64,000 nucleotides of DNA from positions 672,001 to 736,000 of the forward strand of contig CAVVCZ010000004.1 of the NCBI GenBank assembly GCA_963746845.1, in the 5' to 3' direction. The notes beneath the pieces are model-generated. The model was not told the DNA's origin. It made no database searches and saw nothing but the letters and a program-made list of their open reading frames with translations. Position 1 is the first letter of the stretch; each line of letters begins with the position of its first letter. Origin of the DNA: an uncultured Chloroflexia bacterium (GTDB lineage: Bacteria; Chloroflexota; Limnocylindria; Limnocylindrales; CSP1-4). The translations under genes were made by a program, and so were the position numbers. Shown here piece by piece: positions 1-64,000 of this stretch.

Positions 1-215
1 CGGCACCGGCAAAGGAGCCGGTCACGGCGAAGGAGCCGGCACCGGCAAAGGAGCCGGCAACGGCAGCCACGACTCCGGCGCCGGCCGAGCCGGCGAAGGT
101 GCCGGCGTCGGCCCGGGGCGCATCGCGCAGCAATGGAACGAGCGGGGCCGCGCCCACGGCCGCCAGAACGAGCGAGACGCCGGAGCCAGCGGCGCCGGCA
201 GCCACAGGAGAGTAG
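1..215 (+). CDS. infC: 3' end of probable translation initiation factor IF-3 (Ala/Pro-rich C-terminal tail), partial
   Basis: Open frame from nt 3 reads APAKEPVTAKEPAPAKEPATAATTPAPAEP...ATGE with TAG at 213-215. It lies directly upstream of rpmI-rplT, where infC normally sits. Identity rests on synteny only. Confidence 0.6.
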   Translation, partial: APAKEPVTAKEPAPAKEPATAATTPAPAEPAKVPASARGASRSNGTSGAAPTAARTSETPEPAAPAATGE

Positions 216-221
216 GACCAC

Positions 222-419
222 GTGCCGAAGATCAAGAGCCACAAGGCCGCCCAGAAGCGGATCGGCGCGACGGGCAGCGGGAAGGTGATCCGCGTCAAGG
301 CCTGGCGTGGCCACCATCTCGAGATCAAGTCGTCGCGGCGGACCCGGCGGTACGCCGGCAAGGCGCTGATGACGGGCGTCCACGCCAAGCAGGTCCGGCG
401 CCTGCTGCCGTACCTGTAG
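222..419 (+). CDS. rpmI: 50S ribosomal protein L35
   Basis: [14 protein letters not shown]-terminus, 65 aa, basic; upstream of rplT. Confidence 0.97.
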
Positions 420-429
420 GAGCAGATCG

Positions 430-780
430 ATGGCACGAGTCAAGCGCGGCGTCACGTCGCACCGGCGCCACAAGCGCCTGCTGAACGCCGCCGAGGGTCG
501 CAAGGGCGCGAAGTCGCGGCTGGTCAAGGTCGCGCGCGAGGCGAACCTCCACGCGATGGCCTACGCGACGCGCGACCGCAAGCAGCGCAAGCGCCAGATG
601 CGCGAGCTGTGGATCGTCCGGATCAACGCCGCGGCGCGTCAGAACGGGATGACCTACGGGGCGTTCGTCGCCGGCCTGAAGAAGGCCGAGATCGAGCTCG
701 ATCGCAAGACGCTCGCCGATGTCGCGGTTCGCGATGCCGGAACCTTTACGAGGATCGTCGAGGCCGTGAAGGGCGCCTGA
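430..780 (+). CDS. rplT: 50S ribosomal protein L20
   Basis: MARVKRG...[23 protein letters not shown]...LDRKTLAD signature. Confidence 0.98.
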
Positions 781-794
781 AGGGGCAACCGATC

Positions 795-834
795 GAACCC
801 TCGACCGACACAATGGTCGAGGGTTCTTGATTCT
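795..834 (+). terminator. Intrinsic terminator-like hairpin between rplT and pheS
   Basis: Perfect 12-bp stem GAACCCTCGACC (795-806) / GGTCGAGGGTTC (815-826) followed by TTGATTCT. Confidence 0.65.
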
Positions 835-849
835 CCGATCGAGGAAGAC

Positions 850-1899
850 GTGGAGCTGACCGAACTGACCCGCGATCTCGAGGCCCTGCGCGACGAGGCG
901 CTGGCGGCGATCGCGGCCGCCCCGGACGTGCCCGCGCTCGAGGCGATCGAGCTGGACGTCCTCGGCAAGAAGGGCCGGCTCACGGCCGTCCTGCGGGGGA
1001 TCGGCGGCCTGCCGCCGGAGGACCGGCCCCGGGTCGGGGCGATCGCGAACGAGGTCCGCGGGGCGATCGAGGCAGCGCTCGGGGATCGGGGCGGGAATCT
1101 GCGCGGTGCCGCGCTCGAGGACCGGCTGCGCGACGAGGCGGTCGACGTCACGACGCCGGGCCGGCCGATCCGGCGCGGTGCCCTCCACCCGATCCACGAG
1201 ACCGTCAACGAGATCGCCGCCATCTTCGGCCAGTTCGGGTTCGTGACCTACGAGGGCCCCGAGGTCGAGGACGACGTCACGAACTTCCAGATGCTGAACA
1301 TCCCGCCGGACCACCCCGCGCGGGATCTGTGGGACACGCTCTACGTCGACGTCGAGGGCCACCTGCTCCGGACCCACACCTCGCCCGGCCAGATCCGGGT
1401 GATGACCTCCACGAAGCCGCCGATCCGGGCCCTGCTGCCCGGCCGCTGCTACCGCTACGAGGCCGTCGACGCGAGCCACGCGTCGGAGTTCTTCCAGGTC
1501 GAGGGCCTGATGGTCGACGAAGGCACGACGATGGGCGACCTGAAGGGCCTCCTCGACCAGTTCGCGAAGGCGATGTACGGCTCCGACAAGCGGACGCGCT
1601 TCCGGCCCGGCTATTACCCGTTCACGGAGCCGTCGGTCGCGTTCGACGTCGAGTGCCTCGTGTGCGGTGGTTCGGGCTGCCCGGCCTGCTCGCGGACGGG
1701 CTGGATGACGATCCTCGGCGCCGGGATGGTCCACCCGGTCGTCCTCCAGTACGGCGGCCTCGACCCAGAGCGCTACCAGGGGTTCGCGTTCGGGATGGGG
1801 GTCGAGCGGATCGCGAACCTGCGCCATTCGGTCGGCGACCTCCGGCTGTACATGGAGAACGACCTCCGGTTCCTCGACCAGTTCGTGCCGGCCGGGTAG
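850..1899 (+). CDS. pheS: Phenylalanine-tRNA ligase alpha subunit
   Basis: HPARD, LLRTHTSPGQ, FRPGYYPFTEPS, CxxC-GCxxC insert, GFAFGMGVERI motifs. Confidence 0.98.
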   Translation: MELTELTRDLEALRDEALAAIAAAPDVPALEAIELDVLGKKGRLTAVLRGIGGLPPEDRPRVGAIANEVRGAIEAALGDRGGNLRGAALEDRLRDEAVDVTTPGRPIRRGALHPIHETVNEIAAIFGQFGFVTYEGPEVEDDVTNFQMLNIPPDHPARDLWDTLYVDVEGHLLRTHTSPGQIRVMTSTKPPIRALLPGRCYRYEAVDASHASEFFQVEGLMVDEGTTMGDLKGLLDQFAKAMYGSDKRTRFRPGYYPFTEPSVAFDVECLVCGGSGCPACSRTGWMTILGAGMVHPVVLQYGGLDPERYQGFAFGMGVERIANLRHSVGDLRLYMENDLRFLDQFVPAG

Positions 1900-1905
1900 G
1901 CGACC

Positions 1906-4446
1906 GTGCGCGTCCCGCTGTCCTGGTTCCGTGACTACGTCGACGTCGATCTCGAGCCCGAGGTCCTCGCCGAGCGGCTGACCCTGCTCGGGATGGAGGT
2001 CAAGGGCATCGAGCGGTGGGGCGACGACTGGCGGAACGTCGTCGTCGGCGAGCTGCTGAGCGTCGAGAAACATCCGAGAGCCGACCGGCTGTCGCTCACG
2101 AGCGTGCGGGTGGGCATGGACGGCGCCGAGCCGCTCGCGATCGTGTGCGGGGCGACCAACATCGCCGCCGGGCAGCGCGTCCCGGTCGCCCTGCCCGGTG
2201 CGATCCTGCCCGGCGACCGCCGGATCGAGCGGACCGAGAAGATGGGCGTCGTCAGCAACGGGATGCTCTGCTCGGGCGACGAGCTCAACCTGACCGGCGA
2301 CGCGGACGGCATCCTGATCCTGCCGCCGGACGCGCCGATCGGCATGCCCCTCGCGGACCTCTACGGCGACGTCGTCCTCGACATCGACGTGAAGCCGAAC
2401 CGCGGCGACGCGCTGTCGCTGATCGGGCTCGCCCGCGAAGTCGGGGCGATCACCGGCGCGCCGCTCCACTGGCCCCAGACCGATCCCGTGGAGGACGACC
2501 GCGATGTCGCCGGCCTCCTCGTCGTCGACGTCCGTGACACGGCCTGGTGCCCGCGGTTCGTCGGGCGCTGGGTGGACGGCGTGACCGTCGGTCCGTCACC
2601 GGATCGCGTGCAGATGCGCCTGCGCGCCGCCGGCCAGCGGCCGATCAGCAACGTCGTCGACGTCAGCAACTACGTGATGCTCGAGCTCGGCAAGCCGATC
2701 CATACGTACGACGCGGATGGCGTCGCGGCCGACGCGCAGGGGAGACGCGAGCTCGTCGTCCGGCGCGCCGTCGCCGGGGAGCGGCTCGAGACGATCGATC
2801 ACGTCGCGCGGGATCTCGACACGGAGACGTTGCTGATCGCGGACGCGCGGGGCCCGCTCGGGATCGCCGGGATCGTGGGCGGCACGAGTTCCGAGGTGTC
2901 CGAGGCAACGACAAGGGTGATCGTCGAGAGCGCCGTCTTCGACCCGATCCTCATCCGGCGCACCGGCCAGCGCTACGCCCTCCGCTCCGAGGCAAGCCTG
3001 CGGTTCGAGAAGGGCCAGGAGACGCGACTCGCCCGGATCGGGGCGGATCGCGCCGCGCGGCTGGTGGCGGAGTGGGCCGGCGGCTCCGTGACCCGCGGCC
3101 GCGTCGACAGCGCGCCCTCCGAGCCGGGACCCACCCGCGTCCCGTTCCGACCGGCCCGCGTGAACCGGCTCCTCGGGACCGCCATCACCGAAGACGAGCA
3201 GCGCGCGCTCCTCGACCGGGTGGGCGTCCGGACAGAGCCCGCGACGAGTGACCCGGCCGATCTCCGCGTCCGGATCGCCGCCGGCTCGCGACCGCTTGCC
3301 ACGGACGGGGTCGATCCGGCCGGGCTGCTCGTGGCGGTCGTCCCCACGTGGCGGCGCGACATCGCGATCGAGGGGGACATCACCGAGGAGGTGATCCGCG
3401 TCCGGGGCTACGAGACGGTCCCGGAGATCCTGCCGCACACCCCGATGCCCGCCTATCGGCCTTCGCCGCTCGTCATCCGCGACCGCGTTCGCGAGACGCT
3501 CGCCGGCGCGGGCCTGACCGAGGCGGTCAGCCACGCCCTCGTCTCGGTCGGGGCAGCAGGGCGGTTTGCGTGGTCCGCGGAGACCGCCGCCGTGACGGGC
3601 GGGACGCCGGCCGCCGGTCGGCCGATCCGGGTCACGAACCCGCTATCGGCCGACCACTCGGTCCTCCGGCGGTCCGTGGTCGGAAGCCTGGTCGAGATCG
3701 CCTCGGCCAACCTCCGCCGAGGCCGGGGCGACGTCGCGATCTTCGAGATCGGCAAGGGATACGGCGACGACGCCGGCGTGATCCGCGAATGGTGGCGACT
3801 CGGGTTCGCGCTCACCGGGGCGGCAGAGGAGCCGTCCTGGAACCGGCCGCCCCGGTCGTTCGATCTCGACGACGCCAAGGGGGTGATCGAGCTCGTCTGT
3901 CGCCGGCTCGGGCTGACGTCGCCGGGGTACACACCGCTGGTCGACGAGCCGCTTCTCCATCCCGGGCGCGGGGCGAGCGTCACGGCCGCACGCGCATCAG
4001 GAGCGGACGCCGGGGACATCGCCCTGTCCGGCGTCGTCGGCGAGCTCCATCCGGCCGTCGCCTCGGCGATCGACCTCCGGGGCGCCAGCCTGATCGTGGC
4101 GGAGATCGACGTGAGTGGCCTCGCCGGCGGCTCGGTCGTGGATCGGGCGGTCGGTGCGCCGTCGCGTCACCCGGCCGCGGAGCGTGACCTGGCCGTCGTC
4201 GTCCACGAGGACGTGCCCGCCGCGAGCGTCGAGCGGGCCATCCGCTCGGCTGCGGGCGCGAATCTGGTCGATCTGCGCCTGTTCGACGTCTATCGTGGCG
4301 CGCCGCTGGCGGGTGACGAGAAGAGCGTCGCCTGGCGGCTCGTGTTCCAGGCCCCGGACCGCACGCTCACCGACGCGGACGTGGACGGGGCGATCGAATC
4401 GATCACGAAGGCCCTCGCGGCACTTGGTGGGCGGATCAGGACCTGA
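1906..4446 (+). CDS. pheT: Phenylalanine-tRNA ligase beta subunit
   Basis: HPRADRL, IVCGATN, SNGMLCS, PNRGDALS, RFEKG motifs and C-terminal FDX-ACB domain (LFDVYRG...EKS...DRTL). Confidence 0.98.
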   Translation: MRVPLSWFRDYVDVDLEPEVLAERLTLLGMEVKGIERWGDDWRNVVVGELLSVEKHPRADRLSLTSVRVGMDGAEPLAIVCGATNIAAGQRVPVALPGAILPGDRRIERTEKMGVVSNGMLCSGDELNLTGDADGILILPPDAPIGMPLADLYGDVVLDIDVKPNRGDALSLIGLAREVGAITGAPLHWPQTDPVEDDRDVAGLLVVDVRDTAWCPRFVGRWVDGVTVGPSPDRVQMRLRAAGQRPISNVVDVSNYVMLELGKPIHTYDADGVAADAQGRRELVVRRAVAGERLETIDHVARDLDTETLLIADARGPLGIAGIVGGTSSEVSEATTRVIVESAVFDPILIRRTGQRYALRSEASLRFEKGQETRLARIGADRAARLVAEWAGGSVTRGRVDSAPSEPGPTRVPFRPARVNRLLGTAITEDEQRALLDRVGVRTEPATSDPADLRVRIAAGSRPLATDGVDPAGLLVAVVPTWRRDIAIEGDITEEVIRVRGYETVPEILPHTPMPAYRPSPLVIRDRVRETLAGAGLTEAVSHALVSVGAAGRFAWSAETAAVTGGTPAAGRPIRVTNPLSADHSVLRRSVVGSLVEIASANLRRGRGDVAIFEIGKGYGDDAGVIREWWRLGFALTGAAEEPSWNRPPRSFDLDDAKGVIELVCRRLGLTSPGYTPLVDEPLLHPGRGASVTAARASGADAGDIALSGVVGELHPAVASAIDLRGASLIVAEIDVSGLAGGSVVDRAVGAPSRHPAAERDLAVVVHEDVPAASVERAIRSAAGANLVDLRLFDVYRGAPLAGDEKSVAWRLVFQAPDRTLTDADVDGAIESITKALAALGGRIRT

Positions 4447-4536
4447 GTCCTGTTGTTTCCGCCAATTCGGCGCTGCTACCCTGTGCCGGCCCTCCCGCGC
4501 CAATCGGGGGTCAGGGTTCTCTGCTGAGGAGCGTTC

Positions 4537-5109
4537 GTGGACATCGGCTCCATCAATCGGTTCGACATCCTGGTCGTGCTGCTGTGCTTCGGGTTCTTCG
4601 TGCTGGGCTATGTCCAGGGCACGATCCGGCGCGTGCTCGGGCTCGCCTCGATGCTGTTCGCGTTCCTGTTCGCGGCGAACCTGCGCGACTCGCTCGGGAG
4701 CTACCTCGCGCTCAACTGGAACCAGTTCCCGGACGAGTACGCCGTGATGCTCGGGTTCGGCATCGTGTTCGTCGCCGCGTCGATCGCGTTCACGATCGTG
4801 ATCCAGGCCTTCTATCACAAGCAGGACCTGTTCAAGAAGGCGACGTTCGCCGACGAGCTGATCGGGGGGCTGCTCGGGATCGTCCAGGCGCTGCTCCTCG
4901 TCGGGTGCGTGATCGTGATCCTCGACTCGTTCTTCAAGATCCCGACGATGGTCCAGTCCGACGGGGAGATCCCGTTCATCCGGAACTTCTGGGACGTCCT
5001 CAACACCTCCACGACCGCAGAGCTCTTCCGGACCCGGCTGATCCCGGCGTTCATCACCGTCTTCGGGCTGCTGATCCCGCAGGACATCCAGAACATCTAC
5101 ATCAGCTGA
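4537..5109 (+). CDS. CvpA (colicin V production) family membrane protein
   Basis: Four hydrophobic segments with G..QG.IR and DELIGGLLG patterns; upstream of mutS2 as in Firmicutes. Confidence 0.8.
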   Translation: MDIGSINRFDILVVLLCFGFFVLGYVQGTIRRVLGLASMLFAFLFAANLRDSLGSYLALNWNQFPDEYAVMLGFGIVFVAASIAFTIVIQAFYHKQDLFKKATFADELIGGLLGIVQALLLVGCVIVILDSFFKIPTMVQSDGEIPFIRNFWDVLNTSTTAELFRTRLIPAFITVFGLLIPQDIQNIYIS

Positions 5110-5125
5110 CCGCGGGCGGGCTCGC

Positions 5126-5803
5126 GTGAGCCCTGACCTGCGCGATGTGCTCGCCGGCCCGACGCTCGCAGCCGCGCACGCACTGCTCGGGGCGAGGATC
5201 GTCCGGGACGACGACACCGGGCGGCGCGTCGTGCGGATCGTGGAGGTCGAGGCGTACGTCGGCGAGGACGACCGCGCCTCGCACGCCCGCTTCGGCCGGA
5301 CCGCCCGGAACGCGGTCATGTACGGGCCTCCGGGAATGGCCTACGTGTACCTTGTCTACGGGATGCACGACTGCCTCAACATCATCACGGAGCCCGCCGG
5401 CCGCCCGGCGGCGCTGCTCGTCCGTGCCGTCGAGCCGATCGACGGGATCGAGCTCATGCGGGCCAGCCGCGCCCGCCGCGCCGCCGAGCGACGACGTGTT
5501 GCGCCGCCGGCTCGCACGAGCCAGACGGCAAGCCCCGTCGTGCCCGCCCACCGGCTCGGCTCCGGACCCGGGCTCGTCTGCGCGATCCTCGATCTCGACC
5601 GGTCGCTCACCGGTGCAGACCTGCTCGACGAGCGGGCGCCCATCCGCCTGGAGGACCGGCCGCGCGAGGAGCCCGCGTCGCGTGTCGTCGCGGGTCCGCG
5701 GGTCGGGATCGGCTACGCCGGCGAGCCCTGGACGACGGTCCCATGGCGGCTGTCGATCGCCGATCACCCGTCCGTCTCGAACCCCAAGCCGTCCTCGGGC
5801 TGA
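5126..5803 (+). CDS. mpg: DNA-3-methyladenine glycosylase (MPG/AAG family)
   Basis: IVEVEAY, YVYLVYGMHDCLNI, LLVRAVEP, GPG, GPRVGI motifs. Confidence 0.93.
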   Translation: MSPDLRDVLAGPTLAAAHALLGARIVRDDDTGRRVVRIVEVEAYVGEDDRASHARFGRTARNAVMYGPPGMAYVYLVYGMHDCLNIITEPAGRPAALLVRAVEPIDGIELMRASRARRAAERRRVAPPARTSQTASPVVPAHRLGSGPGLVCAILDLDRSLTGADLLDERAPIRLEDRPREEPASRVVAGPRVGIGYAGEPWTTVPWRLSIADHPSVSNPKPSSG

Positions 5804-5805
5804 CC

Positions 5806-8214
5806 GTGGACGCCCGGTCGATCGCGCTCCTGGAGTTCCCGGCCGTCCGCGAGCGCCTCGCGGACAAGACGTCGTTCCCGCCGTCGCGCCGGCTGGCCGA
5901 TGCACTCCTCCCGGAGAGCGACGCCGTCCTCGTCGCGCGCGGTCTCGACGAGACCGACCAGGCCCGCTCGCTCCTGTCCGAGCGCCCGGGTGTCGGGGTC
6001 GGGGCCGCCCACGACATCGGCCCGGCGATCGAGCGCGCGGCGCGCGGCGGCCGGCTCGATCCGGGGCAGTTCCTCGAGATCGCGGACACGCTCGATGCCA
6101 CGGCCCGGCTCCAGACGGCGCTGGCGGACGACCGGCGACCGCTGCTCCACGCCCTGGCCCGCGAGCTCCACGCGCTCCCCGCCATCCGCTCGACGCTCGC
6201 CCGCAGCTTCGACCCGGTCGGCGAGCTCCTCGACACGGCCTCGCCGCGGCTGGGCGGGCTCCGGGCGGCCGTCCGGGTCGCCTATGACCGTCTTCGTCGC
6301 CGCCTCGACGCCCTCGTCGGGTCGGAGCTCGGCGGTGCCCTCCAGGACCCGATCATCACCCTCCGCAACGGCCGCTACGTCGTGCCGGTCAAGGCCGAGG
6401 CGCGGGCGAGGGTCAAGGGGATCGTGCACGACGCCTCGGGCAGCGGCGCGACCCTCTTCGTCGAGCCGCTCGTCGCGGTCGAGCTGGGCAACGCCTGGCG
6501 CGAGGCGCAGGTGGCCGAGCAGGCGGAGGTCGAGCGGATCCTCGACGAGCTGTCGGCGCTCGTCGCCGCGAACGCGGGCCCGTTGCGGGAGACGCTCGAT
6601 GCGCTCGCCCGGTTCGACTTCTGGGCGGCGAAGGCGGGTCTGGCCGCCGATCTCGACGGGACGCGTGCGGAGACCGCGACCCGGCCCGAGGTCATCCTCC
6701 TGGGCGCCCGCCATCCGGGTCTGAGCGGGCGCGTGATCCCGATCGACATCCGTCTCGGCGACGGCTACACCGCGCTCGTGGTGACCGGGCCGAACACCGG
6801 CGGCAAGACGGTGACGCTGCGGACGCTCGGGCTGCTCGCGCTGATGCACCAGGCCGGGCTGCACGTCCCGGCCGACGCCGGCTCGCGGCTGCCGGTCTTC
6901 CACGACGTCTTCGCCGACATCGGGGACGAGCAGTCGATCGCGCAGAGCCTCTCGACCTTCTCCGGCCACCTCCGCTCGATCACCCGGATCGTGGAGGCCG
7001 CCGGACCGGGCACGCTGGTGCTGCTCGACGAGCTCGGCGCCGGGACCGACCCCACGGAGGGCTCGGCGCTCGCGCAGGCGCTCCTCGACCACTTCATCCG
7101 GGCGGGCGCGCTCGTCGCGGCGACCACCCACTACGCGGAGCTGAAGGCGTACGCGCACACGACAGGTGGCGCACGGAACGCGTCCGTCGAGTTCGACCTC
7201 GAGACGCTGTCGCCGACGTACCGGCTGACGATCGGGCTGCCCGGCGGCAGCCAGGCTTTCGCGATCGCCGAGCGTCTCGGGCTCGCGCCGGTCATCGTCG
7301 CGGACGCACGGTCGCGGCTGTCGGAGAACCAGCGCGCGTTCGAGGAGACGCTCGCGCGGATCCGGGAGACGGAGGGCGAGACGAGCGAGGCGCTCGAGCG
7401 GGCCCGGGCGGCCGAGGCGCGCGCGGCCGACGCCCTGCGCACGGCCGACGACGAACGCCGCCGCGCGCGTCGCGAGCGGGACGAAGCGGTGCGAGCGGCC
7501 CGGGTCGAGGCCGAGCAGCTCGTCGACACCATCCGCGACGAGGTCCGCGCGACCCGTCAGGCCCTCGAGCGCGAGACCGTGACGGCGCCCTCGCTGGACG
7601 CGGCCGTGGCCCGGGCCGAGGCTCAGCTGGCGCGTCTCCCGGGCGGTCCCGACGGTGCCGGGGCCGCCGTCGAGGTCCCGTCGCCGCCGGTCGAGCGCGT
7701 CTGGCAGCTCGGCGAACGGGCTCGGAGCCGGAACGGCGGCTGGGAAGGGCGGATCGCGGCCCTCGAGAAGGGCGGCAAGCGGGCGACGCTCGAGTCGGGC
7801 GGGATGCGGATCAGCGTCGCGACCGACGACCTGGATCCCGTGGCGACGCCGCCGCCACCGATCGACGAGGACACGACGATCGGGCGCAATGCGCGGATCA
7901 CGCGCTCCTCGTCAGGCGGCCGCAGCCGGGGCGCGAGCGGGATCGGGGCGCTCCAGCTGGACCGGGCGCGCTCGGTGGCGTCGTCGCTGGACCTGCGCGG
8001 TGCGCGGGTGGACGAGGCGCTCGACGCGCTCGACCGCTACCTCGACGACGCGGCGCTCGCGGGTCTCGACCAGGTTGTCGTGATCCACGGGCTCGGCACG
8101 GGCGCCCTCCGCGATGCCGTGCGCGATCGGGCGTCGGCGCATCCACTGGTGAGCTCCACGCGCCCGGGCGAGCGGGGTGAGGGCGGCGACGGGGCGACGA
8201 TCCTCAAGCTCTGA
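5806..8214 (+). CDS. mutS2: MutS2 (ATPase + Smr domain)
   Basis: TGPNTGGKT Walker A, ADIGDEQSI..SLSTFSGH, LLDELGAGTDP, C-terminal Smr LDLRG...IHGLGTG. GTG start placed at 5806. Confidence 0.95.
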   Translation: MDARSIALLEFPAVRERLADKTSFPPSRRLADALLPESDAVLVARGLDETDQARSLLSERPGVGVGAAHDIGPAIERAARGGRLDPGQFLEIADTLDATARLQTALADDRRPLLHALARELHALPAIRSTLARSFDPVGELLDTASPRLGGLRAAVRVAYDRLRRRLDALVGSELGGALQDPIITLRNGRYVVPVKAEARARVKGIVHDASGSGATLFVEPLVAVELGNAWREAQVAEQAEVERILDELSALVAANAGPLRETLDALARFDFWAAKAGLAADLDGTRAETATRPEVILLGARHPGLSGRVIPIDIRLGDGYTALVVTGPNTGGKTVTLRTLGLLALMHQAGLHVPADAGSRLPVFHDVFADIGDEQSIAQSLSTFSGHLRSITRIVEAAGPGTLVLLDELGAGTDPTEGSALAQALLDHFIRAGALVAATTHYAELKAYAHTTGGARNASVEFDLETLSPTYRLTIGLPGGSQAFAIAERLGLAPVIVADARSRLSENQRAFEETLARIRETEGETSEALERARAAEARAADALRTADDERRRARRERDEAVRAARVEAEQLVDTIRDEVRATRQALERETVTAPSLDAAVARAEAQLARLPGGPDGAGAAVEVPSPPVERVWQLGERARSRNGGWEGRIAALEKGGKRATLESGGMRISVATDDLDPVATPPPPIDEDTTIGRNARITRSSSGGRSRGASGIGALQLDRARSVASSLDLRGARVDEALDALDRYLDDAALAGLDQVVVIHGLGTGALRDAVRDRASAHPLVSSTRPGERGEGGDGATILKL

Positions 8215-8261
8215 TCGTGCGCCGGGCTCGCCCGTCGACCGCGCCGCCGCGCGGCCGCCCG

Positions 8262-10983
8262 TCAGGGCTTCGGCGTCCTCGGCGGCTGACCGTTGCCCGG
8301 GTTTGGTGTTGGCGGCGTCGGGTCGCCCGGGTTCCCGGGTGGCGGACAGAACAGGCCGAACGGGTTGTCGCACGGCGGCGGCTCGACCGGTGGTGGCGCG
8401 AGCGGGCAGAGCTGGGTCGGGGCGAAGATTCCGCCCCACGTGCGCCCGAACGGGAAGAACCCCGTGCCGTAGAAGTACGACGTGCGCGTGCTCTTGAGCC
8501 CGCCGCCGCGTCCGGAGCCCCGGGCGGCCCGCTTCATCCAGTTGTTGTCCGCCCGCTGCCAGTTGGCGTGGCCCGCGTCGACCTGGCTGTAGTCGAGCGC
8601 GCCGACCGTCTTCATCGGCCCGACGCACCCGTCCTGCCAGAGCAGACCGCTCGCCGCGTCGATGTCGACGGAGCGGTGGAAGTCGTCGGTCTGGGTCGGC
8701 TCCGTCCCGGCGACGAAGAGCTCCTTGATGGTCTTCCCGGTGAACGGACCGGGCTTGTAGCCGGTGAATCGCGTCGACGGTCGCCGTCACCAGGCCCTTC
8801 GGCGGCTTGAAGGTCGCGATCGGCGAGCCCTTCGTGACGTCGGTCATGATCCGCGACCAGAGCGGCGCCGACGAGCCGAGCGACAGCGTGTCGGTGTCGG
8901 GCGAGTTGTCGCTGTTGCCCATCCAGACGCCCACGACGATCGCCGGCGCCTTCGGATCCTTCGGCGGCGCGACGAAGCCGTAGGCGTGGACGTCGCGGTT
9001 GTCGTTCGTCGTGCCCGTCTTGTAGGCGGCCGGGCGACGCGACCCGCCGTCCGTGACCGACCACTCACCCCAGAACGGGTTCGTCTTCGGGTCGGTGTTG
9101 CCCGCGAGGATGTCCGTCATGATGTAGGCGGTCTGCGGGCTGATCACGGCCTTGCCCTTGGCCGGCTTGGCAGCCGGATCCGGCCAGATCACCTTCCCGT
9201 TGGCGTCGACGACCTTCAGGATCGTCGTGCGCGCCATCAGCTTGCCGCCGTCCGCGATCGCGCCGTACGCGCTGATCATGTCGATCGGGTGGACCTCGAG
9301 GGTGCCGATCGCCATCGACGTGACCGGCACGGAGCCCGGCACATAGTGGATGCCGAAGTCCTTCGAGCGGTCGTAGAAGTGCTTGAGTCCGTTCATCAGG
9401 CCGGCCTTGATCGAGGGGATGTTCAGCGAGAACTGGAGCGCCTCCCGGAGACGGACCGGGCCACGTTCCAGCTTGTCGGCCTGGGTCGGGATGAAGTTGC
9501 CGCCGAAGTTCGTGGTCACGTCCATGAACAGCGTTGCCGCCGTCATCGTCCCGTCCTCGATCCCGATCGAATAGTTGATCGGCTTGATCGACGATCCGGG
9601 CTGGCGCCAGCCGTCGGAGAGGACGTCGAACTGGGGCTGGAACTTCTTCGTCGGTCGAGCGTTGAAGCTCGCCGAGCCGGCATAGGCGAGGACCTGGCCC
9701 GTCCGGTAGTCGAGGACCGCCGACGCGGCGTTGTGGAGGTTCTTGCCCTTCAGGTTCTGGATCCAGCTCCAGTCCTTGCTCGGGATCTTCAGGTTCTTCA
9801 GCGTCGTCCGGGTGCCGGTGTGGTTCGGGGCCCAGGCGGCGGCGTACAGCCACTTCTCGACCGTCGACTGCATCTTCGTGTCGAGCGTCGTCGTGACCCG
9901 GTAGCCGCCCGTGTCGATCTTGTCGCACTGGTCGACCGCGACGTCGGGACAGAGGATGCCGCCGAGCTCCTGGCGGACCTGGAGGACGAACTGCGGGGCC
10001 CGCCAGTGGTTCCCGAGCTGCGGCGCGAGGACGATCGGCTCGTCCTTGGCCTGCTCGTACTCGTCGGTCGTGTGGTGTGATCCGGACAGCGGGCTGCGGC
10101 TCTTCATCAGATCCAGGACGTAGTTCCGGCGCTTGTAGATCTCGGAGTTCGGATCGACGACGAGACTGAGCTTCTTCGCGTCGCAGCTGTCGGCGTCGAC
10201 ATTCGGCGTCGCGCAGACCTCCTGGGCGTTCCGGACGAGGTCGTACGCGGTCGGCGACTGGGGGATCGCCGCGAGGACGGCCATCTGGGCCAGCGTCAGG
10301 TCCTTGAGGTTCTTGTTGAAGTACGTGTGGGCGGCCGCCTTCACCCCGTAGCTCTGGTTCCCGTAGAAGTTCTGGTTGAGGTAGGCGGTGATGATCTCCT
10401 GCTTGCCCTCCTCACCCGGATAGGCCTGGGTGAGACGGAGCGACTGGATGATCTCGCGGATCTTCCGCTCCTCGCGGGAGCCGTTGAAGGCCTCCGCGGG
10501 CAGAAGCCGCGCCCGGACCAGCTGCTGGGTGATGGTCGATCCGCCGCGGGGATGGCCGGACAGCGTGTCGACGGTGGCGGAGACGAAGCCCGCGATGTCG
10601 AAGCCGGGGTTTGACCAGAAGTCCTTGTCCTCGATCGCGGTCGTGGCGTCGAGCAGCTCGGGTGGCAGCTCGTCGTAGGTCACGACCTCGCGCTTGAACT
10701 CGCCGAGCTTGGCGAGCTCGGCCTTGCCGGTCCGGTCGGTGATCGTCGTCTGCTGGTCGAAGCTGAGCTCGCTCAACGTGTGCTTTGGGTCCGGCAGGCC
10801 CTGGCTGTAGTAGTTGTAGGCGGCCGCGACCGCGACGAGGCCCGCCAGGCCGATCAGGAGGAAGACGGCCAGAAGCAGGATCGGGATGGCGATGAGGACT
10901 CGACGAAGGGTCGACGAGCCGCCAGGCCGTCCGCGTCCGACGCCGCGCCGATGGCGCTGACGCCGCGCGAGGCTGGTCTGCAT
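8262..10983 (-). CDS. Class A penicillin-binding protein (transglycosylase + transpeptidase), apparent +1 frameshift near 8769
   Basis: EDKDF, GGSTITQQL, RKIRE, YLNQNFYG (GT51); GSSIK, SLN, KTGT (TP). Removing one base near 8769 restores VDAFTGYKPG and joins the 8262..8615 ORF. Confidence 0.9.
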
Positions 10984-11060
10984 GTCGGGCCGCACGATAG
11001 CATAGGGGTCGTGGAGGTCCCCCCTGTCCAGACGGTCGAGACGGCTCGGCCGCGGGTCCT

Positions 11061-12398
11061 GTGACGCCCGCCGGCGGCGCGGCGGAGGCTCCTCCGACGC
11101 TCGCGACGCTCCTCGACGAGCTCGAATGGCGCGGGATGCTCCACGGCTCGACGCCGGGGCTGCCGGCCCGTCTCGCGAGCGGGCGGCCCATCGCCGGCTA
11201 CAACGGGTTCGACCCGTCGGGGCCGTCGCTCCATGTCGGCCATCTCGTGCCGATCTTCGGGCTGCTCCAGTTCCAGCGGCACGGCGGGCGGCCGGTGGCG
11301 CTGCTCGGCGGCGGGACGGGGATGATCGGCGACCCGTCGGGCCGGTCCGACGAGCGCAACCTGCTCGACCGCGAGACGCTCGCGGCGAACGTGGCGGCGA
11401 TCAGCGTGCAGCTGGAGCGGTTCCTCGACTTCAGTCCGGCCGCCGGGGACCGCGGCGCGATCCTCGTGAACAACCTCGACTGGCTCGCGGGGATCGGGCT
11501 GATCGACTGGCTTCGGGATGTCGGCAAGCACTTCACGATCCCGTACATGCTGGCCAAGGACTCGGTGACGACCCGGATGGATCGCGGCCTGTCGTTCACC
11601 GAGTTCAGCTACATGCTGATCCAGGCGACCGATTACGAGCATCTCCACCGGACGATGGGCGTCGACCTCCAGATGGGCGGGGCCGACCAGTGGGGGAACA
11701 TCACCGCGGGGCTCGAGCTGATCCGGCGCCGGGCGGGGCTGGTCGACGAGGACGGTGACCGCGGGGCGGACGAGCCGGCTCATGGGCTCGCGTACCGGCT
11801 TCTGCTGTCGCCGTCCGGCGCGAAGTTCGGCAAGACCGAGGGCGGGACATCGGTCTGGCTGGATGCCGAGCGGACCTCGCCGTACGCGTTCTACCAGTAC
11901 TGGCTGAACACGGACGACCGCGACGCCGGCACGTACCTGCGCTGGTTCACGCTGCTCGGACGCGAGGAGATCGAGGCGCTCGAGGCGGAGATGGCCACGG
12001 CCCCCGAAACGCGAGTGGCGCAGCGCGCGCTCGCGCGGGACATCACCGAACGGACCCACGGAGCGGAGGCAGCGGAGCATGCCGCAGCTGACAGTGGGGC
12101 GATCTTCGCCGAAGCCGACCCGGCCGATCCAGCGCAGCTCGCGCGTCTGTTCGGGAACGTCAATTCCTTCGAATTCACCCGCGACCAGCTTGGCCTCGGC
12201 TCGGCCGCGTTTGCGGCAGGCACGGCCATCTACCCGTCGACCTCGGAAGCCCGTCGCGCGATCCAGCAGGGCAGCCTCTGGATCAACGGTGAGCAGATCG
12301 CGTCGTTCGATGCCCCGGTTCCGCCTCCCATCGCCGGTGAGTTCGTCGTTGTCCGGACGGGAAAGCGCAAGAAGAAGATCGGTCGCATCAAGGCGTGA
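11061..12398 (+). CDS. tyrS: Tyrosine-tRNA ligase
   Basis: YNGFDPSGPSLHVGH (HIGH), GGADQWGN, KFGKT (KMSKS), C-terminal S4-like domain. Confidence 0.97.
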   Translation: MTPAGGAAEAPPTLATLLDELEWRGMLHGSTPGLPARLASGRPIAGYNGFDPSGPSLHVGHLVPIFGLLQFQRHGGRPVALLGGGTGMIGDPSGRSDERNLLDRETLAANVAAISVQLERFLDFSPAAGDRGAILVNNLDWLAGIGLIDWLRDVGKHFTIPYMLAKDSVTTRMDRGLSFTEFSYMLIQATDYEHLHRTMGVDLQMGGADQWGNITAGLELIRRRAGLVDEDGDRGADEPAHGLAYRLLLSPSGAKFGKTEGGTSVWLDAERTSPYAFYQYWLNTDDRDAGTYLRWFTLLGREEIEALEAEMATAPETRVAQRALARDITERTHGAEAAEHAAADSGAIFAEADPADPAQLARLFGNVNSFEFTRDQLGLGSAAFAAGTAIYPSTSEARRAIQQGSLWINGEQIASFDAPVPPPIAGEFVVVRTGKRKKKIGRIKA

Positions 12399-12421
12399 GC
12401 TTGTCGCCCTGATCGCGCCTC

Positions 12422-12521
12422 ATCCGAGTTGCGGATCGGATCCGAGGATGGCCCGCTCGGTGGGCTGCGCTCCGGCTCGCACTCACGCAGGCACGGCTCC
12501 AGGACGATCCGAGTTGCGGAT
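12422..12521. repeat. Two direct copies of a 15-bp self-complementary motif ATCCGAGTTGCGGAT (REP-like)
   Basis: Copies at 12422-12436 and 12507-12521 between convergent tyrS and hisIE; each has ATCCG/CGGAT arms. Confidence 0.6.
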
Positions 12522-12545
12522 GCGTCCGCGCGCGTGAGGCGCTGA

Positions 12546-13217
12546 TCAGCCAGTGTGGCGCCCGCGCAGGACGTCGATCACCGCCGACGGGGTGAGGCCC
12601 CGTTCCGCGAGCAGGACGAGGGCGTGATAGAGGAGGTCGGCCGTCTCGCCGGCCACCGCGTCACGCGTGGCCGTCCGGTCGTCGGCGACGCGTTCGGCCG
12701 CCGCGTCGTCCTTGGCCGCGATCAGGACCTCGGTGGCCTCCTCGGTGACCTTGCGCCCGGCGGCATCCACGCCGCCGTCGAGGAGGCTCGTGGTGTACGA
12801 GCCCTCGGGCCGGTCGGTCGCGCGCGAGGCGATCGTGTCCCATAGCCCCTCGAGCCAGCCGAAGCCCTGGGTCGTGGGCTCGGCCGGCGCGCCGTCCGGG
12901 TCGAAGCAGCTCCGCGTGTCGCGGTGACACGTCGGCCCGATCGGCTCGACGGCGAGCAGGATCGCGTCGGCATCGCAATCGAGGACGACGTCGCGGACCA
13001 CCAGCTCGTGGCCCGAGGACTCACCCTTCCGCCACAGCCGGTCGCGCGTGCGCGAATGGAAGTGGACGAGGCCGGTCTCGCAGGTGACCCGCCACGCCTC
13101 CTCGTCCATCCAGCCGAGCATCAGCACCCGCCCGTCCGCGACATCCTGGACGATCGCCGGGGCGAGGCCGTTCGGGCCCCACAGCGGCGTGGTGCGGTGG
13201 GTCGTCGCCCCGGTCAT
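12546..13217 (-). CDS. hisIE: Bifunctional phosphoribosyl-AMP cyclohydrolase / phosphoribosyl-ATP pyrophosphatase
   Basis: [19 protein letters not shown]...[23 protein letters not shown]; ATG at 13217 overlaps hisF stop. Confidence 0.95.
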
Positions 13218-14017
13218 GCCGCGGCACCCGCCGCCAGCCGGACCGGGATCCCGGCGGCGCCCATCGCCCGCTTGACGTCGGCGATCGAGTGGAGCCGCCG
13301 GTGGAAGATCGAGGCGGCGAGCACGGCGTCCACACCACCCTCGCGGATCGCGGCGACGAAGTCGGCAGGGCCCGCGGCGCCACCGGAGGCGATCACCGGC
13401 ACGTGCACGCGATCCGTGATCGCGCGCAGGAGGTCCGTGTCGAAGCCGGAGCGGGTGCCGTCGCGGTCGATCGAGGTCACGAGCAGCTCGCCCGCGCCGA
13501 GATCGACGACGCGCTCGGCCCACGCGATCGCGTCGAGGCCCGTCGGCGTCCGCCCGCCCTGGACGACGACCTCCCAGACCGCGAGGGCGTCGCCGTCCGC
13601 GCCTCCGCCCTCCGCGCGGCGGCGCGCGTCGATCGCCACGACGACCGCCTGGCGCCCGAACCGGACGGCGCAGCGCGACACGAGCGTCGGATCGGCGACC
13701 GCGGCCGTGTTCAAGGAGACCTTGTCGGCGCCGGCCCGGAGGACGTCACGCATGTCGCGGACGCTCCGGACACCACCGCCGACCGTGAGCGGGATGAACG
13801 CGCGACGCGCCGTGCGCTCGACGATGTCGAGCAGCGTTCCGCGGCCCTCGGGGGCCGCGGTGATGTCGAGGAAGACGAGCTCGTCGGCGCCCTCGGCCGC
13901 GTAGCGCTCGGCGAGCTCCGGCGGGTCGCCTTCGTCGACCAGGTCGACGAAGCGGGTGCCCTTCACGACGCGGCCGTTCGCGACATCGAGGCAGGGGATG
14001 ACGCGGCGGCGGAGCAT
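13214..14017 (-). CDS. hisF: Imidazole glycerol phosphate synthase cyclase subunit
   Basis: [44 protein letters not shown]. Confidence 0.97.
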
Positions 14018-14688
14018 CAGGCGCTCGCGGCGGCGGCGGGGCGGGGCAGGCCCGCCCAGCTCCCGTCCCGGACCAGCCCGACGGCGTTCGCGAGCAGCCG
14101 CAGGCCGTCCGCGCCGCTCCGCTCGGGGTGGAACTGGACTCCGAGCACGTTGTTGCGCGCCACGGCGCTCACGAACGGGGCACCGTGCGTCGTCCGCGCG
14201 AGGGTCATGTCGTCCGCGTCGGGTCCGGCCGGGACACCGGCGTACGAGTGGACGAAGTAGGCGTCCGCACCGTCCGGGATCCCCGCGAACACGGGGTGGT
14301 CGCGCGTCCGCTCGACCTGGTTCCAGCCGATGTGGGGGAGCGTCGGCGCGGCGCGGATCAGCGAGGTGCGCCCGGCGAGGACACCGAGCGTCTCGGCGCC
14401 GTCCTCGTCACTGCCCTCGAACAGGAGCTGGAGCCCGAGGCAGATCCCGAGGTACGGCCGCCCGGCGTCGATCCAGGACCGGATCGCGGTTGCGAGGCCG
14501 CGCCGCTCGAGACGGTCCATCGCCGGCGCCGCGGCACCGACGCCGGGGACGACGAGCAGGTCGGCATCCCGGATCGCCTCCGGATCCCGCGCGACGACGA
14601 CCGTGGCACCGACGGTGATCAGCGCCTGGTCGATGCTCACGAGGTTGCCGGCGCCGTAGTCGACGACCGCGACGAGCGGGCTGCTCAC
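14017..14688 (-). CDS. hisH: Imidazole glycerol phosphate synthase glutaminase subunit
   Basis: [38 protein letters not shown]; GTG start 14688. Confidence 0.96.
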
Positions 14689-15308
14689 GTCGAGCCCTTC
14701 GTCGAGGCCACTCCCCGGCGACGCGGATCCGGGGCGACGGCGGCGCGCAGCGCCCGGCCGAGGGCCTTGAACGCGGCCTCGGCCAGGTGGTGGTCGATCC
14801 TGCCGGTTCCACGCACGTGGAGCGTGGCACCCGCGGTTCGGGCGAATGCCTCGAGAGCATGCTCGACGAGCTGGAGCGACAGCTCCCCGGCCCGCTCGCC
14901 GCGGAACGGGAGGTCGATCACGGCGTACGGCCGGCCGCCGACGTCGACGACCGCCGTCGCGATGGACTCGTCCATCGGCACGCTGGCATCGCCGAACCGC
15001 TGAATCCCCGATCGGTCGCCGAGCGCATCGGCGACCGCCGACCCGAGGACCAGTGCGACGTCCTCGACGGTGTGGTGGTCGTCGATCTCGAGGTCGCCGC
15101 GGGCCCGGATCGTGAGGTCGAACAGCCCGTGATGGGCGAACGAGCCGAGCAGGTGGTCGTAGAAGCCGACCCCCGTCCGGATGTCGGCGTCGCCGGACCC
15201 GTCGAGGTCGAGCGTGACCGTCACGTCTGTCTCTCGGGTGGTCCGGGAGACGGTGACCCGGCGGTCGGTGCGGGCGCTGACCGAGATCGTGCCGAGCGGG
15301 GTCGTCAT
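14685..15308 (-). CDS. hisB: Imidazoleglycerol-phosphate dehydratase
   Basis: RTTRET, DDHHTVED, PMDES, DHHLAEAAFKA, STKG. Confidence 0.96.
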   Translation of the reverse strand: MTTPLGTISVSARTDRRVTVSRTTRETDVTVTLDLDGSGDADIRTGVGFYDHLLGSFAHHGLFDLTIRARGDLEIDDHHTVEDVALVLGSAVADALGDRSGIQRFGDASVPMDESIATAVVDVGGRPYAVIDLPFRGERAGELSLQLVEHALEAFARTAGATLHVRGTGRIDHHLAEAAFKALGRALRAAVAPDPRRRGVASTKGST

Positions 15309-16447
15309 CGGGCGGCTCCCTCGATCTCGCGGGCGGCCGCGGCCAGGCGCGCGTTGCCCGCGCGATCACGGATCGTGAGGCGGAGGCAGTGGGCGAGCGG
15401 ATGACCCGCCGCGAACGTCCGCGGGACGAGGCCGCGCTGCAGCATCCCCGTCGCCACGGCGGCGGCGCGTTCGGCCGTTCCGAAGTCGACGAGCAGGAAG
15501 TTGGTCACGGACGGCCCGACGTTCCAGCCGGCATCGCGGAGCTCGCCCGCCAGGCGATCGCGTTCCGCGTCCACCCGCGCGACGTTCGCCGCCATCCCGC
15601 GCGGATCGGCGAGCGCCGCGGTGACGACGGACACGCTGACGGTCGAGATCGAGCCGGGTGGCCGATACGGGGCGATCCGGGCGATCGTCTCGGGCCGCGC
15701 GACCGCGAACCCGACGCGCAGACCGGCCAGCGCGTAGGCCTTGCTCGCGGTTCGGACGACGACGAGGTTCGGGTGCTCGTGGCGCAGGTCGAGAAGCGTC
15801 GAGCCGACGAACTCCGCGTACGCCTCGTCGAGGACGACGACGGCCGGCGTGCGGCCAGCGGACGCGGCGTCGGCGGCGACGCCGCCGAGGAGCTCGGCGA
15901 TCGTGCCGTCCGGCTCCGGCAGCGCCGTGGGGTTGTTCGGGCTGCACAGCCAGACGACGTCGGCGACGGCGGCCGCGGCGCGCGTCCCGGGGATGTCGAT
16001 CCGATAGCCGTCGGCCGGACCCAGGCGGGGGACGAGGACGGCCGCGGCGCCGCGCTGCTCCGTGATGACCCGATACATCGCATAGGTCGGCGCGGGGACG
16101 ACCGCACGACCGCCGGCCGGCAGGAACGCCTTGCCGATCAGGTCGAGGATCTCGTCCGCGCCCGCGCCGACGAGAAGCTCGTCGGTCCCGACCCCGTAGA
16201 CGCGGGCCGCGGTCTCGATCAGGCGGCGGTAGTCGGACGGCGGGTATTCGGACAGCGGCGCCTCGAACGCCCCGGCCGCGAGGATCTCGCTCACCAGCTC
16301 CGGCGGGGCCGGCGAGGTGTTCAGATCGAATCGGAGGATCTCGGTGATCGGAAGCCCGAACCGGGCGGCCACCTCCTCGTCGGTCGCCTCCCAGGTGTAG
16401 GTCGCGGGCTGGGTCGGGAGGTTCGTGGTCACCGGCGTCGGGCTCAT
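15305..16447 (-). CDS. hisC: Histidinol-phosphate aminotransferase
   Basis: GADE, CSPNNPT, LDEAYAEF, RTASKAYALAGLRVG; ATG at 16447. Confidence 0.93.
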   Translation of the reverse strand: MSPTPVTTNLPTQPATYTWEATDEEVAARFGLPITEILRFDLNTSPAPPELVSEILAAGAFEAPLSEYPPSDYRRLIETAARVYGVGTDELLVGAGADEILDLIGKAFLPAGGRAVVPAPTYAMYRVITEQRGAAAVLVPRLGPADGYRIDIPGTRAAAAVADVVWLCSPNNPTALPEPDGTIAELLGGVAADAASAGRTPAVVVLDEAYAEFVGSTLLDLRHEHPNLVVVRTASKAYALAGLRVGFAVARPETIARIAPYRPPGSISTVSVSVVTAALADPRGMAANVARVDAERDRLAGELRDAGWNVGPSVTNFLLVDFGTAERAAAVATGMLQRGLVPRTFAAGHPLAHCLRLTIRDRAGNARLAAAAREIEGAAR

Positions 16448-17826
16448 CGCGCCACGCCCGCGCCGAACCGCGTCTCCACGGCGTTCCGGTGGGCGGTCAG
16501 GCCTTCGACCGTCGCGAGCCGCCCGACCGTCTCGCGGATCGCGGCCAGGCCGGCCTCGTCGATCCGCTGGACCTGGGTGTAGCGCCCGAACGCCTCGACG
16601 GCGAGGGCGTCGGAGGAGCGCGCGAGGCCGCCCGTGGGAAGCACGTGGTTCGCGCCGGTGGCGTAGTCGCCGGCGGACTCCGGCGCCCATGGACCCACGA
16701 AGATCGATCCGGCGTGGCGGATCCGCCCGGCGGCCGCATCCGCGTCGCGGACGTCGATCGAGAGGTGCTCCGGTGCATAGGCGTCGACGAACGCGATCGC
16801 CGCGTCCAGGTCGGCCGCGATGGCGATCCGGCCGTGCGCGGCGAGCGCCGTGGCGAGGATCGCTCGTCGCTCGAGCCGGGGCAGGAGGGCGGCGATCTCG
16901 CGCTCGACCGCGTCGGCGAGGGCCAGGCTCGTCGTCACGAGGATCGCCGGCGAGTCCGGGCCATGCTCGGCCTGGGTGACGAGATCCGCGGCGACGATCG
17001 CCGGATCGGCGGAGTCGTCGGCCAGGACCATCCCCTCGGACGGGCCGGCCGGCAGGTCGATCCCGACGATGCCGGCCACTTCGAGCTTGGCAGCCGTCAC
17101 CCACGGGTTGCCCGGACCGACGATCCGATCCACGGGAGCGAACGCCTCGTCGGCGGTCGCCGGGTCCTCCTCCCAGCCGTGCGCGAGCGCCGCGATGGCC
17201 TGCGCACCACCGGCGGCGAGGATCGCGTCCACCTCCAGCAGGCCGGCGGCTCCCAGCAGCACCGGATGGATCGCGCCGTCCGCGTCCGCCGGCGTCGCGA
17301 CGACGATCTCGCGCACCCCGGCGGTCCGGGCGGGCACGACGGTCATGATCAGCGTCGAGGGGTACGGCGCGGATCCGCCGGGGACGTAGCAGCCGACCCG
17401 GTCGAGCGGGAGCCAGCGACGCTCGATCTCGATCCCCGGAACGACCGTCGTTCGGGTCGTCTCGGGCCGCTGGCTGGCCGCGAAGCGGGCGACGTGGTCG
17501 ATCGCCTGGTCGAGCGCGGCGCGGTCGGCGCGGTCCAGCCGGTCCCGTGCGGCGCGCAGCTCGCCAGGCTCGATGACGAGGCGGTCGTCGGCCAGACCGC
17601 CACCGAACCGGCGATTGGCGCCGCGGACGGCGCCGACGCCGCGACGCCGGACGTCGTCGACGATCGCGCGCGCGCCGTCGCGCACGGATTCATCGGGCAC
17701 GGCACCGCGGCGGCACAGCACGCGCCGCTCGGCGACGTCGGCCGGGGCCGTGGAGGCGAGGTCCATGCGCCGAAGGGCGAGGAACACCGGCGTTGCCGCC
17801 ACCGCAGTCCCGGGTTCGGCGGTCAC
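16444..17826 (-). CDS. hisD: Histidinol dehydrogenase
   Basis: GCYVPGG, GGAQAIAALA, IVGPGN, PAGPSE, QAEH, APEHL, GDYATGANHVLPT; GTG at 17826. Confidence 0.96.
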   Translation of the reverse strand: MTAEPGTAVAATPVFLALRRMDLASTAPADVAERRVLCRRGAVPDESVRDGARAIVDDVRRRGVGAVRGANRRFGGGLADDRLVIEPGELRAARDRLDRADRAALDQAIDHVARFAASQRPETTRTTVVPGIEIERRWLPLDRVGCYVPGGSAPYPSTLIMTVVPARTAGVREIVVATPADADGAIHPVLLGAAGLLEVDAILAAGGAQAIAALAHGWEEDPATADEAFAPVDRIVGPGNPWVTAAKLEVAGIVGIDLPAGPSEGMVLADDSADPAIVAADLVTQAEHGPDSPAILVTTSLALADAVEREIAALLPRLERRAILATALAAHGRIAIAADLDAAIAFVDAYAPEHLSIDVRDADAAAGRIRHAGSIFVGPWAPESAGDYATGANHVLPTGGLARSSDALAVEAFGRYTQVQRIDEAGLAAIRETVGRLATVEGLTAHRNAVETRFGAGVAR

Positions 17827-18698
17827 GGGACGATCTTCTCGATCGGCAGGACGAGGATCCCGGTCGCGCCGGCCGCCTTGAGGCGCGGCAACAGGCCCCA
17901 GACGTCGTCGGCGCCGACCACGGCGTGGATCGCGATCATCCCGGCGTGCGCCAGCGGGATCACGGACGGCGACTCGAGGCCCGGGAGGAGCGCCTCGAGC
18001 TCGGGGAGATGGCCGGCCGGCGCGTTCATCATCAGGTACTTCCGGTCGCGCGCCGCGATGACGGCGCTCAGCATCGTGTCGATCGCCGCCAGCTCGCTCG
18101 CCCGCTGGACCTGGGCCGTCGGGTTGGCGACGAGGATCGCCTCCGAGGCCAGCACGTCGGCGATTGGCCGGAGGCCGTTCATCACGAGCGTCGAGCCGGT
18201 CGAGACGAGATCGACGATCGCTTCCGCGAGGCCGAGGCGGGGGGCGACCTCGACGGCACCCGAGATGGAGATGACGTCGACGTCGAGACCGGCCCGCTCG
18301 AAGAACCGACGGGTCGTGTTCGGGTGGGCGGTGGCGACGCGAAGGCCCGCCAGGTCCTCGACCGTGCGGTAGGCGCTGTCCGCCGGCACCGCCGCCGCGA
18401 GCCGGCACTGGCCGTAGCCGAGCGATCGGAGACGCGGCAGCTCCGCACCGGTCTCGGCCAGCAGATCCTCGCCGGTGACACCGAGGTCGGCGACACCGTC
18501 CCCGACGAACTCGATCACGTCGTTCGTGCGGACGAACAGGATGTCGAGGTCGAAGTTGCGGACGCGGGCCACGAGGCTGCGCTCGTGCTCCTCGAAGACG
18601 AGCCCCGCGTCGCGGAGCAGCTCGACCGTCGGCTCGACCAGCCGGCCCTTGTTCGGGATCGCCAGCCGGAGACGCTCGCGGCCTTCGAGCGCCGTCAC
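17823..18698 (-). CDS. hisG: ATP phosphoribosyltransferase (long form)
   Basis: LAIPNKGRL, DLGVTGED, GAVEVAP, IVDLVSTGSTL..NGL, C-terminal regulatory domain. Confidence 0.96.
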   Translation of the reverse strand: MTALEGRERLRLAIPNKGRLVEPTVELLRDAGLVFEEHERSLVARVRNFDLDILFVRTNDVIEFVGDGVADLGVTGEDLLAETGAELPRLRSLGYGQCRLAAAVPADSAYRTVEDLAGLRVATAHPNTTRRFFERAGLDVDVISISGAVEVAPRLGLAEAIVDLVSTGSTLVMNGLRPIADVLASEAILVANPTAQVQRASELAAIDTMLSAVIAARDRKYLMMNAPAGHLPELEALLPGLESPSVIPLAHAGMIAIHAVVGADDVWGLLPRLKAAGATGILVLPIEKIVP

Positions 18699-19021
18699 CG
18701 CTCCGGTCCGGCGGGGTAGGGGATCCCGGTCTCGCGCGCTGCGGCGAGCCGGGCGAGGGCCTCGCGGTAGCCACCCTCACCGTGATTCAGCCACGTCGCG
18801 ATCCGGGTGATCGTCGCGGTGCTGGCGCCCGTCTCGCGCGAGATCGCCGCGTAGTGCTCGCCCTGGTCCAGACGGCGCACGACTGCCCAGCGCTGGGCCA
18901 GGTCACGCAGCTCGCCGAGCGTGCAGAGGTCGCGCAGGAAGCGGGCGGCCTCGTCCGGCGTGTCGAGGCGGAGGACCGCATCGATCAGCTCGTCGACATC
19001 CCGTGTGCGCCAGTCTTCCAT
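18695..19021 (-). CDS. YerC/YecD TrpR-like repressor, probable histidine regulator HisR
   Basis: FLRDLCT..EL..LAQRW.V...Y..I..ETGASTATITR...G.GGY signature; first gene of the his operon. Confidence 0.88.
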   Translation of the reverse strand: MEDWRTRDVDELIDAVLRLDTPDEAARFLRDLCTLGELRDLAQRWAVVRRLDQGEHYAAISRETGASTATITRIATWLNHGEGGYREALARLAAARETGIPYPAGPER

Positions 19022-19054
19022 GGTCCCGCTCGATCTCCCCGCCTGCTCTTGTAT

Positions 19055-19084
19055 TAGCGTGCTACCATGCTAGCGTGCTAGCAC
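19055..19084. promoter_or_regulatory. Putative HisR operator overlapping the divergent his promoters
   Basis: 8-bp periodic repeats TAGCGTGC-TACCATGC-TAGCGTGC-TAGCAC; covers a -10-like TACCAT (19063-19068) and the hisA GTG. Confidence 0.7.
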
Positions 19085-19902
19085 ATCAACGGTCAACCTT
19101 CGACGTGATCCCGGCGATCGACCTGCGCGGAGGCCGGGTCGTCCGTCTGCAGCAGGGCTCCTTCGATCGGGAGCGGGTCTACGGCGACGACCCGGCCGCG
19201 GTCGCTCGGGCGTTCCGAGGGGCCGGCGCGGCGTGGATCCACGTCGTCGATCTCGACGGGGCGCGAACGGGCCGTCGCGCCAACTCCGCGCAGGTCGTCG
19301 CGATCATCCAGGCCGCGACGGCGGCGGGAGAGGGATCCGCGGCGAACGTCGAGGTGGCCGGCGGTCTCCGCGACGCTGCCGCGGTTCGCACGGCGCTCGC
19401 CGCGGGAGCCTCACGGGTCGTGCTCGGAACGGCGATCCTCCAGGATCCCGGCCTGGCACACGTCCTCGTCGAGGAGCACGGACCCGACCGGATCGCCGTC
19501 GCCCTGGACGTCCGCGACGGGCAGGCCGTCGGCGATGGCTGGGTGCCGGGCGCGCCCGGCACCCCTGCCCTGGAGGCGCTCGAGGCCCTGATGGCGGCCG
19601 GGATCGTCACCTTCGTCGTCACCGCGATCGCCCGGGACGGTCTGCTCGGCGGCCCGGATCTCGCCCTGATGGACCACGTGCTCCACGCCTCGGAGGCGGC
19701 GATCATCGCGTCGGGAGGGATCGCCTCGATCGACGATCTGGTCGCCGTGCGGGACATCGGCTGCCGCGGCGCGATCGTCGGGCGGGCGATCCACGACGGC
19801 CGGATGGATCTCGGGGCCGCGATCGACGCCCTCGCGGCGACGACGGCGACGACCCCCGCTACTCCGACTGCTCGACCGCCTGACCCTTCCAGGTCCCGCT
19901 GA
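19075..19902 (+). CDS. hisA: ProFAR isomerase HisA
   Basis: VIPAIDLRGG, HVVDLDGA, VAGGLR, TAIARDG, IASGGI, AIVGRA; start probably GTG 19075. Confidence 0.93.
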   Translation: MLAHQRSTFDVIPAIDLRGGRVVRLQQGSFDRERVYGDDPAAVARAFRGAGAAWIHVVDLDGARTGRRANSAQVVAIIQAATAAGEGSAANVEVAGGLRDAAAVRTALAAGASRVVLGTAILQDPGLAHVLVEEHGPDRIAVALDVRDGQAVGDGWVPGAPGTPALEALEALMAAGIVTFVVTAIARDGLLGGPDLALMDHVLHASEAAIIASGGIASIDDLVAVRDIGCRGAIVGRAIHDGRMDLGAAIDALAATTATTPATPTARPPDPSRSR

Positions 19903-22288
19903 CGCTCGTCGACGATCGGACGGCGTCGTAGGTCAGCTCGCCGTCGGGGAACGTCACCGACCAGTGGACCCCGCCGGTCTTCAGGTCGTACACCCCGTGC
20001 CCCGTCAGCGGCAGGTCGGACACGAACTGGCACGCGTTGAACGTCAGGTTGTCCTTCGTCGCGAGGTCGGTCAGCGCGAACCAGCCGCCGTTCCGGCAGC
20101 CCACCCGCACCTCGTCCTGGCCGTTCCACAGCGTGACCTCGGGGTCCGCGAAGATCTCCGTCTCGGTGGCCCGCATCGCCTCGAGCGCGGACGCATACCC
20201 GGCACGGGTCGACGGTGTGAGCTCCAGGTAGCCGGCGACCACATCACCGCCGCACGAGATCGTGCGCGTCGCCGGGCGGCGACCCTCGAGGAGGAACCCG
20301 AGCACCGGTCCGTCGACGCACGGGTCCGCGCGACCGAAGGTCACGTGCGGCCCGCCGGTCGAGGTGATCAGGTAGCCATCCGTCAGGCGGTCCGCGATCC
20401 CCCGAGCCCCCTCGATCGGCGTGATCGGATCGTCCGTCGCGCCCAGGACGAAGACCGGGTAGGGCGTCGACGTGATCGGGGCGGGGCGGTCGCCGGTCGG
20501 CGGCTGGTACGGCCATGACAGGCACGGGTACTGGCTCTCGTACACCTCGGCGTTGCGCAGCCTCGTCACCCCGTTCTGCTGGGCGTACTCCTCGACCGCC
20601 TGCAGGTCGTGCGCGTCGGCGGTCGGCGAGATCCGGTAGTCCGCGCAGGTGATCGCGTAGTAGGCGAAGTCGGAGACGCCCGGGCCCTCACCCGAGCCGA
20701 GGATCGCCGTGAGGCGGGCGAGCGGGACGTTGTCCCCGTGCTCTGCGGCCGCGACGGCGCGCAGGACCAGCGAACGCCCGGCCGGCTCGTAGAGCAGCTG
20801 GCCGACGGCCGCCTCGATCGCTGCCGCGTCGACGTCGTGCGACCGGACAGTCCCATCGGGATCCGCGTACGAGACCTCCTTCGACGATCGGAAGATCTCG
20901 AGCGCGCGGTCGTACTCCTCGGCCGGGTCCGGCAGGTCCGCGCGGCAGGCCGGCTCCTGCCCGCAGGCGGTGAAGGTGTCGTCGAGCGTCCGGTCGAACC
21001 CTCGGGCGGCATCCGCCCAGAACCGGTTCGCCGAACGGGTCCGGTCGACGGCCCCGTCGAGGATCAGCGCGGACAGCCGATCCGGATGACGGGCGGCGTA
21101 CTCCTGGGCGAGCTCCGTCCCGTAGCTCTCGCCGTACAGCGCGAACCGCTCCAGCCCGAGGTGGTCCCGGATCGATTCGAGGTCCTCGGCCGCCTGGCGG
21201 GTCGAGTAGCGGGCGAGCTGGTCCGTCGCGACACCGGCCTCCGCGAGACAGTCCCGGACGAACTCGTCGGCGACCGCGGCCGCATCCGGATGCGTCGCGA
21301 AGTCGTAGCCGGCCCGCGGGCAGTCCCTGCCCTCTGACGCACCGACGCCACGCTGATCCCAGAACAGGAGGTCGTAGCCCGCGACGAGCTTCGGGTCGAA
21401 CTCGTCCAGCCGGGTCAGGGCCTCGCCCACGCCGCTGCCGCCGGGCCCGCCCACCGCAACCGCGAGCGTGCCCTTCGGCGTCCCGACGGCGTGGTGGACG
21501 GCATAGACCACCCAGATCGTCGCGGTCGAGCTGCCATCGTGATCCGCGGGGACGAGGAGGCCGTCGCAGGCAAGCGTGGCCTCCGGGCACGGGACGAACC
21601 ACGGGTCCGGCCGGCCCGACACGAGGAACAGCCCGGCCCCGAGCATCAGCAGGGGCGGCAGCAGCCGGACGACGGTCCGGCCGGGGGCGTCGACCAGCGG
21701 GATGAACACCCCGAGCGCGCGCGCCGCCGCGGCCTGGCGCCACCGTGCGCCGTCGATCGTCGCGCCGACCAGGATGAACGCGACGAGCCACAGACCGCCA
21801 TCGATCCCGAGGACGAGGCGCCACCAGCGCGACGCCCCGGCGTCCGTGGCCCCCGCGAGACCGACGGCGCCGGCGATCCCGACGAGGGATGCGATCGCGA
21901 CGACGACCAGCGTCGCGAGGGCGCCGCGGCGCCCGTCGGCGACCCGGACGTCCGCCCAGCCCACGCGCTCGGCCGGGACGCCGGCCGCATGCCACGGCAG
22001 CGCGAGTCGCGCGAGAAGGCTTCGCGCAGGAGGGCCGTCGACCACGCCGCGCCGTTGCAGCTCCCCGACGACCGGGATCGTGCCGCGGAGCCAGCGGGCG
22101 CCGAGGACGACACAGGCAGCCACGACGAGGATCAGCGCCACACGGAGGACGTCGAAGCCACCGCCCGTCGATTGGACCTCCTCGGTGGTCACGAGACGGC
22201 GGTCGATGCTGACGAGCAGCACGGACTGACGGATCGCGACGAGCCCGAGCACGAGGCTGGCGAACGCGGCAGCCCAGGTCAGGGTCAC
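19859..22288 (-). CDS. Membrane-anchored alpha/beta hydrolase (TAP/peptidase S33-like)
   Basis: GGPGGSG, WDQRGVG, GESYG nucleophile elbow, DPITP, GPH; several N-terminal TM segments. Frame stays open upstream to about 22447. Confidence 0.8.
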   Translation of the reverse strand: MTLTWAAAFASLVLGLVAIRQSVLLVSIDRRLVTTEEVQSTGGGFDVLRVALILVVAACVVLGARWLRGTIPVVGELQRRGVVDGPPARSLLARLALPWHAAGVPAERVGWADVRVADGRRGALATLVVVAIASLVGIAGAVGLAGATDAGASRWWRLVLGIDGGLWLVAFILVGATIDGARWRQAAAARALGVFIPLVDAPGRTVVRLLPPLLMLGAGLFLVSGRPDPWFVPCPEATLACDGLLVPADHDGSSTATIWVVYAVHHAVGTPKGTLAVAVGGPGGSGVGEALTRLDEFDPKLVAGYDLLFWDQRGVGASEGRDCPRAGYDFATHPDAAAVADEFVRDCLAEAGVATDQLARYSTRQAAEDLESIRDHLGLERFALYGESYGTELAQEYAARHPDRLSALILDGAVDRTRSANRFWADAARGFDRTLDDTFTACGQEPACRADLPDPAEEYDRALEIFRSSKEVSYADPDGTVRSHDVDAAAIEAAVGQLLYEPAGRSLVLRAVAAAEHGDNVPLARLTAILGSGEGPGVSDFAYYAITCADYRISPTADAHDLQAVEEYAQQNGVTRLRNAEVYESQYPCLSWPYQPPTGDRPAPITSTPYPVFVLGATDDPITPIEGARGIADRLTDGYLITSTGGPHVTFGRADPCVDGPVLGFLLEGRRPATRTISCGGDVVAGYLELTPSTRAGYASALEAMRATETEIFADPEVTLWNGQDEVRVGCRNGGWFALTDLATKDNLTFNACQFVSDLPLTGHGVYDLKTGGVHWSVTFPDGELTYDAVRSSTSVSGTWKGQAVEQSE

Positions 22289-22439
22289 GACGACGCGGCC
22301 CCGGCCGAGGTCGCGCCGGATCCGCGTTTCCAGCTCGGGGTCGACGGCGACGAACGGCTCGCCGGCGGGCGGCTGGACGGGGGCGAGCGGTTCGGTGGGT
22401 TCGGTGGGTTCGTCCCGCCCCGCGGGCGCGACCGTCGGG

Positions 22440-24527
22440 TCAGTGATGGGCGCCTGCCGCTTCGGTTTCCTTCCGATGGCTCTCGATCACCTTCTCGGCG
22501 AGGTGCTGCGGCACCTCCTCGTAGTGATCGAGGGTCGCCGTGAAGGTCCCCCGGCCCCGGGTCATCGAGCGGAGCTCGGTCGCGTACGAGAACAGCTCGG
22601 CCTGGGGAACATGCGCCTGGACGATCTGGATCCCGTCCGACGAGTCCATCCCGAGCACCCGCCCGCGACGGGTGTTGAGGTCGCGGTTCACGTCGCCCAT
22701 GTACTCCTCGGGGACGTGCACCTCGATCGCCATGATCGGCTCGAGCAGCGCCGGCCTGCAGTCCTGGACGCCCTTCTTCAGGGCCATCGACGCGGCGATC
22801 TTGAACGACAGCTCGTTGGAGTCGACCGTGTGGAACGAGCCGTCGTACAGGGTCGCCCGGAAGTCCGAGAGCGGGTAGCCGGCGATGACGCCCTCCGCGG
22901 CGGTCTCGCGGATGCCCTTCTCGATGCCCGGGAAGAAGCCCTTCGGGACGGACCCCCCGACGACCTTCTCGGCGAACTCGACGCCGCCGCCCGGGTTGGG
23001 CTCGATCTCCAGCCAGACGTGACCGAACATCCCGTGTCCGCCGGTCTGCTTCTTGTACTTGCCCTCGACCTTGGTCGTGCCCCGGATCGTCTCGCGATAG
23101 GGGACCTTCGGCTGGCGCGTGAGGATCGCGGCGCCGAACTTGCGCTTCAGCCGCTCCCCGATGACCGCGATGTGGGCATCGCCCATCGCGACGAGGAGCT
23201 GCTCGCCGGTCGTCGACCGTTCGACGCGCGCCGTCGGCTCCTCCTCGAGCATCCGCTGGAGGGCCGCGCCCATCTTGTCGAGGTCGGCCTTCGTCTGGGG
23301 CTCGATCGCCACGAACAGCGACGGCTCGGGGAAGTCGATCGGGGGCAGGATCACCGGCTTCTCGCGGCTGGACAGCGTGTCGCCGGTCTCGGTGGCGGCG
23401 AGCTTGGCGACCGCCCCGATCTCGCCGGCCTGGAGCTCGCCGATCGGCTCCTGGTCCTTGCCGTGCAGGAGCAGCAGCTGGCCGATCCGCTCGTCCTCGT
23501 CACGTCCGGCGTTCCAGGCGTGGCCCTGGCTGCGGAGCGTGCCGCTGAGGATCCGGAGATACGTCAGCCGGCCGACGAACGGGTCCGCGGCCGTCTTGAT
23601 GGCCCGCGCGACGAGCGGGCCGTTCGGGTCCGGCGTGATCGTGACCGGGTTGCCCTTCGGGTCCTTCGCCTCGACGGCGGGCTCCTCGGCCGCGGTCGGG
23701 AGGTAGCGGATGAACGCGTCGAGCAGGGCGTTCATCCCGATGCCCTTCGTCGCGCTGCCGACGAGGACCGGCGCCAGGATCGAGTCGCGGACGCCCCGAT
23801 GGAGACACGTGTCCAGCTCGGCGTCGCTGATCTCCTCGCCGTCGAGGTACTTGGCCATGACATCGTCGTCGGCCTCGGCGGCCGCCTCGAGGAGCTGGTC
23901 GCGGCGAGTCGCGATCTCGTCGGCCATGTCGGCCGGGACCGGGACCTCGACCTCCTTGCCGCCCTCCAGCGCGTACGCCTTGCGGTGGACGAGGTCCACG
24001 TAGCCGTTGAAGTGCTCGCCCTTGCCGATGGCCAGATGGAGCGGCGCGATCTTGTTCCCGAACCGGGCCCGGAGCGCGTCGAGCGCCGCGATCGGGTCGG
24101 CGTTCTCGCGGTCGCAGCGGTTCAGGAAGAAGCACGCGGCACGACCGGTGGACCGGCCGAGCGCGACGGCGTTCTCCAGCCCGGCCTCGACCCCGGCCGA
24201 GGCATCCATGACGAACAGCGCGCCATCCGATGCCGCGAACCCGGAGATCACCTCGGCCACGAAGTCCGGGTAGCCGGGCGTGTCGATGAGTGTGATCCGG
24301 GTCGCCTCGTGCTCGAAGGTCGCGACCGCGAGGCTCAGCGACTCCTTGCGCTTCTGCTCCTCGGGCTCATGGTCGAGGTGGGCCGTGCCGTCATCGACAC
24401 GACCGAGGCGCTGGACGGCGCCGGCACGAAAGAGGAGCTGCTCTGCGAGCGTCGTCTTGCCGCCGCCGGCGTGACCGGCCAGAACGACGCTCCGGAGGTG
24501 GGCGGGGTCGACGCTCTTCATCGTCAT
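22440..24527 (-). CDS. Elongation factor G paralogue (EF-G2-like)
   Basis: GHAGGGKTT, DTPG, YRETI, KKQTGGHG, DGSFH.VDS.E..F, LLEPI; divergent G2 (KESLS) and G4 (NRCD); outside the str operon. Confidence 0.92.
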   Translation of the reverse strand: MTMKSVDPAHLRSVVLAGHAGGGKTTLAEQLLFRAGAVQRLGRVDDGTAHLDHEPEEQKRKESLSLAVATFEHEATRITLIDTPGYPDFVAEVISGFAASDGALFVMDASAGVEAGLENAVALGRSTGRAACFFLNRCDRENADPIAALDALRARFGNKIAPLHLAIGKGEHFNGYVDLVHRKAYALEGGKEVEVPVPADMADEIATRRDQLLEAAAEADDDVMAKYLDGEEISDAELDTCLHRGVRDSILAPVLVGSATKGIGMNALLDAFIRYLPTAAEEPAVEAKDPKGNPVTITPDPNGPLVARAIKTAADPFVGRLTYLRILSGTLRSQGHAWNAGRDEDERIGQLLLLHGKDQEPIGELQAGEIGAVAKLAATETGDTLSSREKPVILPPIDFPEPSLFVAIEPQTKADLDKMGAALQRMLEEEPTARVERSTTGEQLLVAMGDAHIAVIGERLKRKFGAAILTRQPKVPYRETIRGTTKVEGKYKKQTGGHGMFGHVWLEIEPNPGGGVEFAEKVVGGSVPKGFFPGIEKGIRETAAEGVIAGYPLSDFRATLYDGSFHTVDSNELSFKIAASMALKKGVQDCRPALLEPIMAIEVHVPEEYMGDVNRDLNTRRGRVLGMDSSDGIQIVQAHVPQAELFSYATELRSMTRGRGTFTATLDHYEEVPQHLAEKVIESHRKETEAAGAHH

Positions 24528-24666
24528 CGGCGGAGTGGACCTCACGGCTTCGTGAACGACGGGGCGGTGGGCTCGGACCGGGGCCGTCGAGGCCGCTGGG
24601 CGCAGGCCTCCGGACCCCTCCGAGCGAGGGTCCGGCCATGATACGTCGGCTATACTCCGGCCCGCG

Positions 24667-25422
24667 ATGTCCGGTCATTCCAAGTGGTCCACGATCAAGC
24701 GCCAGAAGGGCGCAAACGACGCCAAACGGGGCGCGCTCTTCACGAAGGTCGCCCGCGAGATCAGCGTCGCCGCCCGCCAGGGCGGAGGGGACCCCGACGC
24801 GAACTACCGGCTCCGCCTCGCCATCGAGAAGGCCCGCTCGGTCAACATGCCGGCCGACAACATCAAGCGGACGATCGAGAAGGCGACCGGCGGCGGGGAC
24901 GCGGAGCAGTTCGAGGAGATCGTCTACGAGGGCTACGGCCCGGGCGGGGTGGCGGTCCTCGTCGAGGCGGCGACGGACAACCGCAACCGCACGGCGGCCG
25001 AGGTCCGCTCGATCTTCACGAAGACCGGCGGCCAGCTCGCGGGGTCGGGCGCCGTCGCCTGGCAGTTCGAGCCGCGCGGCCTGATCACGATCCAGCGGGA
25101 CGCCGCGGTCGACGCCGACGAGGTCGCACTGACCGCGATCGACGCGGGCGCCGAGGACGTCGACACGGACGCGGACGAGGCGATCGAGATCTACACCGAG
25201 CCGGGCTCGCTCGAGAGCGTCCGCAAGGCGCTGGAGGGGGCCGGCGTCCCGGTCGAGTCCGCCGAGAGCGCGATGATCGCCAAACAGACCGTCGAGCTGG
25301 ACTCCGCCAAGGCGCGCCAGGCGCTCCGCCTCGTCGAGCTCCTCGAGGACCTCGAGGACGTCCAGCGCGTGACCGCCAACTTCGACATCCCGGAGGATGT
25401 CTTCGCCGAGGTCGCCGGGTGA
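24667..25422 (+). CDS. yebC: YebC/PmpR family protein
   Basis: MSGHSKWSTIKRQK, YEGYGPGG, TDNRNRT. Confidence 0.97.
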   Translation: MSGHSKWSTIKRQKGANDAKRGALFTKVAREISVAARQGGGDPDANYRLRLAIEKARSVNMPADNIKRTIEKATGGGDAEQFEEIVYEGYGPGGVAVLVEAATDNRNRTAAEVRSIFTKTGGQLAGSGAVAWQFEPRGLITIQRDAAVDADEVALTAIDAGAEDVDTDADEAIEIYTEPGSLESVRKALEGAGVPVESAESAMIAKQTVELDSAKARQALRLVELLEDLEDVQRVTANFDIPEDVFAEVAG

Positions 25423-25462
25423 GATCGGCCGCCCCGTTCGCCGGGCGGGGGGCCACTGTCGG

Positions 25463-26083
25463 ATGATCGTCCTCGGCATCGATCCGGGGACCGCCGCGCT
25501 CGGTTGGGGGGTCGTCGAGATGACCGCGGGCCGGCTCCGCGAGGTCGACCACGGCTGCGTCGTCACGACGCCGGATGTGCCGCTCGGCGAGCGGCTCCTC
25601 GCGATCCACGAGGCCCTCCGCGAGCTGATCGACCTGCACGAGCCCGCGGTCGTCGCCGTCGAGCGGCTGTACTTCTCGCGCAACGCCCAGACTGCGATGG
25701 CGGTCGGCCACGCCCGGGGCGTCGTGCTGCTCGCGGCCGCGGAGGCCGGACGGCCCGTCCGCGAGGCGACCCCGAGCGAGGTCAAGAGCGCGGTTGCCGG
25801 CTACGGGGCGGCGGACAAGGAGCAGGTCTCGCGGATGGTCCAGCTGGTCCTGGGCATGTCGGCGCGGCCGACGCCCGATGACGCCGCCGACGCGCTCGCG
25901 ATCGCGGTGTGCATCGCGAACGGTGTCGGCCAGGTGGGTCGGTCGTCGCGTCCGGGTGGGGCGGCGGTCATGGATCGCGGGGCCGCGGCGGCCATCGATC
26001 GCGGGGCGTCGCCGTACGAGCGGGCGGTCCGCGAGGCCATCGCCCGCGAGAAGCGCGCCGCGCGCGAGGCCCCGACCGGGTGA
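25463..26083 (+). CDS. ruvC: Holliday junction resolvase RuvC
   Basis: MIVLGIDPG, AVE..F..N, ARGV, KEQV, DDAADALAIA. Confidence 0.96.
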   Translation: MIVLGIDPGTAALGWGVVEMTAGRLREVDHGCVVTTPDVPLGERLLAIHEALRELIDLHEPAVVAVERLYFSRNAQTAMAVGHARGVVLLAAAEAGRPVREATPSEVKSAVAGYGAADKEQVSRMVQLVLGMSARPTPDDAADALAIAVCIANGVGQVGRSSRPGGAAVMDRGAAAAIDRGASPYERAVREAIAREKRAAREAPTG

Positions 26084-26676
26084 TCGCGTCCGTCGAGGGC
26101 CGCGTCGGGGCGGTCGCGTTCGACTCGCTCGTGATCGAGGTCGGCGGCATCGGCTATCGCGTGTTCGCCGCGCCGGCGATCCTCTCGACCGCCCAGCCCG
26201 GCTCGACGATCAAGCTCCACACCTACCACCTCGTCCGGGAGGACCAGCAGGCGCTGTTCGGGTTCCGGACGCCGGAGGACCTCGGGTTCTTCACCCAGCT
26301 GCTGACGGTCACGGGCGTCGGTCCGAAGGTCGCGCTGGCGATCGTGGGCTCGCGCCCGACCGCGGACCTCCAGCTCGCGATCATGACCCAGGACCAGGCC
26401 GTGCTCGTGTCGATCCCGGGGATCGGCAAGAAGTTGGCCGACCGGATCATCTTCGAGCTGAAGGAGAAGGTCACCGCGGCCGGCGTCGCGGCGGCCGTGC
26501 CGGGCGCGGTGGGCGTGGGGGCCGCGGAGAGCGAGGTCGTCGCGGCGCTGCAGGCGCTCGGCTACTCGTTGGCGGAGGCCCGCGAGGCGTCGCGGATCGC
26601 GCTGGCCGACCCGACGATCGGCGGGACGCTCGAGGACCGCGTCAAGGCGGCGCTCCGGAGCCTGCTCCGCGACTGA
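26080..26676 (+). CDS. ruvA: Holliday junction branch migration protein RuvA
   Basis: GGIGY, VRED..LFGF, VTGVGPK, IPGIGKK.A.RI..ELK, AL.ALGY; GTG overlaps ruvC stop. Confidence 0.96.
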   Translation: MIASVEGRVGAVAFDSLVIEVGGIGYRVFAAPAILSTAQPGSTIKLHTYHLVREDQQALFGFRTPEDLGFFTQLLTVTGVGPKVALAIVGSRPTADLQLAIMTQDQAVLVSIPGIGKKLADRIIFELKEKVTAAGVAAAVPGAVGVGAAESEVVAALQALGYSLAEAREASRIALADPTIGGTLEDRVKAALRSLLRD

Positions 26677-26686
26677 GCCGCGAGCC

Positions 26687-28291
26687 TCAGCCAGCTGATG
26701 CCGCGCCGATCCGTCGCTGCTTGATCCGGGTCGCATCGCCCGCGAACGGCCCGGCCCCGACGGCGTAGGTCGACACGATCGGGAGCATTGCGCCGGGAAA
26801 CTCGCCCACCGAGGAACGGTAGTCGGTGTTCAGCGCCTGGAGCCCGTCGCGAAGCCGTTCACCGGCCGCAACACGCCACGCGTCGTCGACGCCGTCCAGG
26901 TTCGTGAGCTCGACCGCCACCGACGGACGCGGCGTGCCGGTATCGTCATCGACCACCGACAGCATGAACGAGTGGAGCCGTGGCGCGATGTGCGGGTCAC
27001 GGTAGATCACCGACTCGATGTCCTCGGGGTAGATGTTCGAACCCATGACGCTGATCGTCGCGTCGCGCCGGCCGTGGATCCACAGGAACGGCAGCGGGAT
27101 CGGGCGGGCCCAGGGCAGCGGTCCGCGCGGCCCATGGGTCTCCTTCGCCGCGTTCAGGGTGTCGATGTCGAACCCGAACGATCGGAGGACCCGCGCCACG
27201 GTCGCGAAGTCGACGATCCCGCCGGAGTCGTGGACGTTGTAGCGGATGCGCGGCGCGAGCAGATCGAGACGGGAGACCGTGCAGATCACCTCGCCAAGGT
27301 CATTGACCTCGAGGAAATGAATCAGCGGGTTGTACTGGAAGACCATCGGCAGCCTCGAGTCCGACCCGAAGAGGGCCCGTCCGATGTCGGGCCGAGCCCG
27401 CGCCAGGCGCCGGACGGCGATCGATACCGGCGACTCGCCCGCCATGCCGATCTCGATGTCGGTCGCCCCGTAGCCCGAGTAGACCGACTCGAACCGGCCG
27501 AGCAGGACGTCACGGAGCTCCTCGGTCATGCCCTCCCCGCCGACGAGGGCATGGATCCGGTAGTCCGCCCACGGGAAGCCGCGTCGCTCGCCCTCGTCGA
27601 TGAGATGTTTCAGGAACGGCGGGTAACCGGAGATCAGGAAGCGGTAGGTCGGTCCGAGGTAGGACAGCGTCGAGAGGATCTTGTCGAGGTCCGGGCCGAC
27701 GGACTTGACGATGCCGTGCCGCATCATGCCCATGCTCATGTTCATGCCCGCCGCCCAGGCGCCCATCGAGAACGCGTTGATCGTGACCAGCGGCGTCGTG
27801 CCGAACGCGTACCGGGCGAAGAACCCGATGTTCCGATGGGCCACCTCGCGCTCCCGCCGGCCTCGGATCCAGTTGTAGGGCGTGCCCGTCGAGCCGCTCG
27901 ACTCGTCGATCGTCGTCCCGGGGTAGGGGACCGCGCCGCCGACGCACCTCTCGAGCAGGCCGTAGCGGTCGACGTACGACGCCTTGTCGGTCTCGGGCAG
28001 GTGGCGAAGGATCCCGAGCGGGAACAGCGACGCGACGTCGACTCCGGCTTCGTCGAGGAACCGGCCGTACGCGGGGACGCGCCGACTCGCTCGCCAGGCC
28101 GCCCGCTCAGCGCGCAGCTGGCCGATCGCCCGCATCAGCGGCGGCGGCGTCGCAACGAACAGGGCCTTGAGCCAGCCATAGCGGAGGCCGACGGTCCGGA
28201 ACATCGTGTCGAGCGGGAACAGCCACAGGCCTCTCCCGAACCCGACGAAGGCCGCGAACCCGTCGCGGGCGGCCTGGGCAACGGCGCTCAT
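26687..28291 (-). CDS. Phenylacetate-CoA ligase (PaaK)-like adenylate-forming enzyme
   Basis: ESSGSTGTP P-loop, GGE, YGATD, RYNVHD, GRRD, NIYPE. Confidence 0.78.
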   Translation of the reverse strand: MSAVAQAARDGFAAFVGFGRGLWLFPLDTMFRTVGLRYGWLKALFVATPPPLMRAIGQLRAERAAWRASRRVPAYGRFLDEAGVDVASLFPLGILRHLPETDKASYVDRYGLLERCVGGAVPYPGTTIDESSGSTGTPYNWIRGRREREVAHRNIGFFARYAFGTTPLVTINAFSMGAWAAGMNMSMGMMRHGIVKSVGPDLDKILSTLSYLGPTYRFLISGYPPFLKHLIDEGERRGFPWADYRIHALVGGEGMTEELRDVLLGRFESVYSGYGATDIEIGMAGESPVSIAVRRLARARPDIGRALFGSDSRLPMVFQYNPLIHFLEVNDLGEVICTVSRLDLLAPRIRYNVHDSGGIVDFATVARVLRSFGFDIDTLNAAKETHGPRGPLPWARPIPLPFLWIHGRRDATISVMGSNIYPEDIESVIYRDPHIAPRLHSFMLSVVDDDTGTPRPSVAVELTNLDGVDDAWRVAAGERLRDGLQALNTDYRSSVGEFPGAMLPIVSTYAVGAGPFAGDATRIKQRRIGAASAG

Positions 28292-28409
28292 CGGTTGGCT
28301 CGCCCCTCTCGTGATCGCCACCGCGGGCCTCGGCGAGGCCCGCGTCGACAGTAGGACGCGTTCGTCGCGCGCTCGTTGCGCCGTCGCCGGCGCGCCGGCG
28401 GGCGCCCTC

Positions 28410-28886
28410 TCAGGGGCGCAGTCCCGCGAGCGCGTCCGCGTGGACGCCCCGTGGGTCGATCTCCGCGCGACCGTGACGGGCGGCCAGCTGGGCCAGCGTC
28501 TCGTGGTCGAGGATCTCGAGCATCGCGTCGCGGACGTCCAGCATCACGTCGCGGAGCGCGCACGCGGCCTCGTCCGGGCACGAGCAGCGTTCGTAGAACC
28601 GGAGGCTGACGCAGGACAGGGGGGCGAGCGCGCCGTCGAGCATCCGGATGACCCGTCCGACGCTCACGGTGGCCGGGTCGATCGCGAGCTCGTAGCCGCC
28701 GCGCGCCCCGAGGGTCGTCCGGACAATGCCGCCCCGCTTGAGGGTCGACATGATCTGCTCGAGGAACTTCGGCGGGAGGTTGTTCCGCCCCGCCAGGGTC
28801 GCCAGCGCGAGGGGCTCCGAACGATCGTGGCGGACGAGATCCACGAGGGCACGGATGCCGTACTCGGAGCGGCGCGAGAGGCGCAT
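28410..28886 (-). CDS. Rrf2 family transcriptional regulator
   Basis: [26 protein letters not shown]; C-terminal CVS...CSC.DE..C Cys cluster. Confidence 0.9.
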
Positions 28887-28971
28887 CACGGTCATTCTGG
28901 ACCGAAGTCCTACCGTTCGAGTGGGGATTCCGCACGGTCCGCGTGCCATCGTCCGGCGCGGGCCGCAAGAC

Positions 28972-28985
28972 CGAACATCCGTGCG
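28972..28985. promoter_or_regulatory. LexA (Cheo-type) box upstream of ruvB
   Basis: CGAAC-ATCC-GTGCG, one mismatch from CGAAC-N4-GTTCG; overlaps the -35 region of a promoter with extended -10 TGGTACGCT (29002-29010). Confidence 0.55.
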
Positions 28986-29017
28986 AAACACGCCCGTGGC
29001 GTGGTACGCTCCGGACG

Positions 29018-30115
29018 ATGGACGACGACCTCTCGCGGATCCTCGCCCCGGACCTGGTCGACGACACGGATCGCGTCGTCGAAGGTGCCCTCCGGCCGCG
29101 GACGCTGGACGAATACATCGGCCAGCGCGAGGTCAAGGCGAACCTGTCGGTCCTCCTCTCGGCCGCGAAGGGCAGGGGAGAGGCCGCGGATCACGTCCTC
29201 CTGTACGGCCCGCCCGGCCTCGGCAAGACGACCCTCGCGACGATCATCGCTCGCGAGCTCGGCGTGAATGTCCGGTACACGAGCGGACCTGCCGTCGAGC
29301 GGGCCGGCGACCTCGCGGCGATCCTCACGGCGCTCGACGAGCGCGACGTCCTCTTCATCGACGAGATCCACCGCCTGAACCGCGCGGTCGAGGAGATCCT
29401 CTACCCGGCGATGGAGGACTTCGCCCTGGACGTGATGATCGGGAAGGGCCCGAGCGCGCGGAGCCTTCGCCTCAGCCTGAAGCCGTTCACCGTGGTGGGC
29501 GCGACGACGCGCGCCGGCCGGATCTCCTCGCCGCTGCGCGATCGCTTCGGCGCGACCTATCGCCTCGACTTCTACGAGGAGGACGACCTAGCGGCGATCG
29601 TCGATCGCTCGGCGCGGATCCTCGAGGTCCCGATCGACGACGGTGCGGAGCGCGCGATCGCCCGCCGCGGCCGGGGCACGCCGCGGATCGTGAACCGGCT
29701 GCTCAAGCGGACCCGCGACCACGCCGAGGTCCACGGCGACGGCCGGGTCGACGAGGCGACCGCGACCGCGGCGATGCGCCAGATGGAGATCGACGACGAG
29801 GGTCTCGACTCGACGGACCGCAAGCTCCTGGCCGCGATCATCCAGAAGTTCGCCTCGGGTCCCGTCGGCGTCCAGGCGCTGGCCGCGGTCCTGTCCGAGG
29901 AAGTGGAGACGATCGAGGACGTGTACGAGCCGTTCCTGCTCCGTCTCGGGTTCCTGGATCGGACGCCGCAGGGCCGGATCGCGACCGAGGCCGCCCGGGC
30001 GCACCTCGCCCGGCTCGGCTACGAGATCCCGCCGCCGCGTCGCGGCGACGCCGACATGCCGAGCCTGTGGGACGCGCCAGGCGAGCCCGGACCCGAGGAT
30101 CCGACCGCCGAGTGA
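29018..30115 (+). CDS. ruvB: Holliday junction branch migration helicase RuvB
   Basis: [45 protein letters not shown]. Confidence 0.97.
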
Positions 30116-30348
30116 ATGTCAGCGGCATGCAGGGCCTCGGCTGGGCCCTGGTCGTGCTCGGCGCGGTGATCCTGGCGACCGGGCTCGTCATCGTGTTCGG
30201 CCCGCGGATCCCGTGGCTCGGCCACCTGCCCGGCGACATCGTCATCCAGCGCGAGAACGTGACGATCTACATCCCGCTCGGGACGATGATCGTCGTCTCG
30301 GTCGTGGTGTCGATCGTCATCGCGATCATCGGACGCCGGGGATCGTGA
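30112..30348 (+). CDS. DUF2905 family small membrane protein
   Basis: [21 protein letters not shown] signature; usual position after ruvB. Confidence 0.85.
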
Positions 30349-31505
30349 CCGGCGCCGCCCGATTCACCGTCACGACCCCGCCGCCCGCCGACGGCGCGAC
30401 CCGGGCGCGGCTCGGCCGGCTCGCGCTGCCGCACGGCGTCGTCGAGACGCCCCAGTTCATGCCGGTCGGGACGAACGCGACGGTCAAGGCGCTCCACCCC
30501 GACGACATCCGCGAGGTCGGCGCGTCGATCATCCTCGCCAACACGTACCACCTCTACCTCCGGCCCGGTCACGAACGGATCGCGCGGCTCGGCGGGCTCC
30601 ACCGGTTCATGGCCTGGGACGGTCCGATCCTCACGGACTCCGGCGGCTTCCAGGTCGTGTCGCTCGGCGATCTCCGCGTCGTGGACGATGACGGTGTCAC
30701 GTTCCGCAGCCATCTCGACGGCTCGATCCACCGGTTCACGCCGGAGGTCGCGATCGGCGTCCAGGAGGCGCTCGGCTCGGACGTCGCGGTGGCCTTCGAC
30801 CAGCCCGTCTTCCCGAGCTCCCCACGCGACGTGGTCGCCGATGCGACCGATCGAACCCACCGCTGGGCGGAGCGCTCGCTCGCGGCACACACCCGCACCG
30901 ACCAGGCCCTGTTCGGGATCGTCCAGGGCGGCCTCGAGCCGGATCTGCGAGGCGAGAGCACACGATTCATCGCCTCGCTGCCGTTCGACGGGATCTGCAT
31001 CGGCGGGCTCGCCGGCGACGAGACGGCGGTCCAGCGCGGCGCGGCCCTGGATGTCGTCGTCCCGCTGCTCGCCGACGACCCGCGGCCGCGCTACCTCATG
31101 GGCCTGGGCTCACCGGCGGACCTGCTCGAGGCCGTCCATCGCGGGGTGGACCTCTTCGATTCGGTCCTCCCGGCCCGGGTCGCCCGGAACGGCCAGCTGT
31201 GGGTTCCGGGCGGTCGGCTGAACCTCCGGAACGCCCGCTTCCTCGACGATCCGGAGCCCGTCCAGGCGGACTGCCCGTGCCTCCTCTGCCGGTCGTTCTC
31301 GCGGGCCTATCTGGCCCATCTGCTGCGGGCCAACGAGCTCCTCGCGTACCGTCTCGCGACTTGTCACAACCTGACCTTCACCCTAGACTTCATGGCCAGG
31401 ATCCGCGCCGCTCTGGGGTCCGGAGTCTTTCCCGCTGAGCTGCCGAATCTGGCCCTGCGCGCGGGCCGGTCTAGTCGCAGTGAAGCCGCGGAGCAGTCCG
31501 CGTGA
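30345..31505 (+). CDS. tgt: tRNA-guanine transglycosylase
   Basis: TPQFMPVGT, ANTYHL, TDSGGFQV, FGIVQGG, PRYLMG, CPCLLC...HN zinc site. Confidence 0.96.
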   Translation: MTGAARFTVTTPPPADGATRARLGRLALPHGVVETPQFMPVGTNATVKALHPDDIREVGASIILANTYHLYLRPGHERIARLGGLHRFMAWDGPILTDSGGFQVVSLGDLRVVDDDGVTFRSHLDGSIHRFTPEVAIGVQEALGSDVAVAFDQPVFPSSPRDVVADATDRTHRWAERSLAAHTRTDQALFGIVQGGLEPDLRGESTRFIASLPFDGICIGGLAGDETAVQRGAALDVVVPLLADDPRPRYLMGLGSPADLLEAVHRGVDLFDSVLPARVARNGQLWVPGGRLNLRNARFLDDPEPVQADCPCLLCRSFSRAYLAHLLRANELLAYRLATCHNLTFTLDFMARIRAALGSGVFPAELPNLALRAGRSSRSEAAEQSA

Positions 31506-31515
31506 ATGGCCGTTC
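31504..31515. promoter_or_regulatory. LexA-like box upstream of small ORF-recA-recX
   Basis: GAAT-GGCC-GTTC (one mismatch to GAAC-N4-GTTC) just before a -10-like TAGCCT (31518-31523). Confidence 0.5.
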
Positions 31516-31547
31516 GGTAGCCTGCGTCCCAACGCGGAGGAGCAACG

Positions 31548-31718
31548 ATGGGCTCGCGAGATCGTCCCCACCGCGAAGCGAAGAAGAAGCCGAAGGACAA
31601 GTCGGGCCAGCCCAAGCTGTCGTCCCTGTCGGAGCCCCCGCCGATGCAGGCGGAGCTGATCCGGAAGGAACGCAAGCCCCGACGGGTCACCGAGGAAGAG
31701 ACGACCGACGAAGGCTGA
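31548..31718 (+). CDS. Small charged hypothetical protein (56 aa), missing from the ORF track
   Basis: SD GGAGGAG (31536-31542), ATG, GC3-rich codons: MGSRDRPHREAKKKPKDKSGQPKLSSLSEPPPMQAELIRKERKPRRVTEEETTDEG. Confidence 0.75.
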   Translation: MGSRDRPHREAKKKPKDKSGQPKLSSLSEPPPMQAELIRKERKPRRVTEEETTDEG

Positions 31719-31788
31719 TCGTCCGAGGTCCCGCCCGGGAGCGTGACCTGTCGGTGCGGCCACAGATCGACAGGAGCGTGACGGATCC

Positions 31789-32874
<1,086 letters not shown>

Positions 32875-32877
32875 GGC

Positions 32878-33489
32878 GTGGCGGACGCCCGACCGCGGAA
32901 GTCCGAGGCGGAACGCCGCGCGGACAAGGCCGAGGTCGATGACCCGGAGGTCGTGCTGGCCGCCGCGCTCCGGTTCCTCGAGACGCGCTCGCGATCCGTC
33001 GCCGAGGTCCGGCGCCGGCTCGCCCGGGCCGGGTATCGCGCGGATCTGGTCGAAGGCGCCATCGCCCGCCTGACCGAGCTCGGGATGCTCGACGACTCGG
33101 CGTTCGCCGCGCAGTGGGTGGAGTCCCGCGATCGTGCCCATCCCCGCGGCGAGCACGCGCTGATCGTCGAGCTCCGCCAGAAGGGCATCGACGCGCCGAC
33201 GATTGCCGCGACCCTCCGCGACCGGCGGGAGGCGGCGGTTCGATGGGACGGCAGTGTGCCGCCCGACGATCCGGAGCCGGATCCGCACCCGGACGCGGCC
33301 GCCGCCCGAAGGCTGCTCACGCGGAACGCCCGCGCGCTGGAGCGCATCGCCGACCCGCGGCAACGGCGCCAGCGTGCCTACGCGCTCCTTGCCCGCAACG
33401 GGTTCGACCCCGAGACCTGCCGCGAGGCGTCCGCGGAGCTGATCCGGGCCGCAGACGCTTCGGCGGAGGACGACGGGTCAGCCGGCTGA
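32878..33489 (+). CDS. recX: Regulatory protein RecX
   Basis: RS..EVR.RL, LDD.AFA..W, ELRQKGI, L.RNGF; follows recA. Confidence 0.9.
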   Translation: MADARPRKSEAERRADKAEVDDPEVVLAAALRFLETRSRSVAEVRRRLARAGYRADLVEGAIARLTELGMLDDSAFAAQWVESRDRAHPRGEHALIVELRQKGIDAPTIAATLRDRREAAVRWDGSVPPDDPEPDPHPDAAAARRLLTRNARALERIADPRQRRQRAYALLARNGFDPETCREASAELIRAADASAEDDGSAG

Positions 33490-34747
33490 CGGCCAGCGCG
33501 CGGCGATGGCCTCCGCGTCGCGGACGAGGCCGACGAGGTTCGCGGACCCCATGTCGACCATCCACGGCGTGCCGATGAAGGCGAGCCCGGGCACATCTGT
33601 GATCCCACCGTCCTGCTTCGGCAGCCCGAGATCGTCGATCACCGGCAACTCGATCCAGTCGAACGCCGGTCGGTAGCCGCTCGTCCAGAGGACCGTCGAG
33701 ATCCCCTCGGCGGCGAGGTCGAGCTCCGGCACCTCCGGCGGGTCGAACGGGAAGCGGTCCAGCCCGTCTTCCGGGAGGTCCTCGCCGGCTCGCTCCGCGA
33801 ACGTGTCGAAGCGGACCTTCAGGCGTTCGTTGAACGAGGTGTCGGCGGACTGGAGGTTCGCCGTCAGGTCCTCGGCGAACCGCACCCGGGTGCCGTCGGC
33901 GGCCTCGAACCGCCCGACCAGCCGCAATCCGTCGACGGCCATCCTCCGCAGGTCGACGTCGTGGCCGCCGCCGTGCCCCGACACCTGCGGGTTGCACACG
34001 AACGGCGCCCGCGGATTCATCGCCCGATCGGCGATCGGCAGCGGCGTTCCCACGGCCTCGCCGCGCGTCGCGAGCTGGCGCAGCCACCAGAAGACATCGC
34101 GCCCGCGATACCGGCGCGGCGCGCGACCGCACCGGCCGACGGCAATCGTGACCGACCGTCCGGCCGCCATCAGCTCCTCCGCGAGCTGGACGCCGGTCTG
34201 GCCGCTCCCGATGAGCAGCACCCCGCCCGTCGGCAGCGCGTCCGGGCTGCGGTAGTGGTGGGAGTGGAGCTGGAGGACCGACGGGTCGAAGGCCGCCGCG
34301 GCCTCCGGGATGTGCGGCACCTGGAACGGGCCGCCGGCGACGATGACCTCGCGGGCATCGAGATCCCCGCGGGTGGTGGTCAGGCGGAAGCCTCGCCCAC
34401 CGTCGCGCGCGACGAGCCGCGTCACATCGGTCTCGAGCTCGACCGGCGCGTCGATCGCGGCGGCGTAGGCCCGGAAGTGGTCGATCAGCTCGTCGCGCGG
34501 CATGAACCCGTCCGGATCGTCGCCGCGGTACGAGAAGCCCGGGAACGGTGGTCGTCCAGTTCGGCGACACGAGGCGGAAGGCGTCCCAGCGGTCCTGCCA
34601 GCCGCCGCCGAGGCTCGTGCGCCGGTCGAGGACGACGTGCTCCCGGCCGGCCTCGCTCAGCAACCGGCTCATGATCAGTCCGGCCTGGCCCGCACCGACC
34701 ACGACGACGTCGATCGATCGCGCCTCCCCGGCCGTGTGCTCTGCCAT
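33478..34747 (-). CDS. Flavin-dependent monooxygenase-like oxidoreductase, apparent +1 frameshift near 34547
   Basis: VVGAGQAG...RWDAF.LV.PNW in one frame; [36 protein letters not shown] in the next frame. Confidence 0.8.
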
Positions 34748-34809
34748 CGACACCCCCGTGAGCGTCACCGCCCCGTCGGGGCGCCTCGGCCCGACCGGCC
34801 GCACCGTAG

Positions 34810-34984
34810 TAGGCTACGTCCCAGATTTCAACAGCGTCGCTCCGAGGCGGCGCGGGGCCCAGGAAACCCGGCGTTCGTCACCGCCCACGACCGGCCCATC
34901 GGTCGATGTCGCCGTTCCCGGCGCGAGCGACGCCGCACAACCGACGTCAACCTCCGGCCCTCCGGCGCCGGACGGGAGGTACAG
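34810..34984 (+). promoter_or_regulatory. Promoter and structured 5' leader of rny
   Basis: -10-like TAGGCT (34810-34815); stem GCGTCGCTC (34834-34842)/GAGCGACGC (34925-34933) closing inner hairpins; ACCTCC (34950-34955) can pair with SD GGAGGT (34975-34980). Confidence 0.45.
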
Positions 34985-36514
34985 ATGGAGACACCGGTCG
35001 TCATCGCCGTGGCGCTTGCCGCAGCGATCGGCGGCGTCGTGCTCGGCATGATCATCCGCGGGATGTTCGCGTCCCAGGCGATGAAGACGGCGCAGTCCGA
35101 GGCACGGCGGATCGAGGCCGAGGCGCGCGCCCGCCAGAAGGAGCTGATCCTCGAGGCGAAGGACGAGAAGCTTCGTCTCGGGCGCGAGGCCGAGGACGAG
35201 GCCCGTGCCCGGCGGAACGAGCTGAGCACGCTCGAGCGTCGCCTGCTCGCCCGCGACGAGCAGCTCGACCAGCGGACGGACATGCTCGAGCAGCGTGACC
35301 GCAAGCTCCTCGAACGCGAACGCGATCTCGACAAGACCCGCGAGGATCTTGCGAAGGCCCACCAGGAGCAGGTCGAGGCACTCGAGCGGGTGAGCGGCGT
35401 CAGCGCCGAGGACGCCAAGAGCCTGCTGCTCGAGGCCGTCCGTGAGGAGGCCGAGCACGACGCGGTGAAGCTCGCCCGGTCGATCGATCGGCGGGCCCGC
35501 GAGGAGGCCGAGGAGAAGGCCCGCGACATCGTCGTCACGGCGATCCAGCGGGTCGCCGCCGACCACACCGCCGAGCACACGGTCACCGTCGTCCACCTGC
35601 CGAACGACGAGATGAAGGGCCGGATCATCGGCCGCGAGGGTCGCAACATCCGCGCACTGGAGCAGGCCACCGGTGTCGACCTGATCATCGACGACACCCC
35701 GGAATCGGTCGTCCTGTCGGGGTTCGATCCCGTCCGTCGCGAGATCGCCCGCCTCGCCCTCACGAAGCTGATCGGCGACGGCCGCATCCACCCGGGCCGG
35801 ATCGAGGAGGTCGTCGCGAAGGCCCGGGCTGAGGTCGACCTGATCATCCGCCAGGCGGGCGAGACCGCCGCGTACGAGGCCGGCGTGCCCGGCCTGCCGC
35901 CCGAGCTGATCAAGCTCCTCGGCCGGCTGAAGTACCGCACCAGCTACGGCCAGAACGTCCTCAACCACGTCGTCGAGACGTCGCGTCTCGCGGCCGTCAT
36001 CGCGGCCGAGGTAGGTGCCGACGTCCAGATCGCGAAGACGGGCGGGCTGCTCCACGACATCGGCAAGGCGGTCGACCACGAGGTCGAGGGCCCGCATGCC
36101 GCGATCGGGGCGCAGATCGCCCAGCGGAACAACCTCTCGCCGAAGATCGTGAACGGGATCGCCGCCCACCACCAGGAGGTCGAGTACACCTGCCTCGAGT
36201 CGCCGATCGTCCAGATCGCCGATGCGATCAGCGCCTCGCGACCGGGTGCCCGTGGCGAGACGATGGACGCGTACGTCAAGCGGCTGGAGGACCTCCAGGC
36301 GATCGCAGACAGCTTCCAGGGGGTCGAACGCTCGTTCGCGGTCCAGGCCGGCCGCGAGGTCCGGATCCTCGTCCGTCCGGAGGAGATCGACGACCTGACG
36401 GCGACGCGTCTCGCGCGCGACATCGTCCGCAAGATCGAGGAGCAGCTGACCTACCCGGGCCAGATCAAGGTCACGGTCATCCGCGAGACCCGCGCCGTGG
36501 AGTACGCCAAGTAG
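34985..36514 (+). CDS. rny: Ribonuclease Y
   Basis: N-terminal TM, coiled coil, KH domain ([14 protein letters not shown]), HD domain (LLHDIGK), [17 protein letters not shown]. Confidence 0.98.
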
Positions 36515-37563
36515 GCAGGGCGCTCGCCTCGCTCGGCGTCCTGCTGCTCCTGGGTGGCTGCTCGAGCGGGCCTGCCGCCACGTCCGGCCCACTGTCTCAG
36601 GGGCCATCGCCGTCGGCCGTGGCCTCGACGGTGCCGTCCCCGACCGCGACGCCCGTTCCGTCAGCCGCCGCGTCGCCGTCCCCGAGCCTTCCCGGCATCG
36701 TGACGCTCGAGTCGATATCCGGGGTGATCCCGATCACCGGCATCGGTCAGCCGGACTGGGTGTCGATCGCGGGCGACTCGGCCTGGGCGGCCGGCGTCGG
36801 AGACGGGATCGGCCGGTTCGACCTCGCGACCGGTCGGCAGAAGGGGACAACGAAGCTCGGTGGGGTCTGCCTCGCGATGGACGTCGGGTTCGACTCGTTG
36901 TGGGTCGGCGATTGCGACGCTCGAACGCTCGTCCGGATCAACCCGAAGACCGGAAAGGTCGCCGCGACGATCCAGCTCACCGGCACGCCGGACGAGGAGT
37001 CCTCCGTCGCGGCCGGCGAAGGGTCCGTGTGGATCACGGTCAACGGCCCGCCGACGCTCCTCCGGATCGATCCGAAGACGAACAAGATCGTCGCCTCGGT
37101 GACGCCGCTGACCTCGCCCGCGGCGCTTCGGGCCGGCCTTGGCGGGCTCTGGCTGGTGTCCGACGCGAACAAGGTCGTCCGGCTCGACGCGACGAGCGGG
37201 TCGGTCGTCGCCGAGATCCCCGTTGGGCGGGGGTCGCGGTTCACGGCGGTGGGGGGCGGCGCGGTCTGGGTTCTGAACCAGAGCGACGGCACCGTCTCGC
37301 GCATCGATCCCGGGACGAACACGGTGGTGGCGACCATCCCCGTCTCGGCGCGCCCGGTCGAGGGCGGCGACATGGCCTTCGGTGGGGGCTTCGCCTGGGC
37401 GCGGGTGAGCGACTCGCTCGTCGCGCAGATCGACCCGGCAACGAACACCGTCGTTCGGAGGCTCGGCGAGTCCGCGGGCAGCGGCTCCGTCGCGGCCGAT
37501 GACAAGGCTGTCTGGATCAGCGCCCACGACGTCCACACGCTCTGGCGCGTCCCCCTCGGCTGA
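36511..37563 (+). CDS. Lipoprotein with Vgb/YncE-like beta-propeller repeats; start codon uncertain
   Basis: Repeated G.GSLWV...RIDP.T.KV.A.I blades; in-frame lipobox LLLLGGC lies upstream of the first GTG (36619). Confidence 0.75.
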
Positions 37564-37618
37564 GTGTCGCTGCCGGCCTTCGGCACGAAGGCAGGTTGCG
37601 TCCGGTATCGTCCCGACC

Positions 37619-38500
37619 GTGACCCACGAGCAGCCCGCGAACGGCGCCATCGGGCGGACGCGGCCCGGCAACCCTCCGAACGGCGACGCGCCGCGGCCGC
37701 CGGGTGCCGTCCGGGTGCTGATGATCGGCGACTTGATCGGCAAGCCCGGCCGGGTCGCCGTGGAGCAGCTGCTCCCGGCGCTCCGCGAGGAGCGTGGGAT
37801 CGACTTCGTGACCGCGAACGGCGAGAACGTCGCCGGTGGGATGGGGCTGACGCCGTCCACCGCCGAGTCCCTGTACGGCGCCGGCGTCGACGTGATCACG
37901 TCCGGCAACCACATCTGGGACAAGCGCGAGATCTACCCGTTCCTCGACGCGAGCGACCGCGTCCTGCGGCCCTTGAACTACGGCACCCGTGAGGTCCCCG
38001 GGCGCGGCTGGGGCGTGTACGAGGCCCTCGACGGCACGGACCTCGCGGTGATCAACCTCCAGGGGCGGACATACATGCAGCAGATCGAGAACCCGTTCAC
38101 GGACGCGGACGCCCTGCTGGACGAGTCGTCGGAGCCGCTGCCGCCCGTGCGACTCGTCGACTTCCACTGCGAGCTGACGTCCGAGAAGAACGCCCTCGGG
38201 CTGCACCTCGACGGCCGGGTGAGCGCAGTCGTCGGGACCCACACGCATGTCGTCACCGGCGACGAGCGGATCCTGCCCGGCGGCACGGCGTACCAGACGG
38301 ACCTCGGGATGACCGGGCCGATCTGGAGCGTCATCGGGTTCGACCCGAAGACCGTCCTGCCGCGGTTCATCAACGCCCTGCCGACGCGGTTCGAGGTCGG
38401 GGACGGGCCCGTGATCTTCAACGCGGCCCAGATCGACATCGACCCGGCGACGGGCCGCGCGCTCGCCATCGAGCGGATCGCCCGGCTGATCGAGGTCTGA
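37619..38500 (+). CDS. ymdB: YmdB/TIGR00282 metallophosphoesterase
   Basis: IGD.IG.PG, NGEN, TSGNHIWD, VDFH.E.TSEK, GTHTHV, TDLGMTG; near rny as in Firmicutes. Confidence 0.93.
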   Translation: MTHEQPANGAIGRTRPGNPPNGDAPRPPGAVRVLMIGDLIGKPGRVAVEQLLPALREERGIDFVTANGENVAGGMGLTPSTAESLYGAGVDVITSGNHIWDKREIYPFLDASDRVLRPLNYGTREVPGRGWGVYEALDGTDLAVINLQGRTYMQQIENPFTDADALLDESSEPLPPVRLVDFHCELTSEKNALGLHLDGRVSAVVGTHTHVVTGDERILPGGTAYQTDLGMTGPIWSVIGFDPKTVLPRFINALPTRFEVGDGPVIFNAAQIDIDPATGRALAIERIARLIEV

Positions 38501-38502
38501 TC

Positions 38503-39438
38503 GTGGCCCGTCAAGGCCGCCACGCCGCCCGCGCCACGGCGCTCGCGACGGCCACGGAGCCCGGCGGGTCGACCGTCGACCTCCATACCCATACGCTCCG
38601 CTCGGACGGCGTCCTCCAGCCGGTCGAGCTCGTCCGCGCGGCTGCGGACGCCGGGATCCGCACCCTCGCGATCACCGACCACGATAACCTCGCCGCGTAC
38701 CGCGAGCTCGTCCTCGCACGCGCGCTGCCGGCCGCGATGGAGCTCATCCCCGGGGTCGAGATCAACGCCCTCGCCCGCGGGATCCCGCTCCAGGACGGCG
38801 AGCTCCACATCCTCGGCTTCGGGATGGACGCGGACGACGAGGCGTTCGAGGCCGGTCTCGCGGGTCAGCGCGCAGCCCGCCGGGTCCGGTTCGAGAAGAC
38901 CGTTGACCGGCTCCGGGAGCTCGGGCTCGGCGTGGATGCGCAGCTCGAGCACCTGGATCTCACCCGTGACGACGCGCTCGGCCGGCCGACGATCGGCCGG
39001 GCCCTGATCGCTGCCGGTCACGCCGTGAGCGTCGAGGACGCATTCCGGCGGCTGATCGGCTGGGGCTGTCCCGCGTACGTGCCGCGCAAGGGGATGGGAC
39101 CGCGCGAGGCGATCGATGCGATCCGGGCGGCCGGCGGGGTGCCCTCGCTCGCGCACTTCTCCGAGGCGCCCTCGCAGATGCCGCTCCTTCGCGAGCTTCG
39201 CGAGATGGGGTTGGCCGGGCTCGAGGTGTACTACATCTCGTTCGACCGCGACACTGTGGAGCTCATGGGCTCGGTCGCGCGGCAGATCGGGTTGATCGCC
39301 ACCGGCGGCTCGGACTATCACGGCGACACGACGACCTACGCCGAGACCCACGCCGCGCTGAACATCCCGGACGCGGTCGCCGACGAGCTCCGGGAGGCGA
39401 TCGCGGCGGCAGCCTCGCGTACCATGCCCGGACGATGA
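38503..39438 (+). CDS. PHP domain phosphoesterase (TrpH/YciV-like)
   Basis: DLHTHT..SDG, AITDHD, GVEI, HILG, LAH, TGGSDYHG. Confidence 0.9.
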   Translation: MARQGRHAARATALATATEPGGSTVDLHTHTLRSDGVLQPVELVRAAADAGIRTLAITDHDNLAAYRELVLARALPAAMELIPGVEINALARGIPLQDGELHILGFGMDADDEAFEAGLAGQRAARRVRFEKTVDRLRELGLGVDAQLEHLDLTRDDALGRPTIGRALIAAGHAVSVEDAFRRLIGWGCPAYVPRKGMGPREAIDAIRAAGGVPSLAHFSEAPSQMPLLRELREMGLAGLEVYYISFDRDTVELMGSVARQIGLIATGGSDYHGDTTTYAETHAALNIPDAVADELREAIAAAASRTMPGR

Positions 39439-41072
39439 CGCTCACCCGCCCGTCCGGTCGCGCGCTGCCCGTGCTCGACGTCGTCGCGCCCGGTGCGTCC
39501 GCGACGCCGGCCGCGCCGCTCGAGGCCGCGGACCCACGCCTGGCCGAATACCGGCCGGAGGCGCCGGCCCTCCCGTCGTTCCACGTCTGGACGCTCGGCT
39601 GCCAGATGAACCGGAGCGACTCGGAGGAGATGGCCGGCCGCCTCCTCGCCGCGGGATGCGCGGAAGCGTCGTCCATGGACAGGGCGGACCTCGTCGTCAT
39701 CAATACCTGCGCGATCCGCGAGGCGGCCGAGCAGAAGGTGATCGGCCGGCAGGGTCATCTGCAGCGTCTGAAGGCCGCGAACCCGGGGATGCGGGTCGTG
39801 CTCACGGGGTGCGCAGTCCGCGAGCCGGATCGCGCTGGACTGCGGCGGCGGTTCCCGGCGGTGGACCTGTTCCTTCGACCCGACGAGGAGCCGGAGCTCG
39901 TCGACCGGCTCGGGCTGGCGTCGGCGCAGGGCGCGATCGGGCTGGCGAGCGCCGCGACGACCGTCGTCGGCCGGGTGACGGTCGGGGCGGCCGATCACCT
40001 GCCGGGCACGCGGGCGAGTGCCATCGCGGCCGACGCCGTTCGTCGCGAGTCGGCGATCAGCGCCTGGCTGCCGATCGTGTACGGCTGCGACAAGACCTGC
40101 ACCTACTGCATCGTGCCGTTCAGCCGCGGCCCCGAGCGGAGCCGCTCGTTCGACGCCATCGTCGACGAGGCCCGATCGCTCGCCGCCGCCGGCTACCGCG
40201 AGGTCACGCTCCTCGGCCAGAACGTCAACTCGTACGGGCACGACCTGCCGGCCGAGCCGCGGTTCGCCGACGTCGACACCGATCGCTGGGCAGGGCGCCG
40301 CCTGGACCTCCACGGACGGCCGGATCTCGCGGCCCTGATCCGGGCGATCGACGGGATCCGGACGGCGGACGGGGTCCCGGCGATCCCACGCCTGCGGTTC
40401 GTGACGTCCCATCCGTGGGACCTCTCGGACCGGCTGATCGGCGCGATGGCCGACTGCCCGTCGATCTGCGCCCACCTGCATCTCCCGGTCCAGTCCGGTG
40501 ACGACACGGTGCTCCGGCGGATGGGCCGGCAGTACACGACCGAGCACTATCTCGAGCGGCTGGCGCGGATCCGCGCGGCGGTCCCAGGGATCGCGATCTC
40601 GACCGACGTGATCGTCGGGTTCTGCGGCGAGACGGACGCGCAGTTCCGCTCCACGCTGCGACTCCTCGAGACGGTCCGGTACGACCAGGTGTTCGCCGCG
40701 GCATACTCCGAGCGGCCTGGAACGCCCGCCACCCACCTCGCGGACGATGTCCCACCCGACGTGAAGCGCGCGCGGCTGAACGAGCTGCTCGCGGTCCAGG
40801 AGGCGATCGGGCTCGAGCGGAACCGGGCATGGGTGGGACGCGAGGTCGAGGTGCTCGTCGACGCGGTGACGCCGCCCCGAAGCCACGACCACGACGACGG
40901 GCACGACGCCGGATCCGCGGCGGCCTCCACAGGCCCGCGGGTGTCCGGGCGGAGCCGCCAGAACAAGCTGGTCCACCTGGCGGGCGGGCCCGAGCTGGTC
41001 GGCAAGCTCGTCACCGCCCGGATCGAGCACGCCGGACCGTACGCACTCCGAGGCGTCCTGGTCTCCGCGTGA
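39435..41072 (+). CDS. miaB: tRNA-2-methylthio-N6-dimethylallyladenosine synthase
   Basis: GCQMN..DSE, NTCAIRE.AE, CDKTCTYC radical SAM motif, SHPWD, HLPVQSG, TRAM domain. Confidence 0.95.
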   Translation: MTLTRPSGRALPVLDVVAPGASATPAAPLEAADPRLAEYRPEAPALPSFHVWTLGCQMNRSDSEEMAGRLLAAGCAEASSMDRADLVVINTCAIREAAEQKVIGRQGHLQRLKAANPGMRVVLTGCAVREPDRAGLRRRFPAVDLFLRPDEEPELVDRLGLASAQGAIGLASAATTVVGRVTVGAADHLPGTRASAIAADAVRRESAISAWLPIVYGCDKTCTYCIVPFSRGPERSRSFDAIVDEARSLAAAGYREVTLLGQNVNSYGHDLPAEPRFADVDTDRWAGRRLDLHGRPDLAALIRAIDGIRTADGVPAIPRLRFVTSHPWDLSDRLIGAMADCPSICAHLHLPVQSGDDTVLRRMGRQYTTEHYLERLARIRAAVPGIAISTDVIVGFCGETDAQFRSTLRLLETVRYDQVFAAAYSERPGTPATHLADDVPPDVKRARLNELLAVQEAIGLERNRAWVGREVEVLVDAVTPPRSHDHDDGHDAGSAAASTGPRVSGRSRQNKLVHLAGGPELVGKLVTARIEHAGPYALRGVLVSA

Positions 41073-42008
41073 CGGCCGCGCCGCCGCTCCTCGTGATCGC
41101 CGGCGCCACCGCGACCGGCAAGACCGGACTGGCGATCGAGGTCGCGGAGCGCCTGGCGGGGGAGGGGATCGGCGCCGAGATCATCTCGGCCGACTCGCGC
41201 CAGGTGTATCGAGGGCTGGACATCGGCACGGCAAAGGCGACGCCCGCGGAGCGGCGCGGGATCCCGCACCACGGCCTCGACCTGGTCGACCCGGATCAGC
41301 CGTTCACCGTCGCGGACTTCGCGACCCACGCCCGCGAGATCCTGGCGGACATCGCGCGGCGTGGCGACGTCGCGATCCTCGCCGGGGGCACGGGCCTCTA
41401 CCTGCGCGCCGTCGCCCGCGGCCTCCCGACCGAGAGCCTGCCGGCGGACCCCGACGTTCGGGCCCGGCTGGAGGCGGAGTTCCTGGCGGTCGGGCTGGAG
41501 CCCCTCGTCGAGCGGTTGCGATCGGTGGCCCCCGGCCGGGCGGCCGCCATCGACACCGCGAACCCGCGCCGGGTCGTCCGGGCCCTCGAGATCGTCGAAG
41601 TCAGCGGCGGAGATCCGACGCTGCCGCCGCCACGAGGCTACGCCGGGCCGGTCGGCTGGATCGGCTTGACCGTGGATCCGGCCATCCATCGAACCTGGAT
41701 CGATCGACGTGCTCGTGCCCAGTTCGATGCCGGCCTCGTCGACGAGGCTCGCGCGCTCCGCGAGCGGTTCGACCCGGCCCTTCCCGCCTTCTCCGCGATC
41801 GGCTACCGCGAGGCCTGGGGAGTGATCGACGGTGAGCTGACGCTCGAAGGCGGCAGTGGCCGAGGACTCCCGCCGGAACCAGGCGTTCGCGAAGCGTCAG
41901 CGGACGTGGTTCCGGGCTGAGCCCGACATCGCCTGGCTCGACGCGACGGACGGTCCGCCGGTCCACGATGCCCTGCGCATCGCCCGTGAGTCCTTCCTGA
42001 ACCGCTGA
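41069..42008 (+). CDS. miaA: tRNA dimethylallyltransferase, apparent +1 frameshift near 41848
   Basis: GATATGKT, SADSRQVY, GGTGLY, AIGYRE; conserved FAKRQRTWFR lies in the shifted frame ending at TGA 42008. Confidence 0.92.
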
Positions 42009-42024
42009 CGGCTATCCTTCGCCG

Positions 42025-43359
42025 ATGGCTCGACCCACCTCGATCGATCTCACGCCGCCCGTCGAGAAGGCGTTTCTGGTCGCCGTCGACACGGGCGACG
42101 ACGCCGGCTGGACGGCCGAGGAATCGCTCACGGAGCTCGCGAACCTGGCGACCACCGCGGGCGCCGATGTCGTGGGCGCCGAGTGGCAGAACCGGCGCCA
42201 CGTCGACCCGAACTGGTACGTCGGCAAGGGCAAGGCCGAGGAGCTCGCGCAGGCGAGGAGCGAGACCGGCTTCGACCTCCTCGTGGCCGACGACGAGCTC
42301 TCACCGAGCCAGCAGAAGGCGCTCGAAAGCCTGTTGAACGTCAAGGTGATCGACCGGAGCCGGCTGATCCTGGACATCTTCGCCCTCCACGCCCAGACCC
42401 ACGAGGGCCGTCTCCAGGTCGAGCTGGCCCAGCTCGAGTACCAGCTGCCGCGGCTGACCCGGCTGTGGACCCACCTCTCGCGGACCGGCGGCGGGATCGG
42501 CACCCGGGGACCCGGCGAGAGCCAGCTCGAGACGGACCGCCGGCTGATCCGGACCCGGATCGCGAAGATGAAGGAGCGGGTCGAGCAGGTCCGTCAGCAG
42601 CGCCAGACCGCAGCCCGCGGGCGCGACCGCCGGATGATGGCGACGGTCGGCATCGTCGGCTACACGAACGCCGGCAAGTCCACACTCCTCAACAGCCTGG
42701 TCGGGAGCGAGGTCGCCAGGGCCGAGGACAAGCTCTTCGCGACGCTCGACCCGACCTCGCGCCAGGTCAAGCTCGGCGACGGCCAGACCGCGATCGTCAC
42801 CGACACCGTCGGGTTCATCCACAAGCTCCCGCACCAGCTGGTCGACGCCTTCCGGGCGACGCTCGAGGAGGTCAACCGGGCCGATGTCCTCGTGGAGGTC
42901 GTCGATGCCTCGGATCCGCACCTCCGCGAGCACCGAGCCACCGTCCAGACGGTCCTCGATGAGCTCGGGGCGGGTGACAAGCCGCGGCTCGTCGCGTTCA
43001 ACAAGGCCGATCTCGTCGAGGCCGCGGCGCGCGACGGCGAGGCGCCGGCGCCGGCCCTGGCTGGTTCAGTGCTCGTCTCCGCGCTCACCGGCTTCGGGCT
43101 CGACACGCTTCGGGCCGAGATCGCGGCGCTCCTCGCATCGATGTGGGTGGACGTCGACGTCCACGTCCCGTACACGGCCGGCGAGCTGCTCGCCCGGGTG
43201 CGCGAGCGCGGCACGGTCGAGCTCGACTACGGCGAGCGCGACGTCCGCGTCCATGGCCGGGCGGCCCCGGCGCTGGCCGGCGAGCTGACGGCGGTGTCCG
43301 GCTCCTGGCGGGAGACGCTCACCGGAACGGGAAATGGCACCGGGGTCGAGCACGCCTGA
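42025..43359 (+). CDS. hflX: Ribosome-splitting GTPase HflX
   Basis: LILDIFA, QVELAQLEY, GPGESQLETDRR, GYTNAGKST, LFATLD, DTVGF, NKAD. Confidence 0.97.
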   Translation: MARPTSIDLTPPVEKAFLVAVDTGDDAGWTAEESLTELANLATTAGADVVGAEWQNRRHVDPNWYVGKGKAEELAQARSETGFDLLVADDELSPSQQKALESLLNVKVIDRSRLILDIFALHAQTHEGRLQVELAQLEYQLPRLTRLWTHLSRTGGGIGTRGPGESQLETDRRLIRTRIAKMKERVEQVRQQRQTAARGRDRRMMATVGIVGYTNAGKSTLLNSLVGSEVARAEDKLFATLDPTSRQVKLGDGQTAIVTDTVGFIHKLPHQLVDAFRATLEEVNRADVLVEVVDASDPHLREHRATVQTVLDELGAGDKPRLVAFNKADLVEAAARDGEAPAPALAGSVLVSALTGFGLDTLRAEIAALLASMWVDVDVHVPYTAGELLARVRERGTVELDYGERDVRVHGRAAPALAGELTAVSGSWRETLTGTGNGTGVEHA

Positions 43360-43360
43360 G

Positions 43361-43849
43361 GTGAGCCAGGTGCGGCGCGCCGGTCATGGACGGGCGAGCG
43401 ATGGATCCATCGTCACGTGGACCGTGGCCGAGGGTCGCCGGGGCCGGCGCTGGCGCGAGGTCATCGCCGTGGGGGAGGGGATCCGCTCGTCGCTCCTGCT
43501 CGAGCTCGATCCCGAGGGACGGTTCAGCCATCTCGAGCTGTCGACGGCCGCCGGCCTGCTGACGCTCCATCCGGAGGGCGACGGCACGCTCCACGGCAAC
43601 GTCGTGACCGCCGATGGCGTCGCGCACGTGGTCGGCCTGCCGTGGGACGCGGACACAAGCGTCCTCCTGGACGGCTCGACGGTCTGCCGCGCCGCGGCGG
43701 CCCACGACGCTGGCCACGGTTCCCTCCGGATCGGGTTGGACCTGAGCCTCCGGCCGACGTCCGACCCGCTCGACGCGATCGCCCTCGACGCCGACGGCCT
43801 GCCGGTCCTCGCGGCCGGCGCGACCTGGCCGCTCGAGCGTGGCGGCTGA
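43361..43849 (+). CDS. Hypothetical protein
   Basis: GC3-rich codon pattern directly after hflX; no recognised motif. Confidence 0.6.
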   Translation: MSQVRRAGHGRASDGSIVTWTVAEGRRGRRWREVIAVGEGIRSSLLLELDPEGRFSHLELSTAAGLLTLHPEGDGTLHGNVVTADGVAHVVGLPWDADTSVLLDGSTVCRAAAAHDAGHGSLRIGLDLSLRPTSDPLDAIALDADGLPVLAAGATWPLERGG

Positions 43850-43850
43850 G

Positions 43851-43973
43851 TCATCCACAGCGAATCCCGGCAACTTCGTGGACGGACCGTGGACAACCCT
43901 CGCAGATTCGGCCCCGAAACCGCGAAAGTCGTGGACAAGTGGGCTAGGCAGCACTCCCGCCGCCACCTACAGT
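43851..43973 (+). promoter_or_regulatory. Promoter of ncRNA copy 1 with DnaA-box-like motifs
   Basis: TCATCCACA (43851), CGTGGACGG (43877), CGTGGACAA (43888 and 43930); -35 TAGGCA (43945-43950), 17-bp spacer, -10 TACAGT (43968-43973). Confidence 0.6.
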
Positions 43974-43980
43974 AGGTCTT

Positions 43981-44074
43981 GCCCGAAGGGGCCACGAGAC
44001 CGAAAGTGACGACGCAGGTGCTTGCATCGGCGGCGGAGGCTGCGGGAGCGAGGTTCCTTCGGGCGTTTCGTTGT
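43981..44074 (+). ncRNA. Putative novel structured small RNA, copy 1
   Basis: 13-bp closing stem GCCCGAAGGGGCC/GGTTCCTTCGGGC, internal bubble, apical stem with CTTG loop, T-rich tail; begins after a 7-nt gap from the -10. Confidence 0.65.
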
Positions 44075-44079
44075 GCCCG

Positions 44080-44655
44080 TCAGATGCCGACCGGGACGGT
44101 CGTGCACCGGACCGGGGCCGCGCCGGCCGGGCGGGTCATCGTCCGAGCGGCCTCGAACATCCCGGTCCAGGCCGCCGGGCCGCCCGCCCCCTCGAACGCG
44201 GCCTGCGGGCTGACCCCTCCGCCGGCCGGGTCCACCGACGTGCGCCGCGCGGCGACCATCGCCTCGTAGGCGACGAACAGGCGGTCGAGCTGGGCCATCG
44301 ACGGAGCACCCGGCGCCCAGCCTGCGGCGATCGCGGCCTGGCCTCGTCCCTGCTCCAGCTGGGCGGTGATCGTCGTCGCCAGCTGGTCGGCCTTCGTCGC
44401 CTGGCCCGCGGCCACGGCCGCCTCGAACGACAGGCTGAGCTGGGAGCCGATCCCGGTATCGGGGTTGCCGACGGCCGTGAACAACGCCCCGAACGCGTTG
44501 CAGAACGCCGAGCCGAACTCCTCGTAGGTCGCGGCACGAGCGGGGCTGGAGTCGGACGGCTTTGCGCCGCCCGGCTCCCCACTGCGGCAGCCGACGCACA
44601 GACCCGCGACCAGGACCATCGCGATCGCGATCGCTCGCGTCGAGGGCTGGGTCAT
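44080..44655 (-). CDS. Hypothetical lipoprotein
   Basis: Signal peptide with lipobox-like LCVGC, Ala-rich helical body. Confidence 0.65.
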   Translation of the reverse strand: MTQPSTRAIAIAMVLVAGLCVGCRSGEPGGAKPSDSSPARAATYEEFGSAFCNAFGALFTAVGNPDTGIGSQLSLSFEAAVAAGQATKADQLATTITAQLEQGRGQAAIAAGWAPGAPSMAQLDRLFVAYEAMVAARRTSVDPAGGGVSPQAAFEGAGGPAAWTGMFEAARTMTRPAGAAPVRCTTVPVGI

Positions 44656-44704
44656 GTCGATCCTGCTTTCCGCTCGAGTGTGCACCCCGGGTCGCGCGTC
44701 CGGA

Positions 44705-44800
44705 TGTGGGAACGCCGTGGACAACCCTCGCGGTTGCGACACGGATGACGCCGAGCTCGTGGAAAAGACGCTGGACGGGGCGGTTCGTTTCACGTACTGT
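44705..44800 (+). promoter_or_regulatory. Promoter of ncRNA copy 2 with DnaA-box-like motifs
   Basis: TGTGGGAAC (44705), CGTGGACAA (44716), CGTGGAAAA (44758); -35 TGGACG (44772-44777), 17-bp spacer, -10 TACTGT (44795-44800). Confidence 0.6.
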
Positions 44801-44807
44801 TCGTCGT

Positions 44808-44900
44808 GCCCGGAGGGGCCTCGAACATCTAGTGATCCGATTGGTACTTGTATTGATCGGAACAGCCAGTGATCGACGGTTCCTTCGGGCGTTTTCGTGT
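44808..44900 (+). ncRNA. Putative novel structured small RNA, copy 2
   Basis: Closing stem GCCCGGAGGGGCC/GGTTCCTTCGGGC, 11x11 bubble, 11-bp apical stem TCCGATTGGTA/TATTGATCGGA with CTTG loop, GTTTT tail; begins after a 7-nt gap from the -10. Confidence 0.7.
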
Positions 44901-44947
44901 CCGCCGCTCGCCGGTCGGGGCTGGACCGCCGCTGGCACAATCGGGCG

Positions 44948-45688
44948 ATGAAGATCACCGACGGGATCCATCGACTCGGCCCGGGCCTGGTCAACGTGTA
45001 CCTCCTCGAGGAGGCCGGCGGCATCACGATCGTCGACGCGGGGATGCCCGGTGACTGGTCGGACCTGCTGGCCGAGCTGGCGGCGATGGGCCGCTCCCTC
45101 GATGACGTTCGCGCCGTCGTCCTGACCCATGGGCACTCGGACCACATCGGGTTCGCCGAGCGCGCGCGGACCGAGCGCCACCTCCCGGTGTCGGTCCACG
45201 AGCTCGACGCGGCGCTGGCTCGCGGCGAGGTGAGCAGCTCGAGCAAGGACGGCGGTCCCGTCAGCCTGATCCCGCTCCTGAAGTTCATGCTGCTCGGCCT
45301 GCGGCGGGGCGGCCTCAAGTCCGTCCACGTCGGCGAGGTCGCGACATACGGCGACGGGGTCACCCTCGACGTCCCGGGCGCCCCGACCGTCATCCACCTG
45401 CCGGGTCACACGCCGGGGAGCGCGGCCCTCCACGTCGCGTCACGCGACGCGCTCCTCATCGGCGACGCGCTCGCGACCGTCTCGGCCGTGAACGGGAGGA
45501 CGGGCCCGATGATCGCGCCGTACACGGCCGAGCCGGCGCAGGCGATCGCGTCCCTCGACCGCCTGGACGGCATCGAGGCCGGGTGGGTGCTGCCGGGCCA
45601 TGGCCAGCCGTGGACGGGCGGTGTGGCGGAGGCGGTGCGCCGGATCCGGGCGGCGGGACCGGAGGGGATGGGTCGGCCGGCGGCCTGA
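44948..45688 (+). CDS. MBL-fold metallohydrolase
   Basis: VDAG, THGHSDHIG, PGHTPGS, IGD, LPGHG. Confidence 0.92.
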   Translation: MKITDGIHRLGPGLVNVYLLEEAGGITIVDAGMPGDWSDLLAELAAMGRSLDDVRAVVLTHGHSDHIGFAERARTERHLPVSVHELDAALARGEVSSSSKDGGPVSLIPLLKFMLLGLRRGGLKSVHVGEVATYGDGVTLDVPGAPTVIHLPGHTPGSAALHVASRDALLIGDALATVSAVNGRTGPMIAPYTAEPAQAIASLDRLDGIEAGWVLPGHGQPWTGGVAEAVRRIRAAGPEGMGRPAA

Positions 45689-45700
45689 CGCACAACGAGA

Positions 45701-45738
45701 CCCGCCGGCCGCACGCATCGAGGCGTGCGACCGGCGGG
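45701..45738. terminator. GC-rich hairpin between convergent genes
   Basis: CCCGCCGG-C-CGCACGC...GCGTGCG-A-CCGGCGGG inverted repeat. Confidence 0.5.
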
Positions 45739-45787
45739 GGAGGGGTGGCGAAGGGGAGGGGTGGGCGTCCGCCCGCCCCCATGGGGA

Positions 45788-46318
45788 CTACGGGTTGGCG
45801 ACCGCCCAGTTCGCGATGGCCGAGCCGTTGGTGTCCCCGGCGGCCTTGTCGGCGGCGAAGTAGTACAGCGGCATCCCGTTGTATGCCAGCTGCTTCGATC
45901 CGTCGTCGCGGGTCACGATCGTGAGCTTGCCGGTGGCGGCGCTGTCGGCCTTGACCTCGGTGAGGTCATCGGCCGCGTAGGGCGGCCAGTTGTCCGCGCA
46001 GTTGCCGTTGCAGACGCTCTTGCCGGAGTCGGCCGTGTCCTTCTTGAAGATGTACAGGGTCTTGCCGTCCGCGCCGGTCAGGAAGCTGACGGTCGCCCCG
46101 CCGACGGTGCCGCTGCCGATCTTGAGCGGGTAGCTCCCGGCCGCACCCGAATCCGAGCTCGCCGGGCTTCCGGCGGCCTCGCTCGGTGCTGCAGCGCTCG
46201 GTGCCGCGACGCTGGCCGCGGCCGACGGCGACGGGGTCGCGCCGGTGCTGCTGCATGCCGCGAGCACGAGGATCAGGGGCATCGCAGCGGCGAGGCCGAA
46301 GAATCGATGTCGGTTCAT
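45788..46318 (-). CDS. COG4315 (Lipoprotein_15 repeat) lipoprotein
   Basis: Lipobox LAAC; G.TLY.F.KD...S.C.G.CA..WPP and QLAYNG.PLYYF..D...GD.NG repeats. Confidence 0.88.
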   Translation of the reverse strand: MNRHRFFGLAAAMPLILVLAACSSTGATPSPSAAASVAAPSAAAPSEAAGSPASSDSGAAGSYPLKIGSGTVGGATVSFLTGADGKTLYIFKKDTADSGKSVCNGNCADNWPPYAADDLTEVKADSAATGKLTIVTRDDGSKQLAYNGMPLYYFAADKAAGDTNGSAIANWAVANP

Positions 46319-46364
46319 GGCTCGGACAGTCCTCCAGGGAGTGGTGCGCGTCCCACACGACCCG

Positions 46365-46391
46365 TACGCGCCCGCATCCCCGACGGTTTCC
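46365..46391 (-). promoter_or_regulatory. ECF-sigma-type promoter of the COG4315 lipoprotein gene
   Basis: Minus strand GGAAAC-N17-CGTA. Confidence 0.45.
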
Positions 46392-46444
46392 CTCGCCCGC
46401 GCCGGACCGTCATCATGGATCGTCCACACCTCGAGGAGGGCGTC

Positions 46445-47341
46445 ATGGCGGGTCTGGAGACGCTGGCGATTCGCACCCCGGACGGCCGGACGCTGGAGTG
46501 TCACGTCGCCGGCCCGCCCGACGGCGACGTGCTCCTGTTCCACGACGGCACGCCCGGCAGCGGGCTGCCACCGGACGCATTCGTCGAGACCGCAGCCGCC
46601 CGGAACCTCCGGTCCGTCACCTTCGCCCGGCCGGGTTACGCGACATCGACCCGACGACCGGGCCGGAGCGTCGCGGACGTTGCCGAGGACGCCGTGGCGG
46701 TCCTCGACCACTTCGGGGCCGATCGGTGCTTCACGATGGGCGCCTCGGGCGGCGGCCCGCACGCGCTGGCGTGTGCCGCGCTGATCCCGGAACGCGTCCG
46801 GGCCACGACCGTCATCGCGGGTGTCGCCCCGTTCGGGGCGGTGGGGCTCGACTTCCTCGCGGGCATGGCGCCGGAGAACGTCGAGGAGTTCGGCGCCGCG
46901 GTCGAGGGGTCGGACGCGCTCGTGGCGTTCCTGAGCGGTGCCGCGCAGGCCTTCGCCAATGTGACCGGAGCCGAGATCGCGGACGCGTTCGGCGGGCTCG
47001 TGTCCCCGGTCGACCACGCCGCTCTCACCGACGACTTCGCCGACGCCGTCGCGGCGGACGTCCGCAACGCGCTCTCGAGCGGGATCTGGGGCTGGCACGA
47101 CGACGACCTCGCGTTCGCCGCGCCATGGGGCTTCGACCCGGCCGGGATCACGGGCCAGGTCGACCTCTGGCAGGGCGAGCAGGATCGGATGGTCCCGTTC
47201 GCCCATGGCGTTTGGCTCGCGGCCAACGTCGGCCACGCTCGAGCGCACCTGCTACCCGACCATGGGCACCTGTCCCTGCAGGTCGCGCTCCTCGGCCCGA
47301 TCCTCGACGTGATGCTCGCGGGTGCCGAGATCAGCGCCTGA
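46445..47341 (+). CDS. Alpha/beta fold hydrolase
   Basis: HDGTPGS, RPGY, GASGGGP nucleophile, D.MVP, GHLS; SD GAGGAGG. Confidence 0.9.
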   Translation: MAGLETLAIRTPDGRTLECHVAGPPDGDVLLFHDGTPGSGLPPDAFVETAAARNLRSVTFARPGYATSTRRPGRSVADVAEDAVAVLDHFGADRCFTMGASGGGPHALACAALIPERVRATTVIAGVAPFGAVGLDFLAGMAPENVEEFGAAVEGSDALVAFLSGAAQAFANVTGAEIADAFGGLVSPVDHAALTDDFADAVAADVRNALSSGIWGWHDDDLAFAAPWGFDPAGITGQVDLWQGEQDRMVPFAHGVWLAANVGHARAHLLPDHGHLSLQVALLGPILDVMLAGAEISA

Positions 47342-47422
47342 CCGAGGGCTAGACGCGCGTCCATGCCGGGCGCGGGCGTTCGTCCGTGGTGATGGGCCGA
47401 GCACGACCGCAGCATGTCGGCC

Positions 47423-47716
47423 ATGGACCCAACGGCTGTTCTGACCGCCATCGCGGCACTCGTCATCGTGTCGACCATCATCACCGCCACGATCCGTGTC
47501 CTGGCGGACGCCTCCGAGGACAGCGGGTTCGCGATCCTGTTCGCTCCGCTCGTGAAGGGTCTGTCGCCAAAGCCCGGGCCGGTCGTCCGGGAGCCTGAGC
47601 CGACGGCGTGGCGCTTCGACCTGATGAAGCCTCGGATGAGCGCGCCCGACCCGATCGCCCGGCCGACAACGGTCCCCCAAAAGGTCCGCTCCGGCGCCGG
47701 GTTCGCGCGGCCCTGA
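47423..47716 (+). CDS. Small hypothetical membrane protein
   Basis: N-terminal TM helix, GC3-rich codons. Confidence 0.55.
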   Translation: MDPTAVLTAIAALVIVSTIITATIRVLADASEDSGFAILFAPLVKGLSPKPGPVVREPEPTAWRFDLMKPRMSAPDPIARPTTVPQKVRSGAGFARP

Positions 47717-47797
47717 ACCTATCGTCTCGCTGCCTGTCGGGGTTGGCCGAGACCGCGACTTGACCAAGGTGGACTAACCCCGCAGGCTCCTGCCGTC

Positions 47798-48127
47798 ATG
47801 TCCGAGCCTGTGAATATCCACGACTCGAAGATGCACCTGTCGCGTCTTGTCGAGCGCGTGGAGGCCGGCGAGGAGATCGTCCTGGCCCGGGCCGGACGCC
47901 CGGTGGCCCGACTCGTGCCGTATCGGGGCAGGCGCGAGCCACGCGTGCCCGGGGGCTGGAAGGGCCGGGCGGACCCACTCGACCGGATGCTGGTCGCCCA
48001 GGCCGAAACCCTGGGAGCCACGATCGTCTCGCGCGACGTCGCACTCGACGCGTACGGCATCAACCCTGCTGACGGCCTGAGGCGGCTGTCCTACGAGAGC
48101 ATGGGATCGTCGGCCCGCCAGATGTAG
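47798..48127 (+). pseudogene. Collapsed type II TA remnant: Phd/YefM antitoxin fused in frame to a VapC (PIN) C-terminal fragment
   Basis: NIHDSK.HLSRLV.RVEAGEEIVLARAGRPVARLVP (Phd) joined near 47970 to DPLDRMLVAQA..LG.TIVSRD..L..YG (PIN C-terminus). Confidence 0.75.
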
Positions 48128-48606
48128 ATCGGCTCGACGCCGTGGGCACCGAGCAGCTGCGAGACCTCGCCGATGTGGTAGCCGTCGTGGGTCAGGAGCC
48201 GCTGCAGGATCGAGGCGCGCGAGTGGCGCTGGACGACGTCGCGGAAGGTGCGATCGACCCGCTCGTCGAGCCTGTCCGGCGTCCATGCGTCCAGGACGCG
48301 ATCGAGGATCGCGTACGTCGACTCGAGGGCGAACACGAGCTCGGCCGCCGAGCGCGGGTGGTCGAGGTCATCCTCCCAGCCGTCCTCGGGCAGGTCCGGC
48401 CACGGCGTCTGCTCGGCACCGGGCTCGCCGAGGATGGTGGCCAGCCAGTACAGTCGCGAACCGGCCATGTGCGCCAGGATCGCCCAGATCGGCCACTGAT
48501 CCGCGGCCGCTCGCCACGCCAGCTGCTCGTCCGTGAGCGTGGACACGACGTCGATGATGCGCTGGTGGTATTGCGGCCACCGGTCGTAGTAGCGGCGGAT
48601 GCTCAT
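48091..48606 (-). CDS. DinB family protein
   Basis: ILAH...R.YW and TH..YH.GE...LG His-triad pattern. Confidence 0.85.
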   Translation of the reverse strand: MSIRRYYDRWPQYHQRIIDVVSTLTDEQLAWRAAADQWPIWAILAHMAGSRLYWLATILGEPGAEQTPWPDLPEDGWEDDLDHPRSAAELVFALESTYAILDRVLDAWTPDRLDERVDRTFRDVVQRHSRASILQRLLTHDGYHIGEVSQLLGAHGVEPIYIWRADDPMLS

Positions 48607-48651
48607 CGCCTCATGATGATGCGCGTCGCTCTCGCCTGCGATCCCAGCGCA

Positions 48652-48679
48652 ACTTCCGATAAGAGAAGTTATGTCCGTC
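48652..48679 (+). other. dif-like XerC/XerD recombination site
   Basis: ACTTCCGATAA-GAGAAG-TTATGTCCGTC: 11-6-11 layout with inner ATAA/TTAT arms and TTATGT XerD core; abuts the RT stop codon. Confidence 0.6.
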
Positions 48680-50186
48680 ATGTGAACTCGGGCCAGACTG
48701 CCGAGGCTCGACCCCTGATCTTTGCCGATAGCAAGCGTGAACCCGCGTAGCGATTGATGACATCAGCGACGTGTCTCCCGCGCGTGTTGGCGTTGGCAGA
48801 TTGAAGCGCGACCAGCGCGGCCTCGGCGACCTCCTTGACATCAAGCGACTCGCGCGCGATGAAGTCGTGGTCGGATCCATCGCCGAGCTTCCCGAGCAAG
48901 AGCGCTGCGAACTGTCGAACTTCGATGCCGGCATTTCGGTTCGCGAGGGTGACTCTCGCCCGCGCCAGGAGGATCCGCTCGCATCGCGTGCCAGACAACA
49001 TGGCACGAAAGAGGTTCATTTCCTCCCATTCGGAGATGTTGTCCGGAGAAACGAGGTGGGAAGCGACCGCTCGTTGAACGCTCGCTCGCGTTGCAAAGCG
49101 CGACAGATACCGGGCCACGGTAGACGCCAGGTAGTCAAGTTCCCCGAGTCGAGCGAGGCACCACTTGATGGCAACAGGGTCCCTGTTGTCGGTGAGTCGT
49201 CCCAGGAGATATTTGAGCTCACGACGCGGCAACGGTGTCTTGCGTCTGGAGAACTCCTTCCATGCCTTCTTGACCAGGGGAGCCGCAACGATTTTGGCCC
49301 GCTGCCTGACCACGTAGTCGATCGCCGCAATCTCGTCCTCGTCACTGACGGCCGCAATCATTTCGGCCCTGCCTACCACGAGTTCGGTCTTTGCGGACTG
49401 GACGAGTAGATCGAGGCGTCTGGCCTCGGCCTCGAGAAGCCTTAGCGCCTTCTTCGCGTCGGTCCTGTCCTTCGCCAGGACGTATATGTCATCGACGTAC
49501 CTAACGTATCCGTAACCTGCCCCAATAAGCGCCTGATCGAGCGGATGGAGGTACACACTCGCTAGAAGTCCGGACGGATCCGGACCTTGAGGAAGTCCCA
49601 CGGCCCTACCCATTGAATCCTTAAGGAACGTCCTCAGCTCGCGCGCCACATCATCTCGTACGCCAAGAGAGGTAAGGCGTGCCTCAAGCTGACCGTGTGG
49701 GATGCGCTCGTAGAAGGCCGCCAGATCCGTTCGAACCATGGCTCCGTACTTGACGGACTTGACTTCGGCACGCAGTTGCGTCCGGAAGCGCTTCCACTGT
49801 GAAAGCCCGAAGCCGAAAGGGGCTTTGGTGGAGCGCCGAGCCATAGGTCTGTAGCCGAAGACGTGGTTCTTCCCAACCAGACCTCTATCGATGTCGTACA
49901 TGAACGAGTCGACCAGAGCCTGGTAGTACAGCCGACTATCCACGGTCATTTGGTGTGCCGGACGCATGAGGCCGTTTGGCTTCGGGATCAAGGCCTCGCG
50001 GGCTCGCGGGGCACGCATTCGGCCATCGCGAAACGGGGCAAGCCGCCTTCTTGCGGCGACGAATTCGGGCCGCTCCCTTGGCACCATGGCCAGACTCAAA
50101 GGATCGGGCCACAAGTCGTCCCAGGCGTCCTGGCGGATCCGCCGCGCAGCGCGCCCGAGGGTAAGTCTGACTCGCTTGGCTGGCAT
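48678..50186 (-). CDS. Reverse transcriptase of the UG/Abi (DRT-like) lineage with C-terminal helical-repeat region
   Basis: IPK..G..RP, VFGYR, TDLAAFYERIPH, GLPQG..PSGLLA, RYVDD, SAKT; about 220-aa helical C-terminus; visibly more AT-rich than host genes. Confidence 0.9.
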   Translation of the reverse strand: MPAKRVRLTLGRAARRIRQDAWDDLWPDPLSLAMVPRERPEFVAARRRLAPFRDGRMRAPRAREALIPKPNGLMRPAHQMTVDSRLYYQALVDSFMYDIDRGLVGKNHVFGYRPMARRSTKAPFGFGLSQWKRFRTQLRAEVKSVKYGAMVRTDLAAFYERIPHGQLEARLTSLGVRDDVARELRTFLKDSMGRAVGLPQGPDPSGLLASVYLHPLDQALIGAGYGYVRYVDDIYVLAKDRTDAKKALRLLEAEARRLDLLVQSAKTELVVGRAEMIAAVSDEDEIAAIDYVVRQRAKIVAAPLVKKAWKEFSRRKTPLPRRELKYLLGRLTDNRDPVAIKWCLARLGELDYLASTVARYLSRFATRASVQRAVASHLVSPDNISEWEEMNLFRAMLSGTRCERILLARARVTLANRNAGIEVRQFAALLLGKLGDGSDHDFIARESLDVKEVAEAALVALQSANANTRGRHVADVINRYAGSRLLSAKIRGRASAVWPEFT

Positions 50187-52129
50187 CAGCTATGGCGGGC
50201 CTGATCACCAGCGCCGTAGTCGGCGACTCTCTCAGCGGCGGCCGTGAGTGATCCCTGTGGTCGATCCAACCGGGACACGAAGAAGTCGCGAGTCGGGGCG
50301 TCCACGAAGTAGACGTAGCAGCCGAGCAGGCCGCGCGTCAGCAGCACACGGTAGGTGCTCTTCACGAACTCGGTGAACTCCACCCCGGTCACGCCACTGC
50401 GGACGACCCGGTCGCTTGACTGGTCGCGCTGGCCGACCCATCCCCCATCCATCGGCCGGTACACCAGATCTGGGCCGAAGATCACCCCGACGTAGTCGAA
50501 CTCGAAGCCCTGCGCTGTGTAGACGCAGCCGACCTGGTTGATGCCTTCCTTCGCGCTCGCCCAGAAATCCGACTTCGGGATGCCGGGGCCGAGCTTCCGG
50601 GCGTCGGACTTGGCATTCCAGGGCATGGACCACTCCCCCACCCTGACGTCCGGCACGAGCTCGCCGGCCTCGTCCGGATCGGACCAGGGCCAGCAGAAGC
50701 CGGCGACGAGCCGGGCCGTCGAGCCCGTGGCGGCGCGGCCCCGGATCAGTTGGTCGAGGTCGCCGACGGTCCCGATGATCCGGAAGTCGAAGTCGTCGTC
50801 CATCGGCCAGAGGACCTGCGGTGTCCGATCGAGTTCGAGCGTGTTGTCGATCCAGCGGATGAACGAGTCCGAGCCATTCGAACGAAACTGCGCCTCGAGC
50901 TCGAACTCGCGGACCTCGAGGCCGCGCTTGGCGGCCGCCTCCCGGATCGAGTCGGTGCTGCCCGTCTCACCGGGTCGGACAACCTGAAGGTCGTCGATGA
51001 AGAACACCGACACTCGCGTGGAATCGAGGATGTCTTCCATCTGGGTCTTGCCAGTTCGTGCCGACGCCGGCGTGAAGCGACTCGTGCTGACCGACCGGAT
51101 CCGGTGGGCTTCGTCGAGGATGACAACGTCGAGCGGCTCATCGACGGTTGCGGTGTCGCGGAAGTACTTGAAGAGCACGCTTGCTCGGCCGCCGACGATC
51201 TTGCGGAGATTCTCGGTGAACGCCTTCGAGCCGGTGACGTGGATCGTCCGGAGGCCGAGCGATGCCAGCTCGGCAACGAGGTTGACCGCCAAGACCGACT
51301 TCCCGGTCCCAGGCCCGCCGGCAACGATGAACGCAACCTTGTGCTGGTTCTGACCGGCCGATCGGACCGAATCCATGACCGCGTTGTAGGCGACCTGCTG
51401 CTCGTCCAGGAGCGTGAAGACGGGTTCGTTGCGGATGACCCGGGCGACGTGGTCGAGCAAGCGCTTATGCGGCCGGAAGGCCGAGTTGGCGACGCGCTCC
51501 AGGATCAAGCCGCCCTCGTCGGGGCCAGCGACACGATCATCGAGGTAATTGGCGAGGGCGTCAGTATCGTCGCCTGAGAAGCTCGGGTTCGTTGCCAGGA
51601 GGCTCGCGAAATCCTTGCCGTAAAGCGGTGAGGCAGGGTCGTGGGTCGCGTAGTGAAGATAGGCGCACGCGTCGAGCGAGATGCCGCCGTCGGTGAATGC
51701 CGGGTGGGTGTCCAACAGGTATCGCTGGTACTGCGCGACCTGCCGCGACGGGTGGAGGCGATCGACCTCGCGCCCGCCCATGTCGACCGTCACGCAGTCG
51801 GTGATGTTCGACCGACCGACGCTGGTCCACTGCTTCAGCTCAACGATGACCGCCGTGTCCCTCGTAGTCGGGTTGGATCCGGTGATCAAGACGTCGAGGC
51901 GTTTCGAAGAGAGCGGCAGCTTGAGCTCGACGAGGACGCCCTGGTCGCGGAGATCGGCCAACTGCATGACGTTGGCCATAGCGCCGAGCGAGTTCCGCCA
52001 CGACATGACCTCGGACGGCGAGGGCTTGTAGCGGAACTCCTGGAAGAATCGATCGGCGAGCTGATTCGCAAGTCGCGCTTGCACGGCGTCTGCGATGAAC
52101 TGCTCGCTCGTGCCCTGGTAGAGGTGCAA
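50186..52129 (-). CDS. DUF2075 (Schlafen group 3-like) helicase with N-terminal PD-(D/E)xK-like nuclease
   Basis: RLDVL...IVELKQW; GGPGTGKS; ILDEAHR; QFRSNGS; QGFEFDYVG; YRVLLTRG; stop overlaps RT start (TGATG). Confidence 0.9.
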   Translation of the reverse strand: MHLYQGTSEQFIADAVQARLANQLADRFFQEFRYKPSPSEVMSWRNSLGAMANVMQLADLRDQGVLVELKLPLSSKRLDVLITGSNPTTRDTAVIVELKQWTSVGRSNITDCVTVDMGGREVDRLHPSRQVAQYQRYLLDTHPAFTDGGISLDACAYLHYATHDPASPLYGKDFASLLATNPSFSGDDTDALANYLDDRVAGPDEGGLILERVANSAFRPHKRLLDHVARVIRNEPVFTLLDEQQVAYNAVMDSVRSAGQNQHKVAFIVAGGPGTGKSVLAVNLVAELASLGLRTIHVTGSKAFTENLRKIVGGRASVLFKYFRDTATVDEPLDVVILDEAHRIRSVSTSRFTPASARTGKTQMEDILDSTRVSVFFIDDLQVVRPGETGSTDSIREAAAKRGLEVREFELEAQFRSNGSDSFIRWIDNTLELDRTPQVLWPMDDDFDFRIIGTVGDLDQLIRGRAATGSTARLVAGFCWPWSDPDEAGELVPDVRVGEWSMPWNAKSDARKLGPGIPKSDFWASAKEGINQVGCVYTAQGFEFDYVGVIFGPDLVYRPMDGGWVGQRDQSSDRVVRSGVTGVEFTEFVKSTYRVLLTRGLLGCYVYFVDAPTRDFFVSRLDRPQGSLTAAAERVADYGAGDQARHS

Positions 52130-52168
52130 GCGCTTCCCTCTCTTCGCCCGCCGGTCGATGCGCCACTG

Positions 52169-52198
52169 ACTATAGCCGCGCCAAAGTCGTCATCTCGA
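52169..52198 (-). promoter_or_regulatory. Putative sigma70 promoter of the DUF2075-RT cassette
   Basis: Minus strand TCGAGA-N18-TATAGT; SD-like AGAGGG before TTG at 52129. Confidence 0.4.
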
Positions 52199-52373
52199 CC
52201 TTGTGGAATGCCGCGTCGGACCCGTTCATTGCGGAACTAAAGTTGACAATTCGTAAGGCTGCTCTCCCTCTCGCGAGTACCCATGGAACTCGCTTCGCAA
52301 CCCGCGATCTACGGGCGATCGACGGCGATCCCCGCGCCCCTCACGGGTCGAGCGTCGTGGCATCCTCCCGCGA

Positions 52374-52943
52374 GTGATGACCAGATACCTCGTCCTCCTG
52401 CGCGGCATCAACGTCGGCGGACGGAACAAGGTGCCGATGGCGGCGCTGCGCGAGCTCCTCGAGTCGCACGGCCACACGAAGGTCTCCACGTACATTGCCA
52501 GCGGCAACGTGATCCTGAGCTCGGACCGCACGGCGACCGCGATCAAGCGTGAGCTCGAGGACGCGCTCCCTCGGACGTTCAAGCTCGACAGCGAGCTCAT
52601 CGCGGTCCTCGTCCTGACGCTCGCTCAGCTGCGGGCCGTCGTCCGGGATCGGCCGAAGGGCTTCGGCGACAAGCCCGACACGTACCACAGCGACGCGGTC
52701 TTCCTCATGGGGATCGACACGCCGACGGCGATGAAGGTCTTCGACCCGCGGCCGGGCGTCGACGAGGTGTGGCCGGGCAAGGGCGTGATCTACTCGCAGC
52801 GGCTGAGCGCCGAGAGGACGAAGAGCCGCCTGGGCAAGATCGTCGGGACGCCGGCGTACAAGTCGATGACGATCCGCGGCTGGGCGACGACCATGGCGCT
52901 GCTCGAGCGCATGGAGGCGTCCGAGGCTGAGGCCGAGGCCTGA
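52374..52943 (+). CDS. DUF1697 family protein
   Basis: Y.VLLRGINVGG.NKVPM..L...V.TYIASGNV signature. Confidence 0.9.
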   Translation: MMTRYLVLLRGINVGGRNKVPMAALRELLESHGHTKVSTYIASGNVILSSDRTATAIKRELEDALPRTFKLDSELIAVLVLTLAQLRAVVRDRPKGFGDKPDTYHSDAVFLMGIDTPTAMKVFDPRPGVDEVWPGKGVIYSQRLSAERTKSRLGKIVGTPAYKSMTIRGWATTMALLERMEASEAEAEA

Positions 52944-53059
52944 TCGTCGGGACCGCCTCGCGCCGCGGTCGCTCCCCTCCCCCGCGCCAGCGGCCGATGA
53001 TTCTCGATCGGAATCGGCCGTCTCAGGATTCGAAGACCATGCCCCGGAGGACCGACCCC

Positions 53060-53734
53060 GTGAAGTTGCTGCTCACATCGGCCGGCATCAGGAACGCCAG
53101 CATCCAGGCTGCGCTGCTCGACCTGCTCGGCAAGCCGATCGCCGAGGCGAGTGCCTTGTGCATTCCCACCTCGAGCTACGGCCTCGCCGGCGGCGGCGCC
53201 ATGAATGCCTGGCGGTTCATCAGTGGCCGGGAGCCGGAGTGTCCGATGACGGAGCTGGGCTGGAAGTCGGTCGGGGTGCTGGAGCTCACCGCCTTGCCCA
53301 GCCTGGATCGTGATCGGTGGGAGCCCGCCGTTCGCGAGACGGATGTCCTGCTCGTCAACGGCGGCGACCCGATGTATCTGCACCACTGGATGGTGGAGTC
53401 CGGGTTCGCGGCGCTCCTGCCGTCTCTCCCGGACACGGTGTATGTCGGGTTCAGCGCCGGGAGCATGGTCATGACACCGCGGATCGGCGAGGACTTCGTT
53501 GGGTGGCGACCGCCGACCGGAGAGGTCGATTCGACCCTGGGCCTGGTGGACTTCGCGATCTTTCCGCACCTCGACAATCCGGGGCTTCCCCTCAACACGA
53601 TTGCCAACGCCGAGCGCTGGGCCGCGGGCATGAGGGTGCCGGCGTACGCGATCGACGACGAGACGGCGATCAAGGTGACCGACGATGGCGTCGAGGTGAT
53701 CTCCGAGGGCCACTGGCGGCTGTTAGAGCTCTGA
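53060..53734 (+). CDS. Peptidase E-like (S51 / type 1 glutamine amidotransferase-like) protein
   Basis: KLLLTSAG, IPT, NGGD, GFSAGS, FPH, YAIDDETAI; SD GGAGGA. Confidence 0.87.
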   Translation: MKLLLTSAGIRNASIQAALLDLLGKPIAEASALCIPTSSYGLAGGGAMNAWRFISGREPECPMTELGWKSVGVLELTALPSLDRDRWEPAVRETDVLLVNGGDPMYLHHWMVESGFAALLPSLPDTVYVGFSAGSMVMTPRIGEDFVGWRPPTGEVDSTLGLVDFAIFPHLDNPGLPLNTIANAERWAAGMRVPAYAIDDETAIKVTDDGVEVISEGHWRLLEL

Positions 53735-53760
53735 TGCGCGGATCTTGTGGAGGATCGACG

Positions 53761-54207
53761 ATGACTTCGGCCGACAAGCAGGACAACGTCCTCACGACAC
53801 TGCCGGTCGCCATGACCGGCAGGGCAAGCCCCGCGAAGGCCGCGGTCGGCGACAAGCCGGTCTTCGCCTACATCCGCAGCCTGCCGCAGCCCCAACGGTC
53901 CATCGCCGAACGCGTCGATGCCCTGGCGGCCGAGACGCTGCCGGGCCTGCAGCGCTCCGTGAAATGGGGCATGGCGTGGTATGGCGTCGGGGACGGCTGG
54001 TGCTTCTCGTGTGGCGGCTTCGCCGGCCACGTCAAGCTCACGTTCGGGCGCGGCACGTCCCTCACGCCCGTGCCGCCGGTCACGCCGATCGGGATGGGCA
54101 AGGAGACGCGCGGCGTGGACCTCGAGACCCTGGACGACCTCGACGAACCGCAGGTCGCGTCATGGATGAAGCAGGCCACGGCCATCCCCGGATTCGGGAA
54201 ACGATGA
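53761..54207 (+). CDS. DUF1801 (YdhG-like) family protein
   Basis: V.AYI.SLP.PQR, VKWG..WYG, F..G..L.P.PP. Confidence 0.78.
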   Translation: MTSADKQDNVLTTLPVAMTGRASPAKAAVGDKPVFAYIRSLPQPQRSIAERVDALAAETLPGLQRSVKWGMAWYGVGDGWCFSCGGFAGHVKLTFGRGTSLTPVPPVTPIGMGKETRGVDLETLDDLDEPQVASWMKQATAIPGFGKR

Positions 54208-54289
54208 GCGCCGCAATCACGATTACGCCGAGCGGGTGGTCGCCGTCAAGCCATCCACGGAATTGGAACGGCGCGTCTATTGTTCGCGC

Positions 54290-55246
54290 GTGATCGAGCC
54301 GCCGACCCGCACAGAGCTTGAAGCCGCGCTCTGCTGGGACGCCAGTGACCTCGTTCCGCGGCGCCCGGCGATGACGGCATTCCGGCAGCGGACCCGGCTG
54401 CACCAGGCGCGATGGCGCGAGCGCGAGGGTCACCCGATCGGGTCCCAGCCGTACGCGCCGCGTCCGGGCGTCGATCCGAGGCCGGTCGGGAGCCGGATCC
54501 CGCTCGTATACGGCCGCGACACCGGGGCGAACTTCGTGACGACGGCCGCACTCGATGCGGTCGAGGCCCGGACGGCGATCATCGAGCGCGAGCAGAGCAT
54601 CGATCAGCAGGGCCTCTGGGCGGACCTGCTCTCCTCCGAGGCGCTCGCGTTCAATCTGTTCGGTGACCTCGCCGCCGACCCCACGCGGGCAGACAGCCTC
54701 GTCCACGCCTGGTTCGGCGATGCACCCGGCCGCGTCGTGGAGGTTCGGTTTCTCCACTCGCCCGGGCGCCTCGAGGCGCAGTGGCTCAACAGCCTGCGGC
54801 AATTCGACGCGGCCTTTGTCCTCTCGCGGGAGGACGGATCGCACGGCATCGTGGCGGTCGACGTGACCTACCACGAGCGCCTGAAGGCGGAGACGCCGAA
54901 GCCCGAGAACCTCTGGCGCAACCGCGAGGTCCACGAGCGATCGGCTGCGTTCCGGCCCGAGGCGTTCGACCGGGTGAAGGGTCGCAGCGACCTGTGGTCC
55001 CCGTGGCTCGAGCACCTCCTGCTGCTGTCGATGCTCCAGCACCCGGGCGGCGCCTGGACATGGGGGAGGTACCTGACCATTCATGCGGCCGACAACGTCG
55101 AGATGGCCGACCGCTCCGAGCGCTACGCCGGGCTGCTCGCGGACGCGACGACGTTCTTGTCGACCACGCTCGAGGAGGTCCTCGGGACCGGAGCGCTCCC
55201 CTCCCCCGCGGTTCGGGCCCTCCGGGATCGCTACCTGGCGCGGTAG
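54290..55246 (+). CDS. PGN_0703-like putative restriction endonuclease-fold protein
   Basis: DLLSSEALAFNLF, F.HSPGR, FDAAF...VAVDVTYHE, LEHLL. Confidence 0.65.
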   Translation: MIEPPTRTELEAALCWDASDLVPRRPAMTAFRQRTRLHQARWREREGHPIGSQPYAPRPGVDPRPVGSRIPLVYGRDTGANFVTTAALDAVEARTAIIEREQSIDQQGLWADLLSSEALAFNLFGDLAADPTRADSLVHAWFGDAPGRVVEVRFLHSPGRLEAQWLNSLRQFDAAFVLSREDGSHGIVAVDVTYHERLKAETPKPENLWRNREVHERSAAFRPEAFDRVKGRSDLWSPWLEHLLLLSMLQHPGGAWTWGRYLTIHAADNVEMADRSERYAGLLADATTFLSTTLEEVLGTGALPSPAVRALRDRYLAR

Positions 55247-55365
55247 ACCCAGGGTCCTGCGCCCAACGTACGCGGTTCGGATGGGACGGGTTGGAAGGTG
55301 CACAGGGGCAACGGACCGCCGTAGAGTCGATGACGACGGCATCCGCCGTCCCAGCCTGGAGGCTG

Positions 55366-55463
55366 GCCGACAAAGGCAAACCCGGGGTGACCCGGGGACG
55401 CAAAGCCACGGGACTCGCGCGGTTGGTCCGGACCGGCGCGTCGAGTCAGCCGGGTTGCCGAAG
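55366..55463 (+). ncRNA. c-di-GMP-I (GEMM) riboswitch
   Basis: GGCAAAC-CCGGG-GTGA-CCCGG-GGACGCAAAGCCACGGG...AGTCAGCCGGGTTGCCG: P2 with GNRA loop, GCAAAG junction, P3, G20/C92 equivalents. Confidence 0.9.
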
Positions 55464-55476
55464 TCAGGAGGTCGGT

Positions 55477-55572
55477 GTGTCCACCGCCCGCCCGCGCCTG
55501 GTCGCGCTCCTGCGCGTCCTGGTCGTCGCTGTGGTCGCCCTTGCGGCGTCCGCGTCGGCTCGTCCCATCTGA
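55477..55572 (+). CDS. 31-aa hydrophobic micropeptide downstream of the riboswitch
   Basis: SD AGGAGG (55466-55471), GTG 55477: MSTARPRLVALLRVLVVAVVALAASASARPI. Confidence 0.65.
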   Translation: MSTARPRLVALLRVLVVAVVALAASASARPI

Positions 55573-55604
55573 GTCCGGTGGACTTCGGTCCACCAACGCA
55601 GCTC

Positions 55605-55640
55605 CGAACGCCCCCTGGCCCTCGGCCATCGGGGCGTTCG
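55605..55640 (+). terminator. Terminator-like hairpin after the micropeptide
   Basis: CGAACGCCCC...GGGGCGTTCG 10-bp outer stem with TGGCC/GGCCA inner stem; preceded by a C(TTCG)G hairpin at 55577-55594; no clear T-tract. Confidence 0.55.
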
Positions 55641-55678
55641 CCGTCTTGCACGCTGGTCCAGGCGATACGCTGAAACGG

Positions 55679-57018
55679 ATGCGCATCGCCGGCCTCGTGA
55701 TGCTTGTCGCCGCCTTCGTCGTCGGCTGTTCGGGCTCAACCGGCACTCCCCCGGCGACCGCCACTGCGACCACGTCGGCGTCTGCGGCTGCCGCAAGCAC
55801 CGCACCGGAGGACCTCGGGGGCGCACACGTCCACGTCCTCGGCCTCTGGAGCGGCCCCGAGTTCGAGAGCTTCGAAGCCGTCAAGTCGGCCTGGGAGCGA
55901 CGAGACCGGGGCGATCGTCGACTGGGAGGCCACGACCGACCTGCCCGGTGCCCTGGCCGAACACAAGCAGGCGGGAGATCCACCGGACATCGCGATCCTG
56001 CCGAACCTGGCGCTGATGGAGCAGCTCGCCGAGAAACGGGGCCCTGATCCCGCTCGACTCGGTCCTGGACATGACGAACGTCGCCAGGGACTACGCGCCG
56101 GCATGGATCGACCTTGGCAGCCACGCCGGGAAGCTGTACGGGATCTTCTACAAGGTCACGAACAAGGCGGCGGTCTGGTACAGCCCGAAGGCCTTCGTTG
56201 CTGCCGGCTACGACGTTCCCGCGACCTGGGACGCGATGATCACGCTGGCCGACCGGATGGTTGCCGACGGCCGCACACCCTTCTCGGTCGTCGCCGCGAA
56301 GGGCCCGGCGAGCGGCTGGGCGCTCACCGACTGGATCTCGGAGATCGTGCTCAACGCCTGCGGCCCGGATCTCTACGACCAGTGGATCGCCGGCGACATT
56401 CCCTGGAACCACGCATGCATCAAGGGATCATTCGACAGGTTCGCGAAGATCGTCGCGACCAATGGATACGTCCTCGGAGGCAGCCAGCGCATCATCGCGA
56501 CCGGTGACGACGTCGCGGCAGACCCGCTGTACACGGACCCGCCGACCGCCTGGCTGTGCTATCTCGCGTCGTTCGCCCAGGCATTCATCGCCTCGAGCCA
56601 CCCCGACCTGGAGCCCGGCACGGACTACGACGTCTTCGGGTTCCCGACGATCAATCCCGAGTACGGGGAAGCCGTCACGGTCGGCGCCGACATCCCGGTG
56701 ATGATCGGCGACACCCCCGCCGCTCGCTCGTTCATGTCGTACCTCGCGAGCGCCCGAGCACAGGAGGCATGGATCCGGCTCGGCGGCTTCACCTCCGTGA
56801 ATCGAAACGTGTCGGCGGCCACCTACCCGGATCCGGTGGCGCGACGGGTGGCCGACGAGCTGACCGAGGCAACGGTCGTCCGGTTCAGCGCCGGCGACAT
56901 GATGCCGTCGTCCCTGCAACGGGCCTGGTGGGGAGCGATGCTGGACCTCGTCCAGGATCCGGGCCGGGTGGACGCGATCCTCGATGGCCTGACCGCGGCC
57001 GCCCGGAGCGCCCGTTAG
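55679..57018 (+). CDS. ABC sugar-binding lipoprotein (AglE-like), two apparent +1 frameshifts near 55898 and 56036
   Basis: Lipobox VVGC, LWSG.E, GDPPDIAILP, K..VWY.P, SGW..TDW, F.FP; continuous only across three frames. Confidence 0.8.
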
Positions 57019-57060
57019 GTCGTCAGCGCGGGTTTGCTCAAGGACGTCTCGTCCGTCGCC

Positions 57061-57510
57061 CTAGACGCCGGCGGCGGCTGCCATCCCCTGCGTCCCGTCC
57101 GAGAGAACCGGGGAGATGAGCCCGAAGACGTTGTTGTCGGGATCGAGCAGGTAGCCGCCCCGGCCGATGCCCGGCCAGTCGGTCGCCGGGAGCGCCTCGG
57201 TCGCACCGAGCTCCACGCCGAGCCGCATCAGCCCGTCGACGTCGTCGACGCCGACCACGATGTTGCAGCCGGCCACCGGTGCACCCAGCTCGGGCCGCGG
57301 ACCCCGGCGCTGGACCAGGCCGCCGTTGATGCCCAGCCCGGGGCGCCCCGCGACGTTGCCGATCGCACCCTCGCCGGTGTCGATGACCCAGTACGCCTGG
57401 TCGCCGCCGCCATAGCTCTGGAAGGTCCAGCCGAGGAGCCTGGAGTAGAACTCGATGAGCTTCTCGGGCTCGGTCGCGTGGATCTCGAAATGGACGACCA
57501 GGTTGGCCAT
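57061..57510 (-). CDS. VOC/glyoxalase family protein
   Basis: VVHFEI...FY..L.GW.F...GINGGL...DPDNN.FGL. Confidence 0.9.
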   Translation of the reverse strand: MANLVVHFEIHATEPEKLIEFYSRLLGWTFQSYGGGDQAYWVIDTGEGAIGNVAGRPGLGINGGLVQRRGPRPELGAPVAGCNIVVGVDDVDGLMRLGVELGATEALPATDWPGIGRGGYLLDPDNNVFGLISPVLSDGTQGMAAAAGV

Positions 57511-57581
57511 GTTTCCCCCCTTCCGTGGATGCGTGGGTCATCCCCAGTATCGTCCTTCGGCGGCCCGCGGCGCGGCGGCGG

Positions 57582-58982
57582 TCAGCCGGGCGTGGGAGCC
57601 ACGTTCGGGTTCACGTGGAACACGTTGTCCGGGTCCCACTCGCGCTTGAGCGCGGCGAGGCGCGCCACCTTGGCGTCGCCGTACAGGCGACGGGTCTCGT
57701 CGGGGCCGGCGTCGGAGTTCCCGTTCGGGTAGGCGCCGAGCGTGCGGTCCGGCTCGACCACCGCCATCACTCGCCGGCACCAGTCCATGTTCGCCTCGTC
57801 GCCGGCCGCGTCGCTCCAGTCGGAGTCGGCGCTCAGGTCGAAGACGGCCGCCCGGCCGGCATAGGCGGTCGCGTCCTCGGGGACGCGGGCGATCGCACCA
57901 CCGAGGGCCGTGATCGAGAAGCTCGAGTCGCCCGGCGCGACCGCGACGAGCTCGACCACCTCGTCCAGCGCCTCCGGGCGGACGCCGTCCGCGTTGTGGC
58001 TCTTGATGAACGACCGGCTGCCCCAGGCGAACGCAAGGTCGTGGGCGGTCTGGACCTCGAGGTACGGCGAGCTGCCGATCATCGTGGTGAGTGGCGTCGG
58101 CCCGGCGCGCAGGCCGGCGGTGTCGCGCTCGACGTCGTCCGCGGAGCCGCTGTGGTTCCAGGCCAGGTAGGCGATTGGCCTGCCGACGGCGTCCTCGGGG
58201 TAGCCCTCCCCCTCCCCCGCCAGCGCGATCCCGTAGATCGCTGCCACCGCGTCGGGCGCGCTCGGCGCGTACTCGCGGAAGCGGCCCCAGACCTCATGCA
58301 CCTGGCTCGCCGGGAAGGTCAGGACGCCCCGATGGAGATCGGGGCCGAACGGCTGTAGCCGGAACTCGAACGCCGTGGCGATCCCGAAATTCCAGCCGGC
58401 GCCACGCAGGCCCCAGAAGAGCTCGGGCTCGTCGGTCTCGGTCGCCCGGACGAGCCGGCCGTCGGCGGTGACGAGCTCGACGGCAGCGAGGTTGTCGATC
58501 GTGAGCCCGAAGTGGCGCTGGAGCCGCCCGATCCCGCCACCGAGCGTCAGCCCGGCGACGCCGGTGTGGCCAATGACCCCGATCGGGCAGACGAGGCCGT
58601 GCGCCTGGGCGGCGACGTCCAGCTCGCCGAGGAGCGCGCCGCCGTTCGCCCGGGCGGTCCGGGTCCGCGGGTCCGCCTCGACGCCGCGCATGCCGGACAT
58701 GTCGACCAGGAGCCCGCCGTTCGCCCCACCGAACGCATACGCGCTGTGGCCGCCGGACCGGACGGTGATCTCGAGGTCGTGCTCGCGGGCGAAGCGGACC
58801 GCTGTCGCGACCTCCGCGGCGCTCGACGGGCGGGCGATGACCGCCGGCCGCCGATCGTGGATGGCGTTCCACAAGCGGCGAGCGTCGTCGTAGCCGGCGT
58901 CGTCCGGCGCGATGACCTCCGCGCACGACCGCCGCAGCTGATCGAGGTGGTGTGGCGCGATCCGGGCAGCTGCCTCGACCAT
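57582..58982 (-). CDS. FAD-binding oxidoreductase (BBE-like)
   Basis: RSGGHS, TGVAGLTLGGG.G, LFWGLRG.G.NFG, Y.N, LKREWDPDNVF. Confidence 0.92.
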   Translation of the reverse strand: MVEAAARIAPHHLDQLRRSCAEVIAPDDAGYDDARRLWNAIHDRRPAVIARPSSAAEVATAVRFAREHDLEITVRSGGHSAYAFGGANGGLLVDMSGMRGVEADPRTRTARANGGALLGELDVAAQAHGLVCPIGVIGHTGVAGLTLGGGIGRLQRHFGLTIDNLAAVELVTADGRLVRATETDEPELFWGLRGAGWNFGIATAFEFRLQPFGPDLHRGVLTFPASQVHEVWGRFREYAPSAPDAVAAIYGIALAGEGEGYPEDAVGRPIAYLAWNHSGSADDVERDTAGLRAGPTPLTTMIGSSPYLEVQTAHDLAFAWGSRSFIKSHNADGVRPEALDEVVELVAVAPGDSSFSITALGGAIARVPEDATAYAGRAAVFDLSADSDWSDAAGDEANMDWCRRVMAVVEPDRTLGAYPNGNSDAGPDETRRLYGDAKVARLAALKREWDPDNVFHVNPNVAPTPG

Positions 58983-59097
58983 CCGTGTCCCTCCCTGGTT
59001 CCCTCCGGTCGATCCATCGAATGGTCGCACGGGTCGTCGGCGCGCGGTGGGGCTGCGTGAGAAGAGGGACCATGGTCGCCATGCAAGGAGTGACGAC

Positions 59098-59703
59098 ATG
59101 AAGCTGACCGCCACGATGATGCTGACCGTGGACGGCGTGTACCAGGGTCCCGGCGGCTCGGACGAGGACCGCCGCGGCGGGTTCGAGCGCGGCGGCTGGA
59201 CAGCCTCGCACGGTGACCCGGCGATGTGGCCGTTCCTGCTCGAGTGGTTCGGGCGTGCGGACGCGCTGCTCCTCGGCCGCAGGACCTGGCAGATCTGGGA
59301 GACGTACTGGCCGCTCCACGACGGCGGCGATGCGGTCTCCCACGGCATCAATGTCCTGCCCAAGTACGTGCCGTCGACCACGCTCAAGGACCCGACATGG
59401 CAGAACACCCACGTCCTCGACGGCGACGTCGAGGCCGCCATCCGGGATCTCAAGGCGGGGCCCGGGCGCGAGCTCCAGGTCCACGGCAGCGGCGTCCTGC
59501 TCCGATGGCTGCTCGAGCGCGACCTCGTGGACGAGCTGAACCTGCGGATCTCCCCGGTCGTCGTCGGCGACGGCGTTCGGCTCTTTCCCGAGCACGGCCC
59601 GACGCACGACCTGGAGCTGGTCGAGTCGCGGGCGCTGCCATCCGGCGTGATGATCCAGACCTATCGACCGAACGGCCGCGTGACCTTCGGGCCCGCCGGC
59701 TGA
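59098..59703 (+). CDS. Dihydrofolate reductase / RibD C-terminal family protein
   Basis: TVDGVYQ.PG..EDR.GGF, LLGRRT, KYV.S.TL, VHGSG, P.VVG.G.RLF. Confidence 0.9.
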   Translation: MKLTATMMLTVDGVYQGPGGSDEDRRGGFERGGWTASHGDPAMWPFLLEWFGRADALLLGRRTWQIWETYWPLHDGGDAVSHGINVLPKYVPSTTLKDPTWQNTHVLDGDVEAAIRDLKAGPGRELQVHGSGVLLRWLLERDLVDELNLRISPVVVGDGVRLFPEHGPTHDLELVESRALPSGVMIQTYRPNGRVTFGPAG

Positions 59704-59716
59704 GGAGGATCGTCAC

Positions 59717-60427
59717 ATGGGAAGGGTCGTGATGGGAACGCGAATGTCCGTGCGACTGGCGTTCGCTGGGGCCAACCTGGTCCTTGTCCTCGCGGGCTGC
59801 GGCTCGGCACCCGCCACGTCCCCGACTCGATCCCAGCCCCCGACCTCGGCTCTTCCAGGCACCGGCGCCGTCGAGTCGAGCTCCGGCCGGGACTCCTCCA
59901 TCGTGTGGCCTGCCCCATCGGATCCCATGGAGCGGGCCGTGCAAGCGGGCCTGAAGCCGCAGCCGAAGGAATTCCTGACCAATCACGTTCACGCTCACCT
60001 GGACGTCTTCGTCGACGGCAAGCCCGTCACGGTTCCGGCCGGAATCGGGATCCAGATCAACGACCCCGCTGTGCGCCGGTTCAACGAGCCCGACGGATCG
60101 GTCGCCTATGGCGGCATCGACTTGTGCAACGATCCGTGCATCTCGCCGCTGCACACCCATGACGTCACGGGCATCCTCCACACGGAGTCGGCCACCCCCG
60201 AACCAAACACCCTCGGGGAGTTCTTCACCGAATGGGGCGTGGCCCTCGACGCCTCGTGTGTGGCGACGTTCTGCCGCCCCACGACCAACGTCGCGATCTA
60301 CGTTGATGGCGAGCCCACCCCGGGAGACCCTCGTGCGATCGAGCTCATCAACCAGCGGGAGATCGCGATCGTGATCGGGACGCCTCCTCCGCAAATCCCG
60401 AAGACGGCCGACTTCTCGAACGCCTAG
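59717..60427 (+). CDS. Hypothetical lipoprotein with paired His motifs
   Basis: SD GGAGG, lipobox LAGC, HVHAHL and LHTHD..G.LH.E, TLGEFF..WG. Confidence 0.75.
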   Translation: MGRVVMGTRMSVRLAFAGANLVLVLAGCGSAPATSPTRSQPPTSALPGTGAVESSSGRDSSIVWPAPSDPMERAVQAGLKPQPKEFLTNHVHAHLDVFVDGKPVTVPAGIGIQINDPAVRRFNEPDGSVAYGGIDLCNDPCISPLHTHDVTGILHTESATPEPNTLGEFFTEWGVALDASCVATFCRPTTNVAIYVDGEPTPGDPRAIELINQREIAIVIGTPPPQIPKTADFSNA

Positions 60428-60448
60428 CGCGGTGATCGGACCCGCCGC

Positions 60449-60805
60449 CTATTCGAGTGACTGGTAGACCCCGAGGATGTTCCCGAATGGGTCGGCGAAC
60501 ATGAACCGCCGGCCACCGGGATACGCGTGCAGCGCGACGTGGATCCGGGCTCCGGCAGCCAGCACGCTCGCCAGCGCCGCGTCCGCATCGTCTGTTCGGA
60601 TGAGGGCCAGGACGCCGTCGCCGCGGGACGTCGCCGGGTGCGGGTTCAGCCCCCCGAACTCCTGGCCGGGCCTCGTCGGGTCCTGGATCCCGGCGTAGTC
60701 CGTGCCGTAGTCGTTGAACGTCCAGCCGAGTGCCTTGGCGTAGAACGTCTTCGCCTGCTCGAGGTCGTCAACAGCCAGTTCGACATAATCGATCACGTGA
60801 GCCAC
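60449..60805 (-). CDS. VOC/glyoxalase family protein
   Basis: IDYVEL...FY...GW.F.DYG..Y...YPGGRRF.F.DP.GN. Confidence 0.9.
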   Translation of the reverse strand: MAHVIDYVELAVDDLEQAKTFYAKALGWTFNDYGTDYAGIQDPTRPGQEFGGLNPHPATSRGDGVLALIRTDDADAALASVLAAGARIHVALHAYPGGRRFMFADPFGNILGVYQSLE

Positions 60806-60822
60806 GGTCGAAGGGTACGCGG

Positions 60823-61779
60823 TCAGTCGAGCAGGTATCGGCCGACCTGATTGATCAGTGGCTCACCGGCGGCGAACCGGCGGATCTGGTCGCCGGCGAG
60901 CGCAAACGCCCGGGTCGTGCTCGCCGGCGAGTCGCCGGCCATGTGCGGGGTGATGAGCACATTGGGCAGTCCCCACAGCGGATGATCCGGCGGGAGCGGC
61001 TCCGGATCGGTGACGTCGAGGACGGCCCGGATCCGACCGGCCCGGAGCTCCTCCACGAGCGCGCCGGTTTCGATCGTGGCCCCACGCCCGGCGTTCACCA
61101 CGAGCGCGCCATCCGGAAGGAGCCCGAGCCGTCGCGCGTCCAGCAGGCCCCGCGTCTCGCTGGTCAGCGGGAGCATGTCGACGAGAACGTCGGCGCCGGG
61201 AAGGAGCGCCTCGAGGTCGGCCAGGCCGCGCATGCCGTCGCGCGCGGTCCGGCCCACGCCGATCAGCTCAACGCCGAACGGGCGCAGCCGCTCCGCGATG
61301 GCGGTTCCGATCGACCCGAGGCCGAGGATGACGACGCGCCGGCCGAGCAGCTCGGGCGGCTCGATGGTCGTCCAGTCGTGCCGCAGCTGCGCATCCCGCG
61401 ATTCCACGAGGCCTCGCTGCATGGCGAGGATCGCTCCCACCACCCACTCCGCGAGCGGCGCGTCGTAGACCCCCCGGGCGTTGCAGACCATGACGTGCTC
61501 GGGCACCCGTCCGATGAGCCAGTCGACGCCGGCGCTCGTCGTCTGGATGATCCGCAGCCGCCCCCCTCCCCCGGCTAGGAGCTCGAGCAGCGGGGCGCGG
61601 GTCCGTCCGTCGGGCACGATGAGCTCGACCTCGGCGAGATCCGGAACCGGCCCGGGCTCGGGCGGTACGAGCCGGGCGTCCACGTTCGCCGGCAGCTCGC
61701 CCATCTGGACCCGCTCGGGGATGTCCGGCAGGCACACGACGACCGTGTCCGGGCGGGCGACGTCAGGCATGTCGGTCAT
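60823..61779 (-). CDS. D-2-hydroxyacid dehydrogenase
   Basis: SAGVD, GLGSIG, PLT.ET, VNAGRG, LDVTDPEP, ITPH. Confidence 0.92.
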   Translation of the reverse strand: MTDMPDVARPDTVVVCLPDIPERVQMGELPANVDARLVPPEPGPVPDLAEVELIVPDGRTRAPLLELLAGGGGRLRIIQTTSAGVDWLIGRVPEHVMVCNARGVYDAPLAEWVVGAILAMQRGLVESRDAQLRHDWTTIEPPELLGRRVVILGLGSIGTAIAERLRPFGVELIGVGRTARDGMRGLADLEALLPGADVLVDMLPLTSETRGLLDARRLGLLPDGALVVNAGRGATIETGALVEELRAGRIRAVLDVTDPEPLPPDHPLWGLPNVLITPHMAGDSPASTTRAFALAGDQIRRFAAGEPLINQVGRYLLD

Positions 61780-62290
61780 CGTCGAACGCGAACCAGCACA
61801 ACGCGTTGCGCAGCCGCTGGTCGTCGAGCACGAGCTCCCGGACCTCGTGAGGGAGCTGGGCGCGCTGCCATTGGCACTCCAGGCGGCCGGCAGCCGCGCG
61901 CTCGGCTTCGGCCGCCGCCGCCCACACCGCCTTGATCGCGTAGGCCGCGGCACCGAGCTCGTGGGCCGCCACATGGCCCACCGCCGCGGCCTGGCCGGCG
62001 GCATACGCGGCGTGCCGGGCGGCCCCGGTCATGTCTCTCGCCGCCGCGTTCGCATGGCCGCCTGCCGCCCGGGCCTCTGCCCATGGAACCTCGCCCCGGG
62101 CCCAGGCGCGCCCCAGGTCGATCGCCCGGCGGGGCCGTTCGTCGTCCGGCCGTACCCGCTCGAAGTGGTGCAGCGCGTGCTCCGCGCAGTCGGCTGCCCA
62201 GATGGCGAGCAGCCGATGATCGTCGTCCTGGAGGGTCCCGCCGCGACGCTCGGTGATGAACCGAGGATCCCGGACCTTGGGAAGGATCAC
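61763..62290 (-). CDS. Imm5-like putative immunity protein
   Basis: RDPRFIT.RRGG.L.D.DHRLLA.WAA.CAEH...AGQAAAV.HVAAH.LGAA.YA...EC.WQ. Confidence 0.75.
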   Translation of the reverse strand: MILPKVRDPRFITERRGGTLQDDDHRLLAIWAADCAEHALHHFERVRPDDERPRRAIDLGRAWARGEVPWAEARAAGGHANAAARDMTGAARHAAYAAGQAAAVGHVAAHELGAAAYAIKAVWAAAAEAERAAAGRLECQWQRAQLPHEVRELVLDDQRLRNALCWFAFDDDRHA

Positions 62291-63283
62291 GGGCGGAGCG
62301 CGGGAACCATCACGAGGACCTTGCCCTGTGCACGGCCCTCGTGGACCCAGCGGAGCGCGTCGACGACCTGATCGAGCGGATACCGTCGATCGATCGCCGG
62401 CCGGACCGTGCCGTCGACGACGAGCCCGGTCAGCGTTGCGACGTCGGTCGGGTCGAACGGCTTCCACCACAGCATCAGGCCCATCGACTGCCGACTCGCC
62501 AGCCCGATCAGCGGCCCCAGCACCAGCGCCCCGAGGATCGGCCACGTGGTGCCGCCGAGCGTGACGTACACGCCGTCGGGACGGAGGCAGCGTCGCATCG
62601 CCAGGATCGAGTGGTGCGAGTCCGTGTCCAGGATCCAGTCGTATCGCTCGCCGGTCCTCGTGATGTCGACCGTCGTGTAGTCGATCACGTGATCGGCGCC
62701 CAGCGATCGGACGAAGTCCACCTTCTCGGTCCGGCATACGCCGGTCACCTCGGCGCCGCGAGCCTTCGCGATCTGGACCGCGAACGGCCCGACATTGCCC
62801 GACGCGCCGACGATCAGCACCCGGTCGCCGGCCTTCACCGCGCGGCCACGACGCTGCCGGAGCCCCTGGATGGCCAGGATCGGCCGAGTGCGGGAGCGTC
62901 GCGGCCTCCTCGAACGAGAGCGCGTCCGGGATCGCGATGAACCTCCGCTCGGGCGCGCTGACGAGCTCGGCGAACGCCCCGCCGCCAGCCGGATACAGGT
63001 CCGCGAAGACGCGATCGCCGGGACGGAAGCGGGTCACGCCCTCGCCGACGGCCTCGACGACGCCGGCGACGTCGATCCCGACGCGATGATTCCGCGGCGC
63101 GCGGATCCCGATGAACAGGCGGATGAAGGCCGGGCGTGGCTCGATCCCGTCGAGATCCGCCCGGTTGACGGAGGCGACGTGGACCCGGACCAGGATCTCT
63201 CCATTCGCCGGAACCGGCGGATCGACCTCTTCGACCCGAACGACCTCGGGTCCGCCGTAGCGATCGAGAACGGCCGCCTTCAT
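62287..63283 (-). CDS. NAD(P)-dependent alcohol dehydrogenase / quinone reductase (MDR family), apparent +1 frameshift near 62881
   Basis: YG.PEV, SVN..D, G.DVAG.V, SFEEAA.LP, then shifted frame GASGNVG.FAVQ.AK, LGADHVIDY, GKV. Confidence 0.88.
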
Positions 63284-63777
63284 GCTTCCCGAGGCTCGAA
63301 TACGACCACGGCGGTTTCGGTCGGGCGGCGCGTGGCGTAGGCGTCGAGGTTCGGCTCGATCTGCCGCATCGACGACCACAGGCGGATCCGCTCCTCGCCC
63401 GTCGCCGCGCGCGCCGTGATCTCTCGTGATCCGTCCGGGAGGTCGATCGTCGCGGTGGGGCGCGCCTGCAGGTTCAGCCACCAGGCGGGCTCGGGCTTCC
63501 CCCAGCCGTTCATCGCGAGCGTGAACAGGTTCGGCCCGTCCTCGACGTAGCCGAGGATCGCGATCCGTTCCTCGCCGCTGTGGCGGCCGATCGTGTGGAT
63601 CCGGAGCAGGCCGTACGTCTTCGGCGTCGGCGGTCGAAGGCCGCGGCGACCCCCGGTCATCCGATAGATCCCGCGGTGGGCGGCCCAGGCGGCTCGGATG
63701 AACCAGCGGGGCGGAAGGAACGGGTTCGACGCTGCCAATGGAGCCTCCGCACGAGATGGTCCCACGCCTGTCGTCAT
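63280..63777 (-). CDS. Deazaflavin (F420)-dependent nitroreductase family protein
   Basis: T.GR.SG.ER, A.NG...P.WWLNL.A.P, Y...R.....VVV. Confidence 0.85.
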   Translation of the reverse strand: MTTGVGPSRAEAPLAASNPFLPPRWFIRAAWAAHRGIYRMTGGRRGLRPPTPKTYGLLRIHTIGRHSGEERIAILGYVEDGPNLFTLAMNGWGKPEPAWWLNLQARPTATIDLPDGSREITARAATGEERIRLWSSMRQIEPNLDAYATRRPTETAVVVFEPREA

Positions 63778-63805
63778 CGGGGGCCCGCGCCCGGCTCGCT
63801 CCGCG

Positions 63806-64000
63806 TCAGTCGTTCGCGGTGATGGTGAGCGTCCAGGGATGACCGGAGCGTCCCGGCTCCGCGAGGCGCACGGGCCACCGTTCCGCGATGACGTCAGCCA
63901 GGGCGTCGGGGTCGGCCGGATCCGTCCCCGAGGCGAGCAGCCGATGCGCCGCCTCGCCACGGATGCGCTTGGCGATGACGTCGCCGATGCGGACTCCCCC
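63806..64000 (-). CDS. 3' end of a gene truncated by the window edge (weakly YaaA/DUF328-like)
   Basis: Open frame [21 protein letters not shown]...WTLTITAND-stop with GC3-rich codons. Confidence 0.4.

Follow-up and report, generated by a model that had tools for sequence, protein, structure and literature searches.

Two short intergenic segments of a Limnocylindria (Chloroflexota) MAG, which is 92% complete, raise the question of whether they are genes for structured RNAs and, if so, what might switch them on. Within the window (the whole 64,000-nucleotide stretch of DNA that was analysed), the original prediction had placed a pair of paralogous RNAs of an undescribed family at 43981–44064 and 44808–44890 of the plus strand, and both elements lie exactly there. 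Their paralogy stood but their number did not: the two are part of a set of five small structured RNA genes in this genome, the remaining three being 187, 77 and 75 nt long, and the RNAs range from 74 to 187 nt. We label the five sibling types A–E, the copy at 43981 being type D and that at 44808 type E. No member beyond the five was returned when the same genome was searched with models R1 and R2. Common to all are a 13-bp closing stem (GCCCGRAGGGGCC/GGUUCCUUCGGGC) containing two invariant G.U pairs, a short U-tail and a TAnnnT -10 box placed 7 nt upstream of the first base; one member, of 185 nt, is multi-branched with two GNRA loops. With moderate confidence, we read types D and E as stand-alone sRNA genes of a five-member sibling family in Limnocylindria, transcribed under the control of DnaA. 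The features of the two loci are collected in Table 1.

Table 1. Coordinates of the type D and type E loci and of the gene between them (positions within the window; box positions relative to the first base of the RNA).
Feature	Position	Strand	Remarks
Inverted box-like 9-mer TCATCCACA	43851..43859	+	just past the stop codon of the upstream ORF; sequence only
Third box, degenerate, GTGGACGG	43878..43885	+	at -103; 11 bp from the distal box
Distal predicted DnaA box GTGGACAA	43889..43896	+	at -92
Proximal predicted DnaA box GTGGACAA	43931..43938	+	at -50
Type D promoter	43945..43973	+	-35 TAGGCA (43945-43950), 17-bp spacer, -10 TACAGT (43968-43973)
sRNA gene, type D, 84 nt	43981..44064	+	rod: 13-bp closing stem, internal loops, apical GGUG-CUUG-CAUC hairpin
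Tail GUUUCGUUGUG	44065..44075	+	with the closing stem, presumed intrinsic terminator and 3' end
Lipoprotein-like gene (ORF)	44080..44656	-	between the two sRNA genes; outside the element
Third box, degenerate, GTGGGAAC	44706..44713	+	at -103
Distal predicted DnaA box GTGGACAA	44717..44724	+	at -92; present in 16/16 type E sequences
Proximal box, degenerate here, GTGGAAAA	44759..44766	+	GTGGAYAA in 15/16 type E sequences
Type E promoter	44772..44800	+	-35 TGGACG (44772-44777), 17-bp spacer, -10 TACTGT (44795-44800)
sRNA gene, type E, 83 nt	44808..44890	+	near-continuous hairpin, apical GGUA-CUUG-UAUU
Tail GUUUUCGUGU	44891..44900	+	presumed terminator U-run

The covariance models of Rfam 15 gave no match to this part of the window or to the type A and B loci, whether the gathering threshold or E<=10 was applied, and none to the type C locus at E<=0.1, in keeping with the claim that this structured sRNA family had not been described. 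A malK-III match at 44653-44743 of the minus strand (19.2 bits, E 0.29, against a cut-off of 50) was taken as chance. The lipoprotein-like gene belongs to no Pfam family, and the spacing between the two sRNA genes in other genomes ranges from 350 to 900 bp. Each of the five copies has syntenic orthologues, and all five types are present across the genus. This bears on the idea, named in the original prediction as one outcome that would refute it, that the elements are a dispersed REP/MITE-like mobile repeat, and likewise on their being plain terminator hairpins. They are indeed palindromic and intergenic, with the first copy lying between convergent genes, but there are only five of them, each in a conserved syntenic place behind a conserved promoter and box array, with neither target-site duplications nor dispersed copies, and we consider such an origin exceedingly improbable.

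The surroundings of the five genes speak to a further alternative, in which they are cis-acting leaders or attenuators whose hairpin and U-run form a regulated terminator in a 5' UTR, the short RNA being a by-product. Three types are each followed by a gene on the same strand: ppa follows type A at a distance of about 90 nt, a PNP_UDP_1 phosphorylase gene follows type B, and the start of an MBL-fold hydrolase gene comes 57 nt after type E. A switch is also conceivable, because each arm can fold on itself (GCCC-GAAG-GGGC and CC-UUCG-GG, as read from the sequence). Against this, type D runs towards the 3' end of a convergent gene, a YbaK-like gene converges on type C, the downstream genes are mutually unrelated, the same RNA types occupy different contexts in a second lineage (f4, see below), and the RNA is conserved in its entirety rather than in the terminator part alone. 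There are no conserved protein neighbours, the downstream genes differing both between types and between families. A leader function for these elements is, in our judgement, unlikely, although types A, B and E may have one.

The plus strand of type D folds at -46.6 kcal/mol (z -3.5) and that of type E at -46.4 kcal/mol (z -5.9), in each case with 0/200 shuffles folding as well, and the minus strands fold more weakly (-34.6 and -34.3 kcal/mol, respectively). The main elements of the predicted fold, namely the 13-bp closing stem, the AGTGA on the 5' side, the CUUG-capped apical stem and the GTTT(T) tail, all hold, and the covariation-like change that had been seen between the two paralogues recurs as compensatory change among orthologues. 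Across 16 type D orthologues of the genus, 31 pairs are 96.6% paired and 4/31 show a compensatory change; the wider type D alignment comprises 59 sequences. The type E alignment has 32 distinct sequences; its 35 pairs are 98.2% paired, with compensatory change at 15/35, a level reached in 0/500 shuffles, while controls with the pairing slid along the sequence pair at 30–48%. In type A, compensatory change is found at 13/55 pairs. All sequences of each alignment keep the two G.U pairs, at positions 10 and 11 of the stem (16/16, 16/16, 20/20, 26/26, 59/59 and 32/32). Types D and E share an apical hairpin of the form GGUR-YUUR-YAUY, and in types A, B and C the apex is a 13-nt loop, GAGAUCACAUCAA. 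The internal loops of type D are all small, and in its orthologues G/C-UUU(U)C tails come after the stem. One structural detail had to be revised: the strands described as near-direct repeats forming a bubble in the second copy form no bubble but pair with each other, because the core of type E is two-fold symmetric, with the self-complementary CA(U)CUAGUG on both strands.

This fold also weighs on the proposal that the elements are miniature 6S-like RNAs and bind RNA polymerase. The 6S RNA (RF00013) measures about 180 nt and imitates an open promoter with its large central bubble. Like it, our elements are rod-like overall with their 5' and 3' ends paired, and no 6S RNA above the Rfam cut-off was found in the genome (the best RF00013 match, 18.9 bits against a cut-off of 46.4, lies elsewhere). 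The differences are in size (74–84 nt for the short members, 74–187 nt for the family) and in the lack of any large or open-promoter-like bubble, type E being an almost continuous duplex, 98% paired; moreover, RF00013 gave no match on the elements in a scan of the window at E<=10. The 6S-like interpretation is not supported, and we regard it as highly improbable.

Turning to the promoters, the TACWGT -10 box, the 7-nt gap to the RNA, the 17-bp spacer and the -35 hexamer matching at 4/6 positions hold at both copies, the type D discriminator being the 7-nt AGGUCUU between -10 and +1. That each copy has a promoter of its own is supported by promoter conservation, and among instances of an arms-only pattern from other genera, TAnnnT is found 6–8 nt upstream of the RNA in 27/33. 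The hexamers of types D and E are weak relative to the E. coli consensus, and a strict E. coli-type scan of 43800-45000 returned 0 promoters and 0 terminators, so that the promoter reading is founded on conservation rather than on hexamer strength. Expression data were consulted in the form of two RNA data sets (X5 and X6), each containing 7% of the sampled words; because they are equal in size, they are probably one data set filed twice. At this locus the only overlapping contigs from soil RNA libraries belong to relatives (90–95% identity), and they also cover the promoter from about -87. Since they span promoter DNA, these contigs show neither the start nor the end of a transcript, and they may be DNA carry-over or read-through.

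The similarity of the type D and E copies does not stop at the promoter but runs about 95 nt further upstream, to about -105, and includes boxes common to both copies, GTGGACAACCCTCGC (starting at 43889 in one and 44717 in the other) and TCGTGGAMAAG. The array of which these are part, the most informative feature of the locus, was absent from the original prediction, as were the three further family members. Each sRNA gene is preceded by 2–4 GTGGAYAA boxes at fixed positions (-50, -92 and -103), the box at about -50 being found in types A–D and the nearest box lying 5–6 bp from the -35 hexamer; in types A and B the boxes occur in both orientations. For type D, the exact distal box stands at -93 to -91 in 17/17 sequences, and the -103 position reads GTGGGAAC or GTGGACGG in orthologues. 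GTGGAYAA occurs at only 43 sites in the whole genome, 9 of which fall within the five sRNA promoters; of the dozen or so promoters that carry boxes, five belong to the sRNA genes. A cluster of this motif lies in the dnaA-dnaN spacer (oriC; both flanking genes Pfam-confirmed), where GTGGACAAC occurs twice together with weaker copies next to an AT-rich repeat region, and the motif is also found upstream of rsmG and of a gene for a ParA-type ATPase. Genes of the rsmG and parA type are classical DnaA-box neighbourhoods. Because the motif recurs in the oriC spacer and before these two genes, we identify the GTGGAYAA sites as predicted DnaA boxes, which would be bound by DnaA.

Might another transcription factor with a DnaA-like site bind there instead? 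The proximal box does often read CGTGGAYAA rather than TGTGGAYAA, which could be taken to favour such a factor. The same 8-mer, however, fills the dnaA-dnaN spacer beside the AT-rich repeats, stands upstream of rsmG and the parA-type gene, and fits the general DnaA box (TTATCCACA / TTGTCCACA); binding by a different factor is accordingly a quite improbable reading. The arrangement of the boxes raises the separate possibility that the DNA itself is the functional unit, the arrays serving to titrate or recycle DnaA in the manner of datA, DARS and the B. subtilis clusters, with the promoter and hairpin merely insulating or modulating them. The presence of 3–4 phased boxes at each of five dispersed loci and the two orientations in types A and B would suit this role, and there is a precedent in B. 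subtilis, where DnaA binds stably to clusters of boxes that lie between genes and away from oriC (PMC2533591). However, the RNA part is conserved more than the spacers between the boxes, and the compensatory changes preserve RNA pairs, including the invariant G.U pairs that would be mismatches in DNA. The distance from box to -10 is also fixed at 28–31 bp, as at protein-gene promoters of this genome, and this shared spacing points to transcriptional control. A purely DNA-based function is very unlikely on these grounds, and we retain the reading of DnaA-controlled sRNA genes.

Searches built on the RNA alone trace the distribution of both RNA and boxes. The arms-only pattern was found in 70/91 genomes of family f1 and in 0/209 genomes of four other families, with no match for its reversed control. 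The RNA-only model R2 matched 3/3 genomes of f1 and 10/10 of f4, but 0/137 genomes of other Chloroflexota families (one of f2 included) and 0/41 of f3, the latter in a set holding no positive control genome. With R3, matches were obtained in 35/44 genomes of f1 and 5/50 of f4, and in 0/6, 0/49 and 0/1 of f2, f3 and f5, respectively. The RNA family and its boxes are thus present in two family-level lineages of the class and nowhere else among the sampled genomes. In the arms-only instances from other genera, the exact proximal box accompanies the RNA in 26/33 and the distal box in 23/33, and all eight of the f4 matches inspected (8/8) carry a pair of boxes, at around -51 and -84. In another genus, two copies of type E (L186 and L192) are box-less. 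A global scan with exact arms found an exact box, within a narrow window, in 44/82 instances, a set that includes chance matches and degenerate boxes.

Taken together, these features suggest the following scheme. Each gene would have a sigma-70-type promoter of its own, with transcription beginning at the G of GCCCG, and the 5' and 3' ends of the RNA would pair in the 13-bp stem with its two G.U pairs; stem and U-run probably terminate transcription and protect both ends of the RNA. Occupancy by DnaA of the phased array upstream of the promoter, and so the status of replication initiation, probably sets the amount of RNA made. What the sequences show is the fold and its conservation, the family, the geometry of the promoters and the arrays of boxes, which are identical to those of oriC; transcription, binding by DnaA, the sign of the regulation and the mode of action we infer. 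The RNAs would act in trans via their conserved inner modules. For types D and E we favour protein binding, as decoy or scaffold, over seed pairing, because nearly all of the conserved bases lie inside helices; the protein decoy of the original prediction would fit these conserved double-stranded modules.

A search for pairing partners yielded no target. Apart from matches within coding regions, the conserved motifs have complements nowhere except in the RNA genes. Duplex energies against the start regions of dnaA, dnaN, parA and hflX fall within the background of 1500 random windows (best p~0.03 among 24 tests), and oriC offers no complementarity of at least 8 nt involving the conserved motifs. 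Pairing of the type E motif CUAGUGAUC with the GAUCAC of the A/B/C loop was rejected, because the loops vary (GAUGAC, GAUCGC) and the E motif is constant. Likewise, the likeness of the A/B/C loop to the 23S segment GAGUUCACAUCGA at 11/13 positions, which would amount to rRNA mimicry, was treated as chance, since by our estimate a resemblance this close to one rRNA position or another would turn up roughly 1 time in 20 for each strand and motif, and since the loop is variable at positions that are constant in the rRNA.

DnaA initiates replication and, as a transcription factor, is known to act on a few protein-coding genes. Our search of open-access full text found no description of a non-coding RNA family under DnaA control. 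The arrays upstream of the five genes suggest that replication status controls these regulatory RNAs; if five structured RNAs are indeed driven by DnaA, a post-transcriptional or protein-sequestering layer would receive input from replication status. One could go further and imagine a feedback loop in which DnaA switches the RNAs on and is then itself bound by them, or they bind some other factor of initiation or segregation, throttling or timing initiation; replication would thereby be controlled partly through RNA in a lineage that lacks the known regulators, but this extension strikes us as distinctly unlikely. Because box and promoter keep a fixed geometry, the DnaA idea lends itself to direct in vitro tests with the recombinant protein. 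Independently of it, the family is a well-supported new entry for RNA databases and marks the Limnocylindria, which are abundant and uncultured in soil and freshwater, as a place to seek new RNA biology.

Several known systems resemble this family in part. Bacterial Y RNAs, which work with Ro/Rsr, likewise combine a conserved end-to-end stem with variable inner modules. Here, however, there is no Rfam match and no TROVE-domain protein was found: a search for TROVE (PF05731) gave 0 matches in the 92%-complete genome whereas control genomes matched, and a Y-RNA/Ro identity was rejected on this basis. Sibling sRNAs are familiar from GlmY/Z, RsmX/Y/Z and CsrB/C and from the Qrr RNAs of Vibrio, which are driven by LuxO and sigma-54. 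The organisation of the Qrr set, five sibling sRNAs (Qrr1–5) according to 10.1101/2021.01.08.425859, is similar in that several paralogous genes have their own promoter and terminator and shared RNA modules, with one common regulator site upstream of every paralogue type. It differs in that the regulator here would be DnaA and that the closing stem, not a single-stranded seed, is most conserved, and there is no sequence or Rfam relationship between the two.

Non-coding RNAs of the bacterial cell cycle are rare. CcnA of Caulobacter crescentus, which its authors count among the first (PMC8959179), is encoded by a single 182-nt gene inside the origin with CtrA boxes and base-pairs with the ctrA and gcrA mRNAs. 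Both it and our family are small non-coding RNAs tied transcriptionally to the replication or cell-cycle machinery, in our case as the boxes would suggest; here, in contrast, there are five dispersed genes away from oriC, with predicted DnaA boxes and unrelated sequence. A parallel to the promoters themselves is offered by genes under DnaA control, such as E. coli dnaA, nrdAB and mioC. Another example is P. aeruginosa gidAB-parAB, a DnaA-regulated promoter with upstream boxes (PMC13438810). Known targets of this kind encode proteins, whereas those described here are non-coding RNAs; the boxes nevertheless adjoin the -35 in both, a geometry repeated in this genome at rsmG and the parA-type gene, and, as for DnaA-regulated promoters, they match the boxes of the genome's own oriC in the dnaA-dnaN spacer.

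Sequence inspection placed both window segments, here termed types D and E, where the original prediction had put them. On the plus strand they fold as long hairpins (-46.6 and -46.4 kcal/mol, respectively), and none of 200 dinucleotide-preserving shuffles of each folded as well (z = -3.5 for D and -5.9 for E). The minus-strand folds are weaker (-34.6 and -34.3 kcal/mol): in the shared 13-bp closing stem, two G.U pairs turn into C-A on the opposite strand. The predicted promoters are also as claimed, with -10 hexamers TACAGT (D) and TACTGT (E) lying 7 nt from the first G and separated by 17-bp spacers from -35 hexamers scoring 4/6. The proposed homology of the two segments holds for the hairpins but not for its extent, as the similarity carries on for about 95 nt upstream of them. 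Nor is there a bubble in type E: folding and orthologue alignment show that the two strands assigned to it pair with one another.

Searching the genome (3.56 Mb, 12 contigs, 92% complete) revealed three additional copies, with arms (the two strands of the closing stem), tail and promoter layout common to all five, and covariance models built from types B and C found no sixth member there. Because the copies number only five and each has a promoter of its own, a repeat of the REP/MITE type was rejected. The suggestion of an undescribed family was borne out by Rfam scans, which gave no match on any member. The accompanying 6S-like reading was not, since types D and E are not 6S RNA by the same scans and type E is nearly fully paired. 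A Y-RNA system was ruled out because the genome search found no Ro protein. Types A–E are thus a real family of predicted sRNAs, new to databases. Elsewhere in the window, the 5' region of the lipoprotein gene overlaps a malK-III RNA match that is weak (19.2 bits, E 0.29; cut-off 50) and probably due to chance. A c-di-GMP-I-GGC riboswitch aptamer (RF03167) was also identified, its 66.9 bits exceeding the gathering score of 59.

Locations of the five RNA types and of other features discussed (C, contigs of the window's own genome, G000; L, fetched loci)
Feature	Location	Length	Form or context
Type A	C4:521974-522160 (L002 1556-1741)	185-187 nt	multi-branched
Type B	C6:166183-166107	77 nt	rod
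Type C	C5:350490-350416	75 nt	rod
Type D	window 43981..44064	84 nt	rod
Type E	window 44808..44890	83 nt	rod
Intergenic box	C4:1119023		before ParA-type ATPase gene
Intergenic box	C1:280816		before rsmG (gidB)
Intergenic box	C4:18988		before TetR gene
Intergenic box	C4:792186		before SnoaL-like gene
dnaA-dnaN spacer	C1:208390-208850 (L099 1890-2350)	450 bp	probable oriC
Leader with boxes	C4:231720-232400 (L098 1720-2400)		before 147-aa ORF
GGCAUCCCGGUGUCGGUACGUCCGUCGGGC stretch	L003 about 1340-1380 (-)		before phosphorylase gene
23S rRNA segment GAGUUCACAUCGA	C4:1251280		
malK-III match	window 44653-44743 (-)		lipoprotein gene 5' region
RF03167 aptamer	window 55366-55463 (+)		

Orthologues of all five types are present across the genus. 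For type E, an alignment of 32 distinct sequences gives 35 pairs, with pairing intact in 98.2% of cells and changes on both sides at 15 of the pairs; shuffles matched the observed values in 0/500 cases on four of five measures and 1/500 on the fifth, and sliding the partners by 1-3 columns reduced pairing to 30-48%. Compensatory support is weaker for type D (31 pairs, 96.6% paired, 4 compensatory; 16 genus-level sequences), because 71 of 500 shuffles match its compensatory-pair count; none match its cell counts. A wider set of 59 type D sequences aligns well only in the closing stem and apical hairpin. Type A has 13 compensatory pairs of 55 and two covarying hairpins capped by GNRA loops, while types B and C keep their stems with few (5/21; 38 sequences) and very few (3/23; 26 sequences) compensatory pairs, respectively. 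The two closing-stem G.U pairs are invariant in every alignment.

In loci fetched with a pattern that itself required the proximal box, and aligned on the first RNA base, every type displays a GTGGAYAA site at about -50, with 5-6 bp between it and the -35 hexamer downstream. Further boxes occur at -92 in types D (17/17 sequences) and E (16/16), with a weaker one at -103, and at -83 in type C (18/18); types A and B have weaker same-sense boxes near -84 and inverted boxes of the TCCACA type between -100 and -117. When the test was repeated without that requirement, 33 arms-only matches from other genera contained an exact proximal box in 26 cases, a distal box in 23 and TAnnnT at 6-8 nt in 27. 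Most of those lacking an exact box carry a variant that differs at a single letter; no box is present in two type E copies. Two boxes near -51 and -84 accompany all eight inspected matches of an RNA-only model in family f4 of the class, and the global exact-arm scan, chance matches included, gave an exact box in a narrow window in only 44 of 82 instances.

The motif reads as the general DnaA box on the opposite strand and has only 43 sites genome-wide on both strands, nine of them inside the five RNA promoters. It clusters between dnaA and dnaN (both Pfam-confirmed), where four same-sense boxes are followed by five opposite-sense TCCAC-type boxes and then by an AT-rich stretch with ATGATGACGG repeats; weaker boxes in both orientations together with such repeats point to a probable canonical oriC. 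At the rsmG, ParA-type, TetR and SnoaL-like promoters, the distance from box to -10 (28-31 bp) is the same as at the sRNA promoters. The upstream sites are accordingly described here as predicted DnaA boxes. At a separate locus, three DnaA-type boxes and a promoter precede a leader of about 100 nt, whose ends pair (CACCGG...CCGGUG) and which has no Rfam match; the ORF that follows it has no Pfam family.

The box-plus-arm pattern was found in all 24 other genomes of the genus (23/23 without the unpublished G010) and in none of 16 from the small-genome family f2, and a reversed control pattern gave no matches. Arms alone matched 70/91 genomes of family f1 and 0/209 across the four other families of the class; all counts in this paragraph come from samples of genomes, in which zero means not found rather than absent. 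Covariance models reach further: the RNA-only R2 matched f4 in 10/10, f3 in 0/41 and other Chloroflexota families in 0/137 (including one f2 genome), and R3 matched f1 in 35/44, f4 in 5/50, f2 in 0/6, f3 in 0/49 and f5 in 0/1. Scanning one genome per species for exact arms gave at least 121 stretches, and the 80 listed bear Chloroflexota labels nearly throughout. Ten loci were inspected (eight with non-Chloroflexota labels, two labelled Dehalococcoidia or Anaerolineaceae); six are chance matches and four true members, whose bins are probably mislabelled. Relatives of the HflX neighbour protein (81-92% identical) come almost entirely from Candidatus Limnocylindrales, Limnocylindria or Chloroflexota MAGs, with a few bearing other labels. 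Five loci (L107, L131, L284, L286 and L306) lie on contigs labelled Verrucomicrobiia, Patescibacteria, Steroidobacteraceae or Zixibacteriota, each with either an HflX 82-92% identical to that of the window's genome or true RNA family members; these bins are probably mislabelled or mixed.

The genes that types C and D run towards are convergent with them, which marks at least these two predicted sRNAs as stand-alone. Types A, B and E lie upstream of same-strand genes unrelated to each other, that of type A, about 90 nt away, encoding inorganic pyrophosphatase. Contexts compared across types and family f4 yielded no conserved protein neighbour. About 90 nt downstream of type B, the GGCAUCCCGGUGUCGGUACGUCCGUCGGGC stretch is nearly invariant among several congeneric genomes, which makes it a possible further conserved RNA element.

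A 13-nt apical loop, GAGAUCACAUCAA (variants GAU(C/G)(A/G)C(A/C)UCAA), is common to types A, B and C, and an apical hairpin, GGUR-YUUR-YAUY, to types D and E; in the loop of this hairpin the first and last bases covary (C..G with U..A). In the type E core, both strands read CA(U)CUAGUG, which is self-complementary, so that they form a duplex of two-fold symmetry with a single U bulged out on each side. This symmetry, and the location of the conserved D and E bases within helices, favour protein binding for these two types; the loop of types A, B and C would suit protein binding or seed pairing. No trans targets emerged from motif-complement scans, oriC complementarity or duplex energies against selected start regions. 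The likeness of the A/B/C loop to a 23S rRNA segment (11/13 positions) was discounted as chance-level. The closing-stem sequence is strictly conserved whereas other stems drift by compensation, which suggests that this stem is also recognised by something and may be a common handle.

The link between the family and predicted DnaA boxes is robust and conserved at the sequence level, and control of these RNAs by DnaA is inferred. A search of the open-access full-text literature found no DnaA-controlled sRNA. According to one paper (PMC10989985), boxes within a leader RNA may be bound by the DnaA of E. coli; none of this kind were found in the RNAs of the five types.

Follow-up and report, generated by a model that had tools for sequence, protein, structure and literature searches.

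On the minus strand of the window (the whole 64,000-nt stretch of DNA that was analysed, from a bacterium of soil), a nuclease-helicase gene is followed directly by a gene for a reverse transcriptase (RT). A preliminary description had reported both open reading frames and their TGATG overlap, and both were found to be present. Neither is a chance frame of high-GC DNA, since both match Pfam families (RVT_1, E 2.4e-18, for the RT and PF09848, E 1.7e-82, for the helicase). The features of the locus are as follows.

52169..52198, minus strand: match to a sigma-70-like promoter, shortly before the helicase start codon and the only one in 47600-52500
50186..52129, minus strand: Nhi-like nuclease-helicase gene, 647 aa, TTG start, PF09848 match over residues 264-610
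51485..52129, minus strand: putative RecB-like PD-(D/E)xK nuclease domain, about residues 1-215, with invariant D79, E97, K99, Q130 and Y134
50270..51412, minus strand: SF1B-type helicase core, about residues 240-620, Walker A 271-278, DEAH 339-342
50184..50188, minus strand: TGATG stop/start overlap of helicase and RT, read from the sequence
48678..50186, minus strand: gene for a Class 1 UG/Abi RT-like polymerase, 502 aa, ATG start, RT_UG32 228 bits, RT_UG21 220.5 bits
49374..50033, minus strand: RT palm/fingers domain, residues 52-271, with D154, LPQG 198-201 and YVDD 230-233
48717..49337, minus strand: C-terminal alpha-helical repeat domain of the RT, residues about 284-490, in an AlphaFold model with pLDDT mostly 84-94 there
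48091..48681, minus strand: DinB_2 family gene, PF12867, E 9.4e-16, GC3 0.88

The helicase stop codon TGA (50188-50186) and the RT start codon ATG (50186-50184) have one base in common. The search of 47600-52500 for sigma-70-like promoters gave one match against 0.6 expected, which is weak, and the same scan found no terminator-like site in the gene array. The one-base overlap and the lack of a terminator-like site fit an operon whose products might cooperate, and count against the reading preferred below, in which the two genes are independent. Together with the single promoter-like site upstream, they speak for a real two-gene system of helicase and RT, which is doubtful in the light of the linkage results given below. 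In one version of such a system, the RT would make protein-primed single-stranded DNA, and the nuclease-helicase would either restrain it in healthy cells or act as the effector; in another, the helicase would sense phage DNA and switch the RT on. In both versions, the helicase would be a hub taking interchangeable downstream modules.

The ATG of the DinB_2 gene overlaps the RT stop codon (ATGA). This is probably a host gene, and among all fetched loci a homolog was present only in G321, in a different arrangement. No Rfam family matched within 46000-54000, no tRNA was found within the window, no repeats flanking the RT were found in 47500-52400, and no RNA runs containing the DNA of the locus were listed. 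Among the contigs of four metagenome runs (one study, short contigs), one identical 151-nt piece spans the helicase-RT junction; it probably comes from the same organism as the window.

The RT gene is richer in AT than the host genes, as had been noted, its GC content of 0.61 being below that of the helicase (0.652) and of the window (0.711). At third codon positions, the values were 0.70 for the RT and 0.86 for the helicase. DNA homology to helicase orthologs extends from the start codon through about 50260-50280. The original caveat that the RT might be a separate acquisition is borne out by this gap in GC3 and by the end of the ortholog homology before the helicase stop codon.

PF09848 is the SLFN-g3_helicase family, formerly DUF2075 (Schlafen-group-3 helicase), and MHLYQG forms the N-terminus of all helicase orthologs. 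The motifs read originally in this gene were all located: RLDVL at residue 77, ELKQW at 97, Walker A GGPGTGKS at 271 and DEAH at 339. Across 23 helicase homologs the catalytic residues are invariant, among them D79, E97-x-K99 and Q130-xxx-Y134, a set of the PD-(D/E)xK type that falls within strands and a helix of the predicted structure. For the nuclease domain, no Pfam match was obtained at E values up to 10, and NERD was a weak atlas lead only (0.85). The VIA-align matches of the helicase model were DSH9 (Z 13.6), Dda (Z 12.7 and 11.4) and Upf1 (Z 10.8). As this model is poor (pLDDT 52), the fold search speaks for the helicase core only, and the nuclease part was barely tested by it. When the helicase was compared with solved structures by profile and by sequence, no match had an E value under 0.1. 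The nuclease domain without a profile match and the low pLDDT of the helicase model count, for their part, against the reading of this gene as one of two independent defences.

The RT is the sole RVT_1 match in the genome. Its motifs were found intact, as claimed, with TDLAAFY at residue 153, LPQG at 198 and YVDD at 230, and the catalytic residues D154, LPQG and YVDD are invariant in 14 homologs. The long helical C-terminus was seen as well, as helices from 284 to 490 in the AlphaFold model (pLDDT 77 overall). Tyr112 is invariant and lies in a low-confidence loop of this model; by its invariance and a spacing similar to that in DRT4, it is a candidate priming residue. Full-length Foldseek matches of the model were DRT6 (TM 0.56), DRT4/UG15, AbiK, Abi-P2 and AbiA.

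The top PADLOC models for the RT were RT_UG32, UG21, UG23, UG22 and UG19. UG20, UG21, UG23, UG32 and UG19 are placed in Class 1 in the available text of Mestre et al. 2022 (PMC9226505), so that the proposed UG/Abi lineage holds. Clear membership in UG32 or UG21 was not supported: the two scores are nearly tied (228 and 220.5 bits) and stand well under that of P0286, a true UG32 member (516 bits). The sister clusters P0260 and P0261 score 221-232 bits, like the RT of the window. Close relatives number 17-18 (58-80% identical), and among the best 150 of 1.84 billion representatives just three clusters of full length exceeded 40% identity. On these sequence comparisons, the RT appears to be a very rare, divergent branch of Class 1 that cannot be assigned clearly to UG21 or UG32. 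None of its 150 best relatives exceeds 634 aa, so that no fusion with a helicase was observed.

Three other kinds of RT were considered and rejected. A retron RT does not fit, as NAxxH and VTG are both absent and NF038233 gave 27 bits where 235 are required. A group II intron RT or maturase gave 75 bits with TIGR04416 against a cut-off of 300, on the RT part only. For a diversity-generating retroelement, region 47500-52400 holds just short direct repeats (≤38 nt, weakly similar). In all three respects, the preliminary description had been right.

The RT was not found in the 19 other genomes of the same genus that were searched, and no homolog at E ≤ 1e-25 was found in 400 genomes sampled across the phylum. 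A search among phages gave no match, and the matches listed for plasmids were all partial, with at most 34% identity. Genome, metagenome and viral contigs yielded either no match or just two RTs of distant kinship (27-28% identical).

The RT could in principle be a non-defence polymerase, domesticated or selfish and serving DNA repair or the upkeep of a mobile element, which landed in a variable region. This is very unlikely. The defence-island signal for UG21, UG23 and UG32 is inconclusive in the available text of Mestre 2022 (PMC9226505), which leaves some room for such a role. Against it stand the missing maturase and retron features described above, the lack of a match in the 19 other genomes of the genus, the position directly after an Nhi-like gene, where other genomes carry Lamassu or Hachiman, and a sister RT in G206 located beside Tiamat and PDC-S16 (see below). 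It is more improbable still that either gene, or both, is a remnant in decay that no longer has a function: helicase copies in relatives are often fragmented and the cassette distribution is patchy, but both frames here are of full length, with every catalytic motif intact and unvarying across the homologs.

The position after the helicase was surveyed in relatives at the family level that carry this helicase too (65-90% identity). Its contents were as follows.

G062: complete Lamassu, LmuA/LmuC/LmuB (387, 140 and 437 bits)
G106: complete Hachiman, HamA/HamB (256 and 1037 bits)
G406: a different RT, RT_UG13a (261 bits)
G121: NT5C nucleotidase (E 4.8e-44), with a closely similar N-terminus in G165
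G127: PifA/KAP-like protein, 1125 aa
G145, G034, G152, G156 and G115: genes of no recognised family

The two-component proposal, with the RT in a dedicated partner slot, is not supported by these contents, which vary and are in part complete known systems. Because Lamassu and Hachiman begin 15 and 88 nt past the helicase stop codon, respectively, tight spacing is not diagnostic of partnership here. The helicase stop is also overlapped by the NT5C gene and by the unrecognised genes in G152, G115 and G156, and some of the slot genes overlapping it could be true partners. The flanking DNA of the window is common to G406, G106 and G145, which therefore carry different cassettes at one chromosomal locus. 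In most loci, GC3 was 0.68-0.84 for the slot genes compared to 0.74-0.96 for the helicases. The swap point corresponds to the last 25-30 codons of the helicase gene, and diverged leftover 3' ends of the helicase gene lie beyond some cassettes. Judged from these sequences, the locus would be a variable defence hotspot anchored on the helicase, with cassettes swapped at its stop codon. The presence of a second, unrelated UG RT in the slot of G406 is more than random scatter would predict and counts against the independence of the two genes.

Linkage between RT and helicase was low. Of 24 other family genomes with a helicase match, one has an RT adjoining the helicase (within 1.5-kb flanks), a frequency that is not significant, and of nine phylum-level loci none has. 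In G206, the sister RT (43% identical) is monocistronic, with opposite-strand genes on both sides; it adjoins the Tiamat gene TmtA (1518 bits) and PDC-S16, and no DUF2075 match was found in the approximately 8-10 kb read on each side. On the RT side, the linkage reading covers this one full-length sister, which is more distant than the 17 closest homologs (58-80% identical). The regular association of RT and DUF2075 expected across genomes was not observed in these loci. Complex prediction with helicase residues 1-440 and the whole RT gave 0.00 against a mark of 0.32, which, obtained without controls, speaks neither for nor against binding.

The pairing of DUF2075 helicases with a MazG-like gene, which the preliminary description gave as common, was seen in one of the nine phylum-level helicase loci examined. 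The reported lack of a MazG-like gene at this locus was confirmed, as PF12643 had no match in the whole genome (92% complete).

The two-gene system gains from the UG13a RT in G406, from the further slot genes that overlap the helicase stop, and from UG34, which lies beside a NERD-helicase in 7 of 17 members in the available text of Mestre 2022. A nuclease partner is also mechanistically plausible, because a host exonuclease controls the DNA product of DRT4, as described in the accessible part of PMC12783706. It loses from the complete Lamassu and Hachiman in the same slot, from the G206 sister RT standing alone, and from the low linkage counts. The helicase tail, furthermore, is constant across partners, carrying RAAE-x4-Y regardless of the following gene, and helicase relatives are abundant (7176 matches among 8000 candidates scored) compared to the 17-18 close relatives of the RT. 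The unchanged C-terminus and the stand-alone sister weaken the original two-component claim, as does the fact that a nuclease joined to DUF2075 is the layout of the published single-protein defences Nhi and Nhi-like.

A more specific form of cooperation, which we regard as unlikely, makes the Nhi-like protein a hub whose last codons dock modules (at least two UG RT groups, NT5C, MazG-like and unrecognised genes), with helicase-nuclease and RT cooperating at this locus. For example, the nuclease-helicase would clear or process the protein-primed single-stranded DNA of the RT until a phage factor blocked the nuclease-helicase. If true, this would be an undescribed RT and nuclease-helicase defence, with a system-encoded nuclease in the role that the host exonuclease has for DRT4.

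The reading that we prefer, with a probability of roughly 0.6, is that the two genes are independent defences of one gene each, lying head to tail within a defence hotspot whose anchor is the helicase. It is supported by the Nhi-type layout of the helicase, the variable slot, the shared site, the composition, the constant tail and the linkage counts, all taken from sequence, and also by the G206 sister, the fold likeness of the RT to single-gene DRTs, the mechanism published for DRT4 and for Class 1 DRTs, and the lack of a fusion or an Rfam RNA partner. The antiphage character proposed at the outset is retained, as both genes look like antiphage genes.

As regards activity, the observed domains and motifs suggest the following. 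The first gene encodes an SF1B helicase of the DUF2075/Schlafen-group-3 kind with a putative RecB-like PD-(D/E)xK nuclease at its N-terminus. Its product probably acts on phage DNA or on replication intermediates by unwinding and cutting, the activity published for Nhi. The RT is probably oligomeric, by analogy with AbiK, Abi-P2 and DRT4, and probably primes on its own tyrosine (candidate Tyr112), yielding untemplated single-stranded DNA; the build-up of this DNA during infection, the presumed trigger, would stop the cell. The RT would have arrived as a cassette of lower GC that went in where the helicase gene ends, a site occupied by different cassettes in relatives. Co-transcription and translational coupling of the two genes are probable and would reflect tight packing and not mutual need, and their independence is what the observed variable slot and stand-alone sister RT suggest.

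It was thus translational coupling alone that gave two adjacent defence genes the appearance of a single new system, and the attractive two-component reading is corrected here as unsupported. The helicase marks a compact, easily recognised hotspot, which could serve for finding new defence genes because several slot genes match no known family. An assay of the rare RT clade would extend knowledge of untemplated DNA synthesis in immunity.

In comparison with known systems, the RT resembles DRT4 (UG15), AbiK, Abi-P2, AbiA and DRT6 in being a single chain of about 500-600 aa with a YxDD palm and C-terminal helical repeats. DRT4 is a single-gene, template-independent, tyrosine-primed system, with Tyr125 and catalytic D240/D241, in the accessible part of PMC12783706, and DRT6 is its structural homolog; Class 1 DRTs make untemplated DNA, according to the available text of PMC13174585. 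The RT of the window likewise has a conserved tyrosine about 115-120 residues ahead of the catalytic Asp pair. It differs from these proteins in sequence, with 11-15% identity in fold alignments and a profile match to the palm region only, and from DRT4 in particular in that the Drt4 model gave 40 bits, whereas UG32, UG21 and UG23 scored best.

The UG21 and UG32 models aligned across nearly the whole RT, and its helical-repeat C-terminus corresponds to that reported for Class 1 in the available text of Mestre 2022 (PMC9226505). In the same text, UG32 carries a fused HTH, and no member of UG21 or UG32 with an assigned function is reported. UG34 offers another likeness, that of a Class 1 UG RT next to a nuclease-helicase protein: 7 of 17 UG34 RTs adjoin a NERD-nuclease and helicase protein (cluster 485) there, and pairs of RT with nuclease-helicase therefore have precedent. 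The RT of the window gave just 71 bits with RT_UG34, however, and the pairing is not conserved in the loci read.

For the helicase, the closest likeness is to Nhi of Staphylococcus epidermidis and to Nhi-like, which combine an N-terminal PD-(D/E)xK-type motif set and a DUF2075 SF1B helicase in one protein. Both are single-protein defences in the available texts (bioRxiv 776245; 2022.05.11.491447), Nhi-like (Millman et al. 2022) being without sequence identity to Nhi. The nuclease domain of the window differs in lacking a profile match, and the PADLOC Nhi model was weak on the window helicase (47 bits, residues 240-425 of the helicase core only). As in other defence hotspots, a conserved anchor is accompanied by unrelated, lower-GC and often complete systems that swap beside it at a shared site. 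In contrast to them, the anchor here is itself a defence-type gene, and the swap point lies inside its last 25-30 codons.

Both minus-strand open reading frames of the preliminary description were present exactly as given there. Pfam placed the 647-aa protein in SLFN-g3_helicase (PF09848, formerly DUF2075; E 1.7e-82), and the second protein, of 502 aa, in RVT_1 (E 2.4e-18); they are referred to here as the helicase and the RT. As read from the sequence, base 50186 belongs both to the TGA stop of the helicase and to the ATG start of the RT, so the junction reads TGATG. All motifs quoted earlier were found, the retron motifs NAxxH and VTG were absent from the RT, and no MazG-like match was detected in the genome (92% complete). 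The difference in composition was also reproduced: GC was 0.61 in the RT and 0.652 in the helicase, against 0.711 across the window; GC3 was 0.70 in the RT versus 0.86 in the helicase. The following genes were observed at the locus:

54236-55246 (+), nuclease gene of PDDEXK_13 / REase-ARP type (E 2.1e-55), 2 kb upstream of the helicase
50186-52129 (-), helicase
48678-50186 (-), RT
48091-48681 (-), DinB_2 family gene
47798-48127 (+), 109-aa ORF, its first 40 residues matching the Phd/YefM antitoxin family

The ATG of the DinB_2 gene overlaps the RT stop (ATGA), so that helicase, RT and DinB_2 are three genes in a row, overlapping by 1 nt and 4 nt. The GC3 of the DinB_2 gene was native-looking (0.88), and of all loci fetched, only that of genome G321 showed a homolog, arranged differently. 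Because a single promoter-like site was found, upstream of the helicase, and terminator-like sites were not found, co-transcription of the three genes is weakly suggested. Upstream of the RT there is no room for a non-coding RNA, and Rfam families gave no match. The PDDEXK_13 gene had no PADLOC match and could belong to the same island as a further defence-type gene. No toxin partner was identified beside the Phd/YefM-like ORF.

The helicase carries Walker A at residues 271-278 and DEAH at 339-342, and its core, in a poor model, resembled the SF1B helicases DSH9 (Z 13.6) and Dda (Z 12.7). Within the N-terminal 215 residues, D79, E97-x-K99 and Q130-xxx-Y134 were invariant in 23 homologs. By the motif set of RecB-like PD-(D/E)xK enzymes, this region was read as a putative nuclease of that type. 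A Pfam search of the same residues returned no family match, and NERD was an atlas lead only, at 0.85. A second DUF2075 locus of the same genome lies outside the window and far from the RT (contig C4, 1365525-1366675 (-)); it may be frameshifted, since its match falls into two parts lying in different open frames.

The best PADLOC models for the RT were RT_UG32 (228 bits), RT_UG21 (220.5) and RT_UG23 (198), groups placed by Mestre et al. (2022, PMC9226505) in Class 1 of the UG/Abi RTs, which they define by a C-terminal helical-repeat domain. The earlier assignment to the UG/Abi lineage was thereby supported. In the AlphaFold model (pLDDT 77), the helical-repeat domain spans residues 284-490, and full-length matches were obtained with DRT6 (TM 0.56) as well as with DRT4/UG15, AbiK, Abi-P2 and AbiA. 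Clear membership in a named UG group was rejected, as a true UG32 protein scored 516 bits versus 221-232 for the RT and its two sister clusters, with UG21 and UG32 nearly tied. Within Class 1 UG/Abi, the RT is a new and divergent member.

The RT clade is also very rare. A word-indexed search of 5.8 billion proteins yielded 17-18 close relatives (58-80% identical). Among 1.84 billion representatives there were 45 matches at E <= 1e-30, and three of the 150 matches listed were full-length with more than 40% identity. Neither the 19 other genomes searched of the same genus nor a phylum-wide sample of 400 genomes yielded the RT, and it is the sole RVT_1 match in its own genome.

The helicase was found in 25 of 201 genomes of the family, often fragmented. 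DNA homology between loci was limited to the helicase ORF, beginning at the start codon and ending some 25-30 codons short of the stop, and the sequence after the helicase varied by genome. The genes occupying this slot were as follows:

G062 (same genus, helicase 90% identical): complete Lamassu, LmuA/LmuC/LmuB
G106: complete Hachiman, HamA/HamB
G406: UG13a RT, 28% identical to the window RT, behind a frameshifted helicase
G121: NT5C-type 5'-deoxynucleotidase gene (locus L050, 5892-6614 (-)), overlapping the helicase stop by 11 nt
G165: gene with an N-terminus closely similar to that of the G121 NT5C, on which the same arrangement was judged (locus L059)
G127: PifA/KAP-like protein, 1125 aa
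G145, G034, G152, G156, G115: proteins weakly matched or without family match
G321, G118: convergent gene after the helicase

Flanking DNA of the window was common to G406, G106 and G145, which therefore represent one chromosomal site with different cassettes. In most loci, GC3 of the slot genes (0.68-0.84) was lower than that of the helicases (0.74-0.96). A weak motif, RAAE-x4-Y, was kept in the helicase tails regardless of the downstream gene. NT5C may act as a true nucleotide-targeting partner or be just one more cassette. In G406 (locus L046, 5591-7511 and 7514-9194), helicase and UG13a RT alike look split over several frames; as this genome is only 53% complete, the splits may be assembly errors and not pseudogenes.

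On the far side of the cassette downstream of an intact helicase, remnants of the helicase gene, mostly of its 3' end, were observed:

L053, 6367-6747: 77% identical to the resident copy
L054, 5716-5927; L051, 4656-4799; L073, 10849-11164 and 3957-4292: about 84-98% identical

The protein database also holds many short C-terminal helicase fragments on long contigs. Together, the diverged remnants and these fragments suggest that cassettes are swapped via recombination within the helicase gene. As a defence hotspot, the locus is of a general kind already known.

Nine more-distant helicase orthologs (39-51% identical) were sampled across the phylum, and their neighbours included MazG-like, Schlafen AlbA_2, HATPase_c_3, HNH_2 and unknown genes. 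In two annotated plasmid records, DUF2075 genes were located in the company of methyltransferase, DUF3883, DUF4747 and transposase genes. Of the loci examined, one alone, in the low-GC phylum member G526, showed a MazG pairing. In G544, the gene overlap means that the halves of eukaryote-type Schlafen are encoded as adjacent genes. A conserved protein without a Pfam family was a direct neighbour of the helicase in three genomes, once upstream of it and twice downstream, and abutted or overlapped it in two of the three; its N-terminus contains RDERWPVARLIP, in the L073 version KDEKWPVARLIP. The respective features were:

L078, 8420-8770 (-): MazG-like gene of G526 (E 2.9e-15), stopping 2 nt ahead of the helicase start
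L074, 8187-9407 (-): AlbA_2 gene of G544, overlapping the start of the DUF2075 helicase gene at 6301-8190 (-)
L072, 4621-5985; L073, 8882-10000; L080, 7466-8593: conserved protein without a Pfam family
L073, 1501-2959: duplicated DNA stretch accompanying the gene of that protein

An RT adjoined the helicase, within 1.5-kb flanks, in 1 of the 24 other genomes of the family and in 0 of the nine phylum-level loci, where tblastn gave no RT match at E <= 1e-4. An unpublished genome, G232, was counted only in the 25/201 and 1/24 tallies. The one full-length sister RT whose surroundings were read (G206, 43% identical) has an opposite-strand gene on each side and adjoins Tiamat TmtA (1518 bits) and a PDC-S16 candidate (island in locus L011, genes at 2479-7914 (-), 9518-9856 (-) and 10154-11635 (+)). 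Some 10 kb on the upstream side and 8 kb on the downstream side were read, with no DUF2075 match. This RT type can therefore stand alone and keeps defence company, and a regular DUF2075-RT adjacency was not borne out in the loci read.

The observations of the preliminary description were confirmed and its interpretation was partly supported; the two-component antiphage unit proposed in it was not supported. The evidence best fits two independent single-gene defences. Cooperation of helicase and RT was judged unlikely, even with their tight coupling, the second UG RT in the same slot in G406, and the 7 of 17 UG34 RTs reported to adjoin a NERD-helicase protein (Mestre 2022, PMC9226505); a nuclease acting on the DNA product of the RT would be mechanistically plausible. 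DUF2075 is absent from the main text of the same paper, and no DUF2075-RT system was found described in the literature on DUF2075 in defence or phage or on Nhi-like. The locus is ordinary in kind and its RT rare.

Nhi and Millman's Nhi-like, both described as single-protein defences (bioRxiv 776245, 2022.05.11.491447), consist of a nuclease and then DUF2075. The helicase, with a putative nuclease-type N-terminus and DUF2075 in one protein, appears Nhi-like by architecture. DRT4 is reported as a single-gene, template-independent system primed on Tyr125, whose ssDNA accumulates when a phage DNA-binding protein shields ssDNA from host exonuclease (PMC12783706), and Class 1 DRTs are reported to make untemplated DNA (PMC13174585). 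By analogy with DRT4, the RT would probably make untemplated, tyrosine-primed DNA. Its Tyr112 is invariant and lies in a low-confidence loop of the model, 120 residues before D232/D233; with DRT4 Tyr125 placed 115 residues before D240/D241 (PMC12783706), the two spacings would appear comparable.
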